A stretch of 64,000 bases of DNA from an uncultured Actinomycetota bacterium. Its GTDB lineage: Bacteria; Actinomycetota; Actinomycetes; Mycobacteriales; Mycobacteriaceae. The notes under the pieces are model-generated. The model was given only the letters and a program-made list of their open reading frames with translations. It was not told the origin of the DNA and did not search any database. Positions 1 to 64,000 of the stretch are shown here, one piece after another. A program made the translations under genes and the position numbers. The stretch's first letter is position 1, and every line of letters starts with the position of its first letter. Location: assembly GCA_963782405.1 (NCBI GenBank), contig CAWAJX010000012.1, positions 103,794-167,793 on the forward strand, read 5' to 3'.

Positions 1-72
1 ACCCGGCCGGACGCCGCCGTCCAGGCACATCCGCGTGAGACGACTCACCCAGCGACCGTCAGGTTCGCGTGA

Positions 73-618
73 TCACAGGATCTCCAGCTCGGCCTCGCGC
101 AGATCCTGGGGAAATACGAAGCGCCGCAACGCCCAGAAGCGGAACGCCATCGCCAGCAGCACACCCAGGATCTGCCCGGTCACGAAATTAGACACAGCCT
201 GCGCGAACGAGCTCACCTGCGGTACCCGGATATCGAAGACGTACAGCGCCACGGCCTGCGGAATCACCGTCACTCCCACCGCCAGCGCGCTCACCGCGAA
301 GAACAGCGCCGCCTCATGGCTGCGCTGCCGGCCACCGCGAGTGTTGAACGACCACTCGCGATTGAGGACATAGGACACGATCGTGGCCATCAGCACGCCG
401 AACGCGCGCGCGGTCAGCGGCTTGTCCTGCAGCACCGTCAACTTCAGCGTGTACACCACCCCGGTGTCCACGAACCACGTGATCGCGCCGACGACGGCGA
501 ATTTCATCAGCTCCCGATGCGCGAGCAGAAACGTCCGCCAGCGCTCGGGCAGCCGGTCCAGTCCAACCTGCACCAACGACACGCAATCCACCCTAACCGC
601 GCCGCGCACATGCGGCAT
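73..618 (-). CDS. GtrA-family membrane protein (flippase-like)
   Basis: RELMKFAVVGAITWFVDTGV ... SYVLNREWSF ... FRFWALRRFVF pattern with 4 hydrophobic helices; start uncertain (ORF open to 660). Confidence 0.85.
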   Translation of the reverse strand: MPHVRGAVRVDCVSLVQVGLDRLPERWRTFLLAHRELMKFAVVGAITWFVDTGVVYTLKLTVLQDKPLTARAFGVLMATIVSYVLNREWSFNTRGGRQRSHEAALFFAVSALAVGVTVIPQAVALYVFDIRVPQVSSFAQAVSNFVTGQILGVLLAMAFRFWALRRFVFPQDLREAELEIL

Positions 619-683
619 CCGCACCACGGCCATGACCTCACGGGTAATCGTGTGGCCCACGTCCCACGCCTACCATCGGGCAG

Positions 684-1484
684 GTGCCCACCCACACCGC
701 CGGGGATCTACTGCGCCACTGGCGCCGCACCCGCCGCCTGAGCCAGCTCGAACTCGCCGGCCGCGCGGAGACCTCGACCCGCCACCTGAGCTTCGTGGAA
801 ACCGGCCGCTCCACACCCAGCCGGCAGTTCATCCTGCATCTGAGCGAGGAGCTGGAAATCCCGCTGCGCGAACGCAACCGGATGCTGCTGGCCGCCGGAT
901 ACGCGCCCGTATACGCCGAACCCGCATTGGACACCCCCGCCATGGCTCCCGTCCGCACCGCGATCCGGCAGATCCTCACCGGTTACGAGCCGTATCCCGC
1001 ACTCGCCGTGGATGCCCAGTGGAATATGGTCGACGCCAATTCCGGTGTCGCCCTGTTCCTCGACGGCATCCCCGCCGATCTGCTCACTCCGCCGGTCAAC
1101 GCGTTGCGCCTGAGCCTGCACCCGGCAGGACTCGCCCCGCGCATCGCCAACCTCGCCGAATGGCGCGGCCACCTCTTCGAACGCGTCGAACGCCAGATCG
1201 ACGCCACCGGCTCCGCCGACCTGGCCGCACTGCGCGCCGAACTGCTCACCTATCCCGGCGGCCGCGACGATCCGGGACTGCCCGAACCCGATCAGGCCGT
1301 GGTACCGCTGCGCCTGCGCCACCACGACCCCGACCGCGGCGCCGTCGAACTCGAATTCATCAGCACCATGACGATCTTCGGCAGTCCCATGAACGTCACC
1401 GTCGCCGAACTGGCCATCGAATCGTTCCTGCCGGCGAGCCCCGCCACCGCCGAATTCCTGCGCCGCCGTTCACATATCGAGTAG
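684..1484 (+). CDS. XRE-family HTH regulator with MmyB-like ligand-binding domain
   Basis: GDLLRHWRRTRRLSQLELA...RHLSFVETGRS HTH; C-terminal LAIESFLPA motif. Confidence 0.9.
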   Translation: MPTHTAGDLLRHWRRTRRLSQLELAGRAETSTRHLSFVETGRSTPSRQFILHLSEELEIPLRERNRMLLAAGYAPVYAEPALDTPAMAPVRTAIRQILTGYEPYPALAVDAQWNMVDANSGVALFLDGIPADLLTPPVNALRLSLHPAGLAPRIANLAEWRGHLFERVERQIDATGSADLAALRAELLTYPGGRDDPGLPEPDQAVVPLRLRHHDPDRGAVELEFISTMTIFGSPMNVTVAELAIESFLPASPATAEFLRRRSHIE

Positions 1485-3236
1485 GTGGGGCAGTCCGGCC
1501 CGATAGCGGTCGGCGTCGATCCGTTTCAACGGCTCGAGTTCGGCCGGCGCGTACATCGGGAACACCGCCGCACGCGGGGCGTTGTCACCGGCCGCGTCCA
1601 GCACCCCGTTGGCGGCCTTGCGTCCCGACTCGCACGCACCCTCCATGGTCGCCAGATCAATGCCGGTGCGCACATGGTCACCGGCGAGGAACAGGTTGCC
1701 GATCGCCGAATGCGCCTCCGGCCGGTGATCCCAGGAGCCGACCGTATTCACCAGCAGGGGAGTGTCGTTGCGATTGCCGCCCTCCTCGAAATGCACACCC
1801 GGATCGACGAACCATGACTGCAGATCCTCATCGCGCAACCACCCGGTGCCGGTGTTGAGCCAGCGTTTCAACTGCGCCCAGACCTCCTGCACCACTTCGT
1901 CCTTCGAACACTGCTTGGCCGGTTTGCCGAACAGGATGCCGGGCGTGTCCCAATCCGACACGTCCGCCGACAAGCACTCCACCACGGACCCGTCGCCGTA
2001 GCGGGCCGCGAAGTCGCCCCGCCACATCGGTGCCTGCCGCAGCGCCGTGATCGCCCACGGTGAACCGAACGCCGCGATGTGGCCCTCCGGAACACCGGTG
2101 TGCTGACGCAGATAGAACTGCACACCCACCATCCAGTCCATCACCAGTTCGCGCAGGCCCGCCAGTGCCGGGTCCGCGGTGAGTACCGCGTCGTCGAGAA
2201 TCGTGGCGGCACGATCCGCGGGCATCGCGCACACATACCAGTCCGCCCGCACCGCACGCCCGCCCGCATTCGCGCCGGTGATCCGGTCACCGGACACCCG
2301 CAGACCGGTCAATGCCGCACCGTTCACGAACTGCACTCCCCGGCTCGACAGATAGTCGACCCACGGGTCGATCCACACCTCGCTGGTGGGCCCGTTCAGA
2401 ATCCGGTCCACTCCACCGTTGTACGGCCCGACTCCCGCGCCCGCGAGAACCAGTGCCTCTCCGATGGTTCCGATGGTGCGTGCCGAACTGGTCTCCGACT
2501 TCGCGGCCACCGTGATCCGGGTGAGCGCGCGCGCCAGATACTCCCGGTACGCGGGCGATTTCCCGTCGGCGCGCACCGCGTCCATCCACGACCGGTATTC
2601 CCACTCGCCGAACCGGCGCTCGGTGCAGGTGGTGAACCACATCAGCATCCGGTCCCCGAAGAACGCGAGCTCCTGGGGTGGCAGCTGCGGAATGAATCCG
2701 AGTCCCGCGACGAGCGAGTTGCGGATGCGGTCGGGATCGAGCTGCGAAAGCCCGGCCACCTCGGTCGGTACCGTCACCGGGGGCAGATCCGGGAATCCGG
2801 CCACCGTCGACTCGACCCGGGTCAGATTGCCCGCGACCCCGTTCGCATTGCCCGGGAAGGGAATTCGAGCCATCGTGTCCGGGACGTGCTGGTAGCACCC
2901 GGGGAAGAACCGGAACCCGTGCTCACCCGGCAGATCCGCGCGCCCACCCGCCGCGGTACCGGGCACACTCATACTGCGGGCCTTGCCGCCCAGCGCGGTG
3001 GGTTCGTACACCGTCACCTCGTATCCGCGTTCGGAGAGCTCGTGCGCCGCGGTCAAACCCGACACGCCCCCGCCGAATACGGCCACACTCCGCCCCGGTG
3101 CCGCCTGTCTGCGTACCGGATTCGCCTGCGCCCCCGGGGCCCACACGCTCCCGGCCGCCAAGGCCACACCCGCCACCGCCGCACCCCGCAGCAGCTTCCG
3201 CCTCCCGAACACACCCGCACCGTTGCGACCGGTCAT
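1470..3236 (-). CDS. Tat-signal FAD-dependent oxidoreductase (phytoene desaturase/HpnE-like amine oxidase fold)
   Basis: GRRKLL twin-arginine leader; VAVFGGGVSGLTAAHEL dinucleotide motif; GEHGFRFFPG; NLFLAGDHV...ATMEGACESG. Start trimmed to ATG 3236. Confidence 0.8.
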   Translation of the reverse strand: MTGRNGAGVFGRRKLLRGAAVAGVALAAGSVWAPGAQANPVRRQAAPGRSVAVFGGGVSGLTAAHELSERGYEVTVYEPTALGGKARSMSVPGTAAGGRADLPGEHGFRFFPGCYQHVPDTMARIPFPGNANGVAGNLTRVESTVAGFPDLPPVTVPTEVAGLSQLDPDRIRNSLVAGLGFIPQLPPQELAFFGDRMLMWFTTCTERRFGEWEYRSWMDAVRADGKSPAYREYLARALTRITVAAKSETSSARTIGTIGEALVLAGAGVGPYNGGVDRILNGPTSEVWIDPWVDYLSSRGVQFVNGAALTGLRVSGDRITGANAGGRAVRADWYVCAMPADRAATILDDAVLTADPALAGLRELVMDWMVGVQFYLRQHTGVPEGHIAAFGSPWAITALRQAPMWRGDFAARYGDGSVVECLSADVSDWDTPGILFGKPAKQCSKDEVVQEVWAQLKRWLNTGTGWLRDEDLQSWFVDPGVHFEEGGNRNDTPLLVNTVGSWDHRPEAHSAIGNLFLAGDHVRTGIDLATMEGACESGRKAANGVLDAAGDNAPRAAVFPMYAPAELEPLKRIDADRYRAGLPHLLDM

Positions 3237-3340
3237 TTTCATTCCTCGATTCAGCGAACGGGATCGGCCCTGCGTCGATCCCGGAGATCGAATTACTCTG
3301 TCCCCCAATAGGTCCCGATCCAGTTCGGCACCGAGTCCGA

Positions 3341-4822
3341 CTACTTGGATGCGGCCGGCACCCACCGCGTGACGGTGGCCTCCCAGCGTGCGAGGCGCCG
3401 CTCCCGCCAGTCCGACGCGTTGTCGCGGATCTCTTGCAGAAGCGTGCCCGCCACCGAGGCGGGAGGTGAATGGCGCAGCGCCTGTACCGCGAATCTGGCG
3501 GCCCGGGCCGGTGTGAGCAGTTCATCCGGCGTCCGTGCCCGGGTCATCACATCCAGTGCGAGCGCCGCCAGCTCCGGATCGGTGGATCCGGTCCGGTACA
3601 TCTGCACCTCGAGCGGCGTCATCTCCGTCCCGCGGGCGAGCCGGTTTGTCCACTGATACATCGGCAGGCATTCACGCTCGCGCCGTCGTTCCCAGTGCGA
3701 CACCGCCCGATCCAGTGCGGCGGTGTCGTCGAGAACCGGTGCGGCGTACTCGCCGAGCAACCGTCCGTAACGCATCGCATCGCGCATACCCTGCGCGGTC
3801 ACCGGATCCTTGAAATGGCCGGCGTCACCGGGCAGCGCCCACCCCGCACCGCTGGAACGCCGGAAGTACGAGACGACATCGGTGGCCGAACGCACCCGTC
3901 CGAGCAGCTCGCATCCCTCCAGCCGTGCCGCGAGATCCGGTATGCCGGCGATCATGTCCCGATAGCGCCGCTCGGTATCGCGACCGGTCCGCAGACCGCC
4001 CCGCACCGGAGGCTGGATCAGCGACAGCACCGCACCGTTCTCGCACGGAAAGGCGGTACCCAGTAGTTCGCCGTCCCGCCACTGCGCCGCGATATCCCGC
4101 CATTCCGGACGTCCGTCGCGCCAATAGGCGAAGTAGCAGGCCCGCCCGCTCGGCTTGGCCCGGTACGGGTCCAGAGCGCCGGTGAGACGTGCCACGGTCG
4201 AGCGGCGACCGTCGGCGCCCACCACCAGCCGAGCCCGGATCTCGTGCGTCGCGCCCGCGCGATCCACCGCCCGCACGCCGGCGACCCGGCCGCCGTCGCG
4301 TATCAGCTCGGTCACCCGCATCGACTCGCGCACGGTGGCACCGGCCGCCCGGGCGGTGGCCACCAACGCCGCGTCGAATCCGGTGCGGCGCACGCACATC
4401 GCGTAGTCGATGCCCCCGACCGCGGTGAACGGTGCCCGCACGACCTGACCCGAACCCGCGGCGTACGCGACCCGCAGGGGCGGAGCGCCCAGTCCGCGCA
4501 CCCGTTCCAGGGCGCCCAGGGCGGCCACCTCGGCGACTCCGGCCGGCCACAGCAAGTGCGTGGACAGCGTGTCGGAGGGAAAGTGCGCGGAGTCGAGTAC
4601 CACCACCCGCCGGCCGGCCCGTGCGAACGCGATGGCGGCGGCCGACCCCGCGCAGCGTGCGCCGACCACCACGACGTCTGCGAATTCCCGCTCCGGACAG
4701 TTCGTTTCGCCGGATGTCACCGGGCTCGCGACATCGTCACGATCTGCGCGTGCGCCCTGCGGTGACGTCGTACCAGCGTTCGGATCCACCGGTGGAAGTT
4801 CGGCGGGGTCATCGTTGGGCAT
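3341..4822 (-). CDS. FAD-dependent oxidoreductase/monooxygenase (geranylgeranyl-reductase-like)
   Basis: DVVVVGARCAGS, LVVGADGRRS and WALPGDAGHFKDPVTAQGMRDA motifs; start uncertain. Confidence 0.85.
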   Translation of the reverse strand: MPNDDPAELPPVDPNAGTTSPQGARADRDDVASPVTSGETNCPEREFADVVVVGARCAGSAAAIAFARAGRRVVVLDSAHFPSDTLSTHLLWPAGVAEVAALGALERVRGLGAPPLRVAYAAGSGQVVRAPFTAVGGIDYAMCVRRTGFDAALVATARAAGATVRESMRVTELIRDGGRVAGVRAVDRAGATHEIRARLVVGADGRRSTVARLTGALDPYRAKPSGRACYFAYWRDGRPEWRDIAAQWRDGELLGTAFPCENGAVLSLIQPPVRGGLRTGRDTERRYRDMIAGIPDLAARLEGCELLGRVRSATDVVSYFRRSSGAGWALPGDAGHFKDPVTAQGMRDAMRYGRLLGEYAAPVLDDTAALDRAVSHWERRRERECLPMYQWTNRLARGTEMTPLEVQMYRTGSTDPELAALALDVMTRARTPDELLTPARAARFAVQALRHSPPASVAGTLLQEIRDNASDWRERRLARWEATVTRWVPAASK

Positions 4823-4840
4823 CGGTGCCGCCTTACGGGT

Positions 4841-4863
4841 CACTATGTTCGGACACTATGTCC
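4841..4863. promoter_or_regulatory. Putative TetR operator
   Basis: Palindrome GGACA-CTA-TGTCC (4851-4863) plus direct repeat CACTATGT between the divergent monooxygenase and tetR genes. Confidence 0.45.
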
Positions 4864-5031
4864 TATTGAGAGAATGAGGTGACACGTCTCACATTGTCAA
4901 TGGATTGGCGAAATTACTGTGTGCATCGGATACCGGCCGCGCCGCAACGAGATTGCCGGAAATTTGCGAAGTGGCGCTTTGTGGCAGTTGCGGCACAATG
5001 TCGACATGGCCGTCCTCGACGAACGCCCGCT

Positions 5032-5661
5032 ATGTCCTCGCTGACGCGGCCGGGCTCCCGGTCCCGGCAACGCGATGAACGCCGCGACGCGGTGGAACGG
5101 CGGGTGCTGGCGGCCGTCGACCGTCTACTGGCCACCGGCGTGACGTATACCGAACTCCCGGTGGCGCGCATCGCCGCCGAGGCGGATATCGCCAGATCGA
5201 CGTTCTATCGCTACTTCCCGGACAAGAGCCGCCTGCTGATCCGGATGGCCGACCTGGCGACCGACGAGCAGTTCCGGACCGCCGAACTCTGGTGGGCCTC
5301 GGATCATCTCGACGGCGAGGACGGCGTCGTCGCCGCGATGCGACTGATGATCGCCGGAACACGTGCCCATCATCTCGTGCTGCGCGCGCTCACCGAAGTG
5401 GCCGGCTACGACCGCGATGTCGGCGAGTACTGGCGCGACCGGATCAGCCGTTTCACCGAGCTCGTCCGTGCCCGCCTGGACCGGGAGCGGGAACGGGGCC
5501 GGATCTCCGCCGGCACCGAGGTCGAGGCCACCGCGATCGCCCTCACCTGCATGGTCGAACGCGCCATCGACTTCACCTTCGCCATCGGCAATCCGGTGGA
5601 CGACGAGCAGCTCGCCCGCGCACTGGGGCACACGATCTGGCAGGCGGTGTACGCGGAGTGA
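5032..5661 (+). CDS. TetR/AcrR-family regulator
   Basis: VARIAAEADIARSTFYRYFPDK HTH; start set at ATG 5032. Confidence 0.9.
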   Translation: MSSLTRPGSRSRQRDERRDAVERRVLAAVDRLLATGVTYTELPVARIAAEADIARSTFYRYFPDKSRLLIRMADLATDEQFRTAELWWASDHLDGEDGVVAAMRLMIAGTRAHHLVLRALTEVAGYDRDVGEYWRDRISRFTELVRARLDRERERGRISAGTEVEATAIALTCMVERAIDFTFAIGNPVDDEQLARALGHTIWQAVYAE

Positions 5662-5690
5662 GTGGTGACCTCGCGGGATACCGTCGCAGC

Positions 5691-6077
5691 ATGGAGTTGC
5701 GCGGAATTCACCATGTGGCCGTGATCGCATCGGATTACGAGCGATCGAAGGCGTTCTACACCGGCGTGCTGGGACTGCGGGTGATAGCGGAGAACTATCG
5801 GGCCGAACGTCATTCCTGGAAGCTGGACCTGGCGCTGGCCGACGGCACCCAGGTCGAGTTGTTCTCCTTTCCCGATCCGCCGGCTCGGCCGTCGCGGCCG
5901 GAGGCTTGCGGGCTTCGGCATCTGGCATTCGCTGTCGACGATGTCGAGGCGGTGCTCGCGGAGTTGCGGGGGAGGGGAGTGGCCGTCGAGGAGATCCGAA
6001 TCGACGAGTTCACGGGTCGGCGATTCGCGTTCTTCGCCGATCCGGACGGTCTGCCGCTGGAGCTTTACGAGATGTGA
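5691..6077 (+). CDS. VOC/glyoxalase-family protein (YaeR/GloA2-like)
   Basis: IHHVAVIASDYERSKAFY ... SRPEACGLRHLAF ... FFADPDGLPLELYE. Confidence 0.9.
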   Translation: MELRGIHHVAVIASDYERSKAFYTGVLGLRVIAENYRAERHSWKLDLALADGTQVELFSFPDPPARPSRPEACGLRHLAFAVDDVEAVLAELRGRGVAVEEIRIDEFTGRRFAFFADPDGLPLELYEM

Positions 6078-6271
6078 TGGCGGTGGAGCAGCGCGATGCC
6101 GCGGACCGCGGCCGCAATTCAGTAGGAAATGGGAATATGCGTATCTGTGCATGTTACCGCGTATAAGTCGCGTCGCCGGTTGTCGACGAAACCGCCATTA
6201 CTACAAAACGCCCGGAGCGGGCCGGTGAGGGGTTGTCGAAAGACGGTGGGCGACTGCCATACGATGGCCGG

Positions 6272-6763
6272 ATGACCACAGTGTTGCTCAACACATCAGC
6301 AGGGGACATCACCCTCGAATTGGACGAGGCGAAGGCACCGCAGTCGGTTGCCAACTTCGTGGACTACGTCAAGTCCGGTCACTTCGACGGGACGATCTTC
6401 CACCGCGTGATTCCGGGTTTCATGGTGCAGGGCGGCGGCCTGACCGCCGATATGCAGCAGAAGCCGGCACCGAATCGGGTGCAGAACGAGGCCAAGAACG
6501 GGCTGCGCAACGACAAGTACACCGTTGCGATGGCGCGTACGTCGGATCCGCACTCGGCGAGTGCGCAGTTCTTCATCAATACCTCGAACAACGATTTCCT
6601 GAACTACCCGGGCCAGGACGGCTGGGGTTACGCGGTCTTCGGCCGGGTCGTGGACGGCAATGCCGTTGTCGACTCGATCGAGGGCGTGAAGACGGGATCG
6701 AAGTCCGGTCATCAGGATGTGCCGGTGGAGCCGATCACGATCGTGTCCGCACAGCTGGCCTGA
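6272..6763 (+). CDS. Cyclophilin-type peptidyl-prolyl cis-trans isomerase
   Basis: FHRVIPGFMVQGGG, AMARTSDPHSASAQFFIN and GYAVFGRV motifs. Confidence 0.95.
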   Translation: MTTVLLNTSAGDITLELDEAKAPQSVANFVDYVKSGHFDGTIFHRVIPGFMVQGGGLTADMQQKPAPNRVQNEAKNGLRNDKYTVAMARTSDPHSASAQFFINTSNNDFLNYPGQDGWGYAVFGRVVDGNAVVDSIEGVKTGSKSGHQDVPVEPITIVSAQLA

Positions 6764-6770
6764 GGGCCGT

Positions 6771-6829
6771 CACGACAACGCCCCGCGGTCCGGTTCCGAA
6801 TTCGGGACCGGCGGCGGGGCGTCGTCGTG
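6771..6829. terminator. Long hairpin between convergent genes (probable bidirectional terminator)
   Basis: CACGACAACGCCCCGC...GCGGGGCGTCGTCGTG outer stem plus CCGGTTCCGAA/TTCGGGACCGG inner stem. Confidence 0.6.
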
Positions 6830-6836
6830 TCCGGGG

Positions 6837-7544
6837 TCAGACGAGGCGGTGGCCGCCGTCGACGTGCAGGACGGTGCCGGTCATGAACTCGTTGTCGATG
6901 ACGGCGTGGAACGCGGCCGCGATATCGTCCGGTGCGCCGATCCGCCCGACGGGGAGTCGGTCGGCCATGGCAGCGAGTCGCTGGGTTTTGTCGGGGCCGG
7001 CGAAGTCGTCCCAGATCGGGGTATCGACCCAGCCCGGGGAGACGGCGTTGACGCGAGTCGGCGCCATTTCCAGGGCGAGTGCGCGGACGAGCCCCTCCAG
7101 GGCGGCGTTGGCGGTGGCGACCACGGAGCCACCCGCGGCGGGCCGATAGGCGGCGATGCCGGAGGTGACGGTGAGAGACCGTCGGATGCGACCGGTGCCG
7201 TGTTTGGCGACGAGCCAGGGGCCGAGGACCTTGACGTCGAGGACGCTGCGGGCGTCGCGGGTGGACAGGCCGGTGAGCGGGCCGTAGCCGTGGCGCATAT
7301 CGGCAGCGGTGACGACGACGTGGTCGATGTGCCCGACGTGGTCGAACAGTGCTGCGATGGAATCTTCTTCGGCGATATCGACGGGATGCGTGGTGAGTCG
7401 CTCGTGATCGAGCCGATCGGCGGCCGCGGTGAGGCCGTGCGGATCGCGGGCGGCGATGGTGACGGGACGGCCGGCGTGCAGGAGTCGCTGCGCGAGTGCG
7501 AAACCCATTCCGGAGCTGCCGCCGATGACGAGTGTGTGGGTCAT
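6837..7544 (-). CDS. Short-chain dehydrogenase/reductase
   Basis: TLVIGGSSGMG; RVNAVSPGWVDT; FMTGTVLHVDGG; start ATG 7544. Confidence 0.9.
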   Translation of the reverse strand: MTHTLVIGGSSGMGFALAQRLLHAGRPVTIAARDPHGLTAAADRLDHERLTTHPVDIAEEDSIAALFDHVGHIDHVVVTAADMRHGYGPLTGLSTRDARSVLDVKVLGPWLVAKHGTGRIRRSLTVTSGIAAYRPAAGGSVVATANAALEGLVRALALEMAPTRVNAVSPGWVDTPIWDDFAGPDKTQRLAAMADRLPVGRIGAPDDIAAAFHAVIDNEFMTGTVLHVDGGHRLV

Positions 7545-7645
7545 GGTTGCCACTCTCGGGCGCCGCGATGGTTTCGGGGAGGCCGGGTGCGGCCTGGTCC
7601 CGGCGGGGCTACCCGCCGCAGCGGGGAAGCGGGCAGACTGGAGGG

Positions 7646-8515
7646 GTGAGTGATCGTCGTGTGCTGGGGGACTTTCTGCGTGCGCGCCGTGCGCGGCTGC
7701 TGCCCTCTCAGGTGGGTCTGCCGGCGGGTGTGCGCCGACGGCAGACTTCGGGGTTGCGCCGGGAGGAGGTCGCGGTGCTGGCCGCTCTGAGCGTGGACTA
7801 CTACATCCGACTGGAGCAGGGGCGCGATCGCAATCCGAGTTCGGAGGTGTTGTCGGCGCTGGCGGCGGCGCTGTTGCTCGATGCCGACGAGACGGCGCAT
7901 CTGCGGCGGCTGGCGCGGTTGGCCGGTGGCTCGGCGCCGGCGGCGCCCACGGTGGGTGTGGCCGGGCGGGGACTGCGGTTGATGCTCGGATCTTTGCGTC
8001 CCACACCGGCCTTCGTGCTCGATCAGGTGAGCAATGTGCTGGCGGCGAATCCGGAGGGCTGGCGGCTGCTGTGGGGGATCGAGGAGTGGGAGCCGGTGCG
8101 GCGCAATCTGATTCGGTATGTGTTCACGCATCCGCAGGCGCGCACGGTGTTCGAGGATTGGACGGGGATGGCACGGGACTGTGTCGCGCATTTGCGGGTC
8201 GTGCAGGGGGAGGGCACCCATGGTGCCGCACTCGCGGCGCTGACCGATGAATTGTGCGCCGCGAGTGCGGAGTTCGACGAGTTGTGGGCGCATTACGAGG
8301 TGCGCACCAAGCGGGGGACGCGGCGGATGTTCCGGCATCCGGTGGTCGGCCGGATGGAGCTGACGTCGGAGATTTTGACCGCGCCGGACAGTCAGCGGCT
8401 GGTGGCGTTCCAGGCGGAGCCGGGTAGTCCGGATCGGGACGCGGTGACGTTGTTAGGGCTGATGGGTGATGACGTACCAGAGTGCGGCGAGAGTTCCGAT
8501 CACGAACAGCGGTGA
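7646..8515 (+). CDS. XRE/MmyB-like regulator divergent from the SDR
   Basis: LGDFLRARRARL...GLRREEVAVLAALSVDYYIRLEQGRDRNPS; HPVVGRMEL. Confidence 0.9.
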   Translation: MSDRRVLGDFLRARRARLLPSQVGLPAGVRRRQTSGLRREEVAVLAALSVDYYIRLEQGRDRNPSSEVLSALAAALLLDADETAHLRRLARLAGGSAPAAPTVGVAGRGLRLMLGSLRPTPAFVLDQVSNVLAANPEGWRLLWGIEEWEPVRRNLIRYVFTHPQARTVFEDWTGMARDCVAHLRVVQGEGTHGAALAALTDELCAASAEFDELWAHYEVRTKRGTRRMFRHPVVGRMELTSEILTAPDSQRLVAFQAEPGSPDRDAVTLLGLMGDDVPECGESSDHEQR

Positions 8516-9163
8516 CAGGATCCAGGTTTCGACCTTGTTGCCGGTGCGGTCGATGATCGGGATGCGGGTCCGGAAGCCGAGTGGCCAGAACAGCCGGCAG
8601 CCGCGGTCGGTGAGGCAGTCGCCGGCGAGATGGGCGAGGGAGCCGAGGCCGACGGAGAAGGGCAGCCAGGCGGGTTTGTCGGAGATCCATTGGTCCATGG
8701 CGAAGGTGCCGGCGCCGGCGAGGACGACGATAGTGGCGTAGGAGCGGAATCCTTCGCCGGGTGGGCACAGGTTGAGGGATCGGACGGCGAGGGCGAGCAG
8801 GAAGAATACGAGCGCGAGGGTGAACCAGCGGCCGATCCAGTGTTCGCCGGCCCAGGTGCCGTAGGCGATGGCGACGACGAAGGCCAGGGAGTGGGTGGCG
8901 TGGCGGTGCCCGCCGGATACCGTGGAGATGACTTTGCAGGCCGCGTGTGAAACCGGGCCCAGCACATGCGAAATGGTTCCGCTGGGATGGTCGGCGTCGG
9001 GGAGCAGGGCGGCGCCGGCGGTGAGGAATGTTCCCATCAGCAGGTCGACGGTGCCGAGATGGCCGATCTGTGCGGCGGGGAAGGTCAATATCGAAAGTGG
9101 TAGCGCGGCAGCGGCTCCCGCCCACGCGAGCGCACCACTGGTCGCATGTGAATGTCCTAGCAC
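8453..9163 (-). CDS. Membrane metal-dependent hydrolase (YdjM-like)
   Basis: GHSH, LLPDADHP, GHRHATHS and HLAGDCLT metal-ligand motifs; several TM segments. Confidence 0.85.
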   Translation of the reverse strand: MLGHSHATSGALAWAGAAAALPLSILTFPAAQIGHLGTVDLLMGTFLTAGAALLPDADHPSGTISHVLGPVSHAACKVISTVSGGHRHATHSLAFVVAIAYGTWAGEHWIGRWFTLALVFFLLALAVRSLNLCPPGEGFRSYATIVVLAGAGTFAMDQWISDKPAWLPFSVGLGSLAHLAGDCLTDRGCRLFWPLGFRTRIPIIDRTGNKVETWILSPLFVIGTLAALWYVITHQP

Positions 9164-9205
9164 CGCCTCGAGATTAGCCGATCTTGGTCGGATGACCGTA
9201 CTCGG

Positions 9206-11503
9206 TCAGGTGCGGGGGTGGGGGTCGAGTACCCGGTCGAGGGAGTTGAGGTCGGTTTCCAGTGCGTAGAAGGTGCGCAGGGTGATGAGGAAGGCGAAAA
9301 GCCCTCCGACGCAGAGTCCGACGATGGGGCCGATGACGGTTTGCTGTTGGTCGGGAGTGAGGAAGACGAGTCCGGCGGGTACGCCGATGAGCGGTACGCA
9401 GGCGGCGACGCCGAGGTAGATGCGGCTGCGGTGGACCATGCGTCGGAGCATGGCGGCGTCGGCGGGGGTGGTGGGGCCTGCGGCGACCAATCCCGGGTAG
9501 TACCAGCGCAATACGAAGTAGGTGACGGGGAAGTAGGTGTAGACGACCGCGACACCGGCGGCGACGAGGTTGCAGGCGACGAGGCTGATGGTGAGGCCCG
9601 CGGGTAGTCCGCCGAGGGTGTGGAGTTTGACGAGGAAGATGCCGAGTGCGGCGAGCCAGCCGGTGAAGGTGGCGATGGCGATGCGGTCGCCGCAGGCAAG
9701 GGTGGCGGCGCGGGCTCCGGCGAGGGTGTCGGCGTCGAATTGTCTGCCGCGTCGTAGTCCGTTGGGGACGACGAATACCGATCTGCACCAGTAGAGCAGG
9801 GCGGCGATGGCGATGGGGTAGCCGATGAGGATGACGATGATGCCGAGTCGTGCGATCTGGGTGGCGGCGTCGGGGCCGAGGGAGTCGCGGATGAGGCGCA
9901 GGTTGTGGGAGCCGAGGTAGAGCCCGGCGAGGAGGTGGCCGAGGAGGCTGGAGAGGGTGACCACCGGCATGGGGCGCATGCGGAGACGGGCGCGCAGGCT
10001 GTGGGTGGGTGGGTCGACGAGGTCGCGGGCGGCGCGGTCCTGGCTGAGGTCGAGTTGCTGGGCGAGTTCGGCGCCGGTGGTGTAGCGGTCGGCGGGGTCG
10101 GGGGACAGGCAGGTTAACAGGGCGTGGCGCAGGAGTGCGGGGGTGTCGGGTGGTAGGTCGGCGTCGAATCGTCGCTCGATGGGGGTGCGTCGCCGGTCGA
10201 TCATGTCTTGTAGTGATTGTTCGGTTTCGCCGGCGTCGTGGCCATCGTCGAAGGGGACGCGGCCGGTGAGCAGTTCCCAGAGGACGACGGCGAGGGCGTA
10301 GAGGTCGGCGCGGGTGTCCAGATCGGCTGCGGTCGTGTCGAGATTCGGGTGGCAGGCTTCGAGTTGTTCGGGTGCCATGTACGGCAGGGAGCCGCCGAAG
10401 TAGGCGACCGGGTTGGCGCCGGGGAGGTGGCGGCTGAAGCTGATGTTGAAGTCGGCGAGTTTGGGTTGTCCGTCGGCGGTGAGCAGGACGTTGGCGGGTT
10501 TGATGTCGCGATGCAGGATGCCGCGCCGGTTGGCATAGTCGAGGGCGGCGGCGAGTCGGCTGCCGAGGCGGGCGACTGTTTCGGGCCAGCTGAGGCGGGC
10601 GATTTCGGTGCGGGTGGGGGAGGGCTGGGGTTCGAGGACGCCGCCGGTGGTGGTGGCGGCGTCGATGGCCTCGAGTAGCAGTTGTCCGTCGCGCCGGTCG
10701 GGTGCGGTGTGGCGGAGCATGCGCAGGACGCCGAGCAGGGTGCCGCCGGGCACGTACTGCATGTACATGAGTTTGAGGTGCTGATCGGTGATCTGGCGTT
10801 TGTCGAAGACGCGGACGATGTTGTCGTGGTCGAGTTGGGCGAGGGTCTGAGGTTCGCTGCCGCGGTCGTGGGAGATCTTGACGGCGACGAGGCGGCCCAT
10901 CGAGCGTTGGCGAGCGAGGAAGACGCGGGCGAAGGCGCCTTGGCCGAGGGGGAGCAGGAGGTCGAAGTCGTCGACGGTGGCGCCGGGGTTGATGGTGTCG
11001 AGGGCGTCCAAGGCGGTGGGGTCGGCGAGCATGGTGGTGCGCGGGGCGGGTTCATCTCCGCTGCCGGTGCGGACCGGACTGTCATGGAGGTCGGTGTCGA
11101 GTCCTTCGGTGATGCGGGCCATCTGGGTGGGGTAGTCCTGCCGGTATTCGGTGAGGTCGACGTCGTGGTGGTCGCGACGGCTGCGGGCGTTGATCTCTTC
11201 GTAGACGAGGTCGGGGGGCAGTGGCGCGGCGGTGAGTTCGGGGAATCGGCGGCTGTAGTCGGCGAGGCGGGGGGCGTCGGTCTCGCGCTGCCAGCGTTCG
11301 TGCAGGTCGACTTTGATGAGCTCGATCAGGGCGCTGCGGCGCAGGGCGGGTTCTGCGGGCAGGTGTGCGGAGAGATCGGGGGGTTCGCCCGCTGTCTGCC
11401 ACTGCTGGGCGAACCGGGCGACCAGGGATGTCAACGCGGTCTGCGTTGCGGTGGCGCGGTCGGCACCGGGGTCGGGTGCGGTCGCGCCGAGGTCGTCTGT
11501 CAT
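9206..11503 (-). CDS. Hanks-type Ser/Thr protein kinase with C-terminal membrane helices
   Basis: GQGAFARV, VAVK, HRDIKPAN, DFN, YMAPEQ, DLYALA; about 5 hydrophobic C-terminal segments; start set at ATG 11503. Confidence 0.9.
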   Translation of the reverse strand: MTDDLGATAPDPGADRATATQTALTSLVARFAQQWQTAGEPPDLSAHLPAEPALRRSALIELIKVDLHERWQRETDAPRLADYSRRFPELTAAPLPPDLVYEEINARSRRDHHDVDLTEYRQDYPTQMARITEGLDTDLHDSPVRTGSGDEPAPRTTMLADPTALDALDTINPGATVDDFDLLLPLGQGAFARVFLARQRSMGRLVAVKISHDRGSEPQTLAQLDHDNIVRVFDKRQITDQHLKLMYMQYVPGGTLLGVLRMLRHTAPDRRDGQLLLEAIDAATTTGGVLEPQPSPTRTEIARLSWPETVARLGSRLAAALDYANRRGILHRDIKPANVLLTADGQPKLADFNISFSRHLPGANPVAYFGGSLPYMAPEQLEACHPNLDTTAADLDTRADLYALAVVLWELLTGRVPFDDGHDAGETEQSLQDMIDRRRTPIERRFDADLPPDTPALLRHALLTCLSPDPADRYTTGAELAQQLDLSQDRAARDLVDPPTHSLRARLRMRPMPVVTLSSLLGHLLAGLYLGSHNLRLIRDSLGPDAATQIARLGIIVILIGYPIAIAALLYWCRSVFVVPNGLRRGRQFDADTLAGARAATLACGDRIAIATFTGWLAALGIFLVKLHTLGGLPAGLTISLVACNLVAAGVAVVYTYFPVTYFVLRWYYPGLVAAGPTTPADAAMLRRMVHRSRIYLGVAACVPLIGVPAGLVFLTPDQQQTVIGPIVGLCVGGLFAFLITLRTFYALETDLNSLDRVLDPHPRT

Positions 11504-11789
11504 CCTCGCTCGCTTCGAGATCGGTGGTACCCGGGCCCGCACCCGAGATAGGTGAATCCTCCCATGAATCTTGGTGAACTTGCCGATACCGTTACGTTAT
11601 ACGGGAATTCGCGCAGGGTGTGCCGAGGGCCGTGGGTCCGGTGACGGGAAGGTGCGCGGGTGCGGGCCGGCCGGCGGCGGGTTGCGGACGCAGTCTGGCA
11701 TTAGTTGACCGAAGCGAGATAGGCTCCGCGTGATCGTCTAGTCAACCGAGCGGCCGTTGGGGGGTCGTTCTCGTCGAAAGGGGACCGCG

Positions 11790-12536
11790 GTGTCGGTGCC
11801 GGCCGCTGTGAAATCCGAGATCCAGAACATCGGGGGCGCGTTCATGTTCTCCCGCGAGACGAAGGCGTTCGGTGCGAGCACCGGGGTGGATGGTTTCATC
11901 GGCCCCTACACCCGGGGCCGAGGCGGCGTGCTCGGCGATGTCGACGCCGATGTGGTTGCGGCGGCGTTCGGGTTCTTCGAACCGGCGACGGTGCGCGCGG
12001 CGTGGGAGTCGGTGCCGATGCCCGCGGCCGAGGCCGCGGCGGGATATCTGGCCGCGTGCCGGGATTTCGGCCGCCGCAAACTGGCCGGATTCGATTCCGG
12101 TGAGAGGCTGGCCGAGCTGTTGCAGGTGGTGGTCGACGGTGCCGATGTCGCGGGTGTGGGCCTGTTCGCGGGCTGGCGGGCGCAGCCGCCGGCGCCGGAC
12201 GCGCGCGGGCAGGTGCTGCAGTTGATCCACTGTCTGCGCGAGCTGCGCGGCGGTGTGCATCTGACGGCGGTGCTGGCGACGGGATTGTCACCGTTCGAGG
12301 CGGTCCTGATCGGCGGTTCTCCGCTGGCCGACGGTCCGGCGCAGGCGCGCAGGTTCGGATGGGGTGAGCAGGTGGACTCGACGGAGGTGACCGCGGCGAT
12401 GCGGCAGCGCTGGGACGCGGCGGAGGCGCTGACCGATGAGCTGATCGCCCCGGCGTTCGCGGGGTTGGACGAAGCGGCGGCCAAGGAGCTGGTCACGCTG
12501 CTGCAGGCCGCGCACGCTACCGTTTTCACCCGGTGA
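11790..12536 (+). CDS. SCO6745-family conserved actinobacterial protein
   Basis: YTRGRGGVLGDVDADVVAAAFGFF and LRELRGGVH motifs; GTG 11790 preceded by AAGGGGA. Confidence 0.75.
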   Translation: MSVPAAVKSEIQNIGGAFMFSRETKAFGASTGVDGFIGPYTRGRGGVLGDVDADVVAAAFGFFEPATVRAAWESVPMPAAEAAAGYLAACRDFGRRKLAGFDSGERLAELLQVVVDGADVAGVGLFAGWRAQPPAPDARGQVLQLIHCLRELRGGVHLTAVLATGLSPFEAVLIGGSPLADGPAQARRFGWGEQVDSTEVTAAMRQRWDAAEALTDELIAPAFAGLDEAAAKELVTLLQAAHATVFTR

Positions 12537-12579
12537 CGGCGGGCCGGTGCCGGCCCGCGATGACCTGTGGTCGCGCGTT

Positions 12580-12608
12580 GCCATACTGACGTAGGCTGAC
12601 GGTATGGC
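12580..12608. promoter_or_regulatory. Putative autoregulatory operator of the first TA pair
   Basis: Inverted repeat GCCATAC-N15-GTATGGC overlapping ATG 12604, with an internal CTGACG direct repeat. Confidence 0.45.
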
Positions 12609-12876
12609 GGAGACGAGGAAGGTGACGATCTCGGTCCCGAAGGACGATGTGTCCACCCTGGAGCGGTGGAAGGCCTCGGGACGGATCGACAACGTCTCCG
12701 CCTACGTGTCGGCTGCACTGCGCGATCGGATGGATCGGGATATCTCCTTGGACGCGATCGAATCCACCTTCGGAGGTGTGCCGCCGTTGGACCTGGTGAA
12801 TCAGGCCCGCGGGATGCAGGGATTGCCGCCGTTGACGGCGGAGGATCTGCGGCGCCCCAGCGCCGGCGCCGCGTGA
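12604..12876 (+). CDS. Putative antitoxin (ribbon-helix-helix-like)
   Basis: RKVTISVP strand followed by NVSAYVSAALRDRM helix; stop overlaps the next start (GTGA). Confidence 0.6.
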   Translation: MAETRKVTISVPKDDVSTLERWKASGRIDNVSAYVSAALRDRMDRDISLDAIESTFGGVPPLDLVNQARGMQGLPPLTAEDLRRPSAGAA

Positions 12877-13280
12877 GCCCGGCGGCTCTGGGCGGTGTCG
12901 TATTCGACACCGCCGCGGTGGTCGGCTGGACGCGGCGGCTGCCGTATGTGCATGCGGTGGCGTGGGCGACGGCGGAGGCGGGACACACAATTGTTGTGCC
13001 CGCCGCGGTCGCGGCGGCGGGTCAAGCACTGATCCGGCCGGATCGACTGGATATCCTCGCGGTATTGCTGGAGTTGCCGCACACCGTGGTCACCGGTCTC
13101 GATATCGGGGCGGCGTCGCGGGTGGCGGCTCTGCTGGCCGGCCGGTCGGACGCGGATGCGCTGATCGCGGCCGGACAGGCCGCCGGTGAGGCGGTAGCGC
13201 GCAATTGGCCGTGCCTGACCGCGCGGCCGGATATGTTGCGGCGCATCGACCATCAGGTTCTGGTCGATCCGCTGCCCTGA
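12873..13280 (+). CDS. Putative PIN-domain (VapC-like) toxin
   Basis: VVFDTAAV (first Asp), IVVPAAV, DADALIAA, CLTARPD layout; translationally coupled to the upstream gene. Confidence 0.6.
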   Translation: MSPAALGGVVFDTAAVVGWTRRLPYVHAVAWATAEAGHTIVVPAAVAAAGQALIRPDRLDILAVLLELPHTVVTGLDIGAASRVAALLAGRSDADALIAAGQAAGEAVARNWPCLTARPDMLRRIDHQVLVDPLP

Positions 13281-13314
13281 CCGACGGCCGCGTGAGGACG
13301 AGGAGAGGACCGCG

Positions 13315-13857
13315 ATGATGGCACCGGCCCTGAGCCCCAGGATTTCCCGGCTGCGTGGGCTGATCGACCATCCGGCCACACCGTCGGCCGAACGTGATGC
13401 GGCCCAGCGGATGCTGGATCGGATTCTTGCCAAGCATCCGCCGTCGGGGCCGGTGGGCGATCGCGATTACGGGCAGCGGTATCACCGGGTCGGCCGTCAT
13501 GCCACGCTGGGCAGCATCGCCGAAATGATCGGTCAGGACATCGCTTTCGCGAAGATCTTCAGCATGCCGCAGCATCGTGCCGAGATCGTCGAGCGGTCAC
13601 CGATCCGCGATGCGCCGGTGGAGATCGGCTATTCGGTAGCCGCACCGTATGTCGGCAAGATCATCGTGACGATCGAGGGGGTACCGCGGGAGTGGGGGTG
13701 GGTGAGCGATTGCGGGATCGACAATCCGAGTCCGGCGCTGCAGGAACTGGCCGACGAGGTGGCCGAGATCATGAATGCCTACAACCATGACGGCAGCGAT
13801 ATCGGTAAGCGGTTCTTCGCCGGCGTGCGGGTTCCGCAGCGCACGCTGATCTGGTGA
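13315..13857 (+). CDS. Hypothetical protein (N-terminal helical hairpin reminiscent of DUF2786)
   Basis: RISRLRGLIDHPATPSAERDAAQRMLDRILAKH; RBS GGAGAGG upstream. Confidence 0.65.
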   Translation: MMAPALSPRISRLRGLIDHPATPSAERDAAQRMLDRILAKHPPSGPVGDRDYGQRYHRVGRHATLGSIAEMIGQDIAFAKIFSMPQHRAEIVERSPIRDAPVEIGYSVAAPYVGKIIVTIEGVPREWGWVSDCGIDNPSPALQELADEVAEIMNAYNHDGSDIGKRFFAGVRVPQRTLIW

Positions 13858-13878
13858 GGCCGGCCCGCCGGTAGGTGA

Positions 13879-14811
13879 TCATCGCGGCGATGTGCCGAAC
13901 GGGGCGGCGCCTTCGCGCAATGCCTCGATCACGGCCGACACCTCCGGTGCTGGTGGGGCCGGCAGGCGGATCAGTGCGATGCGGCGTAGTTCGGCGGCGC
14001 CGTGGTGGTCCGGGCCGGTGACCACGCGCAGGCACACCACCCCGGCCGGCGGTGTGGGGAACAGGCCCGCCGGCACCGTGGTGACTCCGCAGCCGGCGGC
14101 GACCAGCGACAGTTTGGTCAGCCAGTCGCGGGCGCGATGCACGATGCGGGGACGACCGGGCAGGCCGGGCCACACACCGAGCATGGGCTCATCACCGGCG
14201 GGCGGACTCGCGATCCACGCGATGTCGGACAGTTCGTCGACGGTGACGGTGCCGCGACCGGCAAAGCGGTCGGTGGCGGGTGCGGCGACGAGTAGTTCCA
14301 CATCGGCGAGGTGGTCGACGGCCAGGCGCGGCAGTTCGGTGTCGGGCGGGCGGTGCGGCGGCCGCGAGGTAATGACGGCCAGGTCCAGGTTCCCGGCTCG
14401 GACCGCTCGTATCAGCGTGGGTGTGGTGGCTTCGCGGGTGGACACTTCGAGTGCGGGGTGAGTGTGGCGTAGGGACGCGAGCGCGTGGGGGATCAGGACC
14501 GCGCCGGCGCTGACGATTGCGCCGAGCCGGACCTGGCGGGGACGGTGGTCGATTCCGTCGAGTTCGCGCCGGGCCGCGTCGAGGGCGTCGAGGACGACGC
14601 GGGCGTGCCGGACCAGGGTCAGCCCGGCGGGGGTGAGTCGCACTCCGCTGTGGTGGCGGTCGAACAGTCGGGTGCCCGCGGCGTGTTCGAGTGCGGCGAC
14701 CTGGCGGGAGATCGCGGACTGGGTGTAGCCGAGGCTCACCGCGGCCGCGGTGAACGAGCCCCGTTCGGCGACCTCGGCCAGCAGCCGCAGTCCGGCCGGT
14801 GACAGTTCCAT
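13879..14811 (-). CDS. LysR-family regulator
   Basis: GSFTAAAVSLGYTQSAISRQVAALE...LFDR...LTPAG. Confidence 0.95.
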   Translation of the reverse strand: MELSPAGLRLLAEVAERGSFTAAAVSLGYTQSAISRQVAALEHAAGTRLFDRHHSGVRLTPAGLTLVRHARVVLDALDAARRELDGIDHRPRQVRLGAIVSAGAVLIPHALASLRHTHPALEVSTREATTPTLIRAVRAGNLDLAVITSRPPHRPPDTELPRLAVDHLADVELLVAAPATDRFAGRGTVTVDELSDIAWIASPPAGDEPMLGVWPGLPGRPRIVHRARDWLTKLSLVAAGCGVTTVPAGLFPTPPAGVVCLRVVTGPDHHGAAELRRIALIRLPAPPAPEVSAVIEALREGAAPFGTSPR

Positions 14812-14913
14812 GATTATCCGGCATACCAGATATGCCGAACATTCGCTGGCCGCATCGCACGATATCGACTTACGTTGGCGAGGAAGCGAATCGGTGATCG
14901 GAAGGAGGCCGCG

Positions 14914-16014
14914 ATGCATGCGGCGGTGTTGGAGCGGTTCGGGCAGCCGCTGACGGTGACGCGGGTGCCCGATCCGGTGGCGGGTCCGGGAGGGGTGCTG
15001 GTCGAGGTGCTGGCGACCTGTGTGCTGCCCTATGCGGCGGAGGTTTTCGGCGGGGCGCGGCGATATCCGCTGGAACCACCGGTGATTCCGGGGATGGGCG
15101 GGGTGGGGCGGGTGGTGACGGCCGGACCGGACGCGACCCGCCTGCGCACGGGCGACCTGGTGTGGTGTGATCCGACCGTACGCTCGCGCGACGATGCCCG
15201 CACACCCGACATCACGTTGCAGGGCTGGAGTTCACGCGGTGGGGGCGGGCTGCGGCTGTCGCGGCATTTTCATCACGGTTCGTTCGCCGAACTGATGGTG
15301 GTCCCCACCGAGAACGCGGTACCGCTGGGCGCGTTCGATCCGCAGGACAATGCGCGCTGGGCGGCGCTGGCGGTGTCGGCGGTGCCCTATGGCGGGTGGC
15401 TGGCGGCGGGTCTGCAAGCGGGAGAGACGGTGCTGGTCAGTGGGGCGAGCGGGAATTTCGGTGGTGCTGCGGTAGCGGTCGCGCTGGCGATGGGGGCGGC
15501 GCGGGTGGTGGCCCCCGGGCGCAATCGCGGCGCGCTGGCCCGGTTGCGGGAGCGCTTCGGTGATCGGGTCCGGCCGGTGGTGCTGACCGGCGATCCCGGC
15601 GCCGACACCGCGGCGATGCGATCGGCTGCCGGGCGCGCGGTGGATGTTGTCCTCGACATCTTGCCGCCTGCCGCCGATCCGGCGGCTGTGCGCGCCGCGG
15701 CGATGACGGTGCGCGAATTCGGCCGGGTGGTGCTGATGGGCGGGGTCGGGATGCTGGGCGGACCGGATCTGGCGTTGCCGTATCCGTGGCTGATGCGCAA
15801 CGGCGTGACGGTGCGCGGGCAGTGGATGTGTTCGCGGGCCGCGATCGCGCAGTTGATCGAGCTGGTCGATGCGGGATTGCTGAATTTGTCGGGGGAGACG
15901 GTCACGACCTTCGAGCTCGGTGAGGTGAATGCGGCGATCGCTCATGCCGCGGCCCATCCGGCGGCGTTCGATCGCACGATCCTGGTGCCGCGACACACAC
16001 CGGTGCCCGATTGA
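14914..16014 (+). CDS. MDR/zinc-binding alcohol-dehydrogenase-family protein
   Basis: MHAAVLERFG; GETVLVSGASGNFG; RBS AAGGAGG; divergent from the LysR gene. Confidence 0.85.
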   Translation: MHAAVLERFGQPLTVTRVPDPVAGPGGVLVEVLATCVLPYAAEVFGGARRYPLEPPVIPGMGGVGRVVTAGPDATRLRTGDLVWCDPTVRSRDDARTPDITLQGWSSRGGGGLRLSRHFHHGSFAELMVVPTENAVPLGAFDPQDNARWAALAVSAVPYGGWLAAGLQAGETVLVSGASGNFGGAAVAVALAMGAARVVAPGRNRGALARLRERFGDRVRPVVLTGDPGADTAAMRSAAGRAVDVVLDILPPAADPAAVRAAAMTVREFGRVVLMGGVGMLGGPDLALPYPWLMRNGVTVRGQWMCSRAAIAQLIELVDAGLLNLSGETVTTFELGEVNAAIAHAAAHPAAFDRTILVPRHTPVPD

Positions 16015-16015
16015 G

Positions 16016-16031
16016 TAATACCCGCGTATTA
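16016..16031. promoter_or_regulatory. Putative operator overlapping the -10 element of the second TA pair
   Basis: Perfect inverted repeat TAATAC-CCGC-GTATTA overlapping TATTAT, 10 nt before GTG 16042. Confidence 0.55.
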
Positions 16032-16041
16032 TGGTGACTGC

Positions 16042-16353
16042 GTGGAGTACGCATGGTGGATCGGAGTCCACTCGTTCCTGGCTCGGGCGGATGTGGCGCC
16101 CTGGGAGGTGATGGAAGTGTTGTACTCGTCTCGGCGCTGGCCGCGCCCGGCCCGCACCGCCGCGGGCCTTCCGGTCGCCACCGTGTGGGGCCGTACCGAC
16201 GACGGCCGGCCGCTGGTGGTGCTGCTGCGGGAGCTGCCGACTCCCGTCGATATTCAGCAGATACAGTCGCGGGGCACGTGGGAGATCATCATGGCCGCAC
16301 AGATGCGCTCGCGACAGCTCGAGGAATTCACGGCATGGGAGGCGAACCGATGA
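16042..16353 (+). CDS. Putative BrnT/RelE-fold-like toxin
   Basis: EVMEVLY ... VWGRTDDGRPLVVLL ... IIMAAQM...QLEEF resembles the BrnT GRTxxGRxLxVV...IxAR pattern; ATGA overlap with the next gene. Confidence 0.5.
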   Translation: MEYAWWIGVHSFLARADVAPWEVMEVLYSSRRWPRPARTAAGLPVATVWGRTDDGRPLVVLLRELPTPVDIQQIQSRGTWEIIMAAQMRSRQLEEFTAWEANR

Positions 16354-16673
16354 GCCACGATCACACCTTCGAACCGAACCCCGGCGCCGACCCGCAGGCG
16401 CTGGTGGACGCGCTGGTCTTCGACGACACCGCGCCCGCGCCCACGCTGCCGCCCACCGGTGCGGAGATCGAGCGCGGCATGGTGACCACCTCGCTGAAGC
16501 TGCCGAAGGATCTGCGCGACCGCGTGCGCGAGGCGGCCGCCGAGCATTGCGTCACGCCGTCGATGCTGATCCGCCAGTACATCGAGATGGGGTTGCTGGC
16601 CGAGCAGCCCGGCCGGATGATCCCGCTCTCGGATGCGATCCGGGTACTGAGCAGCTTGCGCCCGTCGGCGTGA
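16350..16673 (+). CDS. CopG/RHH-domain protein (putative BrnA-like antitoxin)
   Basis: MVTTSLKLPKDLRDRVREAAAEHCVTPSMLIRQYIE RHH after an acidic, Pro-rich N-terminus. Confidence 0.65.
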   Translation: MSHDHTFEPNPGADPQALVDALVFDDTAPAPTLPPTGAEIERGMVTTSLKLPKDLRDRVREAAAEHCVTPSMLIRQYIEMGLLAEQPGRMIPLSDAIRVLSSLRPSA

Positions 16674-16676
16674 GAT

Positions 16677-17231
16677 CTACATCCGGCTGAGGATGTCGAG
16701 CGCGATCCGCGTCGCCGCCGCGTTGCTCTGCTCGTCGCTCAGGTCCAGATCGCCCATCATCGACAGGCTCCAGCTCACCGCGAGCAGTGCTTGGCGGGCG
16801 TGGAAGATCGCCGGCGGCGACTGCTGCGGTGCCGCCACCAGATCGCCCAGCACCCGGAACTGGTAGCGCAGCCCCGTGCCGATGTCCAAGGCCCGGAACG
16901 CGGACTGGTTCTCGGTCCAGAACCGGATCATGCTCTTGCCGAGACCGTGGAGCAGTGCGCCGTAGCGCAGCACGATCTGTTCGGAACGCTGCGGACCGGG
17001 CGCCTGGGTCTGCGCCCACGCCACGATGTCGTCGATGCCGGCGCGCAGATCCTCCGACAGGCTGACGACGATGTCCTCCTTACTGCGGAAGTGGTAGTAG
17101 AGCGCGGCCTTGGTGACCCCGAGTCGTTCGGCGATCTCGCGCAGCGAGGTCTTGTCGTAGCCGTGCTCGGCGAACAATTCCATGGCCACCGCGCGGATCC
17201 GTTCCCGCGTGTCACTTCGACGCCTGTCCAT
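16677..17231 (-). CDS. TetR-family regulator
   Basis: TSLREIAERLGVTKAALYYHFRSKE. Confidence 0.95.
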   Translation of the reverse strand: MDRRRSDTRERIRAVAMELFAEHGYDKTSLREIAERLGVTKAALYYHFRSKEDIVVSLSEDLRAGIDDIVAWAQTQAPGPQRSEQIVLRYGALLHGLGKSMIRFWTENQSAFRALDIGTGLRYQFRVLGDLVAAPQQSPPAIFHARQALLAVSWSLSMMGDLDLSDEQSNAAATRIALDILSRM

Positions 17232-17314
17232 CGACCCTCTCAGATTACTTGACGACCGGTAAGGTAAATACTACCGTGGCGGCAAAGACGCAGGGCCATC
17301 GGATGGGGAGAATC

Positions 17315-18181
17315 ATGACCGAGCAGACCTCGAATGTGCCGGTAGCGGGTGTGGCGATGACGGCAGTGGGGGTCGCGGTGATCCGGGCACGCGAAACCGC
17401 GCGTACCGACCGGCTCTACGTCGATCCGCTGGCCGCGGTGTTCGCGGCGGCGGCGCGGGCCGGATTCGATGAGCAGCGGTGGCAGCGGCTGGAAGCGCTG
17501 GCCGATCAGTTCTATGAAGGCCGCACGGTCGGGGTGCGGCTGGTCGACGACCGGTTCCGCGCCGCGGTGGACGCCGGCGTCGATCAATTCGTGCTGCTCG
17601 GTGCCGGGCTCGACACCCGGGCGTTCCGGATGGACCTACCACCACGTGTGCGGATCTACGAGATCGATCTGCCCGAGACCTTCGCCTTCAAGGAGCCGGT
17701 GCTCGACAGGGCGGGCCCGGTGGCGAGCTGCGGGCGCCACGTCGTGGTCGCCGATCTGCGCGCGGATTGGCCGAAAGCGTTGCTGGAGTGCGGATTCCGG
17801 ACCGACCAGCCGACCTCGTGGGTCGATGAGGGAAGTCTGGGAACGCTGACGCAGGAGTGGAACCGGCGGGTGGTTACCACCCTGACCGGCCTGTCGGCGC
17901 CGGGCAGCCTGTTCGGTACGAGCAGGCTGGTCGCCGAACCCGATGGTGCGCAATATCGGGAACTGCGGCGCATGGTCGCCGATGTCGCACCCGATGCCCA
18001 GGCACCGGCCGCGCCGGTCGCCGAGGTCGAGGTCGATGTCGATGTCGAGCAGTGGCTGGGGGAGTTGGGGTGGGATACCGAATTCCGCAGCTGGAACGAC
18101 ATGGTCGCCGGGCTCGGCCGCCCCGCTGCCGTGCCCGACCCGCGCATCGGCAGCATTTCCGCGGTACGCCGGGCCCACTGA
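17315..18181 (+). CDS. SAM-dependent methyltransferase (LCM/Rv0893c-like)
   Basis: TAVGVAVIRARE, QFVLLGAGLDTRAFR, YEIDLP, VVADLRADW. Confidence 0.9.
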   Translation: MTEQTSNVPVAGVAMTAVGVAVIRARETARTDRLYVDPLAAVFAAAARAGFDEQRWQRLEALADQFYEGRTVGVRLVDDRFRAAVDAGVDQFVLLGAGLDTRAFRMDLPPRVRIYEIDLPETFAFKEPVLDRAGPVASCGRHVVVADLRADWPKALLECGFRTDQPTSWVDEGSLGTLTQEWNRRVVTTLTGLSAPGSLFGTSRLVAEPDGAQYRELRRMVADVAPDAQAPAAPVAEVEVDVDVEQWLGELGWDTEFRSWNDMVAGLGRPAAVPDPRIGSISAVRRAH

Positions 18182-18229
18182 TACGCCCTGTGGCGACCGG
18201 GCGCCCGGCGAGGCGGGCTGCGTCGCTGG

Positions 18230-18261
18230 TTATTAAGCCAACTGTGCAGCTGGCTTAATAA
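18230..18261. promoter_or_regulatory. Putative MarR operator
   Basis: TTATTAAGCCA-N10-TGGCTTAATAA, perfect 11-bp arms directly upstream of marR. Confidence 0.65.
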
Positions 18262-18278
18262 AATGGTAGTGTGGGGGT

Positions 18279-18722
18279 ATGAGCCGAGAGCCCGTTGTGA
18301 CAGCGTCCGCGGTGGCCGGTGACCTCCGTGTCGCCGTCAGCGGACTCCTTCGGCAGTTGCGGGCCCAGGCCGAGGGTAGCGATCTCACCAAATCGCAGAG
18401 CTCGGTACTCATCCGGCTCGAACAGAGCGGGCCCGCCACCGCCACCGAACTGGCCCATGCCGCCGGTATGCGGCCGCAATTGATGGCGAAAATCGTTCGC
18501 ACACTGGAAGATGCGGGATTGATCGCCGGGGCGCCCCATCCCGCCGACGGCCGCAAGACCGTCCTCGACCTCACCGACGCCGCCCGCGACGAATTCCGCA
18601 CCGGACGCCGTGCCAAAGAGGACTGGCTCACCCGGGTGATCGAAGCCGAATTCGACCCCGCCGAAATCGAGCAGCTCGCCGCCGCTGTCGTGCTGCTCGA
18701 ACGCATCGCCCGCACCACCTGA
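18279..18722 (+). CDS. MarR-family regulator
   Basis: ATELAHAAGMRPQLMAKIVRTLEDAGLI...HPADGRK. Confidence 0.9.
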   Translation: MSREPVVTASAVAGDLRVAVSGLLRQLRAQAEGSDLTKSQSSVLIRLEQSGPATATELAHAAGMRPQLMAKIVRTLEDAGLIAGAPHPADGRKTVLDLTDAARDEFRTGRRAKEDWLTRVIEAEFDPAEIEQLAAAVVLLERIARTT

Positions 18723-18831
18723 GCCGGGCCTCACCGACCTCCGCGCGTACCCGTCCCGGGCCGCGCCGATCGACGCTGCGCTCCACCGCCGGTGACGCCA
18801 CGCAAACTCCAGCACCGCAAAGGAATTCGCC

Positions 18832-19386
18832 ATGCCCATCAGCACCCTGGACGCCCGTACCGCACTCATCGTCATCGACCTGCAGCAGGGCATCGTCGGG
18901 CGCGCCCCCTCCGAGGCGGTTGTCACCCACGCCACCACCCTGGTCCAGGCGTTCCGGCACCGCGACCTGCCCGTCGTCCTGGTCAATGTCGCCGGCACCC
19001 CGCCCGGGCGCACCGACGCCGGCCGCACCGCCCTGGGTGACCTGCCCGCCGATTGGGCCACCCTCATCCCCGAACTCGATCAGCAGCCCAGCGATATCCT
19101 CATCACCAAATACGCGCGCAGCGCCTTCGCCGGCACCGATCTGGCCGACCGGTTGCGCGCCGCGCACGTCACCCAGGTCGTTGTCATCGGCATCGCCACC
19201 GGCGCCGGAGTCGAATCGACCGCCCGCGACGCCCACGAACAGGGCTTCCATGTCACCCTGCCCGTCGACGCCATGACCGACCCCGACACCGAACGCCACG
19301 ACCACAGCATCACCCACATCTTCGGCCGCATCGCCGAAACCGGCACCACAGACGATGTGCTGGAAATCCTGGCGGCCCGTTCGTGA
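18832..19386 (+). CDS. Isochorismatase-family cysteine hydrolase
   Basis: TALIVIDLQQG; KYARSAFAGTDL; GIATGAGVESTARDA. Confidence 0.9.
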   Translation: MPISTLDARTALIVIDLQQGIVGRAPSEAVVTHATTLVQAFRHRDLPVVLVNVAGTPPGRTDAGRTALGDLPADWATLIPELDQQPSDILITKYARSAFAGTDLADRLRAAHVTQVVVIGIATGAGVESTARDAHEQGFHVTLPVDAMTDPDTERHDHSITHIFGRIAETGTTDDVLEILAARS

Positions 19387-20795
19387 CAGCAGCCCCCGCC
19401 GATACCGCCACCGCCCGCAGCGATCCGTTCACCACGCGCTTCGTCGGCCCCCTGTTGCTGGGTTCCACCCTCAACCCGATCAACACCTCCACCATCGCCA
19501 CCGCCCTGGTCGGCATCGGGGTCGACTTCCATCGCGGCCCCGGCACCACCACCGTGCTCATCTCGGTGCTGTATCTGTGCAGCGCGGTCATGCAGCCCAC
19601 CATGGGTAAACTCGCCACCCTGTTCGGGCCGCGCCGCGTATTCGTCAGCGGCCTGATCATCCTCGTCGCCGCCGGCGTCATCGGCACCGCCGCACCGACA
19701 TTCGGATTCCTCGTGGTCTCTCGCGCCCTGATCGGCGTCGGCACCTCGGCGGCATTTCCCACCGCCATGGCGATGGTGCGCCGCCGCGCCGACGCTACCG
19801 GTATCGGTGTGCCGGCGCGGGTGCTGGGCAACTTCTCCATCGCCGCACAGGTCACCACCGTCGTGGGTCTTCCGCTCGGCGGTGTGCTGGCCGGTGTGTT
19901 CGGCTGGCGCGCAATCTTTTTCGTCAACATCCCGCTCGCTGTCGTCGCGCTCGTGGCGACCCTGCGCGGGGTGCCCCGGGACGAACCCGTCATCGTGCGC
20001 CCGGCCTCGCTGGCGGCCGCGGTCGACCTCACCGGCATCGCGCTGTTCGCCGGCACCGTGATCAGTGTGCTGATGCTGCTCTCGGATCTGGAATCACCGA
20101 ACTGGGTGCTTGTACCGATCGCGGTCGTCCTCGGCGCCGCGCTGATCGGCTGGGAACTGCGCAGCCGCAGCCCGCTCATCGACGTGCGCATGCTCACCCG
20201 CCACAGCGACCTGCTGCGCACCTACCTGCGCCAGGCCGTCGTGTCGCTGGGCACCTACACCGCGCTCTACGGCACCAGCCAGTGGATGGAACAGGCCGCC
20301 GGATACAGCGCCTCCCAGGTCGGACTGATCCTGCTGCCGCTGTCAGCGATCAGCATCGTGGTGGCCCGGCTCGTGTCCGACCACGGCTGGATCCGATGGC
20401 CTCTGATCGTCAGCGGGGTCGCGCTGGGCGCGACCGGTGTCATGATGCGATTCATCACCCACAGCTCACCGGTGCTCGTGCTGATCGCGATGTCGCTGCT
20501 GTTCGGATTGGCCAGCGGGTTCTCCGGATTCGCCAACCAGGCGTCGCTGTACGTGCAGGCACCCGGTGATCAGGTCGCGGTGGCCTCGGGGTTGTTTCGC
20601 ACCTTCGCCTACCTCGGGGCGATCTTCTCCTCCAGTCTCATCGCGCTGACCTTCGGCCCCGCGGTTACCGATGCCGGGCTGCACTCGATCGCGTGGGTCA
20701 TTCTCGGTCTCGGTGTCGCGATCGGTCTGATGACGGTGCTCGACAACAGGATTCCCGCGCGCGCCGGTGCCCGCCCCGCTCACGCCTCGGCGTAG
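19383..20795 (+). CDS. MFS transporter
   Basis: About 14 TM segments; MGKLATLFGPRRVF motif A; GTGA overlap with the upstream gene. Confidence 0.9.
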   Translation: MTAAPADTATARSDPFTTRFVGPLLLGSTLNPINTSTIATALVGIGVDFHRGPGTTTVLISVLYLCSAVMQPTMGKLATLFGPRRVFVSGLIILVAAGVIGTAAPTFGFLVVSRALIGVGTSAAFPTAMAMVRRRADATGIGVPARVLGNFSIAAQVTTVVGLPLGGVLAGVFGWRAIFFVNIPLAVVALVATLRGVPRDEPVIVRPASLAAAVDLTGIALFAGTVISVLMLLSDLESPNWVLVPIAVVLGAALIGWELRSRSPLIDVRMLTRHSDLLRTYLRQAVVSLGTYTALYGTSQWMEQAAGYSASQVGLILLPLSAISIVVARLVSDHGWIRWPLIVSGVALGATGVMMRFITHSSPVLVLIAMSLLFGLASGFSGFANQASLYVQAPGDQVAVASGLFRTFAYLGAIFSSSLIALTFGPAVTDAGLHSIAWVILGLGVAIGLMTVLDNRIPARAGARPAHASA

Positions 20796-20845
20796 GTGGG
20801 GGTCAGTTCGGCGGCCATCACGTCGAGATGGCGGGCCCGGCACGG

Positions 20846-22057
20846 TCACATCCGCAGGGGCAGACCCGCCCGGATCCGTGCCATCCGGTCCTCGTGCACC
20901 ACATGCGCGCGATCGAGCAGCTGCGCGAGCTCGTGCGCACCGAACCGGCGCACATACTTGTCGGGTAATCCGGCCATCTCCCGTTCGGCGGCCAGCAGCC
21001 GCGCATATGTCTTCTCCCGCACGGCCTGATCGGCCTCGTATCCCAGGTCCAGATACCGCTCCGCGTATCGGCGCGCACCGGCCACCGCGGTCTGCGCGCG
21101 CCCGGCGGGACTCCACAGCGACACCGTCACCGTCACCACCAGTACCACGACGATCACCACCAGCGACCACACCGTCGAGATCTCCGACACCGGTACCGGG
21201 TCGCCGTCGTTGACGAACGCAATACCGTTGTGGTGCAACGCGTGCAGGATCAGCTTCACCCCGATGAACCCGAGTATCACCGCCAAACCGAAACTCAGAT
21301 AGATCAGCCGATCGAGCAGACCCTCCAGCAGGAAGAACAACTGCCGCAAACCCAGCAGCGAGAACGCGGTCGCGGTGAATACGAGGAACACGTTCTGTGT
21401 GAGGCCGAAGATCGCCGGAATCGAATCCAGGGCGAACAGCACATCGGTGCCGCCGATCGCGATCATCGCCGACACCATCGGGGTGAGCCTGCGCCGGCCC
21501 GCCACCGTCGTGGTCAGCGCGTCGCCGTCGTAGAAATCGGTGGTGAGCAGCACCTTTCGCGTCAACCGGGCCACCGCGCCGTCGCCGGAGTGTTCGTCCT
21601 CGCCCTCCGGGCGCAACATATTGCCCGCCGTCACCAGCAGCAGCGCACCGAAAATGTAGAACACCCATGCGAACCGGTTGATCAGCGTCGCGCCCAGGAA
21701 AATGAATCCCGTCCGGACCGCCAGCGAGATCACGATCCCCACCAGCAGCACCTTCTGCTGCGCCGCCGCCGGCACCCGGAACGCGGTGAAGATCACCAGG
21801 AATACGAACAGGTTGTCCACCGACAGCGCCTTCTCGGTGACGTAGCCGGCGAAATACTCCACCCCCATCTCCGAACCGCCCCACCCCCACACCGCGAACC
21901 CGAACGCCACCGCGACACCCACATAGGCCGCCGACCACACCGCCGACTCCCGCAGCGACGGCGAATGCGGTGTGCGCACATGGAAAACGAAATCGAACAG
22001 CAGCAACGCGACGATCAGCGCCAGCGCGCCCAGCCACGCCGCCAACGGAACGGCCAC
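20846..22057 (-). CDS. TerC/Alx-family membrane protein
   Basis: YVTEKALSVDNLFVF and TDVLFALDSIPA motifs; GTG 22057 preceded by CAGGAGG. Confidence 0.9.
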   Translation of the reverse strand: MAVPLAAWLGALALIVALLLFDFVFHVRTPHSPSLRESAVWSAAYVGVAVAFGFAVWGWGGSEMGVEYFAGYVTEKALSVDNLFVFLVIFTAFRVPAAAQQKVLLVGIVISLAVRTGFIFLGATLINRFAWVFYIFGALLLVTAGNMLRPEGEDEHSGDGAVARLTRKVLLTTDFYDGDALTTTVAGRRRLTPMVSAMIAIGGTDVLFALDSIPAIFGLTQNVFLVFTATAFSLLGLRQLFFLLEGLLDRLIYLSFGLAVILGFIGVKLILHALHHNGIAFVNDGDPVPVSEISTVWSLVVIVVVLVVTVTVSLWSPAGRAQTAVAGARRYAERYLDLGYEADQAVREKTYARLLAAEREMAGLPDKYVRRFGAHELAQLLDRAHVVHEDRMARIRAGLPLRM

Positions 22058-22258
22058 AGCGACCTCCTGTACCCGAAGGGTTTCGCGGTGACTGTAACCC
22101 TCGCCGCCGACGCCGAGCCGATATCGACCGACGCCGTCGTGCCGCGACCACACCGGCTCGATCGGATCGGGGCGAGGACAAACCTGGTGCGCGGCGATAA
22201 GCCCTGGTTCGTTACCGTTTGAGAGGTAGCCGTTCGAGTGGTGAGGTAGTGCGCGCAC

Positions 22259-23874
22259 ATGGGTGATAGTTCGATCACGTGGGTCGACGGCGCCGTGGTG
22301 ACGATCGACCAGCGCGCTCTGCCGCACGAACTGCGTGAACTGCGGCTCGGCACCGTCGACGAGGTCATAGACGCCATCACCACACTGGCCGTGCGCGGTG
22401 CACCGGCGATCGGGGTGTCGGGTGCGTTCGGCGTCGCACTGGCCGCCCTCGCATACCCGGCGAACCGGCCCGGATCGAAGCCGAGGCCGCCCGGATCGAG
22501 GCGGCACGGCCGACCGCGGTCAATCTGTCCTGGGGTGTGCGCCGCGCGCTGGCGAGGGTGCCCGAGGGCGCGGCGGCGGTACTGGGCGAGGCGCAGGCCA
22601 TGCTGGCCGAGGACGGCCGCGTCAATCACGCCGCCGCGGCACACGCCGCCGATCTCGTTCAGCGGCTGTGCCCGAACCGGCCACTGCGCATGCTCACCCA
22701 CTGCAATACCGGCCGCCTGGCCACGACCGCCGTGGGTACCGCGATCGGCGCGCTGGGAGTGCTGCACAAACGCGGCGCGATCGAGGGCGTACTCGTCGAC
22801 GAGACCCGTCCGCTGCTGCAGGGTGCGCGCCTGACCACGTGGGAATTGGCCGAGGCCGGGATTCCGCATCGGCTGACGATCGACTCCGCCGCCGCGTGGG
22901 CGATGGCGACCGGGCAGGTCGACTGTGTGATCGTCGGCGCGGACCGGATCGCCGCCGACGGGTCCGTGGCGAACAAGATCGGCACCTACGGTCTGGCATT
23001 GGCCGCCCGCCACCACGGCATCCCCTTCATCGTCGTCGCTCCGGAATCGACCCGCGATCTCGCGACGGCCACCGGTGCCGAGATCGTCGTCGAGCAACGA
23101 GGCGCCGACGAGGTAGCCCGGTTCGGCGGATACGCGAGCGCCCCGGCCGGGACCGCCGTGTTCAATCCGGCCTTCGATGTCACCCCGCCCGATCTGGTGA
23201 CCGCGGTGGTCACCGAGAACGGGCCGATAGCGATCACGGCACCGGCCGCCGGGATCGCGGCCATCGCCCGCGAGCTCTACACCCGTGGATGGATGCCCGG
23301 CACCGCGGGCAATATCTCGGTCTCGGGCGCCGCCGGGCCGGACGGCGCGCGCACCGCGCTGATCACCGGCAGCGGATTGTCCAAGGGCGAGCTGACCTCG
23401 GCCGATATGGCCCGCGTCCGGGTCGAGGATCGCGCACTCGTGTCCGGGCACCGACGTCCCTCCGCGGAGACCGCCATTCACACCGCCATCTACCGGGCCA
23501 CCGAGGCGGGCGCCGTGGTCCATGTGCATCCGCCGCACGCGACGGCCGCCTCGGTCGGCGCCGTGGATTCACTGCGTTTCACCGGATTCGAGTTGATCAA
23601 GGGTCTCGGCACTGCCGAGACCGTCGACATCCCGGTGTTCATCAACCACGCCGACGTGCCGCGCATCGGCGAGGAGATAGAACGGTATCTGCGCGCGTAT
23701 CCGGACGCACCGCCGGTGTTGTTCATCGCCGGGCATGGCATCACGGCCTGGGGCGCCGATCTCGCACAGGCACGCGACCGCGCGGAATGCCTGGAATCTC
23801 TGTGTGAGCTGGTGTCGCTGACCGGGCGCCTCGACATTTCCACCGTTCGCCTTCCCGAGGAGCAGAAGCGATGA
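22259..23874 (+). pseudogene. mtnA: mtnA-mtnB fusion (methylthioribose-1-P isomerase + methylthioribulose-1-P dehydratase), interrupted by one frameshift near 22460 (real or sequencing error)
   Basis: LAVRGAPAIG in one frame continues as ARPTAVNL...THCNTG...DETRPLLQG...ANKIGT in another, then GWMPGTAGNIS...PSAETAIH...HVHPPH (aldolase II). Confidence 0.85.
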
Positions 23875-24440
23875 CCCTGCTGCATATCGCGGCCGATAAC
23901 GATCCCGCCGATATCCGCCTGCACAGCACCGATCCCGAGCGCATCACCGCGGAACTGGCTACTCGCGGAATCGTTTTCGACCGCTGGCCTGCCCGGCCGG
24001 TCACCGCCGCCGTCCCGGCCGAGGAGATCCTCGCCCACTACGGCGACCGGATCGGCGAACTGAACGCCGATGGCCGCTACCGCCACATCGACCTGGCCCG
24101 ACTGCACCCCGACGACGCCGATCCGGATTGGCCCGCACAGGCCCGCGCGGCGCGGGAGAAATTCCTGTCCGAACATCGGCATGCCGAGGACGAGGTCCGC
24201 TTCTTCGTCTCCGGGCGGGGTTGTTTCTATCTGCATCTGGAGCCCGAGGTGGTGGCGGTGGTGTGCGAGGGCGGTGATCTGCTCTCGGTTCCCGCCGGTA
24301 CGAGGCACTGGTTCGATATGGGCGCGCGCCCGGACTTCGTGGCCATCCGGTTCTTCGAGGAGGCCGACGGATGGGTCGGTGACTTCACCGGAGAGCCCAT
24401 CGCCGAACACTTTCCGAGCCTGGATCGGCTCGTCGCGTGA
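23871..24440 (+). CDS. mtnD: Acireductone dioxygenase
   Basis: EHRHAEDEVRFFVSGRGCF...GDLLSVPAGTRHWFD cupin motif; ATGA overlap. Confidence 0.95.
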   Translation: MTLLHIAADNDPADIRLHSTDPERITAELATRGIVFDRWPARPVTAAVPAEEILAHYGDRIGELNADGRYRHIDLARLHPDDADPDWPAQARAAREKFLSEHRHAEDEVRFFVSGRGCFYLHLEPEVVAVVCEGGDLLSVPAGTRHWFDMGARPDFVAIRFFEEADGWVGDFTGEPIAEHFPSLDRLVA

Positions 24441-25132
24441 TCCGCGCCGTCGTCGTCGATATCGAGGGGACCACCAGCCCGACCAGCGCCGTGCGCGAGG
24501 ACCTCTACGGTTACACTCGCCGCCGCCTGCCACAGTGGCTGTCCGACCGGCGCGATGATGCCGCGGCCGAGGTGATCGAGCAGACCCGCGAACTGTCCGG
24601 ACGTCGTGACGCCGAGATCGGTGAGATCGCCGAAATACTGTGTGGCTGGCTGAATTCGGATGTGAAGGCCGCGCCGCTGAAGACCGCGCAGGGTGTGATC
24701 TGCGCCGAAGGATTCCGGGAGGGCGCGCTGTTCGGCGAGTTCTTCCCGGACGCGCCCACCGCGTTGCGTACCTGGCATGATGCCGGATTCGCGTTGTATG
24801 TGTACTCGTCGGGGTCGGTTCGCAACCAGCGGGATTGGTTCACCTACGCACGCGGGGGAGAGCTGGCGTCGTTGATCGGCGGCTGGTTCGACCTCGCGAA
24901 TGCCGGCGCCAAGCGGGAACCCGAGTCGTATCGGGCGATCGCGGCGGCGATCGATGTGCCGGCCGGCCAGATCCTGTTCCTGTCGGATCACCCGGGCGAA
25001 CTGGATGCCGCGGTAGCGGCCGGATGGCAGGCCGTCGGTGTCACCCGCGCCGGTGAGCCGAATTCACCGCGCCCGCCACATCGCTGGATATCGGATCTGG
25101 GCGAGCTGGATCTCGTCGCGACCGCGGGCTGA
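24437..25132 (+). CDS. mtnC: Enolase-phosphatase E1 (acireductone synthase)
   Basis: VVDIEGTTS HAD motif; LKTAQG; YSSGS; LFLSD. Confidence 0.9.
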   Translation: MIRAVVVDIEGTTSPTSAVREDLYGYTRRRLPQWLSDRRDDAAAEVIEQTRELSGRRDAEIGEIAEILCGWLNSDVKAAPLKTAQGVICAEGFREGALFGEFFPDAPTALRTWHDAGFALYVYSSGSVRNQRDWFTYARGGELASLIGGWFDLANAGAKREPESYRAIAAAIDVPAGQILFLSDHPGELDAAVAAGWQAVGVTRAGEPNSPRPPHRWISDLGELDLVATAG

Positions 25133-25133
25133 C

Positions 25134-25161
25134 GCCCCGCCGCCGTCCGGGGCGGCGGGGC
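25134..25161. terminator. Hairpin between convergent operons
   Basis: GCCCCGCCGCC-GTCCGG-GGCGGCGGGGC 11-bp stem. Confidence 0.6.
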
Positions 25162-25743
25162 TCAGGCCACGGAGCTGGTGGCCCGGGAGATGAGATGTTC
25201 GACAAGGGTCATCAGCACCGTCTTGCAGGAGCTGCGGTCGCGGGCATCGCAGAGCACGACCGGAATGTGGGTGTCGAGATCGAGCGCCTCGCGCACTTCC
25301 TCGGTCGTGTAGATCGGGGCGTTGTCGAAGCAGTTCACCGCGATCGCGAAGGACAGGCCGCGCCGCTCGAAGAAGTCGATGGCGGCGAACGAGTTCTCCA
25401 GGCGACGGGTATCGGCGATCACCACCGCACCGAGCGCCCCGCGCGCCAATTCGTCCCACAGGAACCAGAATCGGTCCTGGCCCGGGGTGCCGAACAGATA
25501 CAGCACGAGATTCTGATCGATGGTGATTCGACCGAAGTCCAGCGCGACGGTGGTGGTGGTCTTGCCCTCCACACCCGACAGATCGTCGATGCCGGTGGAC
25601 ATTTCGGTGATCAGCTCTTCGGTGCGCAACGGCGTGATCTCGCTGATCGACGACACCATGGTGGTTTTCCCGACGCCGAAACCTCCGGCTACGAGGATTT
25701 TGACCGAGGCAGCCAAGTCGGTCGAGGACGAAGTTTCAGGCAC
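25162..25743 (-). CDS. Small ATP/GTP-binding protein (conservon CvnD-like)
   Basis: KILVAGGFGVGKTT; TTVALDFG; GTPGQDRF; AVNCF; CDAR. Confidence 0.95.
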   Translation of the reverse strand: MPETSSSTDLAASVKILVAGGFGVGKTTMVSSISEITPLRTEELITEMSTGIDDLSGVEGKTTTTVALDFGRITIDQNLVLYLFGTPGQDRFWFLWDELARGALGAVVIADTRRLENSFAAIDFFERRGLSFAIAVNCFDNAPIYTTEEVREALDLDTHIPVVLCDARDRSSCKTVLMTLVEHLISRATSSVA

Positions 25744-25749
25744 GGTGTT

Positions 25750-26133
25750 CTACAGCTTTCGGATTCCATCGAGTACTGCACGCAGGATATTCAATTCGCC
25801 GGTGGCACCAGCATCGGTGTCGGCACGGGCCGGGGCCCGGAACTTCAGCAGACCATCGCCGATGAGGTCACCGACAAGGATCTTGGTCACCGCCAGCGGC
25901 AGCGTCAATCTCGCCGAGACCTCCGCCACCGATTGCGGATTCCGGCAGAGCCGGACAATTTCCACGTATTCGGGTTCGATGCGCCGCAGCGGCGGACCCG
26001 CCGGCACGATCACCACCAGGGTGAGCATGTCCAGATCGTGTCCCGCCCCCATGGTGCGGCCCCGCGTCACGGCGTACGGACGGACCAGGGGGCCGGCCGC
26101 ATCGTCGAACCACGGTTGACCGAAGCGCGTCAT
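25750..26133 (-). CDS. DUF742 wHTH protein (CvnC-like)
   Basis: GPLVRPYAVTRGRT ... SVAEVSARLTLPLAVTKILVGDL ... VLDGIRKL. Confidence 0.9.
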   Translation of the reverse strand: MTRFGQPWFDDAAGPLVRPYAVTRGRTMGAGHDLDMLTLVVIVPAGPPLRRIEPEYVEIVRLCRNPQSVAEVSARLTLPLAVTKILVGDLIGDGLLKFRAPARADTDAGATGELNILRAVLDGIRKL

Positions 26134-26555
26134 GACAATCTATGCTCCACGTGCTCGGCCAGACCGTTTCGAGGATCGGTGGACAGGTATCCGCCGACCC
26201 GCTGCACGGTCAGATTCATCTCGTAGGCCACCATACCCAGATTCGCGTTCTCGTTGGCCTGCAATGCGATACAAGCATTGTCACCGGCGGCGGTGACGAA
26301 CAGCACCGCACGATCGAGTTCGATGACGGCCTGCCGGACCCCGCCGCCGTCGAAGCGGTTACCGGCACTGCGCGCGAGTCCGTAGAGGGTGGCCGACATG
26401 GCACCGAAGTGTTCGGCGTCCTCACGGCTCATCGAGGTGGAGCGGCCCAGCAGCAGGCCGTCGGTGGAATGCACCACCGCGTAGCGCACCCCGGCCAGGC
26501 GATCGACCAGATCGTCGAGCAGCCAGTTCAGATCACCTACGTTGGAAGAAGTCAC
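26130..26555 (-). CDS. Roadblock/LC7 protein (CvnB-like)
   Basis: LNWLLDDLV...STDGLL...ANLGMVAYEM. Confidence 0.9.
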   Translation of the reverse strand: MTSSNVGDLNWLLDDLVDRLAGVRYAVVHSTDGLLLGRSTSMSREDAEHFGAMSATLYGLARSAGNRFDGGGVRQAVIELDRAVLFVTAAGDNACIALQANENANLGMVAYEMNLTVQRVGGYLSTDPRNGLAEHVEHRLS

Positions 26556-28983
26556 CTTCGCCTTCCTGTTCGTCCGGAGTGGAATAGCCGGGCTGCGAGC
26601 GCCGGCCCTGCCTGGTCCCGTTCTCGATGGCGGACATCAGGTCTCGTGCCTGTTCCGCCGAGCGCGGCCGCTGTTCCACATCCGATTCGGGTTGGGGGTC
26701 GTGCGCCAATTCCGGTGCCAGACTTGCCTGTCGGCGGCGGCGGGGCAACGGTGGGCGGGCATCACTGCCAGTGTATGACGGGCGCTGCGGGGCGCGGCGA
26801 GCCGGTTGCTCGGCCGGGGCGGGCGGCTCGTGCCGGGACTGGTAGCGGCTCGGCGCCTCGTAGCGGTCCGGCTGCTCTTCGCGGGCGGGCGGCTCGGTAT
26901 CGGTGCGGCCGTAGTCGGACCAGGTATCGGTGCGCGGCGGCAGCGTTGCCAGACCGGTTGCGGCCGGGGCGGATTCGGCCGCCGAGATGGCGGGGATCTC
27001 ACCGGTCATGGTCGGTTCCGGCCGGCGCCCGGAGAATCGCTCAGGCAGGTGATCGGCCATCGGCGCATCGGCCGCGACCACGGCGGTCGGCACCAGCACG
27101 ATCGCCCGGATGCCGCCGTAGTCGGATTCCGACAGCCGCACCGTGACGCCGTGGCGGGCACCGAGCTGCGCCACCACGAACAGGCCCAGCCGTGAGTTCG
27201 CCGACAGCGTCGCGACCCCGAAATCCGGTGGGTTGCGCAGCATTTCGTTGGCACGCTCGAGTTCGTCGGCCGCCATGCCCATGCCCTGATCGCTGATCTC
27301 GATGGCGACGCCCTTGCCGACCACGTTGCTGCTCACCTCGACCCGCGATTGCGGTGGCGAGAAGGATGTGGCGTTGTCGACCAGCTCGGCGAGCAGGTGG
27401 ATGAGGTCGGCGACGACGGTGCCGACGATGAACACCTGCGGCATGCGATGGGCGCGCACCCGTGCGTAGTCGAGGGTTTCGCCGATCGCGCTGCGCACCA
27501 GCTCCACCAGCGGAACCGGGCGCCGCCACTGCCGGCCGGGCTCGCCGCCGCCGAGGATGATGAGGTTCTCGGCGTTGCGGCGTTCGCGGGTGGCCAGGTG
27601 GTCGAGCCGGAAGAACGTCTCGAGCAGCGCCGGGTCCTCCTGCTGCCGTTCGGCCTCGTCGAGAATCTCGAGCTGGCGATGGACCACGATCTGGCTGCGG
27701 TGCGCGATGTTCAGGAAGACCGCGCGCACACCTTCGCGGGTGCGGGCCTCGGTGACCGCGGCCGAGACCGCGGCGGTGTGGGCGCGGTTGAACGCCTTGG
27801 CGACCGAACCGATCTCGTCGTGGCCGAAATCGAGCCGGGCGGCCTCGGTTTCGACGTCGATCTCCTCGCCCTCGCCGAGCCTGCGCATGGTTTCGGGCAG
27901 CCGGACCTCGGCCAGTGCGAGGGTTTCGGTCCGCAGCCGCTTGAGGCGGCCGATCAGCCGGTTGGCCAGCCACAGCGACAGCAGGAAGGCGATGATCGCG
28001 AGTGCGAGGACGCCGGCGCCGGCCCACAGCGAATTCGTCGCGGTGCGTTCACCGTCTCGGACCGCGGTCTGGTTGGCGTTGTCGTTCTGGTACTGCCAGG
28101 CGGCGAGCAGCTGATCGCCGAGTTGCTCCGCCGTCGTGCGCCAGTCGTCGAAACTCATCGGCGGTGGCGGCAGCTCACCGGACTTGTCCGGAGCGGGAGG
28201 ATGGATCAGGTAATCCTCCATGGCCGCGAGTTGCTGCCAGGCGGGTGAACCGATCACGACCTTGATCTTGCCGGCTGCCGGGCCGGTGAGATCGTCTGCC
28301 AGCTGCGGGATCTCGGTGCGGTAGTAGCCGACCAGATTGCGGTAGTCGTCACGCATCTGCCCGGCCAGCGCGGGACCGCTGAGTTCGGCGGCGGTCAGGG
28401 CCTGGCTGCGCGACATACCTTCCATCGCGTGCAGGGTGCGCAGGCCGCCGGCGAGTTCCTGGGCGACCGCGGCGTCGGGGGCGGTCGGGATGACGAGATT
28501 GGTGCCGAGGACGACGGCGTCGAGAATCTGGTTGTAGATGCCGTAGGTCTGGGCGAGTGGCAGTGCGCCGGCGTCGATACCGCCGCGAATCTGCGGGAGC
28601 TGCTTCTTGAGCGTCTCGAAACCGCCGGTGTCCTGCCCCATCCGGTTGTCGACATCGTTTGCCATGAGCGCGGATTCGGTGGAGGCCAGCGCCTCGAGCG
28701 CCTTGTCGAGCCGGGCGCGGGCGGCGGCGAGAGCGCCGGGGTCGGTGCGCTGTCCGGCCAGATGCCACAGCGAGAGCATGCGCTCCTGTTCGACCGCGGC
28801 GATCATCTCGCGGGTGTGGACATTGGCGCTGCCGAGAATGGCCGCCCAGTCCTTCGCGTGTTGCCCCTCCCGTACCAGATGGCTCGCTGTCCCCACACCG
28901 ACTCCGAGCAACGCCAGGCTTGGAACCACTGCAATGGCCAGGATGCGGGTCCGGATTCCGAGCCTCGCTCTCAACATCGGCAC
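26533..28983 (-). CDS. Membrane sensor histidine kinase/ATPase with NIT-like sensor and HAMP domain (CvnA-like)
   Basis: Two TM segments; DEIGSVAKAF; FRLDHLATRERRNAENL; LAELVDNATSFS; DQGMGM; LGLFVV. Confidence 0.9.
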   Translation of the reverse strand: MPMLRARLGIRTRILAIAVVPSLALLGVGVGTASHLVREGQHAKDWAAILGSANVHTREMIAAVEQERMLSLWHLAGQRTDPGALAAARARLDKALEALASTESALMANDVDNRMGQDTGGFETLKKQLPQIRGGIDAGALPLAQTYGIYNQILDAVVLGTNLVIPTAPDAAVAQELAGGLRTLHAMEGMSRSQALTAAELSGPALAGQMRDDYRNLVGYYRTEIPQLADDLTGPAAGKIKVVIGSPAWQQLAAMEDYLIHPPAPDKSGELPPPPMSFDDWRTTAEQLGDQLLAAWQYQNDNANQTAVRDGERTATNSLWAGAGVLALAIIAFLLSLWLANRLIGRLKRLRTETLALAEVRLPETMRRLGEGEEIDVETEAARLDFGHDEIGSVAKAFNRAHTAAVSAAVTEARTREGVRAVFLNIAHRSQIVVHRQLEILDEAERQQEDPALLETFFRLDHLATRERRNAENLIILGGGEPGRQWRRPVPLVELVRSAIGETLDYARVRAHRMPQVFIVGTVVADLIHLLAELVDNATSFSPPQSRVEVSSNVVGKGVAIEISDQGMGMAADELERANEMLRNPPDFGVATLSANSRLGLFVVAQLGARHGVTVRLSESDYGGIRAIVLVPTAVVAADAPMADHLPERFSGRRPEPTMTGEIPAISAAESAPAATGLATLPPRTDTWSDYGRTDTEPPAREEQPDRYEAPSRYQSRHEPPAPAEQPARRAPQRPSYTGSDARPPLPRRRRQASLAPELAHDPQPESDVEQRPRSAEQARDLMSAIENGTRQGRRSQPGYSTPDEQEGEGDFFQRR

Positions 28984-29206
28984 AACATAACTGGCAATGT
29001 TTCAAACTTCAGGTCGGATACCACTGAGCGAGACCAATATTGACTTTCCTGCACCCCTATGAGTTTGCAGGTAGGAATTGGTTTTTGGGGAAGATCCAAT
29101 GATCGGCACCGGAATTCATTGTGGCAAGTCACACGTTTGACCGCCCGGCCATATAGATGCCGCGGAATATGGTGCACCGCAGCGGGATCGACATGCCGGA
29201 AACCCG

Positions 29207-30406
29207 CTAGTCCCGCGTCGTCCGGCGCCGGACGACGGCGAGTACGACCACCAGTAACACCGCCGCGCCCTCGATCGCGGCGACCGTGCCGACCAGCGCC
29301 GAATACGATGTGTCCGAGAGCGATCCGGTGATCGCGCCGCCCGCGGCCGTCGCGCCGCCGAGGACCGCGGCGAAGGTCCCGTAGGCCGTGGCGCGCCGGT
29401 CGGCCGGAACCAGATCGGCGACCACCGCCCGCAATGTCGACTCCTGGACTCCGACCGTCGCACCCCACAGCAGCGCGCCGCCCACGGCCGGGGCAAGTCC
29501 GTTCGCGAAGGCGAGGACCGGCACCAACGCGGTCGAAATCGGAAGCAGAAGGAGGGTTTTCGGGCCGATCCGGTCGTACAGCCAACCCGATGCCAGCGCG
29601 GCGGCGGCATCGGCGCCCATCGCCGCGGCATAGACCAGCGGAACCGTCGTCGTGCCCAGTACTCCGGCGCGCACCATGTGCAGGGAGAGCACCCCGTAGG
29701 TGGTGGCGCCGAACATGCACACGGCGGTGAAGGCGCAGTAGAGCCAGAACGACCGCGACAGGGGCCCACCCGCGGGCCGGGGTGCGGCGGGCACGGCGGA
29801 TTCGTAGCCGGCGGGGTCGGGCGCGAGACGCCGGATTCGCAAGAGCAGCAACAGCGCTGCCGCGCCCGGTAAGGCGAGGACGGTCAGCGCGGGCGTGTAG
29901 TCGGTATCGGTCAGTGCGAGGACGACGGCCACCGTCAGCGGCCCGATGATCGCGCCGATCTGGTCGAGGGCCTCGTGCACGGCGAAGCCGCGACCGCGGC
30001 CGGTGACGGCCGTGGCGTGCGAGAGCAGAGTGTCCTTGGCGGGGCTGCGCACGGCCTTGCCGACCCGTTCGGTGATCACCAGTGCACAGGCCACCCAGAG
30101 CACGCCGGTGACACCCAGCAGCGGAACGCTGAGCACGGTCAGCAGATATCCGGATATCGTCCACGCCCAGAACCGGCCGGTTCTATCTGTGAGCGGCCCC
30201 GATATCAGCCGTAATCCGAGCGCCGCCGCCTCGCCGGCTCCGGTCACCAGGCCCACCGCGAAACCGGTCGCACCGAGCGAGCCGAGCAGCGGCCCGGTGA
30301 TCGAGCGAGCGCCCTCGTAGACGAAATCCGCCAGCAGGCTCACGACCCCGAAGCGGGCGACGAAACCCCACGCGCTCAATCCCGGTGCGTCGTGACCTGC
30401 TGCCAT
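29207..30406 (-). CDS. MFS transporter
   Basis: VSLLADFVYEG; ERVGKAVRSPAKD; 12 TM segments; start set at ATG 30406. Confidence 0.9.
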   Translation of the reverse strand: MAAGHDAPGLSAWGFVARFGVVSLLADFVYEGARSITGPLLGSLGATGFAVGLVTGAGEAAALGLRLISGPLTDRTGRFWAWTISGYLLTVLSVPLLGVTGVLWVACALVITERVGKAVRSPAKDTLLSHATAVTGRGRGFAVHEALDQIGAIIGPLTVAVVLALTDTDYTPALTVLALPGAAALLLLLRIRRLAPDPAGYESAVPAAPRPAGGPLSRSFWLYCAFTAVCMFGATTYGVLSLHMVRAGVLGTTTVPLVYAAAMGADAAAALASGWLYDRIGPKTLLLLPISTALVPVLAFANGLAPAVGGALLWGATVGVQESTLRAVVADLVPADRRATAYGTFAAVLGGATAAGGAITGSLSDTSYSALVGTVAAIEGAAVLLVVVLAVVRRRTTRD

Positions 30407-30480
30407 CGTCGCCTCCGGATTGCCATCCGTCACCTCGAACTCGAGCCGGTCCATCATCGCACCGGATGGCATACCGGGAG

Positions 30481-31443
30481 CTAAGGTCGGCGCGGGTCGT
30501 TCAGCTGAATCCGTGCCACCAGTGCGCGGTGATCCGAACCGGGCACCGATACCGTCGCGACATCGGTCGCGTGGCCCCCGGCGACGAGAATGTGGTCGAC
30601 ACCGATCAGCGGAGGCCAGGGCTGATCGGTCGGATAAGTGACCAGATGACCGGCGCCCGCCTGGTCGGCCGCGTCGCCGAATCGCCCGGAGGCCAGTGCG
30701 CGGAATTGCGAATGATCGTGGGTCGCGTTGAAGTCGCCGCCGGCTATCACCGGCCGATTCGCCGGTGAGCGGTCGAGAATGCCGTGCAGGCGGGACAATT
30801 CGCCGGCCCAGACGCCGGCGCCGTACACCGGCGGAACCGGATGGAACGCGTACACCGTCGTAGCCCCGAAGCCGGGGACGGTGACCGTCGCCGACAGCTG
30901 GTTCAGGACGAAGCCGTCGTATTCGGTCGTATCCGACAGCGGATAGCTGCTCCAGATCCCGGTGCCGGTCGCCGTGCGGCCGGGGGAGATGTGCCGGTAC
31001 GGCAGCAGTCGATCCAGGCCCGCGCGTTCCAGGCCGCCGACCTCGCCGGGCGTGAGCTCATCTACGGTCAGTACCTCGATTCGCCGGATGCGGACCTCGT
31101 CCACCACTGCCTGCGGATCCGCGCCGTCGAACAGGAGATTGGCCTGCATGATCCGTACCGTGGGGCCGCCGCCCCCGCCGTCGCCGATGTAGAGCGGCAG
31201 TTGCGTCCATACCGCCGCCACCGAGACGAGGACCGCCACCGCGGCCCCGATCCAGCGTTGACAGCTCGAGAAGGCGACCGCTCCGAGCAGCGCGCCGCAC
31301 ATCAGGTAGGGCGCACCCGAGGCGGCCAGGATCAACCACCACGCACCGGATTCGCTGAAGTGCAACGCGATTCCGACCGCGCCGGCCAGTGTCGTCGGCC
31401 AGGCCGCTATCGCGAGCCCATCGCCGACCGCCTTCGCCATCAC
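30481..31443 (-). CDS. Membrane-anchored endonuclease/exonuclease/phosphatase-family protein
   Basis: N-terminal TM segments; QANLL; GGDFNAT; GVDHIL; GSDHRAL. Confidence 0.9.
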   Translation of the reverse strand: MMAKAVGDGLAIAAWPTTLAGAVGIALHFSESGAWWLILAASGAPYLMCGALLGAVAFSSCQRWIGAAVAVLVSVAAVWTQLPLYIGDGGGGGPTVRIMQANLLFDGADPQAVVDEVRIRRIEVLTVDELTPGEVGGLERAGLDRLLPYRHISPGRTATGTGIWSSYPLSDTTEYDGFVLNQLSATVTVPGFGATTVYAFHPVPPVYGAGVWAGELSRLHGILDRSPANRPVIAGGDFNATHDHSQFRALASGRFGDAADQAGAGHLVTYPTDQPWPPLIGVDHILVAGGHATDVATVSVPGSDHRALVARIQLNDPRRP

Positions 31444-31550
31444 ATCCGACAGACAAGCACATTCGCATGTGGGGCCCCATTCAGCGCTGGGAGCCCGCGG
31501 GCGCGGTAGATTGTGTGTATCCGACGGTTACTGACAAGTAGGAGGCGACG

Positions 31551-33104
31551 ATGCCCGTGCCGGAAGCTGCGGTGTTCGAGCGTTTGCGGGCGTTCGCGTC
31601 CGTCGACAATTCCACCGCGCACGCGAACAAGACGATCGCCGAGACGTTCACCGGGCGGCCGCTGGGTGAGGTGCCGGTCGGCACCGCCGACGATGTCGGC
31701 GTGGCATTCACCAAAGCTCGTGCGGCACAGGCCGAATGGGTGCGGCGATCACCGGCCGAACGTGCCGCGGTACTCGAGCGGTACCGCGGGCTCGTGGTGG
31801 CCGAGCGCGGCCACCTGATGGACGTGATCCAGGCCGAGACCGGTAAGGCCCGGTGGGCGGCCCAGGAAGAGATCATGGGCCTGATGTTCGCGGCCCGGTA
31901 CTTCGCGCGGGTCGCCCCCAAGCTGCTCGCCCCGCACTCGGTACCGGGAGCCTTCCCGCTGCTCAATCGCGCCCGGGTCCGGACCCAGCCCAAGGGCGTA
32001 GTGGGCGTGATCGCGCCGTGGAACTACCCCATGCTGCTGTCGATCGGTGATTCGATTCCCGCGTTGCTGGCCGGCAACGCCGTCGTCGTCAAGCCCGACA
32101 GTCAGACGCCGTATTCGTCGCTGGCGAATGTGGAGCTGCTGCTGCGGGCCGGACTCCCGCGCGATCTGCTGCAGGTGATTCCGGGACCCGGCACGGTCGT
32201 CGGCACCGCGATCGTGGACCACTGCGACTATCTGATGTTCACCGGGTCCTCGGCGACGGGCAGCACGCTGGCCCAGCAGTGCGGGAAGCGGCTGATCGGA
32301 TTCTCCGCCGAACTCGGTGGCAAGAATCCGATGATCGTCACTCGCGGCGCCGAGCTGGACAAGGTCGCCAAGGCCGCGGTGCGGGCCTGCTTCTCCAATG
32401 CCGGGCAGCTGTGCATCTCGATCGAGCGGATGTACGTCGAGCGGTCGGTGGCCACCGAGTTCACCGAGAAATTCATCGCCGCGGTCCGGGCCGCGAAACT
32501 CGGTCCGGCCTACGACTTCTCGGCCGATATCGGCAGCCTGATCTCACCTGCGCAACTGGAGACGGTCACCAAGCACGTCGCCGATGCCACATCCAAGGGC
32601 GCCGAAGTCCTCACCGGCGGTAACGCCCGACCCGATCTGGGACCACTGTTCTTCGAACCGACCGTGCTCACCCACGTCACCGATGAGATGGAGTGCGGAC
32701 GCGACGAGACCTTCGGCCCGCTGGTGTCGATCTATCCGGTCGCCGACGTGGAGGGGGCGATCACGCGGGCCAACGACACCGAATACGGTCTCAATGCCAG
32801 CGTGTGGGCGGCGACCCCCGCCGAGGGGGAGGCCATCGCCGCGCGACTGCGCACCGGAACCGTCTGTGTCGACGAGGGATACGCCCCGGCATGGGGGACC
32901 ACCGGCGCCCCGATGGGCGGTATGGGAGTCTCCGGCGTCGGCCGCCGGCACGGGCCGGACGGGTTGCTGAAGTTCACCGAACCGCAGACCGTGGTCGTCA
33001 CGCGCGGGTTCAATCTCGATGCGCCGTTCGGCATTCCGCAGGCGAGATGGCAGGGCGCGCTGATGACCCTGGCCCGCAGCCTGCGACTGCTACCGGGACG
33101 CTGA
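31551..33104 (+). CDS. Succinic semialdehyde dehydrogenase-like aldehyde dehydrogenase
   Basis: APWNYP; FTGSSATG; AELGGKNP; NAGQLCISIER; ETFGP. Confidence 0.9.
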   Translation: MPVPEAAVFERLRAFASVDNSTAHANKTIAETFTGRPLGEVPVGTADDVGVAFTKARAAQAEWVRRSPAERAAVLERYRGLVVAERGHLMDVIQAETGKARWAAQEEIMGLMFAARYFARVAPKLLAPHSVPGAFPLLNRARVRTQPKGVVGVIAPWNYPMLLSIGDSIPALLAGNAVVVKPDSQTPYSSLANVELLLRAGLPRDLLQVIPGPGTVVGTAIVDHCDYLMFTGSSATGSTLAQQCGKRLIGFSAELGGKNPMIVTRGAELDKVAKAAVRACFSNAGQLCISIERMYVERSVATEFTEKFIAAVRAAKLGPAYDFSADIGSLISPAQLETVTKHVADATSKGAEVLTGGNARPDLGPLFFEPTVLTHVTDEMECGRDETFGPLVSIYPVADVEGAITRANDTEYGLNASVWAATPAEGEAIAARLRTGTVCVDEGYAPAWGTTGAPMGGMGVSGVGRRHGPDGLLKFTEPQTVVVTRGFNLDAPFGIPQARWQGALMTLARSLRLLPGR

Positions 33105-33155
33105 GCGGTCCGGGCCGGTCGTCGACCACGCATCGACAACCGGCCCGATGCGTTC

Positions 33156-33491
33156 TCACTGGTTGAGGAAGATCCCCGGGAGACTCGCGTTCTTGATGAG
33201 GGTATCGGCGTTGCGTTGATTGGCGCACAGGAAGTCGGCGGCCGCCATATTCGCGTCGACGGCCGTTCCCGCGGGTTCGTTGTTGTTGCCGGACTGCTGC
33301 TTGAGGAATTTGGTGATCGTCATCCGCTTACCGTTGGCATCCTGTTTGACGTAATCGCTGCAGGGGGTGTCGCCGCCCTGGTTGAGGGCCTGCTGAACAT
33401 CCGAGCATCCGGTCAGCAGGACCGCGCTCAGTGCGGCGGCGCCGACGATGCCGAGCAGCGCGGTGCGCGTCCGGGCGGGGCTGGATGTCAT
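33156..33491 (-). CDS. Putative lipoprotein
   Basis: Signal peptide with LLTGC lipobox; two further Cys. Confidence 0.7.
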   Translation of the reverse strand: MTSSPARTRTALLGIVGAAALSAVLLTGCSDVQQALNQGGDTPCSDYVKQDANGKRMTITKFLKQQSGNNNEPAGTAVDANMAAADFLCANQRNADTLIKNASLPGIFLNQ

Positions 33492-33660
33492 CTGTTCTCC
33501 TCATCGAGCACGCCGGGCCGATCCCGGCAATTCGACCGCAAGCCTAGAAGGTGCATTCGTCCACTCTCCGCCGTGGCGGGCCGAATCGGACTCGAGTCGC
33601 TACCCTACGGCGGTGCTGTTGTCTCAGGTGTCCGATGCGGTGTCGTCGGCGACGGATTGA

Positions 33661-34353
33661 TTGACGACGATATCTCCGCAACCGCCGGTGTGGGTGGTGT
33701 TCGCCACGGCCGCGGTCGCCGCCGCGGTGGTGATCTACCGCCCGGTGTGGCGAATACTGCGGACGTGCGTTACCATCGCACACGAAATCGGGCATGCGGT
33801 GGTGGCGGTCTGCACCGGCCGCACGCTCAGCGGGATCCGCCTGCATTCCGACACCTCCGGTGTGACCGTATCGCGCGGTAAGTCACGGGGATTCGGTATG
33901 GTCCTGACGACCCTGGCGGGCTATCCGGCGCCCTCGGCGGTGGGATTGGGATTCGCACTTCTGCTCGGCACCGGCCGCCAGACCCTCATGCTCTGGATCC
34001 TGATCGCGGCGCTGGTGGTGCTGATCCTGGTCATCCGCAATATGTTCGGATTCCTGGCGGTGATCTGCGCCGGTGGCGCCGCGTTCGCGGTCTCTTGGTA
34101 TGGAGATGCGTTGTGGCAGGGCGTATTCGGTTATGTGGTGACGTGGTTCCTGCTGTTCGGCGGCCTGCGCGCGGTGATCGAGCTCTGGCGAGTGTCGGTG
34201 CGCGGGGACGGCTCCGACGCCGATCAGCTGGCCTGGCTCACCCGGATACCGGCGCGAGTATGGGTGCTGGTGTTCGGTCTGCTCACGCTGGCCGCGCTGG
34301 TGTTCGGTGGCGCGCGGTTGCTGGGCGTCGCGCCCGGCGGTCTGCACGGCTGA
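33661..34353 (+). CDS. M50B-family membrane metallopeptidase
   Basis: TIAHEIGH (HExxH); AGYPAP; SDADQL. Confidence 0.85.
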   Translation: MTTISPQPPVWVVFATAAVAAAVVIYRPVWRILRTCVTIAHEIGHAVVAVCTGRTLSGIRLHSDTSGVTVSRGKSRGFGMVLTTLAGYPAPSAVGLGFALLLGTGRQTLMLWILIAALVVLILVIRNMFGFLAVICAGGAAFAVSWYGDALWQGVFGYVVTWFLLFGGLRAVIELWRVSVRGDGSDADQLAWLTRIPARVWVLVFGLLTLAALVFGGARLLGVAPGGLHG

Positions 34354-34364
34354 CCGATCGGAAA

Positions 34365-35069
34365 TCACTGCTCGCCGTGGGCCTGCGATCGCCACTGGCG
34401 TGCGGCATCCGGATCGCCTCGGCGTTCCAGCACTTCCGCCAATCCGGCCATTGCCCGCGGATCGCCCTGTTCGGCCGCCAGACGCCACCAGTGCTGGGCC
34501 TGCGCGTATTCGCCGGCGCGGTAACCGAGAACGCCGAGATCGTAGGCGGCGCCGCCATGGCCGAGGTCTGCGGCCTCCCGCCAGAAATGCCGGGCCTGGT
34601 CGGTGTCGCCGCGGGTGTGCGCCTGCACGCCCCGGTCGTAGAGCGCCGTCCGGAAGTGGTCCTGTTCGCCGGAGGACTCCGCGGTCGCGGTCACGGTGAG
34701 GACCAGCTCACCGAAGTCGGGCTCTCCGATCCCGCTGCTGCAGCGCAATTGCATAGCGCCGTCGGTGCGGCGCCCGATCACGACGCCGTAGTTCCCGGTC
34801 CAGGATTCGACGACCCCCTCGGCCGTCATCCACACCGGTGTGAGGGTGTAGGCGGCCCCGGGACCGGTCCGGCCCAGGCGTAGTTCGGCGCCCGCGGCGA
34901 TGGCATCGGACCACACATCGACCCCGGACAGTTTCCGGCCGCGCAGCAGGACATACCCGTCGAGAACCGACAGGCCGATACCGAGTCCGAGCAGACCCTG
35001 CGCCGGCGCCGCGGACAGCAGTGTCAACCGCACCACCGTCCGGTCGGCGGCGAGCCGCTGGGAGTACAT
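34365..35069 (-). CDS. SEL1/TPR-repeat protein with an unknown N-terminal domain
   Basis: WREAADLGHGGAAYDLG and WRLAAEQGDPRAMAGLA repeats; start uncertain. Confidence 0.75.
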   Translation of the reverse strand: MYSQRLAADRTVVRLTLLSAAPAQGLLGLGIGLSVLDGYVLLRGRKLSGVDVWSDAIAAGAELRLGRTGPGAAYTLTPVWMTAEGVVESWTGNYGVVIGRRTDGAMQLRCSSGIGEPDFGELVLTVTATAESSGEQDHFRTALYDRGVQAHTRGDTDQARHFWREAADLGHGGAAYDLGVLGYRAGEYAQAQHWWRLAAEQGDPRAMAGLAEVLERRGDPDAARQWRSQAHGEQ

Positions 35070-35270
35070 CGGGTGGACGGTGACGCCGCGCCAGCCGACC
35101 GGCTCGGTGCCCCGAAATCGGTCGGCCAGAGGGCCATTCGCCTCACCGGGACCGGCCATCGTGCCGCCTTTCGCCGCCGCGGTGGACGCGGAGCCGTGTG
35201 GAGAAGCCTCGTTGTGGTGCCGCGCACACGCTAGTCCGCGCGCGTGGAAAATGGCACCGATCGGGCGGTT

Positions 35271-35477
35271 TCATTCGTCGCTGCCGCCGCGTGGGCCGAC
35301 GAATGCCCGCAATACCGGATCGGCGGAGACGATCCGGCCGACCTGCGCGCCGCCGGTGCATTCGAACAGGCCGATGATCAGATCGTCACCGCGGCGGCCC
35401 AGTACTCGCCATACCCCGCCGCTGTCCTGCCAGCGGATCAGGTCGGCGACGGGGTCGGCGGGGGAGTTCTGCGGCAC
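35271..35477 (-). CDS. Small conserved-looking hypothetical protein
   Basis: LIRWQDSGGVWRV...CTGG...FVGPRGGSDE; globular composition; fills the intergenic gap. Confidence 0.6.
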   Translation of the reverse strand: MPQNSPADPVADLIRWQDSGGVWRVLGRRGDDLIIGLFECTGGAQVGRIVSADPVLRAFVGPRGGSDE

Positions 35478-35506
35478 CGCGCCATTATCTCCCGGAAACG
35501 GACAGA

Positions 35507-35525
35507 TAGCTATGTAGCATAGTTA
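35507..35525. promoter_or_regulatory. Putative MarR operator (copy 1)
   Basis: TAGCTATG-TAG-CATAGTTA immediately before marR; same consensus as 36023-36041. Confidence 0.6.
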
Positions 35526-35526
35526 T

Positions 35527-35976
35527 ATGCGCGAGGAGGAAGTGCGCCGGTTTCAGCGCCAACTCAAATTGCTGTATCGGCGGGTGCGCCGCGAACGTCC
35601 GGCCACCGAGGGGCGGCCGCTGACCGAATTGCAGATGCTGGCCGCCCTGGATCGCGCGCGAGAACCCTTGCGGCCCAGTGGACTTGCCGACGAGCTGGAT
35701 ATGGCGAGATCCAATGTCGCCGCCACGCTGCGCTCTCTCGAGGACGACGGATTGATCGAGCGGCGCGGCGATCCGACCGACGGACGCAAGGCCTTCATCA
35801 CGATCAGCGAGTCGGGCCGCCGTATCGTCGCGGTGGCCCGGCGCGGCTGGCTGGCGTGGTTGCAGCACGCCATCGACGACGAGCTGACCGCCGAGGAGCA
35901 GCAAGTGCTGCTGCGCGCCGCCGATCTCATGCAGCGCCTGAGTGAATTGCCGGAATCCGCCGCACTCCCGCACTGA
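35527..35976 (+). CDS. MarR-family regulator
   Basis: LADELDMARSNVAATLRSLEDDGLIER...DPTDGRK. Confidence 0.9.
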   Translation: MREEEVRRFQRQLKLLYRRVRRERPATEGRPLTELQMLAALDRAREPLRPSGLADELDMARSNVAATLRSLEDDGLIERRGDPTDGRKAFITISESGRRIVAVARRGWLAWLQHAIDDELTAEEQQVLLRAADLMQRLSELPESAALPH

Positions 35977-36000
35977 CCGGGGCATTAACACCGCCAGATG

Positions 36001-36041
36001 GTTATATAACGTAACTATTAATTAGTTATGTGACATAGCTA
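36001..36041. promoter_or_regulatory. Putative MarR operator (copy 2) in an AT-rich MFS promoter
   Basis: TAGTTATG-TGA-CATAGCTA (36023-36041), overlapping palindromes TAACTA-N5-TAGTTA and GTTATATAAC. Confidence 0.6.
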
Positions 36042-36050
36042 GAAAGGCCG

Positions 36051-36911
36051 GTGCTCATGGCGGCGCTCGACGGCTCGATCGTGCTCATCGCGTTGCCGGC
36101 GATCTTCCGGGGAATCGGGCTCGATCCGCTCGCACCGGGCAATATCGGGTTCCTGCTGTGGATGATCATGGGCTATCGCCTGGTCCAAGCGGTGCTGGTG
36201 GTCCCGCTCGGCCGTCTCGGCGATATGGTCGGGCGGGTCCGCATCTACAACGCGGGCTTCGTCGTGTTCACCATCGCGTCGCTACTGCTGTCGTTCGATC
36301 CGCTGCACGGCGGCGCGGCCGCGGTGTGGTTGATCGGATGGCGCGTCCTGCAGGCCGTCGGCGGATCCGTGCTCACCGCCAATTCCGCGGCCATACTCAC
36401 CGACGCCTTCCCGCCCGATCGGCGCGGATTCGCGCTGGGCGTGAATCAAATCGCCGGACTGGCCGGAATGTTCATCGGACTGATCGCCGGCGGCGTTCTG
36501 GTGCTGTGGGATTGGCGGGCGGTGCTCTGGGTGAACGTGCCGGTCGGAATCTTCGGGACGATCTGGGCCTACCGCAATCTGCGCGACATCAACCCGCGCG
36601 GCGGGCCGCGGCCGCGGGTGGACGTGCTGGGCATCATCAGCTTCACCGTCGGGGTGAGCGCACTGCTGATCGCCATCACCGAGGGCATCCATCCCTACGG
36701 GCGGCACGCGATGGGATGGACCAACCCGCAGGTTGTCGAATTGTTCGCACTCGGCGCGGCCATGCTGGTGACCTTCGTCGTGGTGGAGCGGCGTATCCGC
36801 GAGCCGATGTTCGATCTGAGCCTGTTCGGCGCTGGGATTGCTCGCCGCTGCCGCGTCACTGTTCCGAAGTTCCGTCGTGCGCACCGCGGAAGTCAGTGTG
36901 CGAACTCGTGA
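36051..36911 (+). pseudogene. DHA2-family MFS transporter with an internal deletion
   Basis: Normal N-half (GRLGDMVGRVR, DAFPPDRRGFALG) stops at EPMFDLSLF; the next bases read SALGLLAAAASLFR (last-TM-like) in another frame. Confidence 0.75.
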
Positions 36912-37364
36912 TACAGCTCCGGCAGGAACCGGGACAGGTGAATCATCTCCTGACCGCAATGCAGCATCAGATCCCGCGCGAGATCGAGACCGGGTACGAA
37001 ATCGTTGACATCGGCGGCGGCGCCGCGCTGGACGGCGCGGGCGGTGTGCGCCGGATCGGGTGCGGACCTGGTGTGCGAGCCACCCCAGATCGACCGGCGC
37101 GACGCTGCTGCCGACCCTGCCGAATACGACGGTATGCCCGTCGGGTACGTCGAATCCGTGCGCTACCGGGCCCTGGAAGGCGATGGCGAGTTGTTGCAGT
37201 TTCGGGCCGATGTATTCGTCGACATCGGAGATATTGCCGACGTAGCGGGCGCGATCGGGCATCGGGTGATCGAGCCGATCCGCGGCGACCTCGGCGTACA
37301 TGTGCGCATCCGGATGCCACAGCTTGTATCGCGCCGACTCGACCAGAAGCCAGCCGAACCACGA
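36893..37364 (-). pseudogene. DAPG hydrolase (PhlG-like) remnant, 5' end lost and internally deleted
   Basis: WFGWLLVESARYKLWHPDAH...VDEYIG...LGWLAHQVR, then in a shifted frame DLMLHCGQEMNHLSRFLPELYHEFAH*. Confidence 0.75.
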
Positions 37365-37565
37365 GCGGCATTCGTGCGGCTGGTGCGGGATCGAGCGGCC
37401 GGCAACGGGCACCCCATCGACTCGCACGCCACCGAACTGTGCGTGATCCTGATCGACGGCCTGGTGCACCGGCAGGTGTTCTTCGCCGATTCCGCGCTGT
37501 CGCACAACGAGATTCGATCGCTGATCCGAACCACATTCCGCCTCGCCGGGCGGCAGCGGCGGTGA
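37365..37565 (+). pseudogene. Probable C-terminal remnant of a TetR-like regulator
   Basis: AFVRLVRDRAAG...ELCVILIDGLVHRQVFF...EIRSLIRTTFRL* amphipathic helices, no HTH or start; was divergent from the phlG-like gene. Confidence 0.5.
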
Positions 37566-37656
37566 AACTCGTGGAGCCCGGGCGGGGCTCTGGATCCGCG
37601 GTCGCGGTCGTGCGGACGGGTGCCCTCCGCACGACCGTGCGACGGATCCGAACCGG

Positions 37657-38214
37657 CTAGGGGGTGGAGTAGCCGATCAGGGCTCCGATACCGGCGCCGA
37701 TCGGGATGGTGATCAGTGCGCCGACGCCGCCGAGGAAGAAGCCCAGGACGGCACCGATGCCGCCACCGATCGCGGCTCCGACACCGGCGTTGTACTGCTT
37801 GCGGGCCAGGGCGTCGGAAGCCTCGTCGATGGCCTGCGCGGTCTGTGTACCGGCGGCCTGCGGCGTCAGTGTGAGCGTGCGACCGGAGTTCTCGATGAGC
37901 GGGGTGAGCCCCACGGTCCCGGATGCGGTACGCAGACCCAGCGGCACCGAGGTGACGGTGCGGCCCGCGGCGTCGGTGAGGGTGACCGAATCGCCGGTGA
38001 CGGTGAAGGATCCGGCCGTCACGGTGGTCGTAAGACCCGTATGGTCGGCGGTCGGTGCGGTGACGAAGCCGACGCCCTGCTCGACACCGTGCACGGCGAC
38101 CGGTGCGGCGGCGACCGGTGCGGCGGTGACCGGTGCGGCTTGGGCGATGCCCGCGGCGGCCGCGGTGGCACCGACCGCCAGCAGCGCGGTGGCGGCGAAT
38201 TTCTTGGCTCTCAT
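37657..38214 (-). CDS. Secreted/membrane hypothetical protein
   Basis: Signal peptide MRAKKFAATALLAVG...AQA; C-terminal Gly-rich hydrophobic hairpin. Confidence 0.75.
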   Translation of the reverse strand: MRAKKFAATALLAVGATAAAAGIAQAAPVTAAPVAAAPVAVHGVEQGVGFVTAPTADHTGLTTTVTAGSFTVTGDSVTLTDAAGRTVTSVPLGLRTASGTVGLTPLIENSGRTLTLTPQAAGTQTAQAIDEASDALARKQYNAGVGAAIGGGIGAVLGFFLGGVGALITIPIGAGIGALIGYSTP

Positions 38215-38601
38215 GATCTTTCCCCACATTCCGTCGGCCCGACTTCGGCCGACCTGTCCCCTGCGGCCGGATCTCGGCCGATCTCATTCTTACCCAGATC
38301 GTGTGGGAGTGTTAGGTTTCCGTCTCGCGGTGACCGAAATACCCTCGCTCACAATGTGATTGCCGATCATTCGCTAATCGCTGGGATCGTTACCCGAATG
38401 CCGAACGGTCTCGGGCACCATCCGCGGTTGCCGCCGGGATGCTCCCACACGCTCAATCCTTCGATCCGGCGCATCGCAAACCACAGCTGTGCGCCATTCG
38501 CGCACCCCGTCGGTGACTCTCCGCACCCGCGGCGCGAGCTGGGCCGGTGGTGTCGGCGCGCCGACGGGTATCGAGCGACCGTCGCCGTATCGTCGGTCGG
38601 T

Positions 38602-39774
38602 GTGAGCGACGACGACGGTTCGACTCGCCCCCGATTGCGCCGATCGACCCTCGGTGATCCCATCGCGTTCGCCGAACACATCTGCGCCCGGCTCCAGGCG
38701 GAAATCCCCGCTTACCGGGGGATTGCCTCGTCGTCCCTGGTCCCGTCGATCGCCGCGGCGATCAATCGGCTGATAACCGCCACCGCGGACGACCGCCCCC
38801 TCGACGAACAGGAACTGGCTCAGTTCCGCGACTACGGCGCCATCCGCGCCGAACTGGGGGTGCCCCTCGATGCCATGATGCACGGCTGGCAGATCGCGGT
38901 GCGCGAGGTGATCGAGCGGATCGGCACCTCCGACTACTGGGCCACCCGGCCGGGATCTGCCGTGATCTCCATGCTCGGCGCCCTGTTGCGCGTATCGGAT
39001 GCCGCCACGGTCGCCTTCAGCTCCGGTCATCGCGAGGCCGAGGCGCAGATCACCCGCCGCGTCGACGCCCGGCGCGACGATACGGTGCGGGCTCTCACCC
39101 AGGGCGTGCTGCCCGCCGCCGAAGTGCGCAAGCGGGCCCAATTCATCGGCCTGCGCCTGGACAGCGCCTACACCGCGTTCCGCGCGATCACCGAGGAGCC
39201 GGGACGCACCGAATGGGATCTGCGGCAGTTACCGGGATGCCGCCCGCCCCGCGGGGTGGTCGCCATCCTCGACGGCGATGTGGTGGGCATCTGCGATCCG
39301 CACGACGGTCCGGGTGCGGCGCCGGGGGTCTTCCTCGGCATCGGGCCCCGGTGTCAGCTCGAGCAGGTTCCCCATTCGCTGCACATCGCCGGCCGGGCCG
39401 CCGAGACCGCGCGCCTGTTCGGCCGCCCGGGACGCCACCGGCTCGCCGACCTCGGCGTCCTGCCCGCGGTCGTCGGCGACAACGAGGTCGGGGCCACCCT
39501 GGTCGCCCGTTACATCACCCCGATCGACGAGGCCGAAGCCGCGGCGGTCCTGCCGACCGTGGACGCGTATCTGGAGGCGGGCCTCAATGCCAGCGAAACC
39601 GGGCAGCGACTGTTCCTGCATCACAACACGGTCCGCTACCGGCTGTCCCGATTCGAGGAACTGACCGGGGCATCGTTGAAGGATCCGCACGTCGTGCAGC
39701 AGATCTGGTGGGCGCTGCGCTATCGCGAACTCGAATCCGGGTCGCGCAATCCCGACGCCGGATCGGCGACATAG
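38602..39774 (+). CDS. PucR/CdaR-family regulator
   Basis: NASETGQRLFLHHNTVRYRLSRFEELTG C-terminal HTH; start uncertain. Confidence 0.9.
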   Translation: MSDDDGSTRPRLRRSTLGDPIAFAEHICARLQAEIPAYRGIASSSLVPSIAAAINRLITATADDRPLDEQELAQFRDYGAIRAELGVPLDAMMHGWQIAVREVIERIGTSDYWATRPGSAVISMLGALLRVSDAATVAFSSGHREAEAQITRRVDARRDDTVRALTQGVLPAAEVRKRAQFIGLRLDSAYTAFRAITEEPGRTEWDLRQLPGCRPPRGVVAILDGDVVGICDPHDGPGAAPGVFLGIGPRCQLEQVPHSLHIAGRAAETARLFGRPGRHRLADLGVLPAVVGDNEVGATLVARYITPIDEAEAAAVLPTVDAYLEAGLNASETGQRLFLHHNTVRYRLSRFEELTGASLKDPHVVQQIWWALRYRELESGSRNPDAGSAT

Positions 39775-39925
39775 CCGAATCGGCCGGTGCGGTTTTTGTG
39801 AACTATTACGAAACCGATCCCCGCCATCGGCAGTTGATCAATTGAGGGGTCGATTCGGCAGCCGAGATCCGGGGCCGCGTCGATCCGCATCGCCCGTGCG
39901 ACGATCGAAAGGCAGAACCGGCACC

Positions 39926-40909
39926 ATGACAGTCGCCACCCCGATCATCAATGTGTTCGCAGACGCCGTGGACATGGCCGTGCGCGCGCCGTCTGTACAC
40001 AACACCCAGCCGTGGCGGTGGTCGCTGCGTGCGGATCGCATTCATCTGCATGCCGACCACACCCGGCATCTGGCCGTGACCGATCCGCTGCAGCGCTCTC
40101 TGCTGATGAGTTGTGGCGCCGCCCTGCACCACATGCGGGTGGCGCTGGGCATGCTGGGCTGGTCGGCGGAGGTGACCTATCTGCCCGGGGACTCCGACCC
40201 CGGGCATCTCGCGGCGATCGAGCTCACGCCACAACGTCCCTCACAACGCGATATCGAACTGGCCGCGGCGATCGGGCGGCGGCAATCCGACCGTCGTCGA
40301 TACAGCTCCCGGCCGGTACCGGCGGCTTGTGTGCGGGAGATCTCGGCAAGTGTGCGCGACTTCGGTGTGGCCGCCCGGCAGGTGCCGCAGACATTGCGTC
40401 CCGAACTCGCCGCGGCCACCCGCGCCGCGGCGGTGCGGCACGCGTCCGATCCCGCGTATCGGCACGAGTTGACGGCGTGGAGCGGGCGGCACGGGACTGC
40501 CGACGGCGTGCCCGCTGCCAACACACCGCGCCCGCGAGCCGACGACGAGATCACGCAACGCGGTTTCGCCTCCCCGGAGCTGGCCGATCGGGCGACGCTG
40601 CCGGAGTCCGCCGAATGGCTGATGCTGTGCACCCTCGGTGACGATCGCCGCGCTCGCGTGCGCGCGGGCGAGGCCGCCAGTGCGCTGCTGCTGTCGGCGA
40701 CGGCCCTGGGATTGTCGACGAGTCTGCAGTCCGAGCCGTTGGGCATGCCCGATCTACGCCGCGAACTGCGCCGTCACGTGCTGTCCGAATGCGCCCACCC
40801 GCAGACCATGGTGCGGGTGGGCTGGCTGCCATCGGGCGCGGTCCCGCTGCCGCACACACCACGCCGGCCCGCCACCGAGGTGATGTCGGTCGCTACCACG
40901 CCCCGCTGA
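39926..40909 (+). CDS. Acg-family FMN-binding nitroreductase-like protein
   Basis: RAPSVHNTQPWRW; MSCGAALHH; RRQSDRR; AGEAASALLL. Confidence 0.9.
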   Translation: MTVATPIINVFADAVDMAVRAPSVHNTQPWRWSLRADRIHLHADHTRHLAVTDPLQRSLLMSCGAALHHMRVALGMLGWSAEVTYLPGDSDPGHLAAIELTPQRPSQRDIELAAAIGRRQSDRRRYSSRPVPAACVREISASVRDFGVAARQVPQTLRPELAAATRAAAVRHASDPAYRHELTAWSGRHGTADGVPAANTPRPRADDEITQRGFASPELADRATLPESAEWLMLCTLGDDRRARVRAGEAASALLLSATALGLSTSLQSEPLGMPDLRRELRRHVLSECAHPQTMVRVGWLPSGAVPLPHTPRRPATEVMSVATTPR

Positions 40910-40958
40910 GACCGATAGCGCGCCTTCGGCGAGACGGGTTGTGCCGCAGCGGGGACGC

Positions 40959-41729
40959 TCACCGTGGCGGGCGGAATCCGGCCGGGTGGCCGAGGCGCTG
41001 ACCACCGTCGAGCACCATCACCTCGCCGGTGATCCAGCTCGCGGCGTCGGAGACCAGGAAGGCGATCGCCGCGCCGATATCGCCGGGTTCGCCGATCCGA
41101 TCCAGTGCCGTCGCCTCGGACACGGCCGTCTCGTGCTCTCGCCAGAGCGCCTCGGCCAATTTGGTGCGCACCACGCCCGGCGCGACGGCGTTGACCCGGA
41201 CCGTCGGGGACAGTTCCAGCGCCATCTGCTTGGTGAGATGGATGAGTGCGGCCTTGGAGGCGTTGTACAGGCCCAGATTCGCCTCGAATCCCATACCGCC
41301 GATCGAGGCCGTATTCACGATCGCGCCGCCGTGTTCGCTCATGCACGCCTTGGTCGCCAGTGACGTCCACAGGATCGGTGCCCACAGGTTGACATCGAAG
41401 ATCTTCGCGAACCGCCCGTGGTCCTGATCGACGACCGGGCCGAACGCCGGATTGGTGCCGGCGTTGTTCACCAGGATGTCGAGGCTGCCGAACCGATCGA
41501 GTGCGAGGTCGACACACGCCCGCGCGGCCTGCTCGTCCACCGCGTGCGCGCCGACGCCGATCGCGGTACCCGCCACCTGAGCCGCCGCGGCCTCGGCCGA
41601 GGCCTGTTCGCGGGCGGTGAGTATTACGTTCGCGCCGGCCGCGGCGAGGGCCTGCGCGGTGGCGAGCCCGATGCCGCGGGATGCGCCGGTCACGATCGCG
41701 GTGCGGCCGGTCAGATCGGTCGTCGCCAT
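40959..41729 (-). CDS. SDR oxidoreductase
   Basis: TGASRGIG; NNAG; YNASKAAL. Confidence 0.95.
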   Translation of the reverse strand: MATTDLTGRTAIVTGASRGIGLATAQALAAAGANVILTAREQASAEAAAAQVAGTAIGVGAHAVDEQAARACVDLALDRFGSLDILVNNAGTNPAFGPVVDQDHGRFAKIFDVNLWAPILWTSLATKACMSEHGGAIVNTASIGGMGFEANLGLYNASKAALIHLTKQMALELSPTVRVNAVAPGVVRTKLAEALWREHETAVSEATALDRIGEPGDIGAAIAFLVSDAASWITGEVMVLDGGQRLGHPAGFRPPR

Positions 41730-41730
41730 A

Positions 41731-42954
41731 TCAGTTGCCCGCCTTCACATCTCGGTACTTGCGCAGTTCCTGGCGGGCGATCGTGCGCTTGTGCACCTCG
41801 TCGGGCCCGTCGGCCAGTCGCAGGGTGCGCAGATGCGCCCACGCCATCGCCAGCGGGAAATCGTCGGTCACGCCGGCGCCGCCGTGGACCTGGATGGCCC
41901 GGTCGACAATCTTCAGCGCGATCTCCGGCGCGGCCACCTTGATGGCCGCGATCTCGGTGCGGGCCTCCTTGTTACCGACGGTGTCCATCAGGTACGCGGT
42001 CTTGAGCGTCAGAAGCCGGATCATCTCGATGTCGATGCGGGCCTCGGCGATCCAGTCCTGGATATTGGCGTTGGCGGCGATGGGCTTGCCGAAGGTGGTC
42101 CGGGTACTCGCGCGGCGGCACAGCAGTTCCAGTGCGCGCTCGGCCATTCCGATCGCGCGCATGCAGTGGTGGATACGGCCGGGACCCAGCCGGGCCTGAC
42201 TGATCGCGAATCCTTCGCCCTCTCCCGCGAGCACATCGGTGACCGGCACGCGGACGTTGGCGAAGTCGATCTCGGCGTGCCCTTCCCGATCCTGGTATCC
42301 GAATACCGGCAGGCCGCGCAGCACGGTGACACCCGGTGCGTCGATCGGCACCACCATCATCGACTGCTGCCGGTGCGGTGCGGCATCGGGATCGGTCTTG
42401 CCCATCACGATCAGCACCGTGCAGTGCGGATGCAGCGCGTTGGAGGCGAACCACTTGCGGCCGTTGAGAACGTACTCGTCACCGTCGCGGACCATCGACA
42501 GTTCGACGTTGGTGGCATCGGAACTGGCGACCGCGGGTTCGGTCATCGCGAAGGCCGAGCGGATGGTGCCCGCCAGCAGCGGCTTCAGATACTTCTCGTG
42601 GTGCTCGGCGGTCCCGAAGAGGGTGAATACCTCCATATTTCCGGTGTCGGGCGCACTGCAGTTGCAGGCCTCCGACGCCAGATGGCTGCGCCCCATGATC
42701 TCGGCCAGCGGTGCGTATTCGAGATTGGTCAGGCCCGGACCCCACTCGGGATGCGGGTGAAACAGATTCCACAGACCGCGCCGCTGCGCCTCGGCCTTGA
42801 GTTCCTCGAGGATCGGCGGCTGGAAATGCGGGTCTCCGGCGGCGCGCATCTGCTCGTCGTAGACGGCCTCGGCCGGATAGATGTGCGAGTCCATGAACTC
42901 GAGCAGCCGGGCGCGATACTCCTGCGCCCGCTCGGATGTGTCGAACATCGACAT
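41731..42954 (-). CDS. Acyl-CoA dehydrogenase (ACAD11-like)
   Basis: [12 protein letters not shown]; FAMTEP; [10 protein letters not shown]; [10 protein letters not shown]; ADGPDEVH. Confidence 0.95.
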
Positions 42955-42991
42955 GTGATCTCCTGATCGTCGTGAAATCGTTTGCCGGGAT

Positions 42992-43810
42992 TCAGTTTTC
43001 GTCGAGCAAGCCGCGCTGGTAGCGGCGCATACCGCCCAGCCAGCGGTCGTAGTCGGAGCCCTTGTGCCGATACATCTCGAGCACGTTCGGATGCGGGAGG
43101 ATCAAGAACTGCTCGGCCTCGACCGCGGCGAGGACCACCTCGGCGACCTGTGCGGGCGTAAGGACCTCACCCGCGGCCGTGACCGCACGTGTGGACACCT
43201 CGCCGAGCGCGTCACCGGAATCGCGGCCGGCGTAGAGCAGGGGAGTCTCGACGCCCATGGGGCACAGGCAGCTGACGCGAATCCCTTTGTCGCCATAGGT
43301 GACCGACAACCACTCGGCGAATCCCACCGCGGCGTGCTTGGTCACCGAATAGGTCGCCGACCCGATCTGGGTGAGCAGTCCCGCCGCCGACGCCGTGCTG
43401 ACGAAGTAGCCCGAACCGCGTTCGAGCCATCCCGGGACGAGTTGTTTCGCGGCCCGGATATGGGCGCGCACATTCACATCGAAGGATCGATCCCAGTCGG
43501 CCTCGGCGACGTCGAGCCCCACCGCGCCGGCGATCCCGGCGTTGGCGAAATAGAGGTCGACCGGCCCGAAGGACCGCTCCGCCGTGGCGACGAGCTCGGC
43601 GATGGCGTCCGGGTCGGCGACGTCCGCGCCGACCCCGACGCATGCTCCCGGATGGGCCGCCGCCACGTCCTCGGCCACCGCCTTCGCCGCGTCGCCGTCG
43701 ATATCGGCGACCAGGACGCGAGCCCCGGCGGCGGCGAGCCGGGCGGCGATCGCACTGCCGATCCCGCCGCCACCGCCGGTCACGATGGCCACCTTCTCCG
43801 CAACCTGCAC
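42992..43810 (-). CDS. SDR oxidoreductase
   Basis: TGGGGGIG; FANAG; YSVTKHAA; start set at GTG 43810. Confidence 0.9.
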
Positions 43811-43850
43811 TGGTACCCCTGTTCGTCTGCGAACCGTCACCTCAAGCTAG

Positions 43851-43872
43851 TTGAGGTTGACGTCAAGTTCAA
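43851..43872. promoter_or_regulatory. Putative TetR operator upstream of the SDR-ACAD-SDR operon
   Basis: Palindrome TTGA-GG-TTGACGTCAA-GT-TCAA. Confidence 0.6.
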
Positions 43873-43949
43873 TTCTTGTCGACCGTGAGCGCCGTACCCG
43901 GCTGTTGTAGCAGGTGTGGCGCCCCGGCCGGCGGGGAATCGGCGCGGGT

Positions 43950-44636
43950 TCAGGATTTGACGGGTATGCGCAGCGCGTTGACCCAGAGCCGGGTGGCGGT
44001 ATGGGTCAGGGCATCGAGGTCGATCGGGTGATCCGCGTCGTCGGCGATGACGAAATGTCCGAAAGCCAACCGGCTGACCATGCCCGACAGTGCTCGCGAG
44101 GCCAGGACGGGATCGAGGCCGGTATCGGCGAGCCCCCGGCGTTGCAGCGACTCGATACTGCGTGCGTTGCGGTCGATGAAGGCCTCGGCGCGGCGCTGTC
44201 GCAGCACCCGGAATTCGGGATCGATATTGGCGACCTGTTCCAGCAGCCCCATCAGCTTCGCGTTGCGCTGGTAGGCCTCGAAGTAGGCCCGATTGCTGGC
44301 GGCGACGACCGCGGCAGGATCATCGGCCTCGGGCACATGCGGCATCCCCGGATGCAACATGTCCTCCTGGGCGACTTCGAGGACCGCGGCGAAAATCTCC
44401 TCTTTGCTGGAGAAATACGTGTAGAAGGTGCCGGAGGAGCAGCTCGCCGCGGTGGTGATGTCGACCAGGCGGGCGTCGAGGTAGCCCATTCGCTCGAATA
44501 CCTCGCGCGCCGCGGCGATCAGCGCCGACCGGGTGCGGAGACCGCGTTCGGTACTCGGCAGTTCCCGCAACAGGGAAGTCCGGGCCATTGACGGTGCCGT
44601 ACCGTCGGCGCCGATATCGTCAGCAGACTTTCCCAT
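43950..44636 (-). CDS. TetR-family regulator
   Basis: LVDITTAASCSSGTFYTYFSSKEE; start set at ATG 44636. Confidence 0.9.
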   Translation of the reverse strand: MGKSADDIGADGTAPSMARTSLLRELPSTERGLRTRSALIAAAREVFERMGYLDARLVDITTAASCSSGTFYTYFSSKEEIFAAVLEVAQEDMLHPGMPHVPEADDPAAVVAASNRAYFEAYQRNAKLMGLLEQVANIDPEFRVLRQRRAEAFIDRNARSIESLQRRGLADTGLDPVLASRALSGMVSRLAFGHFVIADDADHPIDLDALTHTATRLWVNALRIPVKS

Positions 44637-44827
44637 GCAGCAGTTATAGCTCACCTCGGCCGGTGCCGGAGAAATCGAAGCCGGGGAAAGGCGTCGGCGA
44701 GGCCGGTCCGATTTGCCGTAAAAGGTGTGTTTTCGCGACAACTCTGTGAGGATCGCCGGCGACCGTATCGCCGGCCCGCGGGGCCGGCGTGTGGTCATTT
44801 GATCTTGGTGGACCGGAGTTGGAGAGC

Positions 44828-46750
44828 ATGTCGAGATTGAGCAAGTTGCTGACCGTCACCGTGGCAGCGGTCGCGGCATCGCTGGCGGTCGTGCCGGCGA
44901 CCACCGTGCAGGCTCAGGAGCAGCGGCCGGAATACGCGCCTACGATGCTGGTGCTGGACGCGTCGGGATCGATGCAGGCGGCCGACCCCGGCGGGGGCAC
45001 CAAGATGGATGCGGCGAAAGCGGCCGTGCACAGTTTCGTGAACGCCGCTCCAGCGGAGTCCAAGGTCGGACTGACCGTGTACGGAACCGGCACCGGATCC
45101 TCCGATGCGGAAAAGGTCGCCGGCTGTAAGGATGTGCAGACCCTGCACGGCGCCGGTACCATCGACCGAGGCGCATTGAACGCCGCCGTCGACGGCATCC
45201 GAGCCAGTGGATACACCCCGATCGGGACTTCGCTGCGCACCGCCGCGCAGGCACTGCCGCAGTCCGGGCCCCGCTCGATCGTTCTGGTCTCCGACGGAGA
45301 GGACACCTGCGCGCCACCGGATCCCTGCGATGTGGCCCAGGAACTCAATCGCCAGGGCGCCAAGATTATCGTCCACGCCATCGGATTCGGGGTCGACGAG
45401 GCCTCACGCAAACAGCTGACCTGCGTCGCGCAGAAGACTGGCGGCACCTACACCGACGCCGCGGACGGTCAGTCGCTCGAGCGCATCCTGCCTCGGGTCA
45501 GCCAAGCCGCATTGCGCAGTTACAAACCGATGGGTATGCCGATCTCCGGTACCGCGGGCTACCGCGATGCTCCGGTCGCCACCCCCGGCCAATATCTGGA
45601 CACCATAGATCAGCGTGCGACGAAGTACTATGCGATGGATGTGCCCCAAGGGGCGGTGGCGTATTTCAGTGCGACGCTGGCCTTCCCGCATGTTCAGCGC
45701 AAGCAGTTCGACAACGACAACAGCGTGCTCTATCTCCGGGTTTACGGCGCGGACGGCAGAGACTGCAACGCTTTCGAATTCGAGCACGTGGTCAACACCA
45801 GTAATGGCGTGGCCCTGACGGTCACCGAGTCCTGGGACGGCGCGACAAAGAAGAAGTCGGGCAATAACGAAAGCGCCGACAAGTGCCGGGGCGGTGGCCG
45901 CTATTACTTTGCACCGGAATGGCACGGCGTCGCCGACAATATGCCGCAGCGGATGCCGATGGAACTGCTGTTCGGAATCGAACCCGCGGCCACCGATGCG
46001 GGCGCGGCGTCATCGACCACGCCGACCGCCTTCACCGCACCGACCGGTCCGGCCATCCCGATCGCGGGTGGTGGATCCTTCAATGCGGCTGCGACTTTGA
46101 ACGGTTCGGGCAGCTTCTCCGATACCCTGCAACGCGGCGAGTTCGTGTTCTACCGGGTCAAGCTGGACTGGGGACAGGGCCTGGCGTATCGGGTGAACTT
46201 CGATGCCACCGAAGGACACGGAGTCGACGGAGTGTCGGTGATGACGACGACGCTGTATTCGCCGATCCGCAAGGAGATCGATCACGACTTCACTTCCTAC
46301 GCCGGCCGCGCGGATTCGATGCCGAGCAATGATCCTGCGCTGGCGACTGTGCCGGTGCGGTACAACAATCGCGGCTCCGGACCCAGCAACGGCAAAGACC
46401 AGAGCCTGGCCGGCTGGTATTACATCGCAGTTTCCCTCGGCCCCTCGCATACCGAAGGCGCCGGTGGCCCCGTGCCGATACGTCTCGATCTGACGGTCGA
46501 CGGCACCGCCGAGCCGGGACCAGTCTACGAAAAGGCCACGGCTGACGGCATATTCGGTGAGAACGCCACCGCCTCGACCGTGGCATCGCCGACGTCCGGT
46601 GCCACCGGGGCGATGGCCGACCGCGAGGACGACGGCAAGTCCGGCATCTCCATGACGGTCGTGGTCGTCGTGATCGCCGGCGTGATCGTCCTGGTCGCGC
46701 TGCTCGGCGGCGCGGTACTGCTGGGGCGGCGCACCGCTCGCCGGAAGTAG
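44828..46750 (+). CDS. Secreted, C-terminally anchored VWA-domain surface protein
   Basis: Signal peptide; MIDAS DASGSM...T...DGEDTC; two repeated beta domains; C-terminal TM + RRTARRK. Confidence 0.9.
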   Translation: MSRLSKLLTVTVAAVAASLAVVPATTVQAQEQRPEYAPTMLVLDASGSMQAADPGGGTKMDAAKAAVHSFVNAAPAESKVGLTVYGTGTGSSDAEKVAGCKDVQTLHGAGTIDRGALNAAVDGIRASGYTPIGTSLRTAAQALPQSGPRSIVLVSDGEDTCAPPDPCDVAQELNRQGAKIIVHAIGFGVDEASRKQLTCVAQKTGGTYTDAADGQSLERILPRVSQAALRSYKPMGMPISGTAGYRDAPVATPGQYLDTIDQRATKYYAMDVPQGAVAYFSATLAFPHVQRKQFDNDNSVLYLRVYGADGRDCNAFEFEHVVNTSNGVALTVTESWDGATKKKSGNNESADKCRGGGRYYFAPEWHGVADNMPQRMPMELLFGIEPAATDAGAASSTTPTAFTAPTGPAIPIAGGGSFNAAATLNGSGSFSDTLQRGEFVFYRVKLDWGQGLAYRVNFDATEGHGVDGVSVMTTTLYSPIRKEIDHDFTSYAGRADSMPSNDPALATVPVRYNNRGSGPSNGKDQSLAGWYYIAVSLGPSHTEGAGGPVPIRLDLTVDGTAEPGPVYEKATADGIFGENATASTVASPTSGATGAMADREDDGKSGISMTVVVVVIAGVIVLVALLGGAVLLGRRTARRK

Positions 46751-46772
46751 CCGCGCACCGGCGGCCTGACCG

Positions 46773-47906
46773 TCACCGATTACGTTGCACCACAACGTGC
46801 GCGAGGGTGGTGAGGTCGCCGGCGGCCAGGCTCGCGGGCAGACTGGTGAGCGCTGCCCGCAGGGCCTGGTCGGCCCGCTGCTGGGTCCGGTCGCGACCAC
46901 CCGCCGCCTCGACCAGTTCCGCGGCGAGTACGGCGTCGGCCTCCGACATCGGATCAGGATCGCGGTACATTCGGGCCAGCTCGGCACCCTCCGGAGTGTC
47001 CGAGGTCAGGGCGCAGACGATCGGGAAGGAACGCTTGTGCGCCCGCAGATCGCTGTACCGGGGTTTTCCGGTGACCACCGGATCACCCCAGATATCGATC
47101 GCGTCGTCGACCAGCTGGAACGCCAGGCCCAGATTGCGGCCGAAGGTGTTGAGCGCGGCCACGGTTCGTGAATCGGCGCCGGCGCACAGCCCGCCCAGCG
47201 CGCACGAACATCCCAGCAGCACAGCTGTCTTGCCGGCGGCCATGGACAGGTAATCCTCGATACTCACATCGGGCCGCGTTTCGAAATCGCAGTCCTGATA
47301 CTGACCGTGGCACAGGGTCGCGGTCGTGCGCGCCAGCCGGATGACCGCCGCGGCGCCGGCGTGTTCGGGGACCCCGCCGTCGGACAGCACCGCGAAGGCC
47401 AGTGCCTGCAGCGCGTCTCCCAGCAGAGTCGCATTCGTCGGTCCCCAGACCCGCCAGACCGTGGGCCGGCCGTGTCGCAGCGGATCGGCGTCCATCACGT
47501 CATCGTGCGCCAGGGAGAAATTGTGCAGCAGTTCCACCGCCGCCCCGGCGTGCACGGCATCGGCCACCGATCCGCCACAGGCCGTCGCGGCCGCCAGGCT
47601 CAGGGCCGGGCGCAGGCCCTTGCCGTGTGCGCCGGCCCGCAGATTGCCCTCGGCGTCACACCAGCCGAAGTGATATCCGGCCATCCGATCGAGCGGATGC
47701 CCGAGAGTGGCGACCGCCGCACGCAACACCGGCGCGATCGCGGTGCGGGCGTCGGCGAGCAGTTCGCCGGCATCCCGGACGCCCGCGGCGGTCTCGGTCG
47801 TGGGCCGAGCCCGCCGGACGGCATCGCGGGATACGCCACCGGTCCGGCGCTCGCTCGCCGGAACATGGTGTGTCGGTGGATGACTGGTTGGTTTGGATGA
47901 TCGCAT
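46773..47906 (-). CDS. Polyprenyl synthetase (GGPP/FPP synthase type)
   Basis: GKGLRP; HDDVMDAD...RHGR; GKTA; FQLVDDAID; start uncertain. Confidence 0.9.
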   Translation of the reverse strand: MRSSKPTSHPPTHHVPASERRTGGVSRDAVRRARPTTETAAGVRDAGELLADARTAIAPVLRAAVATLGHPLDRMAGYHFGWCDAEGNLRAGAHGKGLRPALSLAAATACGGSVADAVHAGAAVELLHNFSLAHDDVMDADPLRHGRPTVWRVWGPTNATLLGDALQALAFAVLSDGGVPEHAGAAAVIRLARTTATLCHGQYQDCDFETRPDVSIEDYLSMAAGKTAVLLGCSCALGGLCAGADSRTVAALNTFGRNLGLAFQLVDDAIDIWGDPVVTGKPRYSDLRAHKRSFPIVCALTSDTPEGAELARMYRDPDPMSEADAVLAAELVEAAGGRDRTQQRADQALRAALTSLPASLAAGDLTTLAHVVVQRNR

Positions 47907-47933
47907 AACCGGCCCCGCTCGCTCGTACCCCTG

Positions 47934-47963
47934 TGCCGACCGCGCCGCGCGGCGCGGTCGGCA
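47934..47963. terminator. GC-rich hairpin, probable terminator
   Basis: TGCCGACCGCGCC-GCGC-GGCGCGGTCGGCA perfect 13-bp stem downstream of the minus-strand tetR. Confidence 0.55.
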
Positions 47964-48049
47964 GTACGTGAAACATTATCGGCGCATCGTCGACGGCGGG
48001 CGGAGTCACCGGAACAGTTGCGTTTGGGCAACTCCGGTCGCCGCGGGCA

Positions 48050-48655
48050 TCAGCCGCGATCGTCCGCGGCGTTGCGCAAAGCGGCAATTCCGGTATCGAG
48101 TGCGGCTTCCAGGAACCCGATATCGCCGGTGGCCAGCAGGATGCTCACCCCGCCCTGGATCCCGGCCAGTAGCGCGGCCGCCGCGCGGTGCGGGTCGACC
48201 TCTCCCGCGATACTGCCGTCCGCCTGCATGATTCGCACGCCACGCTCGATTTCGCCGTGCCACTGTCGCAGTAGCTCCGCGGTGACCCGCTGGGCGCCCG
48301 GAGTGGTGCGGCCGAGTTCCGACATCAGCACCGACAGCGGGCAGAACTGCCCCTGCTGCCGGTAGCGGTCGACCACCACATCACGCCAGCGTTGCCAGGC
48401 CGCCCAGGAATCCAGCGCGCCGAGATGGGGTTGCTGATCGGTGAGCACCGCATCGGCTTCGTGCCGGGCCACCGCGAGCAGCAGTTGATCCTTGCCCTCC
48501 GGGAAATAGTGGAACAGTTGGCTTTTCGAGGTGCCGGTGCGTGCGCGGATATCGTCGAGTGTCGCCACGGCGACGCCGCGGGCCCGGATCTCGGCGGCCG
48601 CGCCCTCGATGATGCGACGGCGGGTGGCCGCCCCCTTGGCGGTTAATGGACTCAC
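48050..48655 (-). CDS. TetR-family regulator
   Basis: TLDDIRARTGTSKSQLFHYFPEGK. Confidence 0.9.
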   Translation of the reverse strand: MSPLTAKGAATRRRIIEGAAAEIRARGVAVATLDDIRARTGTSKSQLFHYFPEGKDQLLLAVARHEADAVLTDQQPHLGALDSWAAWQRWRDVVVDRYRQQGQFCPLSVLMSELGRTTPGAQRVTAELLRQWHGEIERGVRIMQADGSIAGEVDPHRAAAALLAGIQGGVSILLATGDIGFLEAALDTGIAALRNAADDRG

Positions 48656-48674
48656 CGGTCCATTGTAGGTGTGA

Positions 48675-49449
48675 TCAGGCCGCCTTCGATCGCGTCAACC
48701 CCCATTCCGCGGCGAGCAGCCGGTGCGAACGCAGCCGATCCTCGTGGCGATGCGTGACGCTGATGACCACCAGCTCGTCGGGACCGGTGAGCTCCTGCAG
48801 CGGCCGACAGCCGTTCGGCCACCGTCGCCGGCGAACCGACGAACTGGGTGGTCACGCGGTCGTGCACCAGGCGCTGCTGCTGTTCGGTCAACGCCGGCGC
48901 GGTATCGGGGTCGAGGTATTCCGCCGCGCCGGCACCGCTGCGGATGCTGTAGACCCAATGACCGTAGGTCGAGGCGAGATGAGCCGCGGTCGCGTCGTCG
49001 TCGGCCACGACCACATCCGCCGACACCACCGGATACGGCCGCTCGCGGTGCGCCGACGGCCGGAATGCGGAACGGTAGGCCTCCACGGTTTCGACGACGG
49101 TGCCGGGGGAGACATGGTAGTTCGCCGCGAACGGCAGTCCCAGCTTTCCGGCGAGCTGTGCGCTCTCCCCGGCCGAACTGCCGAACAGCCAGATCTGGAC
49201 GTCGGCGTCCTCGCCGGGGATGGCATGCAGTGCAATATCTTTCGAGCTGCGATAGTTGCCGTTCAGCAGATCGCGGATCTCGCGAACCTGCAACCCGTAG
49301 TCCAGCGGCTGTGTACCCGGCAGCTGGAGTGCCTCGAAACTCGCCGCCAGCCGGGCGGTGTCGAGCAGCCGGCCGGCGTTGAACGGCGGCGGGATCACGA
49401 CGCCGTCGCGGACCCGAGTGGGTCTGTCGGGCACCGGAGCCGGTGGCAC
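48675..49449 (-). pseudogene. LLM-class flavin monooxygenase, C-terminal remnant with a frameshift near 48800
   Basis: IWLFGSSAGESAQLAGKLGLPFAANYHVSP ... FVGSPATVAERL, then shifted LQELTGPDELVV...RLRSHRLLA; no N-terminus. Confidence 0.8.
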
Positions 49450-50717
49450 CCGGCCGAGCGCCGCTCCCGCCAGGACCGCGCGACCTCCGCCGGATCCTTG
49501 GCGTGCCGGACGCGGCCGCGGGTGATGGTCGCGTTGTCGACCGGATCAATATCGGGCAGCGGGCCGTCGGGATCATAGGCGGAAAGGTCACGGCCCCACA
49601 CCTGTTCGAGGAAGGCGATGGCCGTCTGCGGACCCACCTGACGCAATCGGATCTCGTGCGCCCGCTCCTGCGGGTCGGCGGCGGTGTCACCGAGCACGAA
49701 GGTCGCTGCCGGCAGGATCTTCAGATCGTCGCGATCGCGGCCGTACTTCGCGACCCGGGACTTCACATCGATGTAGAAGGCGCGGCCGTCCTCGAGTTCG
49801 CCGTGGCGGCTGAATACGGCGTCGGCCTTGGCCGCGGCGAATTCGCGGCCCTCCTCGGAATCGCCGGCCTGGATCTGGACCGGATACCCCTGCGGGCTCG
49901 CCGGGAGGCCGAAGGTGCCACGGATGTCGAACTGTGTTCCGCGATAGACGAATCGGGACGCCGGTACGTCGAATATTCCGCGTGCGCGGTCGACGACCGG
50001 CGTCCCGCCGACGCGACTGTCCCAGATCGCGCGGGTCGCGTCGATCACCTCCGCCGCACGGACATATCGCTGCGCGTGCTCGAGATATCCGCCGCGCCGG
50101 AAGTTCTCGCCGGTGAACGCGTCCGACGAGGTGACGGCATTCCAGGCGGCGCGGTCGCCGGAGAGGTGATCGAGAGTGGCGAACTGGCGGGCCAATTCGA
50201 AGGGTTCATTGAAGGTCGTATTGATGGTGCCGGCCAGGCCCAGCCGGGTGGTCACTCCGGCGAGCGCGTTGAGTACGGTGAAGGTGTCCGGGCGACCCAC
50301 CACATCGAGATCGAAGATCTGTCCCCGATGTTCGCGCAGGCGCAGCCCCTCGGCGAGATCGGGTGCGCTTATCCGGATCAGGTCGGCGCGGTGTACGGCC
50401 AGGCGAGTACTCGCCGCCGACCCGGCCCGCACGGCGACAGGTGGCTGCCCCTGGGGCGGCCGCGGAGTGATCGACGGGCCCTTGACCGAGAAGCGCTCAC
50501 CGGCGAAGTCGATGTAGTGCAGCCGGTCCCGGTCGATGAACCGTCCGGTCGACTCATCGCGGATCTCGGGCGTCGTCCCAGCTGTCCCAGTGATCGCGTC
50601 GAGCCAGTATCCGGCAGTGAACAGTTCCTCGGCACGGGAATCGGTTCGCCGCCACGACGCCGGGTGCACACCGGTACCGGACAATTCCACGCCGAGCAGA
50701 GGCGGGAACGACGACAT
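49450..50717 (-). pseudogene. Chimeric ORF: deleted LLM gene fused in frame to a truncated NtaA/DmoA-type monooxygenase
   Basis: LSGTGVHPASWR and FSVKGPSITPRPPQGQP (gene 1) joined at LAEG to LRLREHRG...GRPDT...NEPFELARQFATLDHLS...IQAGDSEEGR (gene 2), which lacks its C-terminus. Confidence 0.8.
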
Positions 50718-50977
50718 GGGGGACGTCCTTTCGATCGACACGAGACACCACGGTCGATACGGGCCACGGCGTGTGCGGGAGGAGGTATCCCGCGAATCGC
50801 TGGATGGGCAGAAGCCCAAACTATGGGAAATTGCCTGCGGCGTCGGCACTCTCGATCGCGGTGAATTCTATTCTTGTCCGCACCGATCGCGACCGGACCC
50901 GGCATCCGGGAATTCGCCGGTCACACCGCCCGCGAGTGCTTTCCCGATTCGCAGGCACGAGCTTCTAGGGTGACCTC

Positions 50978-51275
50978 ATGCCCGACAGTGGCGAGCCGAA
51001 CACTCCCACCACGACACCTGCGGTGCCGGCACCGTGTCGCGATCGCCTGCGGCGGTTCCGGAACTCGCCGTATCTGCCCGCGACGGTGCTGGTGTTCATC
51101 CTCGCGGTGGCGGCGGGGTTGTTCGCCGGTTCCTACACCTACATCCTGGCCAATCCGACCCCCCACCGGATTCCCGTGGCAGTGGTCGACGGCGATGTTC
51201 CGGTCCCGGCCGCCGGGCAGGGCGTGCTCGACGGGATGGACCGGGGCCTGAACGGGGCGTTGCACCAGCTCGAGC
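50978..51275 (+). pseudogene. N-terminal fragment of a DUF3533/ABC-2-like membrane protein
   Basis: LFAGSYTYILANPTPHRIPVAVV; similarity ends near 51270, where the antisense of an SBP fragment begins. Confidence 0.65.
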
Positions 51276-51512
51276 GTTGCCTGATTAACGGCGAAAGCCG
51301 TGCTGAACAGGACCCCGAACGACAGCCGTCGCCCGTCCTTCACCCGGATGCCGTCCCCGCCGGGCACCCATCCGGCCTGTTCCAGAATCCCGCGCGCCTG
51401 GTCCGGGTTGTAGCCGATCGAACTCGAAAGATCGACGTATGCCGGTGTTTTCGAGGCCAGTGCTCCGGTCGCGGGCAGGAACTGTGGTCCCAGTACGGTA
51501 TCCACCAGCCGC
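51265..51512 (-). pseudogene. Internal fragment of a family-5 ABC substrate-binding protein
   Basis: YNPDQARGILEQAGWVPGGDGIRVKDGRRL...LELVQ. Confidence 0.75.
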
Positions 51513-51696
51513 CTTCGACGACCACCAGCAGATCGCCGTGCGGGGCCGCGAAGTAGGCGGCCGGGTAGTTCACCAGATCCGCGTGCACCTCGCCGGCGCT
51601 GCCGCCGTAGCGACCGCTGTATTCGATGGCCAGTTCGGCCAGCAGTGGCGCGACCATCGGATCGTGCTGTTCGACGTGAAAGACACTGCATACCAT
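51505..51696 (-). pseudogene. N-terminal fragment of a GNAT acetyltransferase
   Basis: RBS GGAGG; HDPMVAPLLAELAIEYSGRYG...YFAAPHGDLLVVVEGG, after which the sequence switches to the SBP fragment. Confidence 0.65.
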
Positions 51697-51882
51697 GATG
51701 TTTCCTCCATCGGTCCCGGCGGTAGCACCCACACCCAGTCGGGGGGTTGCTGCGACGTCGGCGAGCCGGGTCTCTCGATCGCTCTGGATGGGCGAAACGT
51801 CACGCTAGGGGAATTCCGGTGCACCGTCAGTACTCTGGATCGCACTGAATCCAATCCTTGTCGCGGCCACCGGGCGGCGGTT

Positions 51883-52569
51883 TCATTGCCTGTGTCGCCC
51901 GGACCCGGCGAGCCCGCGCAGGGTACCCACCGGATCCCACGGTCCCGGCCGTCCGCGCGTGAGCGGGTAGCAGGCGAATCCGAGTGTCATGGCGCTGAAA
52001 TGGCCTATGTCGGTAAAGGTTCGGCTGGAGAACACCGGAATCGTGTAGATGGCGATCACCCCGACGAGATAGAGGTACCGCCAGGGCGACGCGATCCGAT
52101 ACACCAGCACTGCCACCACACCCGCCAGCGCATAACTCACGCCGTAATCGAGGGTGTTCACCGCGGAGTCCGGCGCGTAACCGTGATGGATGGCCCAGTA
52201 GAGGACCCCTTCGCTGATGTAGGTCGCGCCGACATGGGCGATCACCAGCACGCTGAGCCAGCGCAGTGTTCCCAGCCACCGCTCGGCCTGGGCATGGAAG
52301 ATGCTGTAGCTGACCGCGTACCCGAGCCACCCGCCGCCCGCGAGCCAGAACGCACTCGTGATCAATACCCGGACCGGGTCCTCGCGCAGGTGATGCAGAT
52401 TGGTCGACCGGTTGCCGAGTAGCGTCTCGGCGTCCGCAGGGGAGAGATGCCGCACCACCAGCGTCGACACCAGCAGGATGGCCAGCCAGATATAGGTCCC
52501 CGGCGCACTGCGCACGTACCGTGCGACGGAAACCGGCACGGCCTGCCATCGGAAGCCTGTTCGGGACAT
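51883..52569 (-). CDS. Rhomboid-like membrane protein
   Basis: STNLHHL...ITSAFW...AERWLG...HVGATYISEG...DYGVSY...FTDIGH. Confidence 0.85.
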   Translation of the reverse strand: MSRTGFRWQAVPVSVARYVRSAPGTYIWLAILLVSTLVVRHLSPADAETLLGNRSTNLHHLREDPVRVLITSAFWLAGGGWLGYAVSYSIFHAQAERWLGTLRWLSVLVIAHVGATYISEGVLYWAIHHGYAPDSAVNTLDYGVSYALAGVVAVLVYRIASPWRYLYLVGVIAIYTIPVFSSRTFTDIGHFSAMTLGFACYPLTRGRPGPWDPVGTLRGLAGSGRHRQ

Positions 52570-52862
52570 CGGACACCTTCCTGGCGGTCCGCGGTTCATC
52601 CCACTATCGGCGGTGTCCGGGTCCCCGCAATCACCCGTGCGGGGTGAGACGTGCGCGCACGGCACAGAATGCGGCTAATCCGACAAAATGCCTGGTCCGG
52701 CGGTGCCGGGCGAGCGAAGTCCCGCGCCGACACGTACTCTGCTGCTGCGGCGCGAAACCGGATTCGTGGTGTCCACTGGAGATGGTGTGCCTCGGGTGAT
52801 CCGGGCCGGTTGTGGTCCGGTGTGTGCGGCGCATGCGTGTGCGAGCAGAGGGCGGTGATGAC

Positions 52863-54059
52863 GTGCGTGAACGTCGATCTCTATTGGTGGTGTCGGCGAT
52901 CATGGCGGCGGTCGTCGTCCTGGCCGGAGGCTGCGGAAATTCCGGCGGCGGCACCTCGGCGGCGCCGGGGTCCAAGGCTCCGGAATTCACCGCGCCCGCA
53001 ACCATCGACGTACCCGCGGCCGATCACGGCCCGCTCAATCCGTCTATGCCGATCGTGGTGAATTCCCCGGACGGCATGCTCACCACGGTCACGGTCACCG
53101 ATGCGGACGGTAAGCCCGTGACCGGCGCCTTCGCCGCGGACCGGCACAGCTGGACGTCGAAGGACCCGCTCGGTTACGGGGTGAGCTACCGGGTCGCCGC
53201 GCAAGCGGTGGACCTGGCTCAGGTCGCGACCGACAAGACCTTCACCGTCAGCACCGTCGATGCCGCGCACAAGGCGTATGCAAACGTGGTGCCGGCGCCG
53301 GATGTGGTGGCCGACACCGGAATCGGCGTGGGCCAGCCGATGGCGTTCCAATTCACCGCACCGGTGTCGAACAAGGCCGAGGTGCAGAAACATCTGAAGA
53401 TCAGCGTCACCCCGGAGCAGCCCGGGTCGTGGTATTGGGTCGATGACAAGGATGTGCACTACCGCCCCGCCCGGTACTGGCAGCCGGGCACCAAGATTCA
53501 CATCGAGGCCGACGTGTTCGGTGTCGATCTGGGTGACGGCGTCTTCGGTGCGGAGAACAACACCGCCGACTACACCGTGCACGACGCTTGGGTCGCGAAG
53601 GCCGACGGTGGTACCGAACAGCTGACGATCTTCCACAACGGCGCGCAGGTGAATCAGATGCCGATGAGTCTGGGCTCACCAGGATTCCCCTCGCACGAAG
53701 GGCCGCATGTGATTTCGGAGAAGTCGCCCTCGATCGTCATGGACTCCTGCACCTACGGCGTGTGCCAGGGACAGGCCGGTTACTACCGGGAGAAGGTCGA
53801 TCTGGACGAGCGCATCTCCAATGACGGCGAGTTCGTGCACTCGGCGCCCTGGTCGGTCGGGCAGCAGGGATCCAGCAACGTGTCGCACGGCTGCGTGAAT
53901 CTGGCGCCGGACAATGCGCAGTGGTTCTTCGACCACTTCGGAATCGGTGACGTCGTCGAGATCACCAACTCCGGTGGCCCCACCCTCCCGGTCTGGGACA
54001 CCTACGGTGACTGGGAGGTGCCGTGGGACGTGTGGCAGGCGGGTAACGCGACCAGCTGA
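52863..54059 (+). CDS. L,D-transpeptidase lipoprotein (Ig-like domains + YkuD)
   Basis: LAGGC lipobox; YRPARYWQPG; FVHSAPW...SHGCVN catalytic motif. Confidence 0.95.
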   Translation: MRERRSLLVVSAIMAAVVVLAGGCGNSGGGTSAAPGSKAPEFTAPATIDVPAADHGPLNPSMPIVVNSPDGMLTTVTVTDADGKPVTGAFAADRHSWTSKDPLGYGVSYRVAAQAVDLAQVATDKTFTVSTVDAAHKAYANVVPAPDVVADTGIGVGQPMAFQFTAPVSNKAEVQKHLKISVTPEQPGSWYWVDDKDVHYRPARYWQPGTKIHIEADVFGVDLGDGVFGAENNTADYTVHDAWVAKADGGTEQLTIFHNGAQVNQMPMSLGSPGFPSHEGPHVISEKSPSIVMDSCTYGVCQGQAGYYREKVDLDERISNDGEFVHSAPWSVGQQGSSNVSHGCVNLAPDNAQWFFDHFGIGDVVEITNSGGPTLPVWDTYGDWEVPWDVWQAGNATS

Positions 54060-54081
54060 CCGTTGTCGCTACCATCGGGGC

Positions 54082-54522
54082 ATGGTGGCGAAGTGTGTGC
54101 GAATCGTTCCGTTGCTGGTCCTGCTGGCCGCGGGTGCCGCCTGCTCGGCGGGAACCGACGTCGCGCCGCCGGCCGCCGAGTCGGCCTCACCGGTGGGACA
54201 CAGTTATGAGTCGTCCACGGTCGAGGGAATACAGATCCCCGGTAACGGACCACTGCGGCTCACCTTCGGCGAACCCGACCGCATCAGCGCGAACGCCGGC
54301 TGCAACACCCTGATGGGCACGGCCGATCTGTCCGGTGGGACCGTGCGCACCGGGCTGCTCGCGAGCACCCGGATGGCCTGCGTCGGTGATCGCGAAGGCG
54401 CCGACGACTGGGCGAGCGCGCTGTTCCAGGCGACGCCGTCGTGGAGTCTCGACGGCCCGACCCTCACGCTGAAGTCCGCAGACCGCACCGTCACCCTGCA
54501 CGAGACGCCGAAGGCGAACTGA
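54082..54522 (+). CDS. META-domain lipoprotein
   Basis: AGAAC lipobox; ANAGCNTL...LASTRMAC. Confidence 0.85.
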   Translation: MVAKCVRIVPLLVLLAAGAACSAGTDVAPPAAESASPVGHSYESSTVEGIQIPGNGPLRLTFGEPDRISANAGCNTLMGTADLSGGTVRTGLLASTRMACVGDREGADDWASALFQATPSWSLDGPTLTLKSADRTVTLHETPKAN

Positions 54523-54780
54523 ACCGCCACCGACTTCTCGCACGTCGTCCTCGTCTCCCACGGCGCAGTCGAGTTGCCGAGCGCCGGGGCGTCGATCGGA
54601 ATCGGTGCGGGAGAGTATGTTTCGATCCCTGTTCGCGCGGATGCCGACGGGCGAATTCGCGCAGGTGGTCGGGTGCGTTTCGGATTTCGGAGCGCCGCAG
54701 CGTCTCTCACATGAGAGCGCCGGCAGGTCGTTCGCGGGAACGGCGGGTATTTTGTGGCCGGGGACGGCAGGATGGCGAGT

Positions 54781-56088
54781 ATGCGCGCATTGATTCAACT
54801 CCGTCCCTCATCCGATCTGATTGCCGCAGTAGCCGATCCGAACGTTTCGGTGGCCGCCTCCGATGTCACGGGGGAGCTGCCCGGATTCGATCTGGACCAG
54901 TCCTACACGCCACTGTCGCTGCCCGGGCCCGCCGGTGCCGCCCAAGCGGTCGCCGCGAATTCGGTGGTGGTGCGCGGCGAGATCGCCGATGCCGAACTCG
55001 ACGCCACCCTCGCCCGGCTGAACCGGAGCGGCGCCGTGGTCGGCGTCTTCTCCGATCCCCGGATCGAGAACAATCTCACCTGTGGTGGTGACGCGGCGGT
55101 CGGCACCGGCAGCGACGTCCAGAAATTGCTGCACAGTACCGATCTCGGGACCGCGGGGATGGACGGGCGCTCCGTCGCGCTGGCCATCGTCGATACCGGC
55201 ATCAATGCCGCACGCGTTCAGCAGGTTCGCGGGGGCCAGGTGAACATCAATGCCGCCCGTAGCTGGAATCCGCCGGGTGTATCCGGAACCGCGGGGCAGT
55301 TCTCGGTCGCGCACGGATCGATGTGCGCCTACGACGTACTGCTCGCCGCCCCCCAAGCGGTACTGCTCGATATCCCGGTGTTGCAGAGCAAGAAGCAGGG
55401 CAGCACGCAGATGGACGGGTTGCTGTCCGATGCCCTCGCGGGGTTCGCGCATCTGCGTACGGTGCTCACCGATCAGCCCGAGGCGAGCCGCGCGCTGGTG
55501 GTCAGCAACAGCTGGGGATCCTTCTCGCCCGACTGGGACTTCCCGGTGGGGCAGCCCGGTAACTATTCCGACAATCCGTCGCATCCGTTCAATGTGGTCG
55601 TCGGCTCGCTCGAGTCCGCCGGCGCCGACATCCTGTTCGCGGCGGGCAACTGTGGGCGGGACTGCCCGGACGGCCGGTGCGCCTACCAGGACCGCCCGAT
55701 CGGTGGCGCCAATTCGCATCCCGGCGTGCTCAGCATCGGCGGTGTGGACACCAAGGGACAGCGGGTCGGCTATTCCTCGCAGGGTCCCGGACGGCTGGCC
55801 GATCGCAAACCCGATATCTGCGCGTACACCCACTTCCTCGGCTCGAAGGTGTTCGGCGACAACGAACCCGACACCGGCACCTCGGCGGCCTGCCCGGTCG
55901 CGGCCGGACTCGTTGCCGCGATCCGCACGGTGTATCCGGCGAGCAAGGTCTCGCCCGCGCAGCTGCGCGCGGTACTGCAGCGCACGGCCGCCGCGCAGCC
56001 GGGTGGATTCGACTACGACTACGGATACGGTGTCGTCGACGCGGCGGCAGTACTCGCCGATCTGAAGAACACCGGCGTCCGCGCGTAG
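54781..56088 (+). CDS. S8 (subtilisin-like) serine peptidase, no signal peptide
   Basis: AIVDTG (Asp), HGSMCA (His), SNSWG, FAAGN, TGTSAACP (Ser). Confidence 0.9.
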   Translation: MRALIQLRPSSDLIAAVADPNVSVAASDVTGELPGFDLDQSYTPLSLPGPAGAAQAVAANSVVVRGEIADAELDATLARLNRSGAVVGVFSDPRIENNLTCGGDAAVGTGSDVQKLLHSTDLGTAGMDGRSVALAIVDTGINAARVQQVRGGQVNINAARSWNPPGVSGTAGQFSVAHGSMCAYDVLLAAPQAVLLDIPVLQSKKQGSTQMDGLLSDALAGFAHLRTVLTDQPEASRALVVSNSWGSFSPDWDFPVGQPGNYSDNPSHPFNVVVGSLESAGADILFAAGNCGRDCPDGRCAYQDRPIGGANSHPGVLSIGGVDTKGQRVGYSSQGPGRLADRKPDICAYTHFLGSKVFGDNEPDTGTSAACPVAAGLVAAIRTVYPASKVSPAQLRAVLQRTAAAQPGGFDYDYGYGVVDAAAVLADLKNTGVRA

Positions 56089-56097
56089 CCTGAACCC

Positions 56098-56361
56098 ATG
56101 CCGCTGCTCACTGTCCGGCTCCGCGCCGATGCCACCCTGACGGCGGCCTTGAGTGCTTTGGACCTCACCGACGACGAGGTCGATCTCGATTTCGGCCTCG
56201 TCGCGGTGGATCCGGACCAGCAGCTCTACGCCCTGCGGGTCACCGATACGGCCGCGAGCCGGTTCGCGGCCGACAGTTCAGGCGTCGCAGAGGTTTTCGC
56301 CGATCCGCGGATCGGCCCGGCCACATCACCGCCGGACGATCGAACCGACGAGAACAGCTGA
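56098..56361 (+). CDS. Small protein resembling the S8 peptidase pro-domain
   Basis: LLTVRLR...VFADPRIG versus peptidase ALIQLR...VFSDPRIE; starts 9 nt after the peptidase stop. Confidence 0.7.
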   Translation: MPLLTVRLRADATLTAALSALDLTDDEVDLDFGLVAVDPDQQLYALRVTDTAASRFAADSSGVAEVFADPRIGPATSPPDDRTDENS

Positions 56362-56551
56362 CCGTGCGCGATCTGACAGACAAGTTAATGTAACTCGCAG
56401 TTACACATAAATTTCCCCCCGCCCGAAGTGGGCTCCGGCCACTATACCCACACGCCGCATCGCAGTGAAACTTCACCGGTATCGCGACCGTGCCACGGAC
56501 AGAGAATCTCGCAGATATCCGCCGGATCCGGCGGACGAGATCGGCAGGGCG

Positions 56552-57298
56552 TCACAGGATCGCCGCGTCGGCGGGCAGCTGCTCGTCGGGGGAGTTCGAC
56601 ACGAGGGTGTGGTTGTTGTATCCGGCGATGGTTTCGGTCAGTGCGGTCACGGCTTCGCGATGGAGGGTCGACTTGATGTGTGCCAGCACCGGACCGCGGG
56701 TGTGGGCGAGTTGTTCGGCGTAGCGGACCGCGGATGGCAGTACGTCGGATTCCGCGGCGATCGCGTCGACCAGGTCGGCGGCCAGAGCCGAGCCGCCGCC
56801 GTATCGCTGCCCGGACACCAGTGCGTGATGTGCGATGTGCGACGGCACCCGGGACCGCATCAGTTCGACCGAGCCGCGAGCGTAATCCGCACCCAGGGTG
56901 ACTCCGGGAAAACAGATGTATCCCCGGTCCGCGCGCATAACGCGGTGATCGTGGGCCGCGGTCAGGAACGCACCGGCCCCGAAGGCATGGCCGTTCACCG
57001 CGGCCACGGTCGGCATCGGCAGGGTGAGGATCCGGGCGAGCAGGCCCTGTACCTCGCTGAGATACCGATCGATGTGATCGGGATTGGCGGCCCCCCACTC
57101 CAGATCGGCGCCGGTGGAGTAGAACTTGCCGTCACCGGCGGTCACGAGGGCCGCCGGACCTCTCGATGCCTCGGCTTCGTCGATGAGGGCGTGCAGAGCG
57201 GCGAGCCAATCGGGGTGGAAGCGGTTCTCGGTGTCGCGTTCCCCCTTCTCGCCCAGATACACGATGTAGACAGACCCTTCTCGACACAGATGCGGCAC
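56552..57298 (-). CDS. Enoyl-CoA hydratase/isomerase-family protein
   Basis: GKFYSTGADL; PTVAAVNGHAFGAG; DHRVMRADRG. Confidence 0.9.
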   Translation of the reverse strand: MPHLCREGSVYIVYLGEKGERDTENRFHPDWLAALHALIDEAEASRGPAALVTAGDGKFYSTGADLEWGAANPDHIDRYLSEVQGLLARILTLPMPTVAAVNGHAFGAGAFLTAAHDHRVMRADRGYICFPGVTLGADYARGSVELMRSRVPSHIAHHALVSGQRYGGGSALAADLVDAIAAESDVLPSAVRYAEQLAHTRGPVLAHIKSTLHREAVTALTETIAGYNNHTLVSNSPDEQLPADAAIL

Positions 57299-57569
57299 GC
57301 GGGCAATCTAGCGGCTATCGGAACAGGATCGGTGCCAACACACCGGGTTCGCGCTGGGTCCGTCGTAGCATCATGTGCGACCGAAGACATCCGAGCCGAG
57401 GCGCCGACCGGCGCATTGCCCGCACCGGCGACTCTCGTCGCGGATGCCGAAGGTGGACCGACAGCACCGTCGTCGGGGCCGACCCGGTAGCGTGGCGCCG
57501 CGCGCCGACGCTACCGACGGCCCTTGCGCGCTTCGCGTACCGATGGTTCGACATTTCGAAAGGAATTGT

Positions 57570-58532
57570 ATGCCAAAGGATTTGACGCAGTTGCAGTTGC
57601 TCACCGAGCTCGAGCCCGTGGTTGCCACGACCATGGACCGGCACCTTGCCACTGCCAAGGAATGGCATCCGCACGACTATGTGCCCTGGGACGAGGGTCG
57701 CAACTTCGCCGCCATGGGCGGGGACGACTGGGAACCGGGGCAATCCCGGTTGTCCGAAGTGGCCAAAGTCGCGATGATCACGAATCTGCTCACCGAGGAC
57801 AATCTGCCCTCCTATCACCGGACCATTTCCGAGCATTTCTCCAGCGACGGCGCGTGGGGTACCTGGGTCGGCCGCTGGACCGCGGAGGAGAATCGGCACG
57901 CGATCGCCATGCGCGACTATCTCGTCGTGACCCGCGGGGTGGACCCGGTCGCGCTGGAGAACGACCGGATGGTGCACATGACCCGCGGTGTCCACGCACC
58001 CGACGACTTCGCGGGTGTCCTGGACCAGGTCGCGTATGTGACGTTCCAGGAGCTGGCGACCCGGATCAGCCACCGGGCCACCGGCCGCGTCTGCGGCGAT
58101 CCGGTCGCCGACCGCATGCTTGCCCGGATCGCGACCGACGAGAACCTGCACATGATCTTCTACCGCACGATCACCGCCGCGGCGTTCGACCTGTCGCCGG
58201 ATCAGACCATGGAATCGGTCACCAAGATCGTCAAGAGTTTCGCGATGCCCGGTACCGGGATGCCGAACTGGCGCCGCAACGGTGTGCTGATGGTGAAACA
58301 CGGAATCTACGATCTGCGTCAGCACCTCGACGAGGTCCTCAACCCGGTGCTGCGGAACTGGAACGTCTTCGAACGCACCGATTTCACCGCTCGGGGCGAG
58401 CGCAGCCGGGAGGAACTCTCGGAATTTCTCGACAAGCTCGGCCGCGATGTCGTTCGCTTCGAGGAGCAACGCGCCCGCATCCTGGCGCGCGAGGCGGCCA
58501 AGGCCGAGGGGCGCAATCCGGTTCAGGTGTAG
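57570..58532 (+). CDS. Acyl-ACP desaturase (DesA1-like di-iron protein)
   Basis: LLTEDNLPSYH; WTAEENRH; FQELATRISH; DENLH; RBS GAAAGGA. Confidence 0.95.
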   Translation: MPKDLTQLQLLTELEPVVATTMDRHLATAKEWHPHDYVPWDEGRNFAAMGGDDWEPGQSRLSEVAKVAMITNLLTEDNLPSYHRTISEHFSSDGAWGTWVGRWTAEENRHAIAMRDYLVVTRGVDPVALENDRMVHMTRGVHAPDDFAGVLDQVAYVTFQELATRISHRATGRVCGDPVADRMLARIATDENLHMIFYRTITAAAFDLSPDQTMESVTKIVKSFAMPGTGMPNWRRNGVLMVKHGIYDLRQHLDEVLNPVLRNWNVFERTDFTARGERSREELSEFLDKLGRDVVRFEEQRARILAREAAKAEGRNPVQV

Positions 58533-58883
58533 CGGGAGTCGTGTGGAAGCCGCGGTCTCGAGCGGCGGCGCCGCCGAATTTCCCGATCCGGACAGCCCCG
58601 CAGATGTGAGCCGAGGTGGTGAGGGCCGCTCGTGAACAGCCTCAGGCGCCCTCGATTCCGGGTGCGAATCCTGTTCTCGCGCTTCGGTGCTGACCACACA
58701 ACGTTGTAGTGCCGGCACCGATGCGGTGCTCGAATATATGCAGCGCAATGTCGATGGGTGACAACAGATGCCGACGCGCCGGTCCCGGTCCCGGTGACCG
58801 GAATCCGGGCCCGGACGCGCCGCGGCGCTTGGTATCACGGAGGGCCGATCACTTCGGCGGTGGCGCGATCGACGAGGACTTCC

Positions 58884-60306
58884 ATGCAGGATCTGTTCGA
58901 CAACACCGATATGACCGGTCTGGCCGCGGCGGTCGCGGGCGGCGAGGTATCGGCCGGGGAAGTGGTCGAATTCAGCCTGAACCGCATGCGGGAGCGCAAT
59001 CCCGCGATCAACGCGATCGTCGGTGAACGCGGCGAGCAGGCACTGCGCGAGGTGGCGGCCGGCCTGCCGAAGGGACCGCTGCGTGGCATCCCGTTCGTGA
59101 TCAAGGACCTCCACATGGATGTCGCGGGGTTGCCGACCACCAACGGTTCCCGCCTGTTCGGCGACGCCGTGGCCACCGCGGACTCCGAACTGGTCGCGCG
59201 GTACCGGCGCGCGGGCCTGGTGATCATCGGTAAGACGAATGCGCCGGAGTTCGGGCTGAACGCGAGCACCGAGCCGTTGTTGTTCGGGCCGACCCGCAAC
59301 CCGCACCGCCTCACTCATTCCGTCGGCGGCTCCTCGGGCGGGCGGCGGCGGCGGTCGCGAGCGGCATCGTGCCCGCCGGGCAGGCGAGCGACGGCGGTGG
59401 CTCGATCCGAATACCGGCCTCGGCATGTGGACTCGTGGGCCTCAAACCCAGTCGCGGACGGGTGCCCGCGTTCCCCGCGCGCAATCTGCTGGCCGCGCCG
59501 ATGGCCGTTAACCACGCGGTGACCCGCAGCGTGCGGGATTCGGCACTGTTGCTCGATATCGCCGCGGGCCCCGTTCCGGGTGATCCGTATGTCATCGCAC
59601 CGGCGTCGAAACCGTACGCGGAGATCGTGCACACCGCCCCGGGACGCTTGCGGATCGGCATCGCGACCACACTTCCCTCGGGTGCCGAGGTACATCCGGA
59701 TTGTGTTGCCGTGACCCGGGATATCGCGGGGTTGCTCTCCGATCTCGGTCACGACGTGCGAGACGAGGCGCCCGACTTCCCGGTCGAGGAAATCATGAGC
59801 GGCCTGCAGTATCTGATGGCGGTCCCGGTGGCCGTGGAGGTGAACAACCGGCTGGTGCAGCTCGGGCGCGCACTGCTCGACGACGATCTCGAGCCGATGA
59901 CTTGTGTGATCTACGATCACGCCGAGCGGACCGGCGCGGGGGACTACGTCCGGGCGCTGCGCGACCTCGAAAAGGCCGCGACCCTGCTCGGGGGCTACTT
60001 CGGCGCCCACGATCTGTTGCTGACCCCGACGCTGGGCACGGTGGTACCGCCGCTGGGAATGCTCGACACGACCGACCCGGCGTCGCTGTGGGAGCACGGG
60101 ATGTCGTTCAGCGGCATGACGAGTCCGTTCAATGTGACGGGCCAGCCGGCGATCTCACTGCCGCTGGGACCGACAGTTCCGGGATGCCGGTCGGTGTTCA
60201 GCTGGTCGCCGCGTTCGGACGCGAAGATCTGCTGCTGCGGGCGGCGGCACAGCTCGAGGCGACGCGGCCCTGGAATACCGCGCCGATCTGGCCGCCCGCC
60301 GGGTGA
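58884..60306 (+). pseudogene. Amidase-signature enzyme split by two single-base frameshifts (near 59340 and 60170)
   Basis: GIPFVIKD; GKTNAPEFG; GGSSGG | ASDGGGSIRIPAS ... LPLG | GMPVGVQL in three successive frames. Confidence 0.85.
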
Positions 60307-60325
60307 GAAGGGCCCTCGCGCGCCG

Positions 60326-61123
60326 CTACGCGAACCCGGCCGTGATGTAACTCGCGGCCGCGGTCGTCCAGGTGACATCGGTACCCGGCATGTCCTTGGC
60401 CGGATACAGCACGTGCTGGCCCTCGGGATAGGGCGTGAGGTAGCCGATCACGCCGTTGATCGCCGCCGCATACCGCTGCAGGTTGGCCAGTGGATTGAGC
60501 ATCAGGAATTGCTGGAGCTGGGCGAAGATCAGGTAACTCACATTGCCCACCCGCGCGCCCTCGACGAACGAGAACGGCGAGATTCCCGCGGCGATGATGC
60601 GCAGCGGTGAATCGGCCGGTGATGCGGTGATGATGTCGCCGGGGTTCGCGTACTCCCGGGTCGCCACCCCGGCGGGCCAGCCGGCATGCTGGCCGTACAG
60701 CCCGAATGTCGTGGGCGGGCACAGGTTGTTCACCGAATCTCCCGCTCGGCGTAGAGGATTGGCGATGAACACGGCGAAGGCGATCTCCAGTGGACTGCCG
60801 TCGGTATTGGTGTACCGGCCCGACGCGACGCCCTCGAGAATCCGGCTCGCGCAGATGCCGCCGAGCGAATAGCTCAGCAGCCCACAGACATTCGGTGATT
60901 GCTGGATCGCCTGCACGCCTGCCTCGGTACCCTCCCGCACCGAGGTTTCCAATGACGGCCCCCACAGATCGGGATCGGGCCCCACCGCTGCGGGCCAGTC
61001 CGGTTCGAAGAAGCTGAAACTGTCGGTGGAAAGCAGATCGGTCACCGCGGCCAGCAAACCCGCGGGTGATCCGTCGGCATTTCGTGTCTCGCCGGTTCCT
61101 CGCAACGTGATGATGTCGATCAT
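60326..61123 (-). CDS. Cutinase/PE-PPE-like alpha/beta hydrolase (LysB-like)
   Basis: ITLRGTGE (oxyanion strand), SYSLGG nucleophile elbow, IANPLR, GDIIT, terminal GQHVLY; no signal peptide. Confidence 0.75.
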   Translation of the reverse strand: MIDIITLRGTGETRNADGSPAGLLAAVTDLLSTDSFSFFEPDWPAAVGPDPDLWGPSLETSVREGTEAGVQAIQQSPNVCGLLSYSLGGICASRILEGVASGRYTNTDGSPLEIAFAVFIANPLRRAGDSVNNLCPPTTFGLYGQHAGWPAGVATREYANPGDIITASPADSPLRIIAAGISPFSFVEGARVGNVSYLIFAQLQQFLMLNPLANLQRYAAAINGVIGYLTPYPEGQHVLYPAKDMPGTDVTWTTAAASYITAGFA

Positions 61124-61283
61124 CGGGTCCTCCTCACCCGCGCCGAAACTCCCCGTACCTCTACGGTAAACCCGCGAGACCGGCTCGGCCAGGGATTACG
61201 GCGCGTCGGTCGCGACGCACCCAGATTGTCGTAGCGCCGTTACCCGTGCGCGTCCGCCCGCTCGCGGAGTACGGTCGGCAACT

Positions 61284-61895
61284 GTGAGACGAAGTCCGAT
61301 GGTGTGGTGGCTGATCGCCGTTGCCGTGATGTCCGTCGCCGGCTGTACGCAGCAGCCGGCGACCGAATCCCGCGACGACGATGCGGGTTCGGCGGTGCAT
61401 GCGGGTTCGCTGCCGCCGGACAGCGGGACGCCCGCCCAGCAGAGCGCCGATGCCGTTGTGCCGCAGTGCCGGACATCGGATCTGTCGGCCGCGGTGGGGC
61501 CGGGCAATGCGGCGGCCGGAACGGTCGCCTTCCCGATCGTGTTCACCAACAACGGGTCCGGTACCTGTGCGCTCGCGGGTTTCCCCGGCGTCTCCTACAG
61601 CGAGGCGGCCGACGGCGCACCCGTGGGCGCGCCCGCGGTACGGGAGGGCGCGGCGTCGGCGCCGGTGCAGATCTCGCCCGGCGGGCAGGCGTCGGCACTG
61701 GTGTTCGCGGTCGACGTGCACAACATTCCGGCCGATCAGTGCCGGCCGGTCCAGGTGCCGGGGCTGCGAATCTACCCGCCCGACAACACCGAATCGCTGT
61801 ACGTCGAGCGGTCCGCGACAGCGTGCGGTAACACGCAGGTGACCACGACACAGCTGCGCGTACGCGCGATGGTAACCGGCGCCGACGGCCGCTGA
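61284..61895 (+). CDS. DUF4232-like lipoprotein
   Basis: SVAGC lipobox; CRTSDL...GNAAAG...FTNNG..TCALAGFPGV...GLRIYPP. Confidence 0.85.
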   Translation: MRRSPMVWWLIAVAVMSVAGCTQQPATESRDDDAGSAVHAGSLPPDSGTPAQQSADAVVPQCRTSDLSAAVGPGNAAAGTVAFPIVFTNNGSGTCALAGFPGVSYSEAADGAPVGAPAVREGAASAPVQISPGGQASALVFAVDVHNIPADQCRPVQVPGLRIYPPDNTESLYVERSATACGNTQVTTTQLRVRAMVTGADGR

Positions 61896-62054
61896 TCCGT
61901 GACATCACGGATTTCGTTGCCACATCGGCGATTACGACGCGATTACGAGAAGTGCCCAATCGATCACGGAGCGGGTGCCGAACCGGGACAATGAAATAGC
62001 CAACCATCCGTACCCGGCCGGGATCCAGGGCCGGTCGACCTCTCGGAGGGGTTC

Positions 62055-63005
62055 ATGGTCGATTCGCTTTTCGCCGACGTATCCGAGTTCCAGGTTCCGG
62101 TCGACGACTCCTACCCGTATCAGCTGTTCTCGTTCCGTTCCAATGACGGGACCTATCAGGACCACAACTTCTATCGGAACTACGCCTGGGCGGCCGCGGC
62201 CGCCGACGCGGGGCGAATAGCCTGCTTCATCGTCTACTTCTATTGGCGGCCGAATTGGCTCGACACCGTCGACAACCACCGGAGCATGGTGGGGCAGGCG
62301 GGCGGGCCGCATCCGAAGATGATCACCATGATCAATGTGGAGTCGGGCGGAAATCCGGGCGGTGATCAGTCCGACGGCATCAATCGCGCGTACTGGCGGC
62401 TTGCCGACTGGCTGGGATCCACGCGCCGCGTCATCGGCTACGCCAACCGGCCGGACTTCGACAGCATGTGGCGGGTGCGCCCGGACGGGCTCAACATGGT
62501 CGGTGCCGGGTACGGCAGCAATCCGAATCTGCCCGGCCAGATCGCACATCAGTACACCGACGGCCAGGGCTACGGTGGCGGCCTGCCCGAGGGCGCCTCC
62601 CCGTTCGGGAACTGCGATATGAATTCCGCCGACGGATTCTCACCGGCGGAATTCGCCAATCAGGTCGGTGTCGGCGTCCTCACGCCGGATCCCGTGACCG
62701 ATATGTGGATTCAGTTCATGGGCATCGGCGGTAACGGCTGGCCACAGCTGGCCGGTCATACCCTCGTCGACGGTGTCGCCGCCGTCGGGCAGACTCTCGG
62801 CCTGCCCGGTTTCGTGGCGCCGCCGGGGCCGACCCAGATCCCGCTGCCCCGCGACTCCGACGGCCGGATCCGCGACGAATGGATTCAGATGCGCGGAGTG
62901 CAGGGCACCGGCTGGCCGCAGCTCGGTGGCCGGTCGCTCGTCGACGCCATCGCCACCATCGGGCAGAAACTCGACATCGCCGGCTTCCAGCCACCTACTC
63001 GATAA
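62055..63005 (+). CDS. GH25-like lysin (actinophage LysA-like) with two C-terminal wall-binding repeats
   Basis: FADVSEFQ; RSNDGT; INVES; HQYTDG; CDMN; twice WxQxxGxxGxGWPQLxGxxLVD; RBS GGAGG. Confidence 0.8.
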   Translation: MVDSLFADVSEFQVPVDDSYPYQLFSFRSNDGTYQDHNFYRNYAWAAAAADAGRIACFIVYFYWRPNWLDTVDNHRSMVGQAGGPHPKMITMINVESGGNPGGDQSDGINRAYWRLADWLGSTRRVIGYANRPDFDSMWRVRPDGLNMVGAGYGSNPNLPGQIAHQYTDGQGYGGGLPEGASPFGNCDMNSADGFSPAEFANQVGVGVLTPDPVTDMWIQFMGIGGNGWPQLAGHTLVDGVAAVGQTLGLPGFVAPPGPTQIPLPRDSDGRIRDEWIQMRGVQGTGWPQLGGRSLVDAIATIGQKLDIAGFQPPTR

Positions 63006-63029
63006 CACCCCCACCAACGGAGCACTCGA

Positions 63030-63365
63030 ATGCCGACAATCGCGAGCACGAACGGCCGCTTCTTCGTTGTCACCGACTGTGTCCCACAGGTGCAGGCGGC
63101 GGCGACAGCCGCCGCCGCGGGCGGGAGCCTCGCCGCCCTCACCTCGGCTACGGTCGCCGAGATCACCTTCCCGGAGGGAGCCTTCAGTACCGTATCCGAC
63201 TGCGACACAACACAATCCGGGCCCACGGCTTGGTTTTCCACCTATAACGGCGGAGTCCCGATCGGCTGCGTCTACGCGGTCGACCTCACCACGGGGCGGG
63301 TGTGGACCGAGAACGCCAACCAGGCCGCGGCATGGACCCGATTCGTCCTCGCCGCATCCGGATAG
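63030..63365 (+). CDS. Hypothetical protein in the lysin operon
   Basis: RBS GGAG; 24 nt after the lysin stop; no TM segment or signal peptide. Confidence 0.7.
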   Translation: MPTIASTNGRFFVVTDCVPQVQAAATAAAAGGSLAALTSATVAEITFPEGAFSTVSDCDTTQSGPTAWFSTYNGGVPIGCVYAVDLTTGRVWTENANQAAAWTRFVLAASG

Positions 63366-63381
63366 GCAAGGAGGCCGGGCC

Positions 63382-64000
63382 ATGGCGACGCATTGGGGCA
63401 CTGCGATCACCGGATACGCCGGGAGTACGGCGAAACAGTTCGGAGTGGGTGGTACCGATCTCGGAATCCCTTATGTCCGTGAGCAGTTCGAGGCGAACGG
63501 TTCGGGATACGTTTTCGGCGACACCTTCACCGGTGACAGCCAGGGTTCCGGCACCTGGCTGGGCTCGCCGGTGCTGCTGTTGGGCCCGGCCCTTCCGGAT
63601 GCCACCACCACCTTCACCGCCACACCCGGGGGAGCGGCGGCACAGCAGGCCCTGACCTACGCCCACAATGCCGACAACGGGTACGGCACCGAGGTCAGCC
63701 GGATTCCCAACGACGCCTACGTCGACCCGAACGGGCGAACCTGGCTGACCTACACCAGCGTTCACGACTGGAATGCGCCCGACGACCGCTACGGGGCATT
63801 GTTCTGCGGGCTCGCGTTCTCCGACGACGACGGCAGCACCTGGACCGACTACGCGGCCGTCCGGCTCAACGACGGCAGCGACGGTTACGGCGGCTGGAGC
63901 CCGTTCATGATGCAGTCCTTCGCCGGGATCGGGAACAACAACGCCGACGGCTACCTGTACATCGTGTCGAAGGAATGGGGGCGCAAGCACAATCGCGACG
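63382..64000 (+). CDS. DUF4185/GH183-like endo-D-arabinanase candidate (partial, runs off the window; not in the ORF track)
   Basis: RBS AAGGAGG; ATG 63382; open to the window end; GTDLG, FGDTF, GSP, IPND, SDDDGSTW (Asp-box) and DGYLY motifs. Confidence 0.75.
   Translation, partial: MATHWGTAITGYAGSTAKQFGVGGTDLGIPYVREQFEANGSGYVFGDTFTGDSQGSGTWLGSPVLLLGPALPDATTTFTATPGGAAAQQALTYAHNADNGYGTEVSRIPNDAYVDPNGRTWLTYTSVHDWNAPDDRYGALFCGLAFSDDDGSTWTDYAAVRLNDGSDGYGGWSPFMMQSFAGIGNNNADGYLYIVSKEWGRKHNRD

Follow-up and report, generated by a model that had tools for sequence, protein, structure and literature searches.

Why does the chromosome of a soil Nocardia from the N. nova group carry a cluster of phage-type wall enzymes? 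The enzymes' predicted targets are the peptidoglycan, arabinan and mycolate layers, which constitute the wall type of the host itself. The cluster lies at the end of the window, the stretch of 64,000 nucleotides analyzed here. Its core is a three-gene operon that is predicted to encode, in order, a LysA-type GH25 muramidase, a 111-aa partner protein and a GH183 endo-D-arabinanase. Members of the N. nova clade additionally have a DUF4232 lipoprotein gene and a divergent LysB-like esterase gene next to the core operon. The original prediction described the esterase, the three operon genes and their families correctly, including the positions of all four ORFs. We propose that the cluster consists of chromosomally fixed phage-type lysin genes and represents neither a prophage nor a decaying prophage remnant but a domesticated, holin-less, phage-type lysin operon, a reading to which we assign a probability of roughly 50%. 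That the cluster is a domesticated and selected lysin operon free of phage genes is, by itself, highly probable.

The three-gene lysin operon

The lysin gene (62055-63005, plus strand) encodes a protein of 316 residues. Its catalytic domain (residues 1-205, 62055..62669) adopts a predicted GH25 fold in an AF2 model with a pLDDT of 83. The top nine PDB fold matches in a Foldseek search are all GH25 muramidases, and the best matches include Ply40, LytC, B. anthracis GH25, CTP1L and PlyB, with TM scores of 0.65-0.70 on the target. Among viral proteins, Lysin A of Mycobacterium phage Cuke matches best (E 1e-18). Identity to mycobacteriophage LysA, and to lysin A in ~500 actinophage records, amounts to 49-62%, and the catalytic domain shares 53-62% identity with the corresponding GH domain of lysin A from 286 mycobacteriophage records. 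Nocardia paralogues exhibit 61-67% identity. The phage-type N-terminal peptidase is missing. All 80 sequences compared share residues D8, S10, Q13, E96 and D188, and the dN/dS ratio of the gene is 0.06-0.20.

A further observation, absent from the original prediction, concerns codon AAT at 62334..62336 (plus strand), which specifies Asn94 at the aspartate position of the GH25 D-x-E motif. The aspartate is present in 79 of 79 relatives, and the N-x-E variant occurs only in the lysin of this genome, for which the ENA and Logan assemblies provide identical protein sequences. Given this replacement, the muramidase activity of this strain's lysin may be attenuated or even abolished.

The C-terminal part of the lysin contains two repeats of the putative wall-binding, LysA type that the original prediction had noticed. 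Repeat 1 (residues 214-256, 62694..62822, plus strand) carries a W-I-Q...GWPQL...LVD motif and has a precomputed Pfam match to PF27131 (Rv3766_C); it also falls within lysin residues 3-284, the stretch that matches Mendokysei LysA. Repeat 2 (residues 272-314, 62868..62996, plus strand) aligns with repeat 1 with a score of 132, compared with 24.5 +/- 4.7 for shuffled sequences, and the PHROG 700 endolysin C-terminus matches residues 279-311 (E 1.9e-5).

The 111-aa gene (63030..63365, plus strand) directly follows the lysin gene, and its product is confined to Nocardia: 17 clusters were recovered among 5.8 billion proteins and 11 matches among 1.84 billion representatives, and a search of phage proteins gave no meaningful homologue at E<=1. 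Close relatives of the 316-aa lysin occur in 35 species loci; in 30 of these, which represent at least two chromosomal contexts, the 111-aa gene is present, always directly after the lysin gene. The protein contains neither a signal peptide nor a transmembrane segment. Its C17 and C58 are invariant in close orthologues, and its dN/dS is 0.15-0.49. AF2 produced no confident fold (pLDDT 39). The N-terminal half shows a weak similarity to the first part of a C-type lectin domain, and hhalign against a Lectin_C protein gave a probability of 65% (E 6e-5). The 111-aa protein would be a dedicated partner of the lysin, possibly a lectin-like targeting subunit or an export or holding chaperone that resembles Ms6 Gp1 by analogy rather than homology.

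The third gene (63382..64000, plus strand) is represented in the window by the first 206 of its 351 codons, and the remainder is located at 11328-12383 of L001. The DUF4185 assignment is substantiated by a Pfam PF13810 score of 114 bits (cut-off 39.5; E 8e-33). D26 (in GTDLG) and D47 (in FGDT) are invariant against phage homologues and fit the catalytic aspartate pair that mutagenesis established in GH183 enzymes, namely D170/D188 in DgGH4185b and D39/D56 in Rv3707c (PMC10115798). The protein is 29-32% identical to phage DUF4185 domains and is a predicted endo-D-arabinanase, with a dN/dS of 0.14-0.18. Its subfamily (>=77% identity) is found in 19 species genomes and directly follows the lysin in 17 of them. 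The start codon is preceded by an AAGGAGG ribosome-binding site (RBS). The tight spacing of the three genes noted earlier amounts to gaps of 24 nt (lysin/111-aa) and 16 nt (111-aa/DUF4185), with a GGAG-type RBS at each.

Neighboring genes and the phage-free setting

The operon 5' region (61896..62054, plus strand) includes a GGAGGGG RBS. When 10 loci were aligned, among them L019, L022 and L034 with differing flanks, ~110 nt proved to be kept despite the different chromosomal context. The region gave no Rfam family match, and a consensus sigma-70 promoter was not found in it either. Upstream lies a DUF4232 gene (61284..61895, plus strand; Pfam PF14016, E 5e-33) that the original prediction did not mention. 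It encodes a 203-aa lipoprotein with a signal peptide and a VAGC lipobox (N-terminus MVWWLIAVAVMSVAGC), the sole product of the cluster exported by a signal peptide. The gene is divergent to the esterase gene, precedes the lysin in 25 of the 35 loci and has a dN/dS of 0.25-0.49.

The esterase gene (60326..61123, minus strand) encodes 265 residues. The protein matches PHROG 102 'endolysin' over residues 4-260 (E 9e-29) and shares 25-33% identity with proteins annotated as lysin B in phages of Gordonia, Nocardia and Rhodococcus; a Pfam search gave no match. Profile comparison yielded weak matches to the cutinase-like structures 5W95 and 3AJA and to D29 gp12 (3HC7). S86 (in Y-S-L-G), D163 and H237 are invariant in 21 homologues and lie close to the positions of the D29 LysB triad, S82/D166/H240 (PMC6116114). 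These data uphold the LysB/cutinase-like assignment, and the enzyme is predicted to be a mycolyl-arabinogalactan esterase. Its dN/dS is 0.12-0.14.

Do the three enzymes form one evolutionary unit? All three enzyme families of the proposed three-layer kit are present. However, the esterase gene is found in nearly all Nocardia, and it is solely in the N. nova clade that it adjoins the lysin operon; its neighbors in N. brasiliensis are TetR-aconitase-ripA. Because the esterase and the operon are unlinked in most Nocardia, the three-layer combination may be a juxtaposition particular to this lineage, with no joint function. The idea of a domesticated mAGP module stands with respect to its families, its phage-free context, its synteny and its dN/dS values well below 1, but not with respect to the kit as a single evolutionary unit. 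The conserved relocatable unit is the lysin with the 111-aa protein, with or without DUF4185, and its contexts include Dyp peroxidase-GH1 ... PucR-PDH.

As originally predicted, no phage gene was found among the Pfam-annotated gene calls of ~16000-64000 or among the ten main ORFs of 1-16000, and no holin was found at the cluster. The gene calls also covered the 9 kb downstream of the window, where the search found no phage gene either; this region encodes a secreted 145-aa protein, an HrpB helicase, ADH, TetR, a sigma factor, DUF6328 and aconitase. The 60 kb upstream contain metabolic and regulatory genes. In the complete N. nova SH22a genome, no phage gene lies within +/-10 kb of the same cluster. 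As a control, the same procedure recognized a real Nocardia prophage cassette, comprising an M23-GH25 LysA, a holin, a tape measure gene and tail genes. The synteny of the cluster extends across Nocardia species, and its genes are intact in at least 17 species under purifying selection. The synteny and the lack of prophage genes in the downstream 9 kb, two checks named in the original prediction, both favor domestication. A second phage-free operon, which combines GH25 and cutinase-like genes, was observed in another Nocardia (L091). Another DUF4232 gene is located two genes upstream of that unrelated operon.

Mode of action and alternative explanations

How could the enzymes reach the wall? 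The ORFs of the esterase, the lysin and the 111-aa protein have no in-frame start codon upstream, and the other possible starts of DUF4185 all lie inside upstream genes. No membrane-spanning hydrophobic segment was found in any of the four proteins. The hydrolases thus lack signal peptides, as claimed originally, and the Sec or Tat signal-peptide routes to the wall are closed to them. Since neither a holin nor another export route was found for the cluster enzymes, their access to the wall is an assumption. A search for RNA-seq runs that contain the locus returned none. We tentatively suggest a holin-less, lysis-type mode of action, for which we see somewhat less than an even chance. The enzymes would be made in the cytoplasm, like phage lysins, and would most likely act upon high expression or when the membrane is compromised. 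Outside the membrane, glycan strands and arabinan would be their targets, and the neighboring esterase would cleave the mycolate-arabinogalactan ester, so that the mAGP wall would open in a controlled manner or undergo autolysis. M. smegmatis is lysed without a holin by certain plasmid-expressed mycobacteriophage LysAs, among them the GH25-type Kostya gp33 (PMC6116114).

Alternatively, the cluster may encode ordinary envelope-remodeling enzymes for housekeeping or growth-phase wall turnover, like AraH1/AraH2, Rip and cutinase-like proteins. Their clustering would then reflect co-regulation rather than lysis, and their export would be continuous and non-classical, for example through SecA2 or a chaperone-assisted Sec pathway, the latter being used by the signal-less Ms6 LysA (PMC6116114). 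GH183 enzymes belong to the conserved set of wall enzymes in Mycobacteriales (PMC10115798), and because mycobacterial AraH1/AraH2 work in endogenous wall metabolism, a GH183 gene need not mean lysis. The near-ubiquity of the esterase gene in the genus, its acn-Rv1476-ripA wall-hydrolase neighborhood in N. brasiliensis, the strong purifying selection on all cluster genes and an L,D-transpeptidase (YkuD) gene 8 kb upstream are also consistent with remodeling. However, the lysin operon is accessory, being restricted to a subset of Nocardia and to differing chromosomal sites, and the lysin is as near to phage LysA (up to 62%) as to its Nocardia paralogues. Moreover, AraH2 has a signal peptide after start correction (PMC10115798), which the cluster DUF4185 cannot have. 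We regard remodeling as unlikely, albeit the most serious alternative to a domesticated lysin operon.

Less probable still is an interbacterial weapon, in which enzymes from a lysing subpopulation or from vesicles would attack the mAGP of competitors, while the exported DUF4232 lipoprotein or the 111-aa protein shields the producer. Arabinan and mycolyl ester substrates are confined to mycolata, and the lysin travels with a small co-inherited gene in a toxin-immunity-like manner. The exported DUF4232 protein evolves fastest in the cluster, and its gene family recurs near the second GH25/cutinase-like operon. In other Nocardia, GH25 paralogues adjoin TcA-like toxin genes, and Tc toxin release by a lysis cassette is known (PMC10847048). 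Against this view, the cluster has no linked secretion system, toxin-delivery domain or holin, and PADLOC and toxin-family searches gave no match. The 111-aa protein is predicted to be cytoplasmic, the wrong compartment for immunity to a wall hydrolase, and the DUF4232 domain is widespread in actinobacteria and does not stand at the operon in the second context.

The remaining candidate, the edge of a prophage or tailocin, as the original prediction had also considered, or a decaying functionless remnant, draws on the homologues of all the enzymes in actinophage lysis cassettes and on the real prophages that hold some Nocardia paralogues, but it is refuted by the non-phage gene content of the 60 kb upstream, of the 9 kb downstream and of +/-10 kb at the N. 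nova SH22a cluster and by intact genes in at least 17 species with dN/dS of 0.06-0.2, which reduce its probability to a minimum.

Comparison with known systems

The proposed domesticated lysin operon has counterparts in several known systems. AraH1 (Rv1754c) and AraH2 (Rv3707c) are GH183 endo-D-arabinanases of the same Pfam family (PMC10115798), whose catalytic aspartate pair is also present in the Nocardia DUF4185 protein. The latter begins ~25 residues before the first catalytic aspartate and, unlike AraH2, cannot have a signal peptide, and unlike both enzymes, its subfamily is tied to a LysA-like gene. The T10SS and the Tc toxin lysis cassette of Yersinia entomophaga (PMC10847048) likewise keep phage lysis enzymes in the chromosome for a host function; they retain a holin (and spanin) and an identifiable cargo, whereas the Nocardia locus has neither. 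Phage LysAs have no signal peptides, and Ms6 Gp1 helps LysA export (PMC6116114). Like the 111-aa protein, Gp1 is small, encoded beside a signal-less LysA and dedicated to it. However, Gp1 is encoded upstream of lysA, and the 111-aa protein is encoded downstream of the lysin and has no detectable similarity to phage proteins.

The mycobacteriophage lysis cassette consists of LysA, LysB and a holin, as in D29 gp10-gp12 and Ms6 gp1-gp5 (Payne & Hatfull 2012, PMC3314691; PMC6116114). The Nocardia cluster shares with it a GH25-type domain with C-terminal repeats, a Ser/Asp/His LysB-like esterase and signal-less enzymes, and chromosomal paralogues use M23, NlpC/P60, C39 and LGFP accessory domains like phage LysAs. 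The cluster differs in that it lacks a holin, an N-terminal peptidase domain and phage genes, its esterase gene is divergent with a lipoprotein gene between esterase and lysin, it contains two additional genes, the GH183 gene and the 111-aa gene specific to Nocardia, and its genes are vertically inherited under purifying selection. DUF4185 itself is present in actinophage lysis cassettes (PMC10115798). In Bendigovirus-type Gordonia phages, it is fused to LysA (GMA6 'PhageGH4185', PMC10115798; DalanDe gp55), and the 1064-aa LysA fusion of DalanDe adjoins membrane proteins. The Nocardia enzymes differ from this fusion as separate genes with the 111-aa gene between them and with DUF4185 domains of only 29-32% identity. 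Nevertheless, they share with it the pairing of a peptidoglycan hydrolase with a GH183 arabinanase, two activities that the phage fusion combines for lysis of a mycolata host.

Gene content and genomic setting

The window is a segment of a Nocardia chromosome from a soil metagenome (GC about 0.67). Its nearest sequenced relative, Nocardia sp. NPDC052254, has an identical local gene order and encodes a lysin with 93% amino acid identity. At the end of the window, a 3.7-kb region contains five genes. ORF calls place a LysB-like esterase (265 aa; 60326-61123) on the minus strand and a LysA-like lysin (316 aa; 62055-63005) and a 111-aa protein (63030-63365) on the plus strand. The esterase and lysin genes flank a plus-strand gene (61284-61895) for a DUF4232 lipoprotein (203 aa), which matches PF14016 (E 5e-33) and carries a VAGC lipobox after a hydrophobic N-terminus. 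The fifth gene, a plus-strand DUF4185 ORF (PF13810) for a predicted GH183 endo-D-arabinanase, starts at 63382 and runs past the window end. The remainder of this gene, whose full product comprises 351 aa, and a further 9 kb were obtained from two additional assemblies of this organism. The original prediction named four of these ORFs correctly but overlooked the DUF4232 gene.

What kind of genes surround the cluster? The neighborhood consists of metabolic, regulatory and ordinary envelope genes. Upstream lie genes for acyl-CoA dehydrogenase, SDR, TetR, VWA, polyprenyl synthase, luciferase-like, rhomboid, YkuD, META, S8 peptidase, ECH, desaturase and amidase proteins, and downstream lie genes for a secreted 145-aa protein, HrpB, ADH, TetR, a sigma factor, DUF6328 and aconitase. 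The proposal that the cluster could be the edge of a prophage or tailocin is refuted, given that no structural, terminase or integrase genes are adjacent. Pfam-annotated gene calls over 48 kb upstream (window ~16000-64000) and 9 kb downstream contain no phage genes, and the ten main ORFs scanned in window 1-16000 are all non-phage. The same gene calls and scan bear out the claim that the cluster is accompanied by neither a holin nor phage genes. The complete N. nova SH22a genome, which carries the same five-gene cluster, has no phage gene within 10 kb of it on either side. As a positive control, an M23-fused paralogue in Nocardia sp. CDC159 was recognized as part of an evident prophage, which encodes a tape measure, tail proteins and a holin. 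A genuine Nocardia prophage lysis cassette (comparison locus L092, 1-13000) comprises an M23-GH25 LysA (461 aa), 88-aa and 112-aa genes and Phage_holin_2 and, in contrast to the window locus, is preceded by genes for tape measure and tail proteins. In N. nova SH22a, DUF4185 is followed by two genes (441 and 334 aa) that were left out of the module. Neither encodes a relevant domain or shows features of a TM protein or holin, and one of them recurs in comparison locus L003 but is missing from the window.

Upstream of the cluster, an amidase-signature gene (58758-60306) is broken across three reading frames by two frameshifts, and N. nova SH22a has no amidase at the matching position. An assembly error accounts for these frameshifts as readily as a pseudogene does, since at eight or more places 1-nt indels distinguish the window from this organism's ENA contig. 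Elsewhere, the window contains a SAM riboswitch (RF00162; 51704-51794, minus strand; 50.5 bits against an Rfam gathering score of 44.4) and an Rfam ASdes sRNA (57888-57955, minus strand; 67.5 bits against a gathering score of 40) that lies antisense inside a fatty-acid desaturase gene (57375-58532). A conservon-like set at ~25150-29000 (minus strand) consists of a NIT-domain sensor (815 aa), Roadblock/LC7, DUF742 and an ATP_bind_1 GTPase.

Conservation, selection and the leader region

Gene order is kept across Nocardia species in a comparison of 35 species-level genomes that encode a close relative of the 316-aa lysin. The 111-aa gene lies 15-54 nt 3' of the lysin gene in 30 of the 35 genomes, DUF4232 precedes the lysin in 25, DUF4185 follows in 17, and the esterase is adjacent in 10, all from the N. 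nova clade. This DUF4185 subfamily occurs in 19 genomes and directly follows the lysin in 17 of them. The lysin and 111-aa genes, with which a conserved leader of ~110 nt travels, are also paired among quite different neighbors (Dyp peroxidase-GH1 ... PucR-PDH; comparison locus L022). The esterase gene is found in nearly every Nocardia species (75 clusters). In N. brasiliensis, it adjoins TetR-aconitase-Rv1476-ripA with the lysin absent nearby, and several strains carry the esterase gene on one contig and the lysin operon on another. The conserved, relocatable core is therefore the lysin with its partner, commonly extended by a GH183 arabinanase, and in the N. nova clade this operon is stably juxtaposed to a genus-wide LysB-like esterase. 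The predicted kit against three envelope layers thus holds as a gene neighborhood in the N. nova clade but not as a single evolutionary unit.

Pairwise comparisons with nine genomes yielded dN/dS values of 0.06-0.20 for the lysin, 0.12-0.14 for the esterase, 0.14-0.18 for DUF4185, 0.15-0.49 for the 111-aa protein and 0.25-0.49 for DUF4232. These values indicate that the five genes are functional and not relics, which rules out a dead prophage remnant.

The leader, ~110 nt 5' of the lysin (window 61896-62054), is conserved across differing genomic contexts, including comparison loci L019, L022 and L034. In the window, it holds the direct repeat GATTACGA-CGC-GATTACGA. The leader matched no riboswitch or known RNA in Rfam and no sigma-70 consensus promoter; it may be an operator or promoter. 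NCBIfam and PADLOC returned no matches, and a search for RNA runs that contain the locus gave none.

Properties of the encoded proteins

The lysin matched nothing in Pfam-A at E<=0.1, so the Glyco_hydro_25 model was unmatched, and nothing in the PDB by sequence or profile; a precomputed Pfam assignment is PF27131 (Rv3766_C). Its AlphaFold model, built from 27 homologues (pLDDT 83), adopts a GH25 (beta/alpha) barrel, and its nine best Foldseek matches in the PDB are all GH25 muramidases (E 6e-8 to 1.5e-4; target TM 0.34-0.70). A viral structure library returned LysA proteins and lysozymes, with Lysin A of Mycobacterium phage Cuke as the best match. At the sequence level, the lysin matches endolysin PHROGs 26250 and 3084 and, in tblastn, phage LysA at 49-62% identity (546 matching phage records; about 500 lysin A records from mycobacteriophages and Gordonia phages). 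The relationship to GH25 enzymes is visible only in the predicted fold and via phage LysA. An additional match of residues 13-79 to the 'holin' PHROG 5963 (E 7.8e-5) was taken as a mislabeled family, not as a holin, because this stretch falls within the GH25 barrel.

In phage Mendokysei, the LysA gene (gp26, 526 aa) has tail genes on one side and a holin gene on the other, and the lysin aligns with the middle and C-terminal portions of its product. Therefore, the lysin corresponds to a LysA minus the usual N-terminal peptidase; gp26 has about 168 more N-terminal residues than the Nocardia lysin, which begins at the GH domain. The glycosidase domain is also found as a separate gene in Gordonia phages. 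Residues 214-256 and 272-314 of the lysin form a significant internal repeat, and C-terminal modules of this kind are putative wall-binding elements according to Payne and Hatfull (PMC3314691).

Across 80 sequences, with the window copy among them, five lysin residues (D8, S10, Q13, E96 and D188) never vary. Both the N-terminal Asp motif D-V-S-x-x-Q and the C-terminal Asp are kept in the window lysin; we take the roles of D8, S10, Q13 and D188 to be those of their counterparts in Cpl-1-type GH25 enzymes. The D-x-E motif is a feature of the family but not of the window copy. It reads D-V-E in 79 of 79 relatives and N94-V-E96 in the window alone (62334-62336). Asn94 is present in the same lysin protein sequence from the ENA and Logan assemblies of the organism, and the window lysin may be attenuated or inactive in catalysis.

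The 111-aa protein is an obligate, previously undescribed lysin partner. It is restricted to Nocardia, with 17 clusters among 5.8 billion proteins and 11 profile matches among 1.84 billion representatives. C17 and C58 are invariant in 17 close orthologues, whereas in a wider alignment with distant members C17 is nearly invariant and C58 is not. Its AF2 model (pLDDT 39) is unusable, Pfam gave no match even at E<=10, and a PDB profile search stayed at chance level (a gasdermin hit at E 0.6 is not credited). The N-terminal 50 residues align to the first part of a Lectin_C repeat, confirmed by Pfam, in the comparison protein P0219 (profile match E 6e-5; hhalign probability 65%, E 6e-5), a possible likeness to C-type lectins that we treat as a lead only. 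The protein is not taken for a holin, as its hydropathy over 19 residues is at most 1.24, in a segment rich in Ala, Gly and Thr. Kinship with Ms6 Gp1 or another phage protein was likewise rejected, as tblastn against 50,697 phage records yielded nothing meaningful.

The esterase matches PHROG 102 (E 9e-29) and, in tblastn, annotated lysin B proteins from phages of Gordonia, Nocardia and Rhodococcus at 25-33% identity; weak profile matches to 5W95 and 3AJA (cutinase-like) and to 3HC7 (D29 LysB) relate it to the cutinase-like alpha/beta-hydrolases. S86 (S-Y-S-L-G), D163 and H237 are invariant across homologues and occupy almost the same positions as the S82/D166/H240 triad of D29 LysB (PMC6116114). 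The pentapeptide is of the G-x-S-x-G type with Ser, not Gly, at position 1. The esterase is predicted to cleave the mycolate-arabinogalactan ester bond.

The 206 DUF4185 residues within the window match PF13810 at 114.4 bits against a gathering score of 39.5, and the full product is also annotated with PF13810, while sequence-level PDB searches gave nothing useful. Its identity to phage DUF4185 domains is 29-32%. The 1064-aa 'lysin A' of Gordonia phage DalanDe ends in a DUF4185 domain, and DUF4185 in actinophage lysis cassettes has already been noted (PMC10115798). GH183 enzymes are characterized by two catalytic Asp residues about 17-21 residues apart near the N-terminus, identified by mutagenesis as D170/D188 (Dg) and D39/D56 (Rv3707c) (PMC10115798). 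D26 (GTDLG) and D47 (FGDT), which are invariant in an alignment with distant phage homologues, fit this pair, with the mapping drawn from spacing and motif and not from direct alignment with those proteins.

Could signal peptides be hidden by miscalled starts? For the esterase, lysin and 111-aa protein, the annotated start codon is the most upstream one in frame, and the DUF4185 start (63382) is preceded by an AAGGAGG ribosome-binding site, with alternative starts only within upstream genes. This start-codon check dismisses the idea and agrees with the original prediction that the hydrolases lack signal peptides. The only signal peptide in the cluster is that of the DUF4232 protein, with its lipobox. 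The 111-aa protein has neither a signal peptide nor a TM segment, and no small multi-TM protein is encoded within the cluster.

Putative function and comparison with known systems

Comparative sequence evidence supports the identification of the locus as a domesticated phage-type lysin operon. We favor a holin-less system for wall opening or autolysis, in which access of the enzymes to the wall would be gated by expression level or membrane damage and the 111-aa protein would serve as a dedicated lysin partner. This reading is favored because of published precedents. All mycobacteriophage LysAs lack a signal peptide, GH25-type Kostya gp33 is among the LysAs that lyse M. smegmatis from a plasmid without a holin, and export of Ms6 LysA is helped by the small chaperone Gp1 (PMC6116114). 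Two alternatives are live, namely that the products are ordinary remodeling enzymes that reach the wall through non-classical export or that they constitute a weapon against mycolata, the bacteria with a mycolyl-arabinogalactan-peptidoglycan (mAGP) wall. A more elaborate scheme, which we consider unlikely, is that the lysin, 111-aa protein and GH183 enzyme form a self-contained, holin-less device for demolishing the mycolata wall, used for subpopulation lysis or for killing competing mycolata, with the 111-aa protein as gate or targeting factor and DUF4232 in self-protection. Programmed lysis of this type would release DNA, vesicles or nutrients or fragment hyphae.

Related lysins occur elsewhere in Nocardia. 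The chromosomal GH25/LysA family is large (625 proteins at E<=0.001) and shares its accessory domains with phage LysAs. In Nocardia sp. NPDC005825 (L091, 10001-11985), a phage-free operon encodes a GH25-only protein (215 aa), a cutinase-like protein (240 aa) and DUF1353, and the first two genes overlap by 4 nt; a DUF4232 gene lies two genes upstream, and a protein that combines C39-peptidase and Rv3766_C is encoded 5 kb away. In several Nocardia species, 273-aa GH25/LysA-like paralogues lie directly 5' of very long ORFs of 2,365 to >2,650 aa (L042, L045, L046 and L049; about 8001-16800). The one long ORF scanned, that of L045, encodes a TcA-like ABC-toxin subunit (ABC_toxin_N 1e-45, Neuraminidase-like, TcA_TcB_BD). 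By analogy with the release of Tc toxins by lysis cassettes (T10SS; PMC10847048), the paralogue and TcA-like gene may represent T10SS-like toxin release in an actinomycete. The L091 operon and the TcA-adjacent paralogues suggest that Nocardia has repeatedly recruited phage lysins to serve the host.

Enzymes that dismantle the mAGP wall are sought as tools and anti-mycobacterial agents. If the operon serves lysis or wall opening under host control, it would show that mycolata have put phage lysins to their own use, and it would offer a testable case of signal-less lysins that cross the membrane without a holin. If its products are ordinary remodeling enzymes, the locus still adds new enzymes of the GH183 and LysB-like types, along with a protein that may regulate or chaperone them. 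In the literature searched, we found no description of chromosomal, phage-free LysA/LysB/GH183 clusters in mycolata. Each enzyme family is already known, as is phage lysin domestication in other bacteria. The Nocardia locus adds a variant, a holin-less operon that contains a GH183 gene and a partner gene specific to the genus. Unlike AraH2, which has a secretion signal, the window DUF4185 protein has none. An engineered LysA/LysB cocktail has been described (PMC11064574), and the Nocardia locus is a natural, selected, non-phage operon in which genes for a LysA-type muramidase and a GH183 arabinanase are combined, with a LysB-like esterase gene adjoining.
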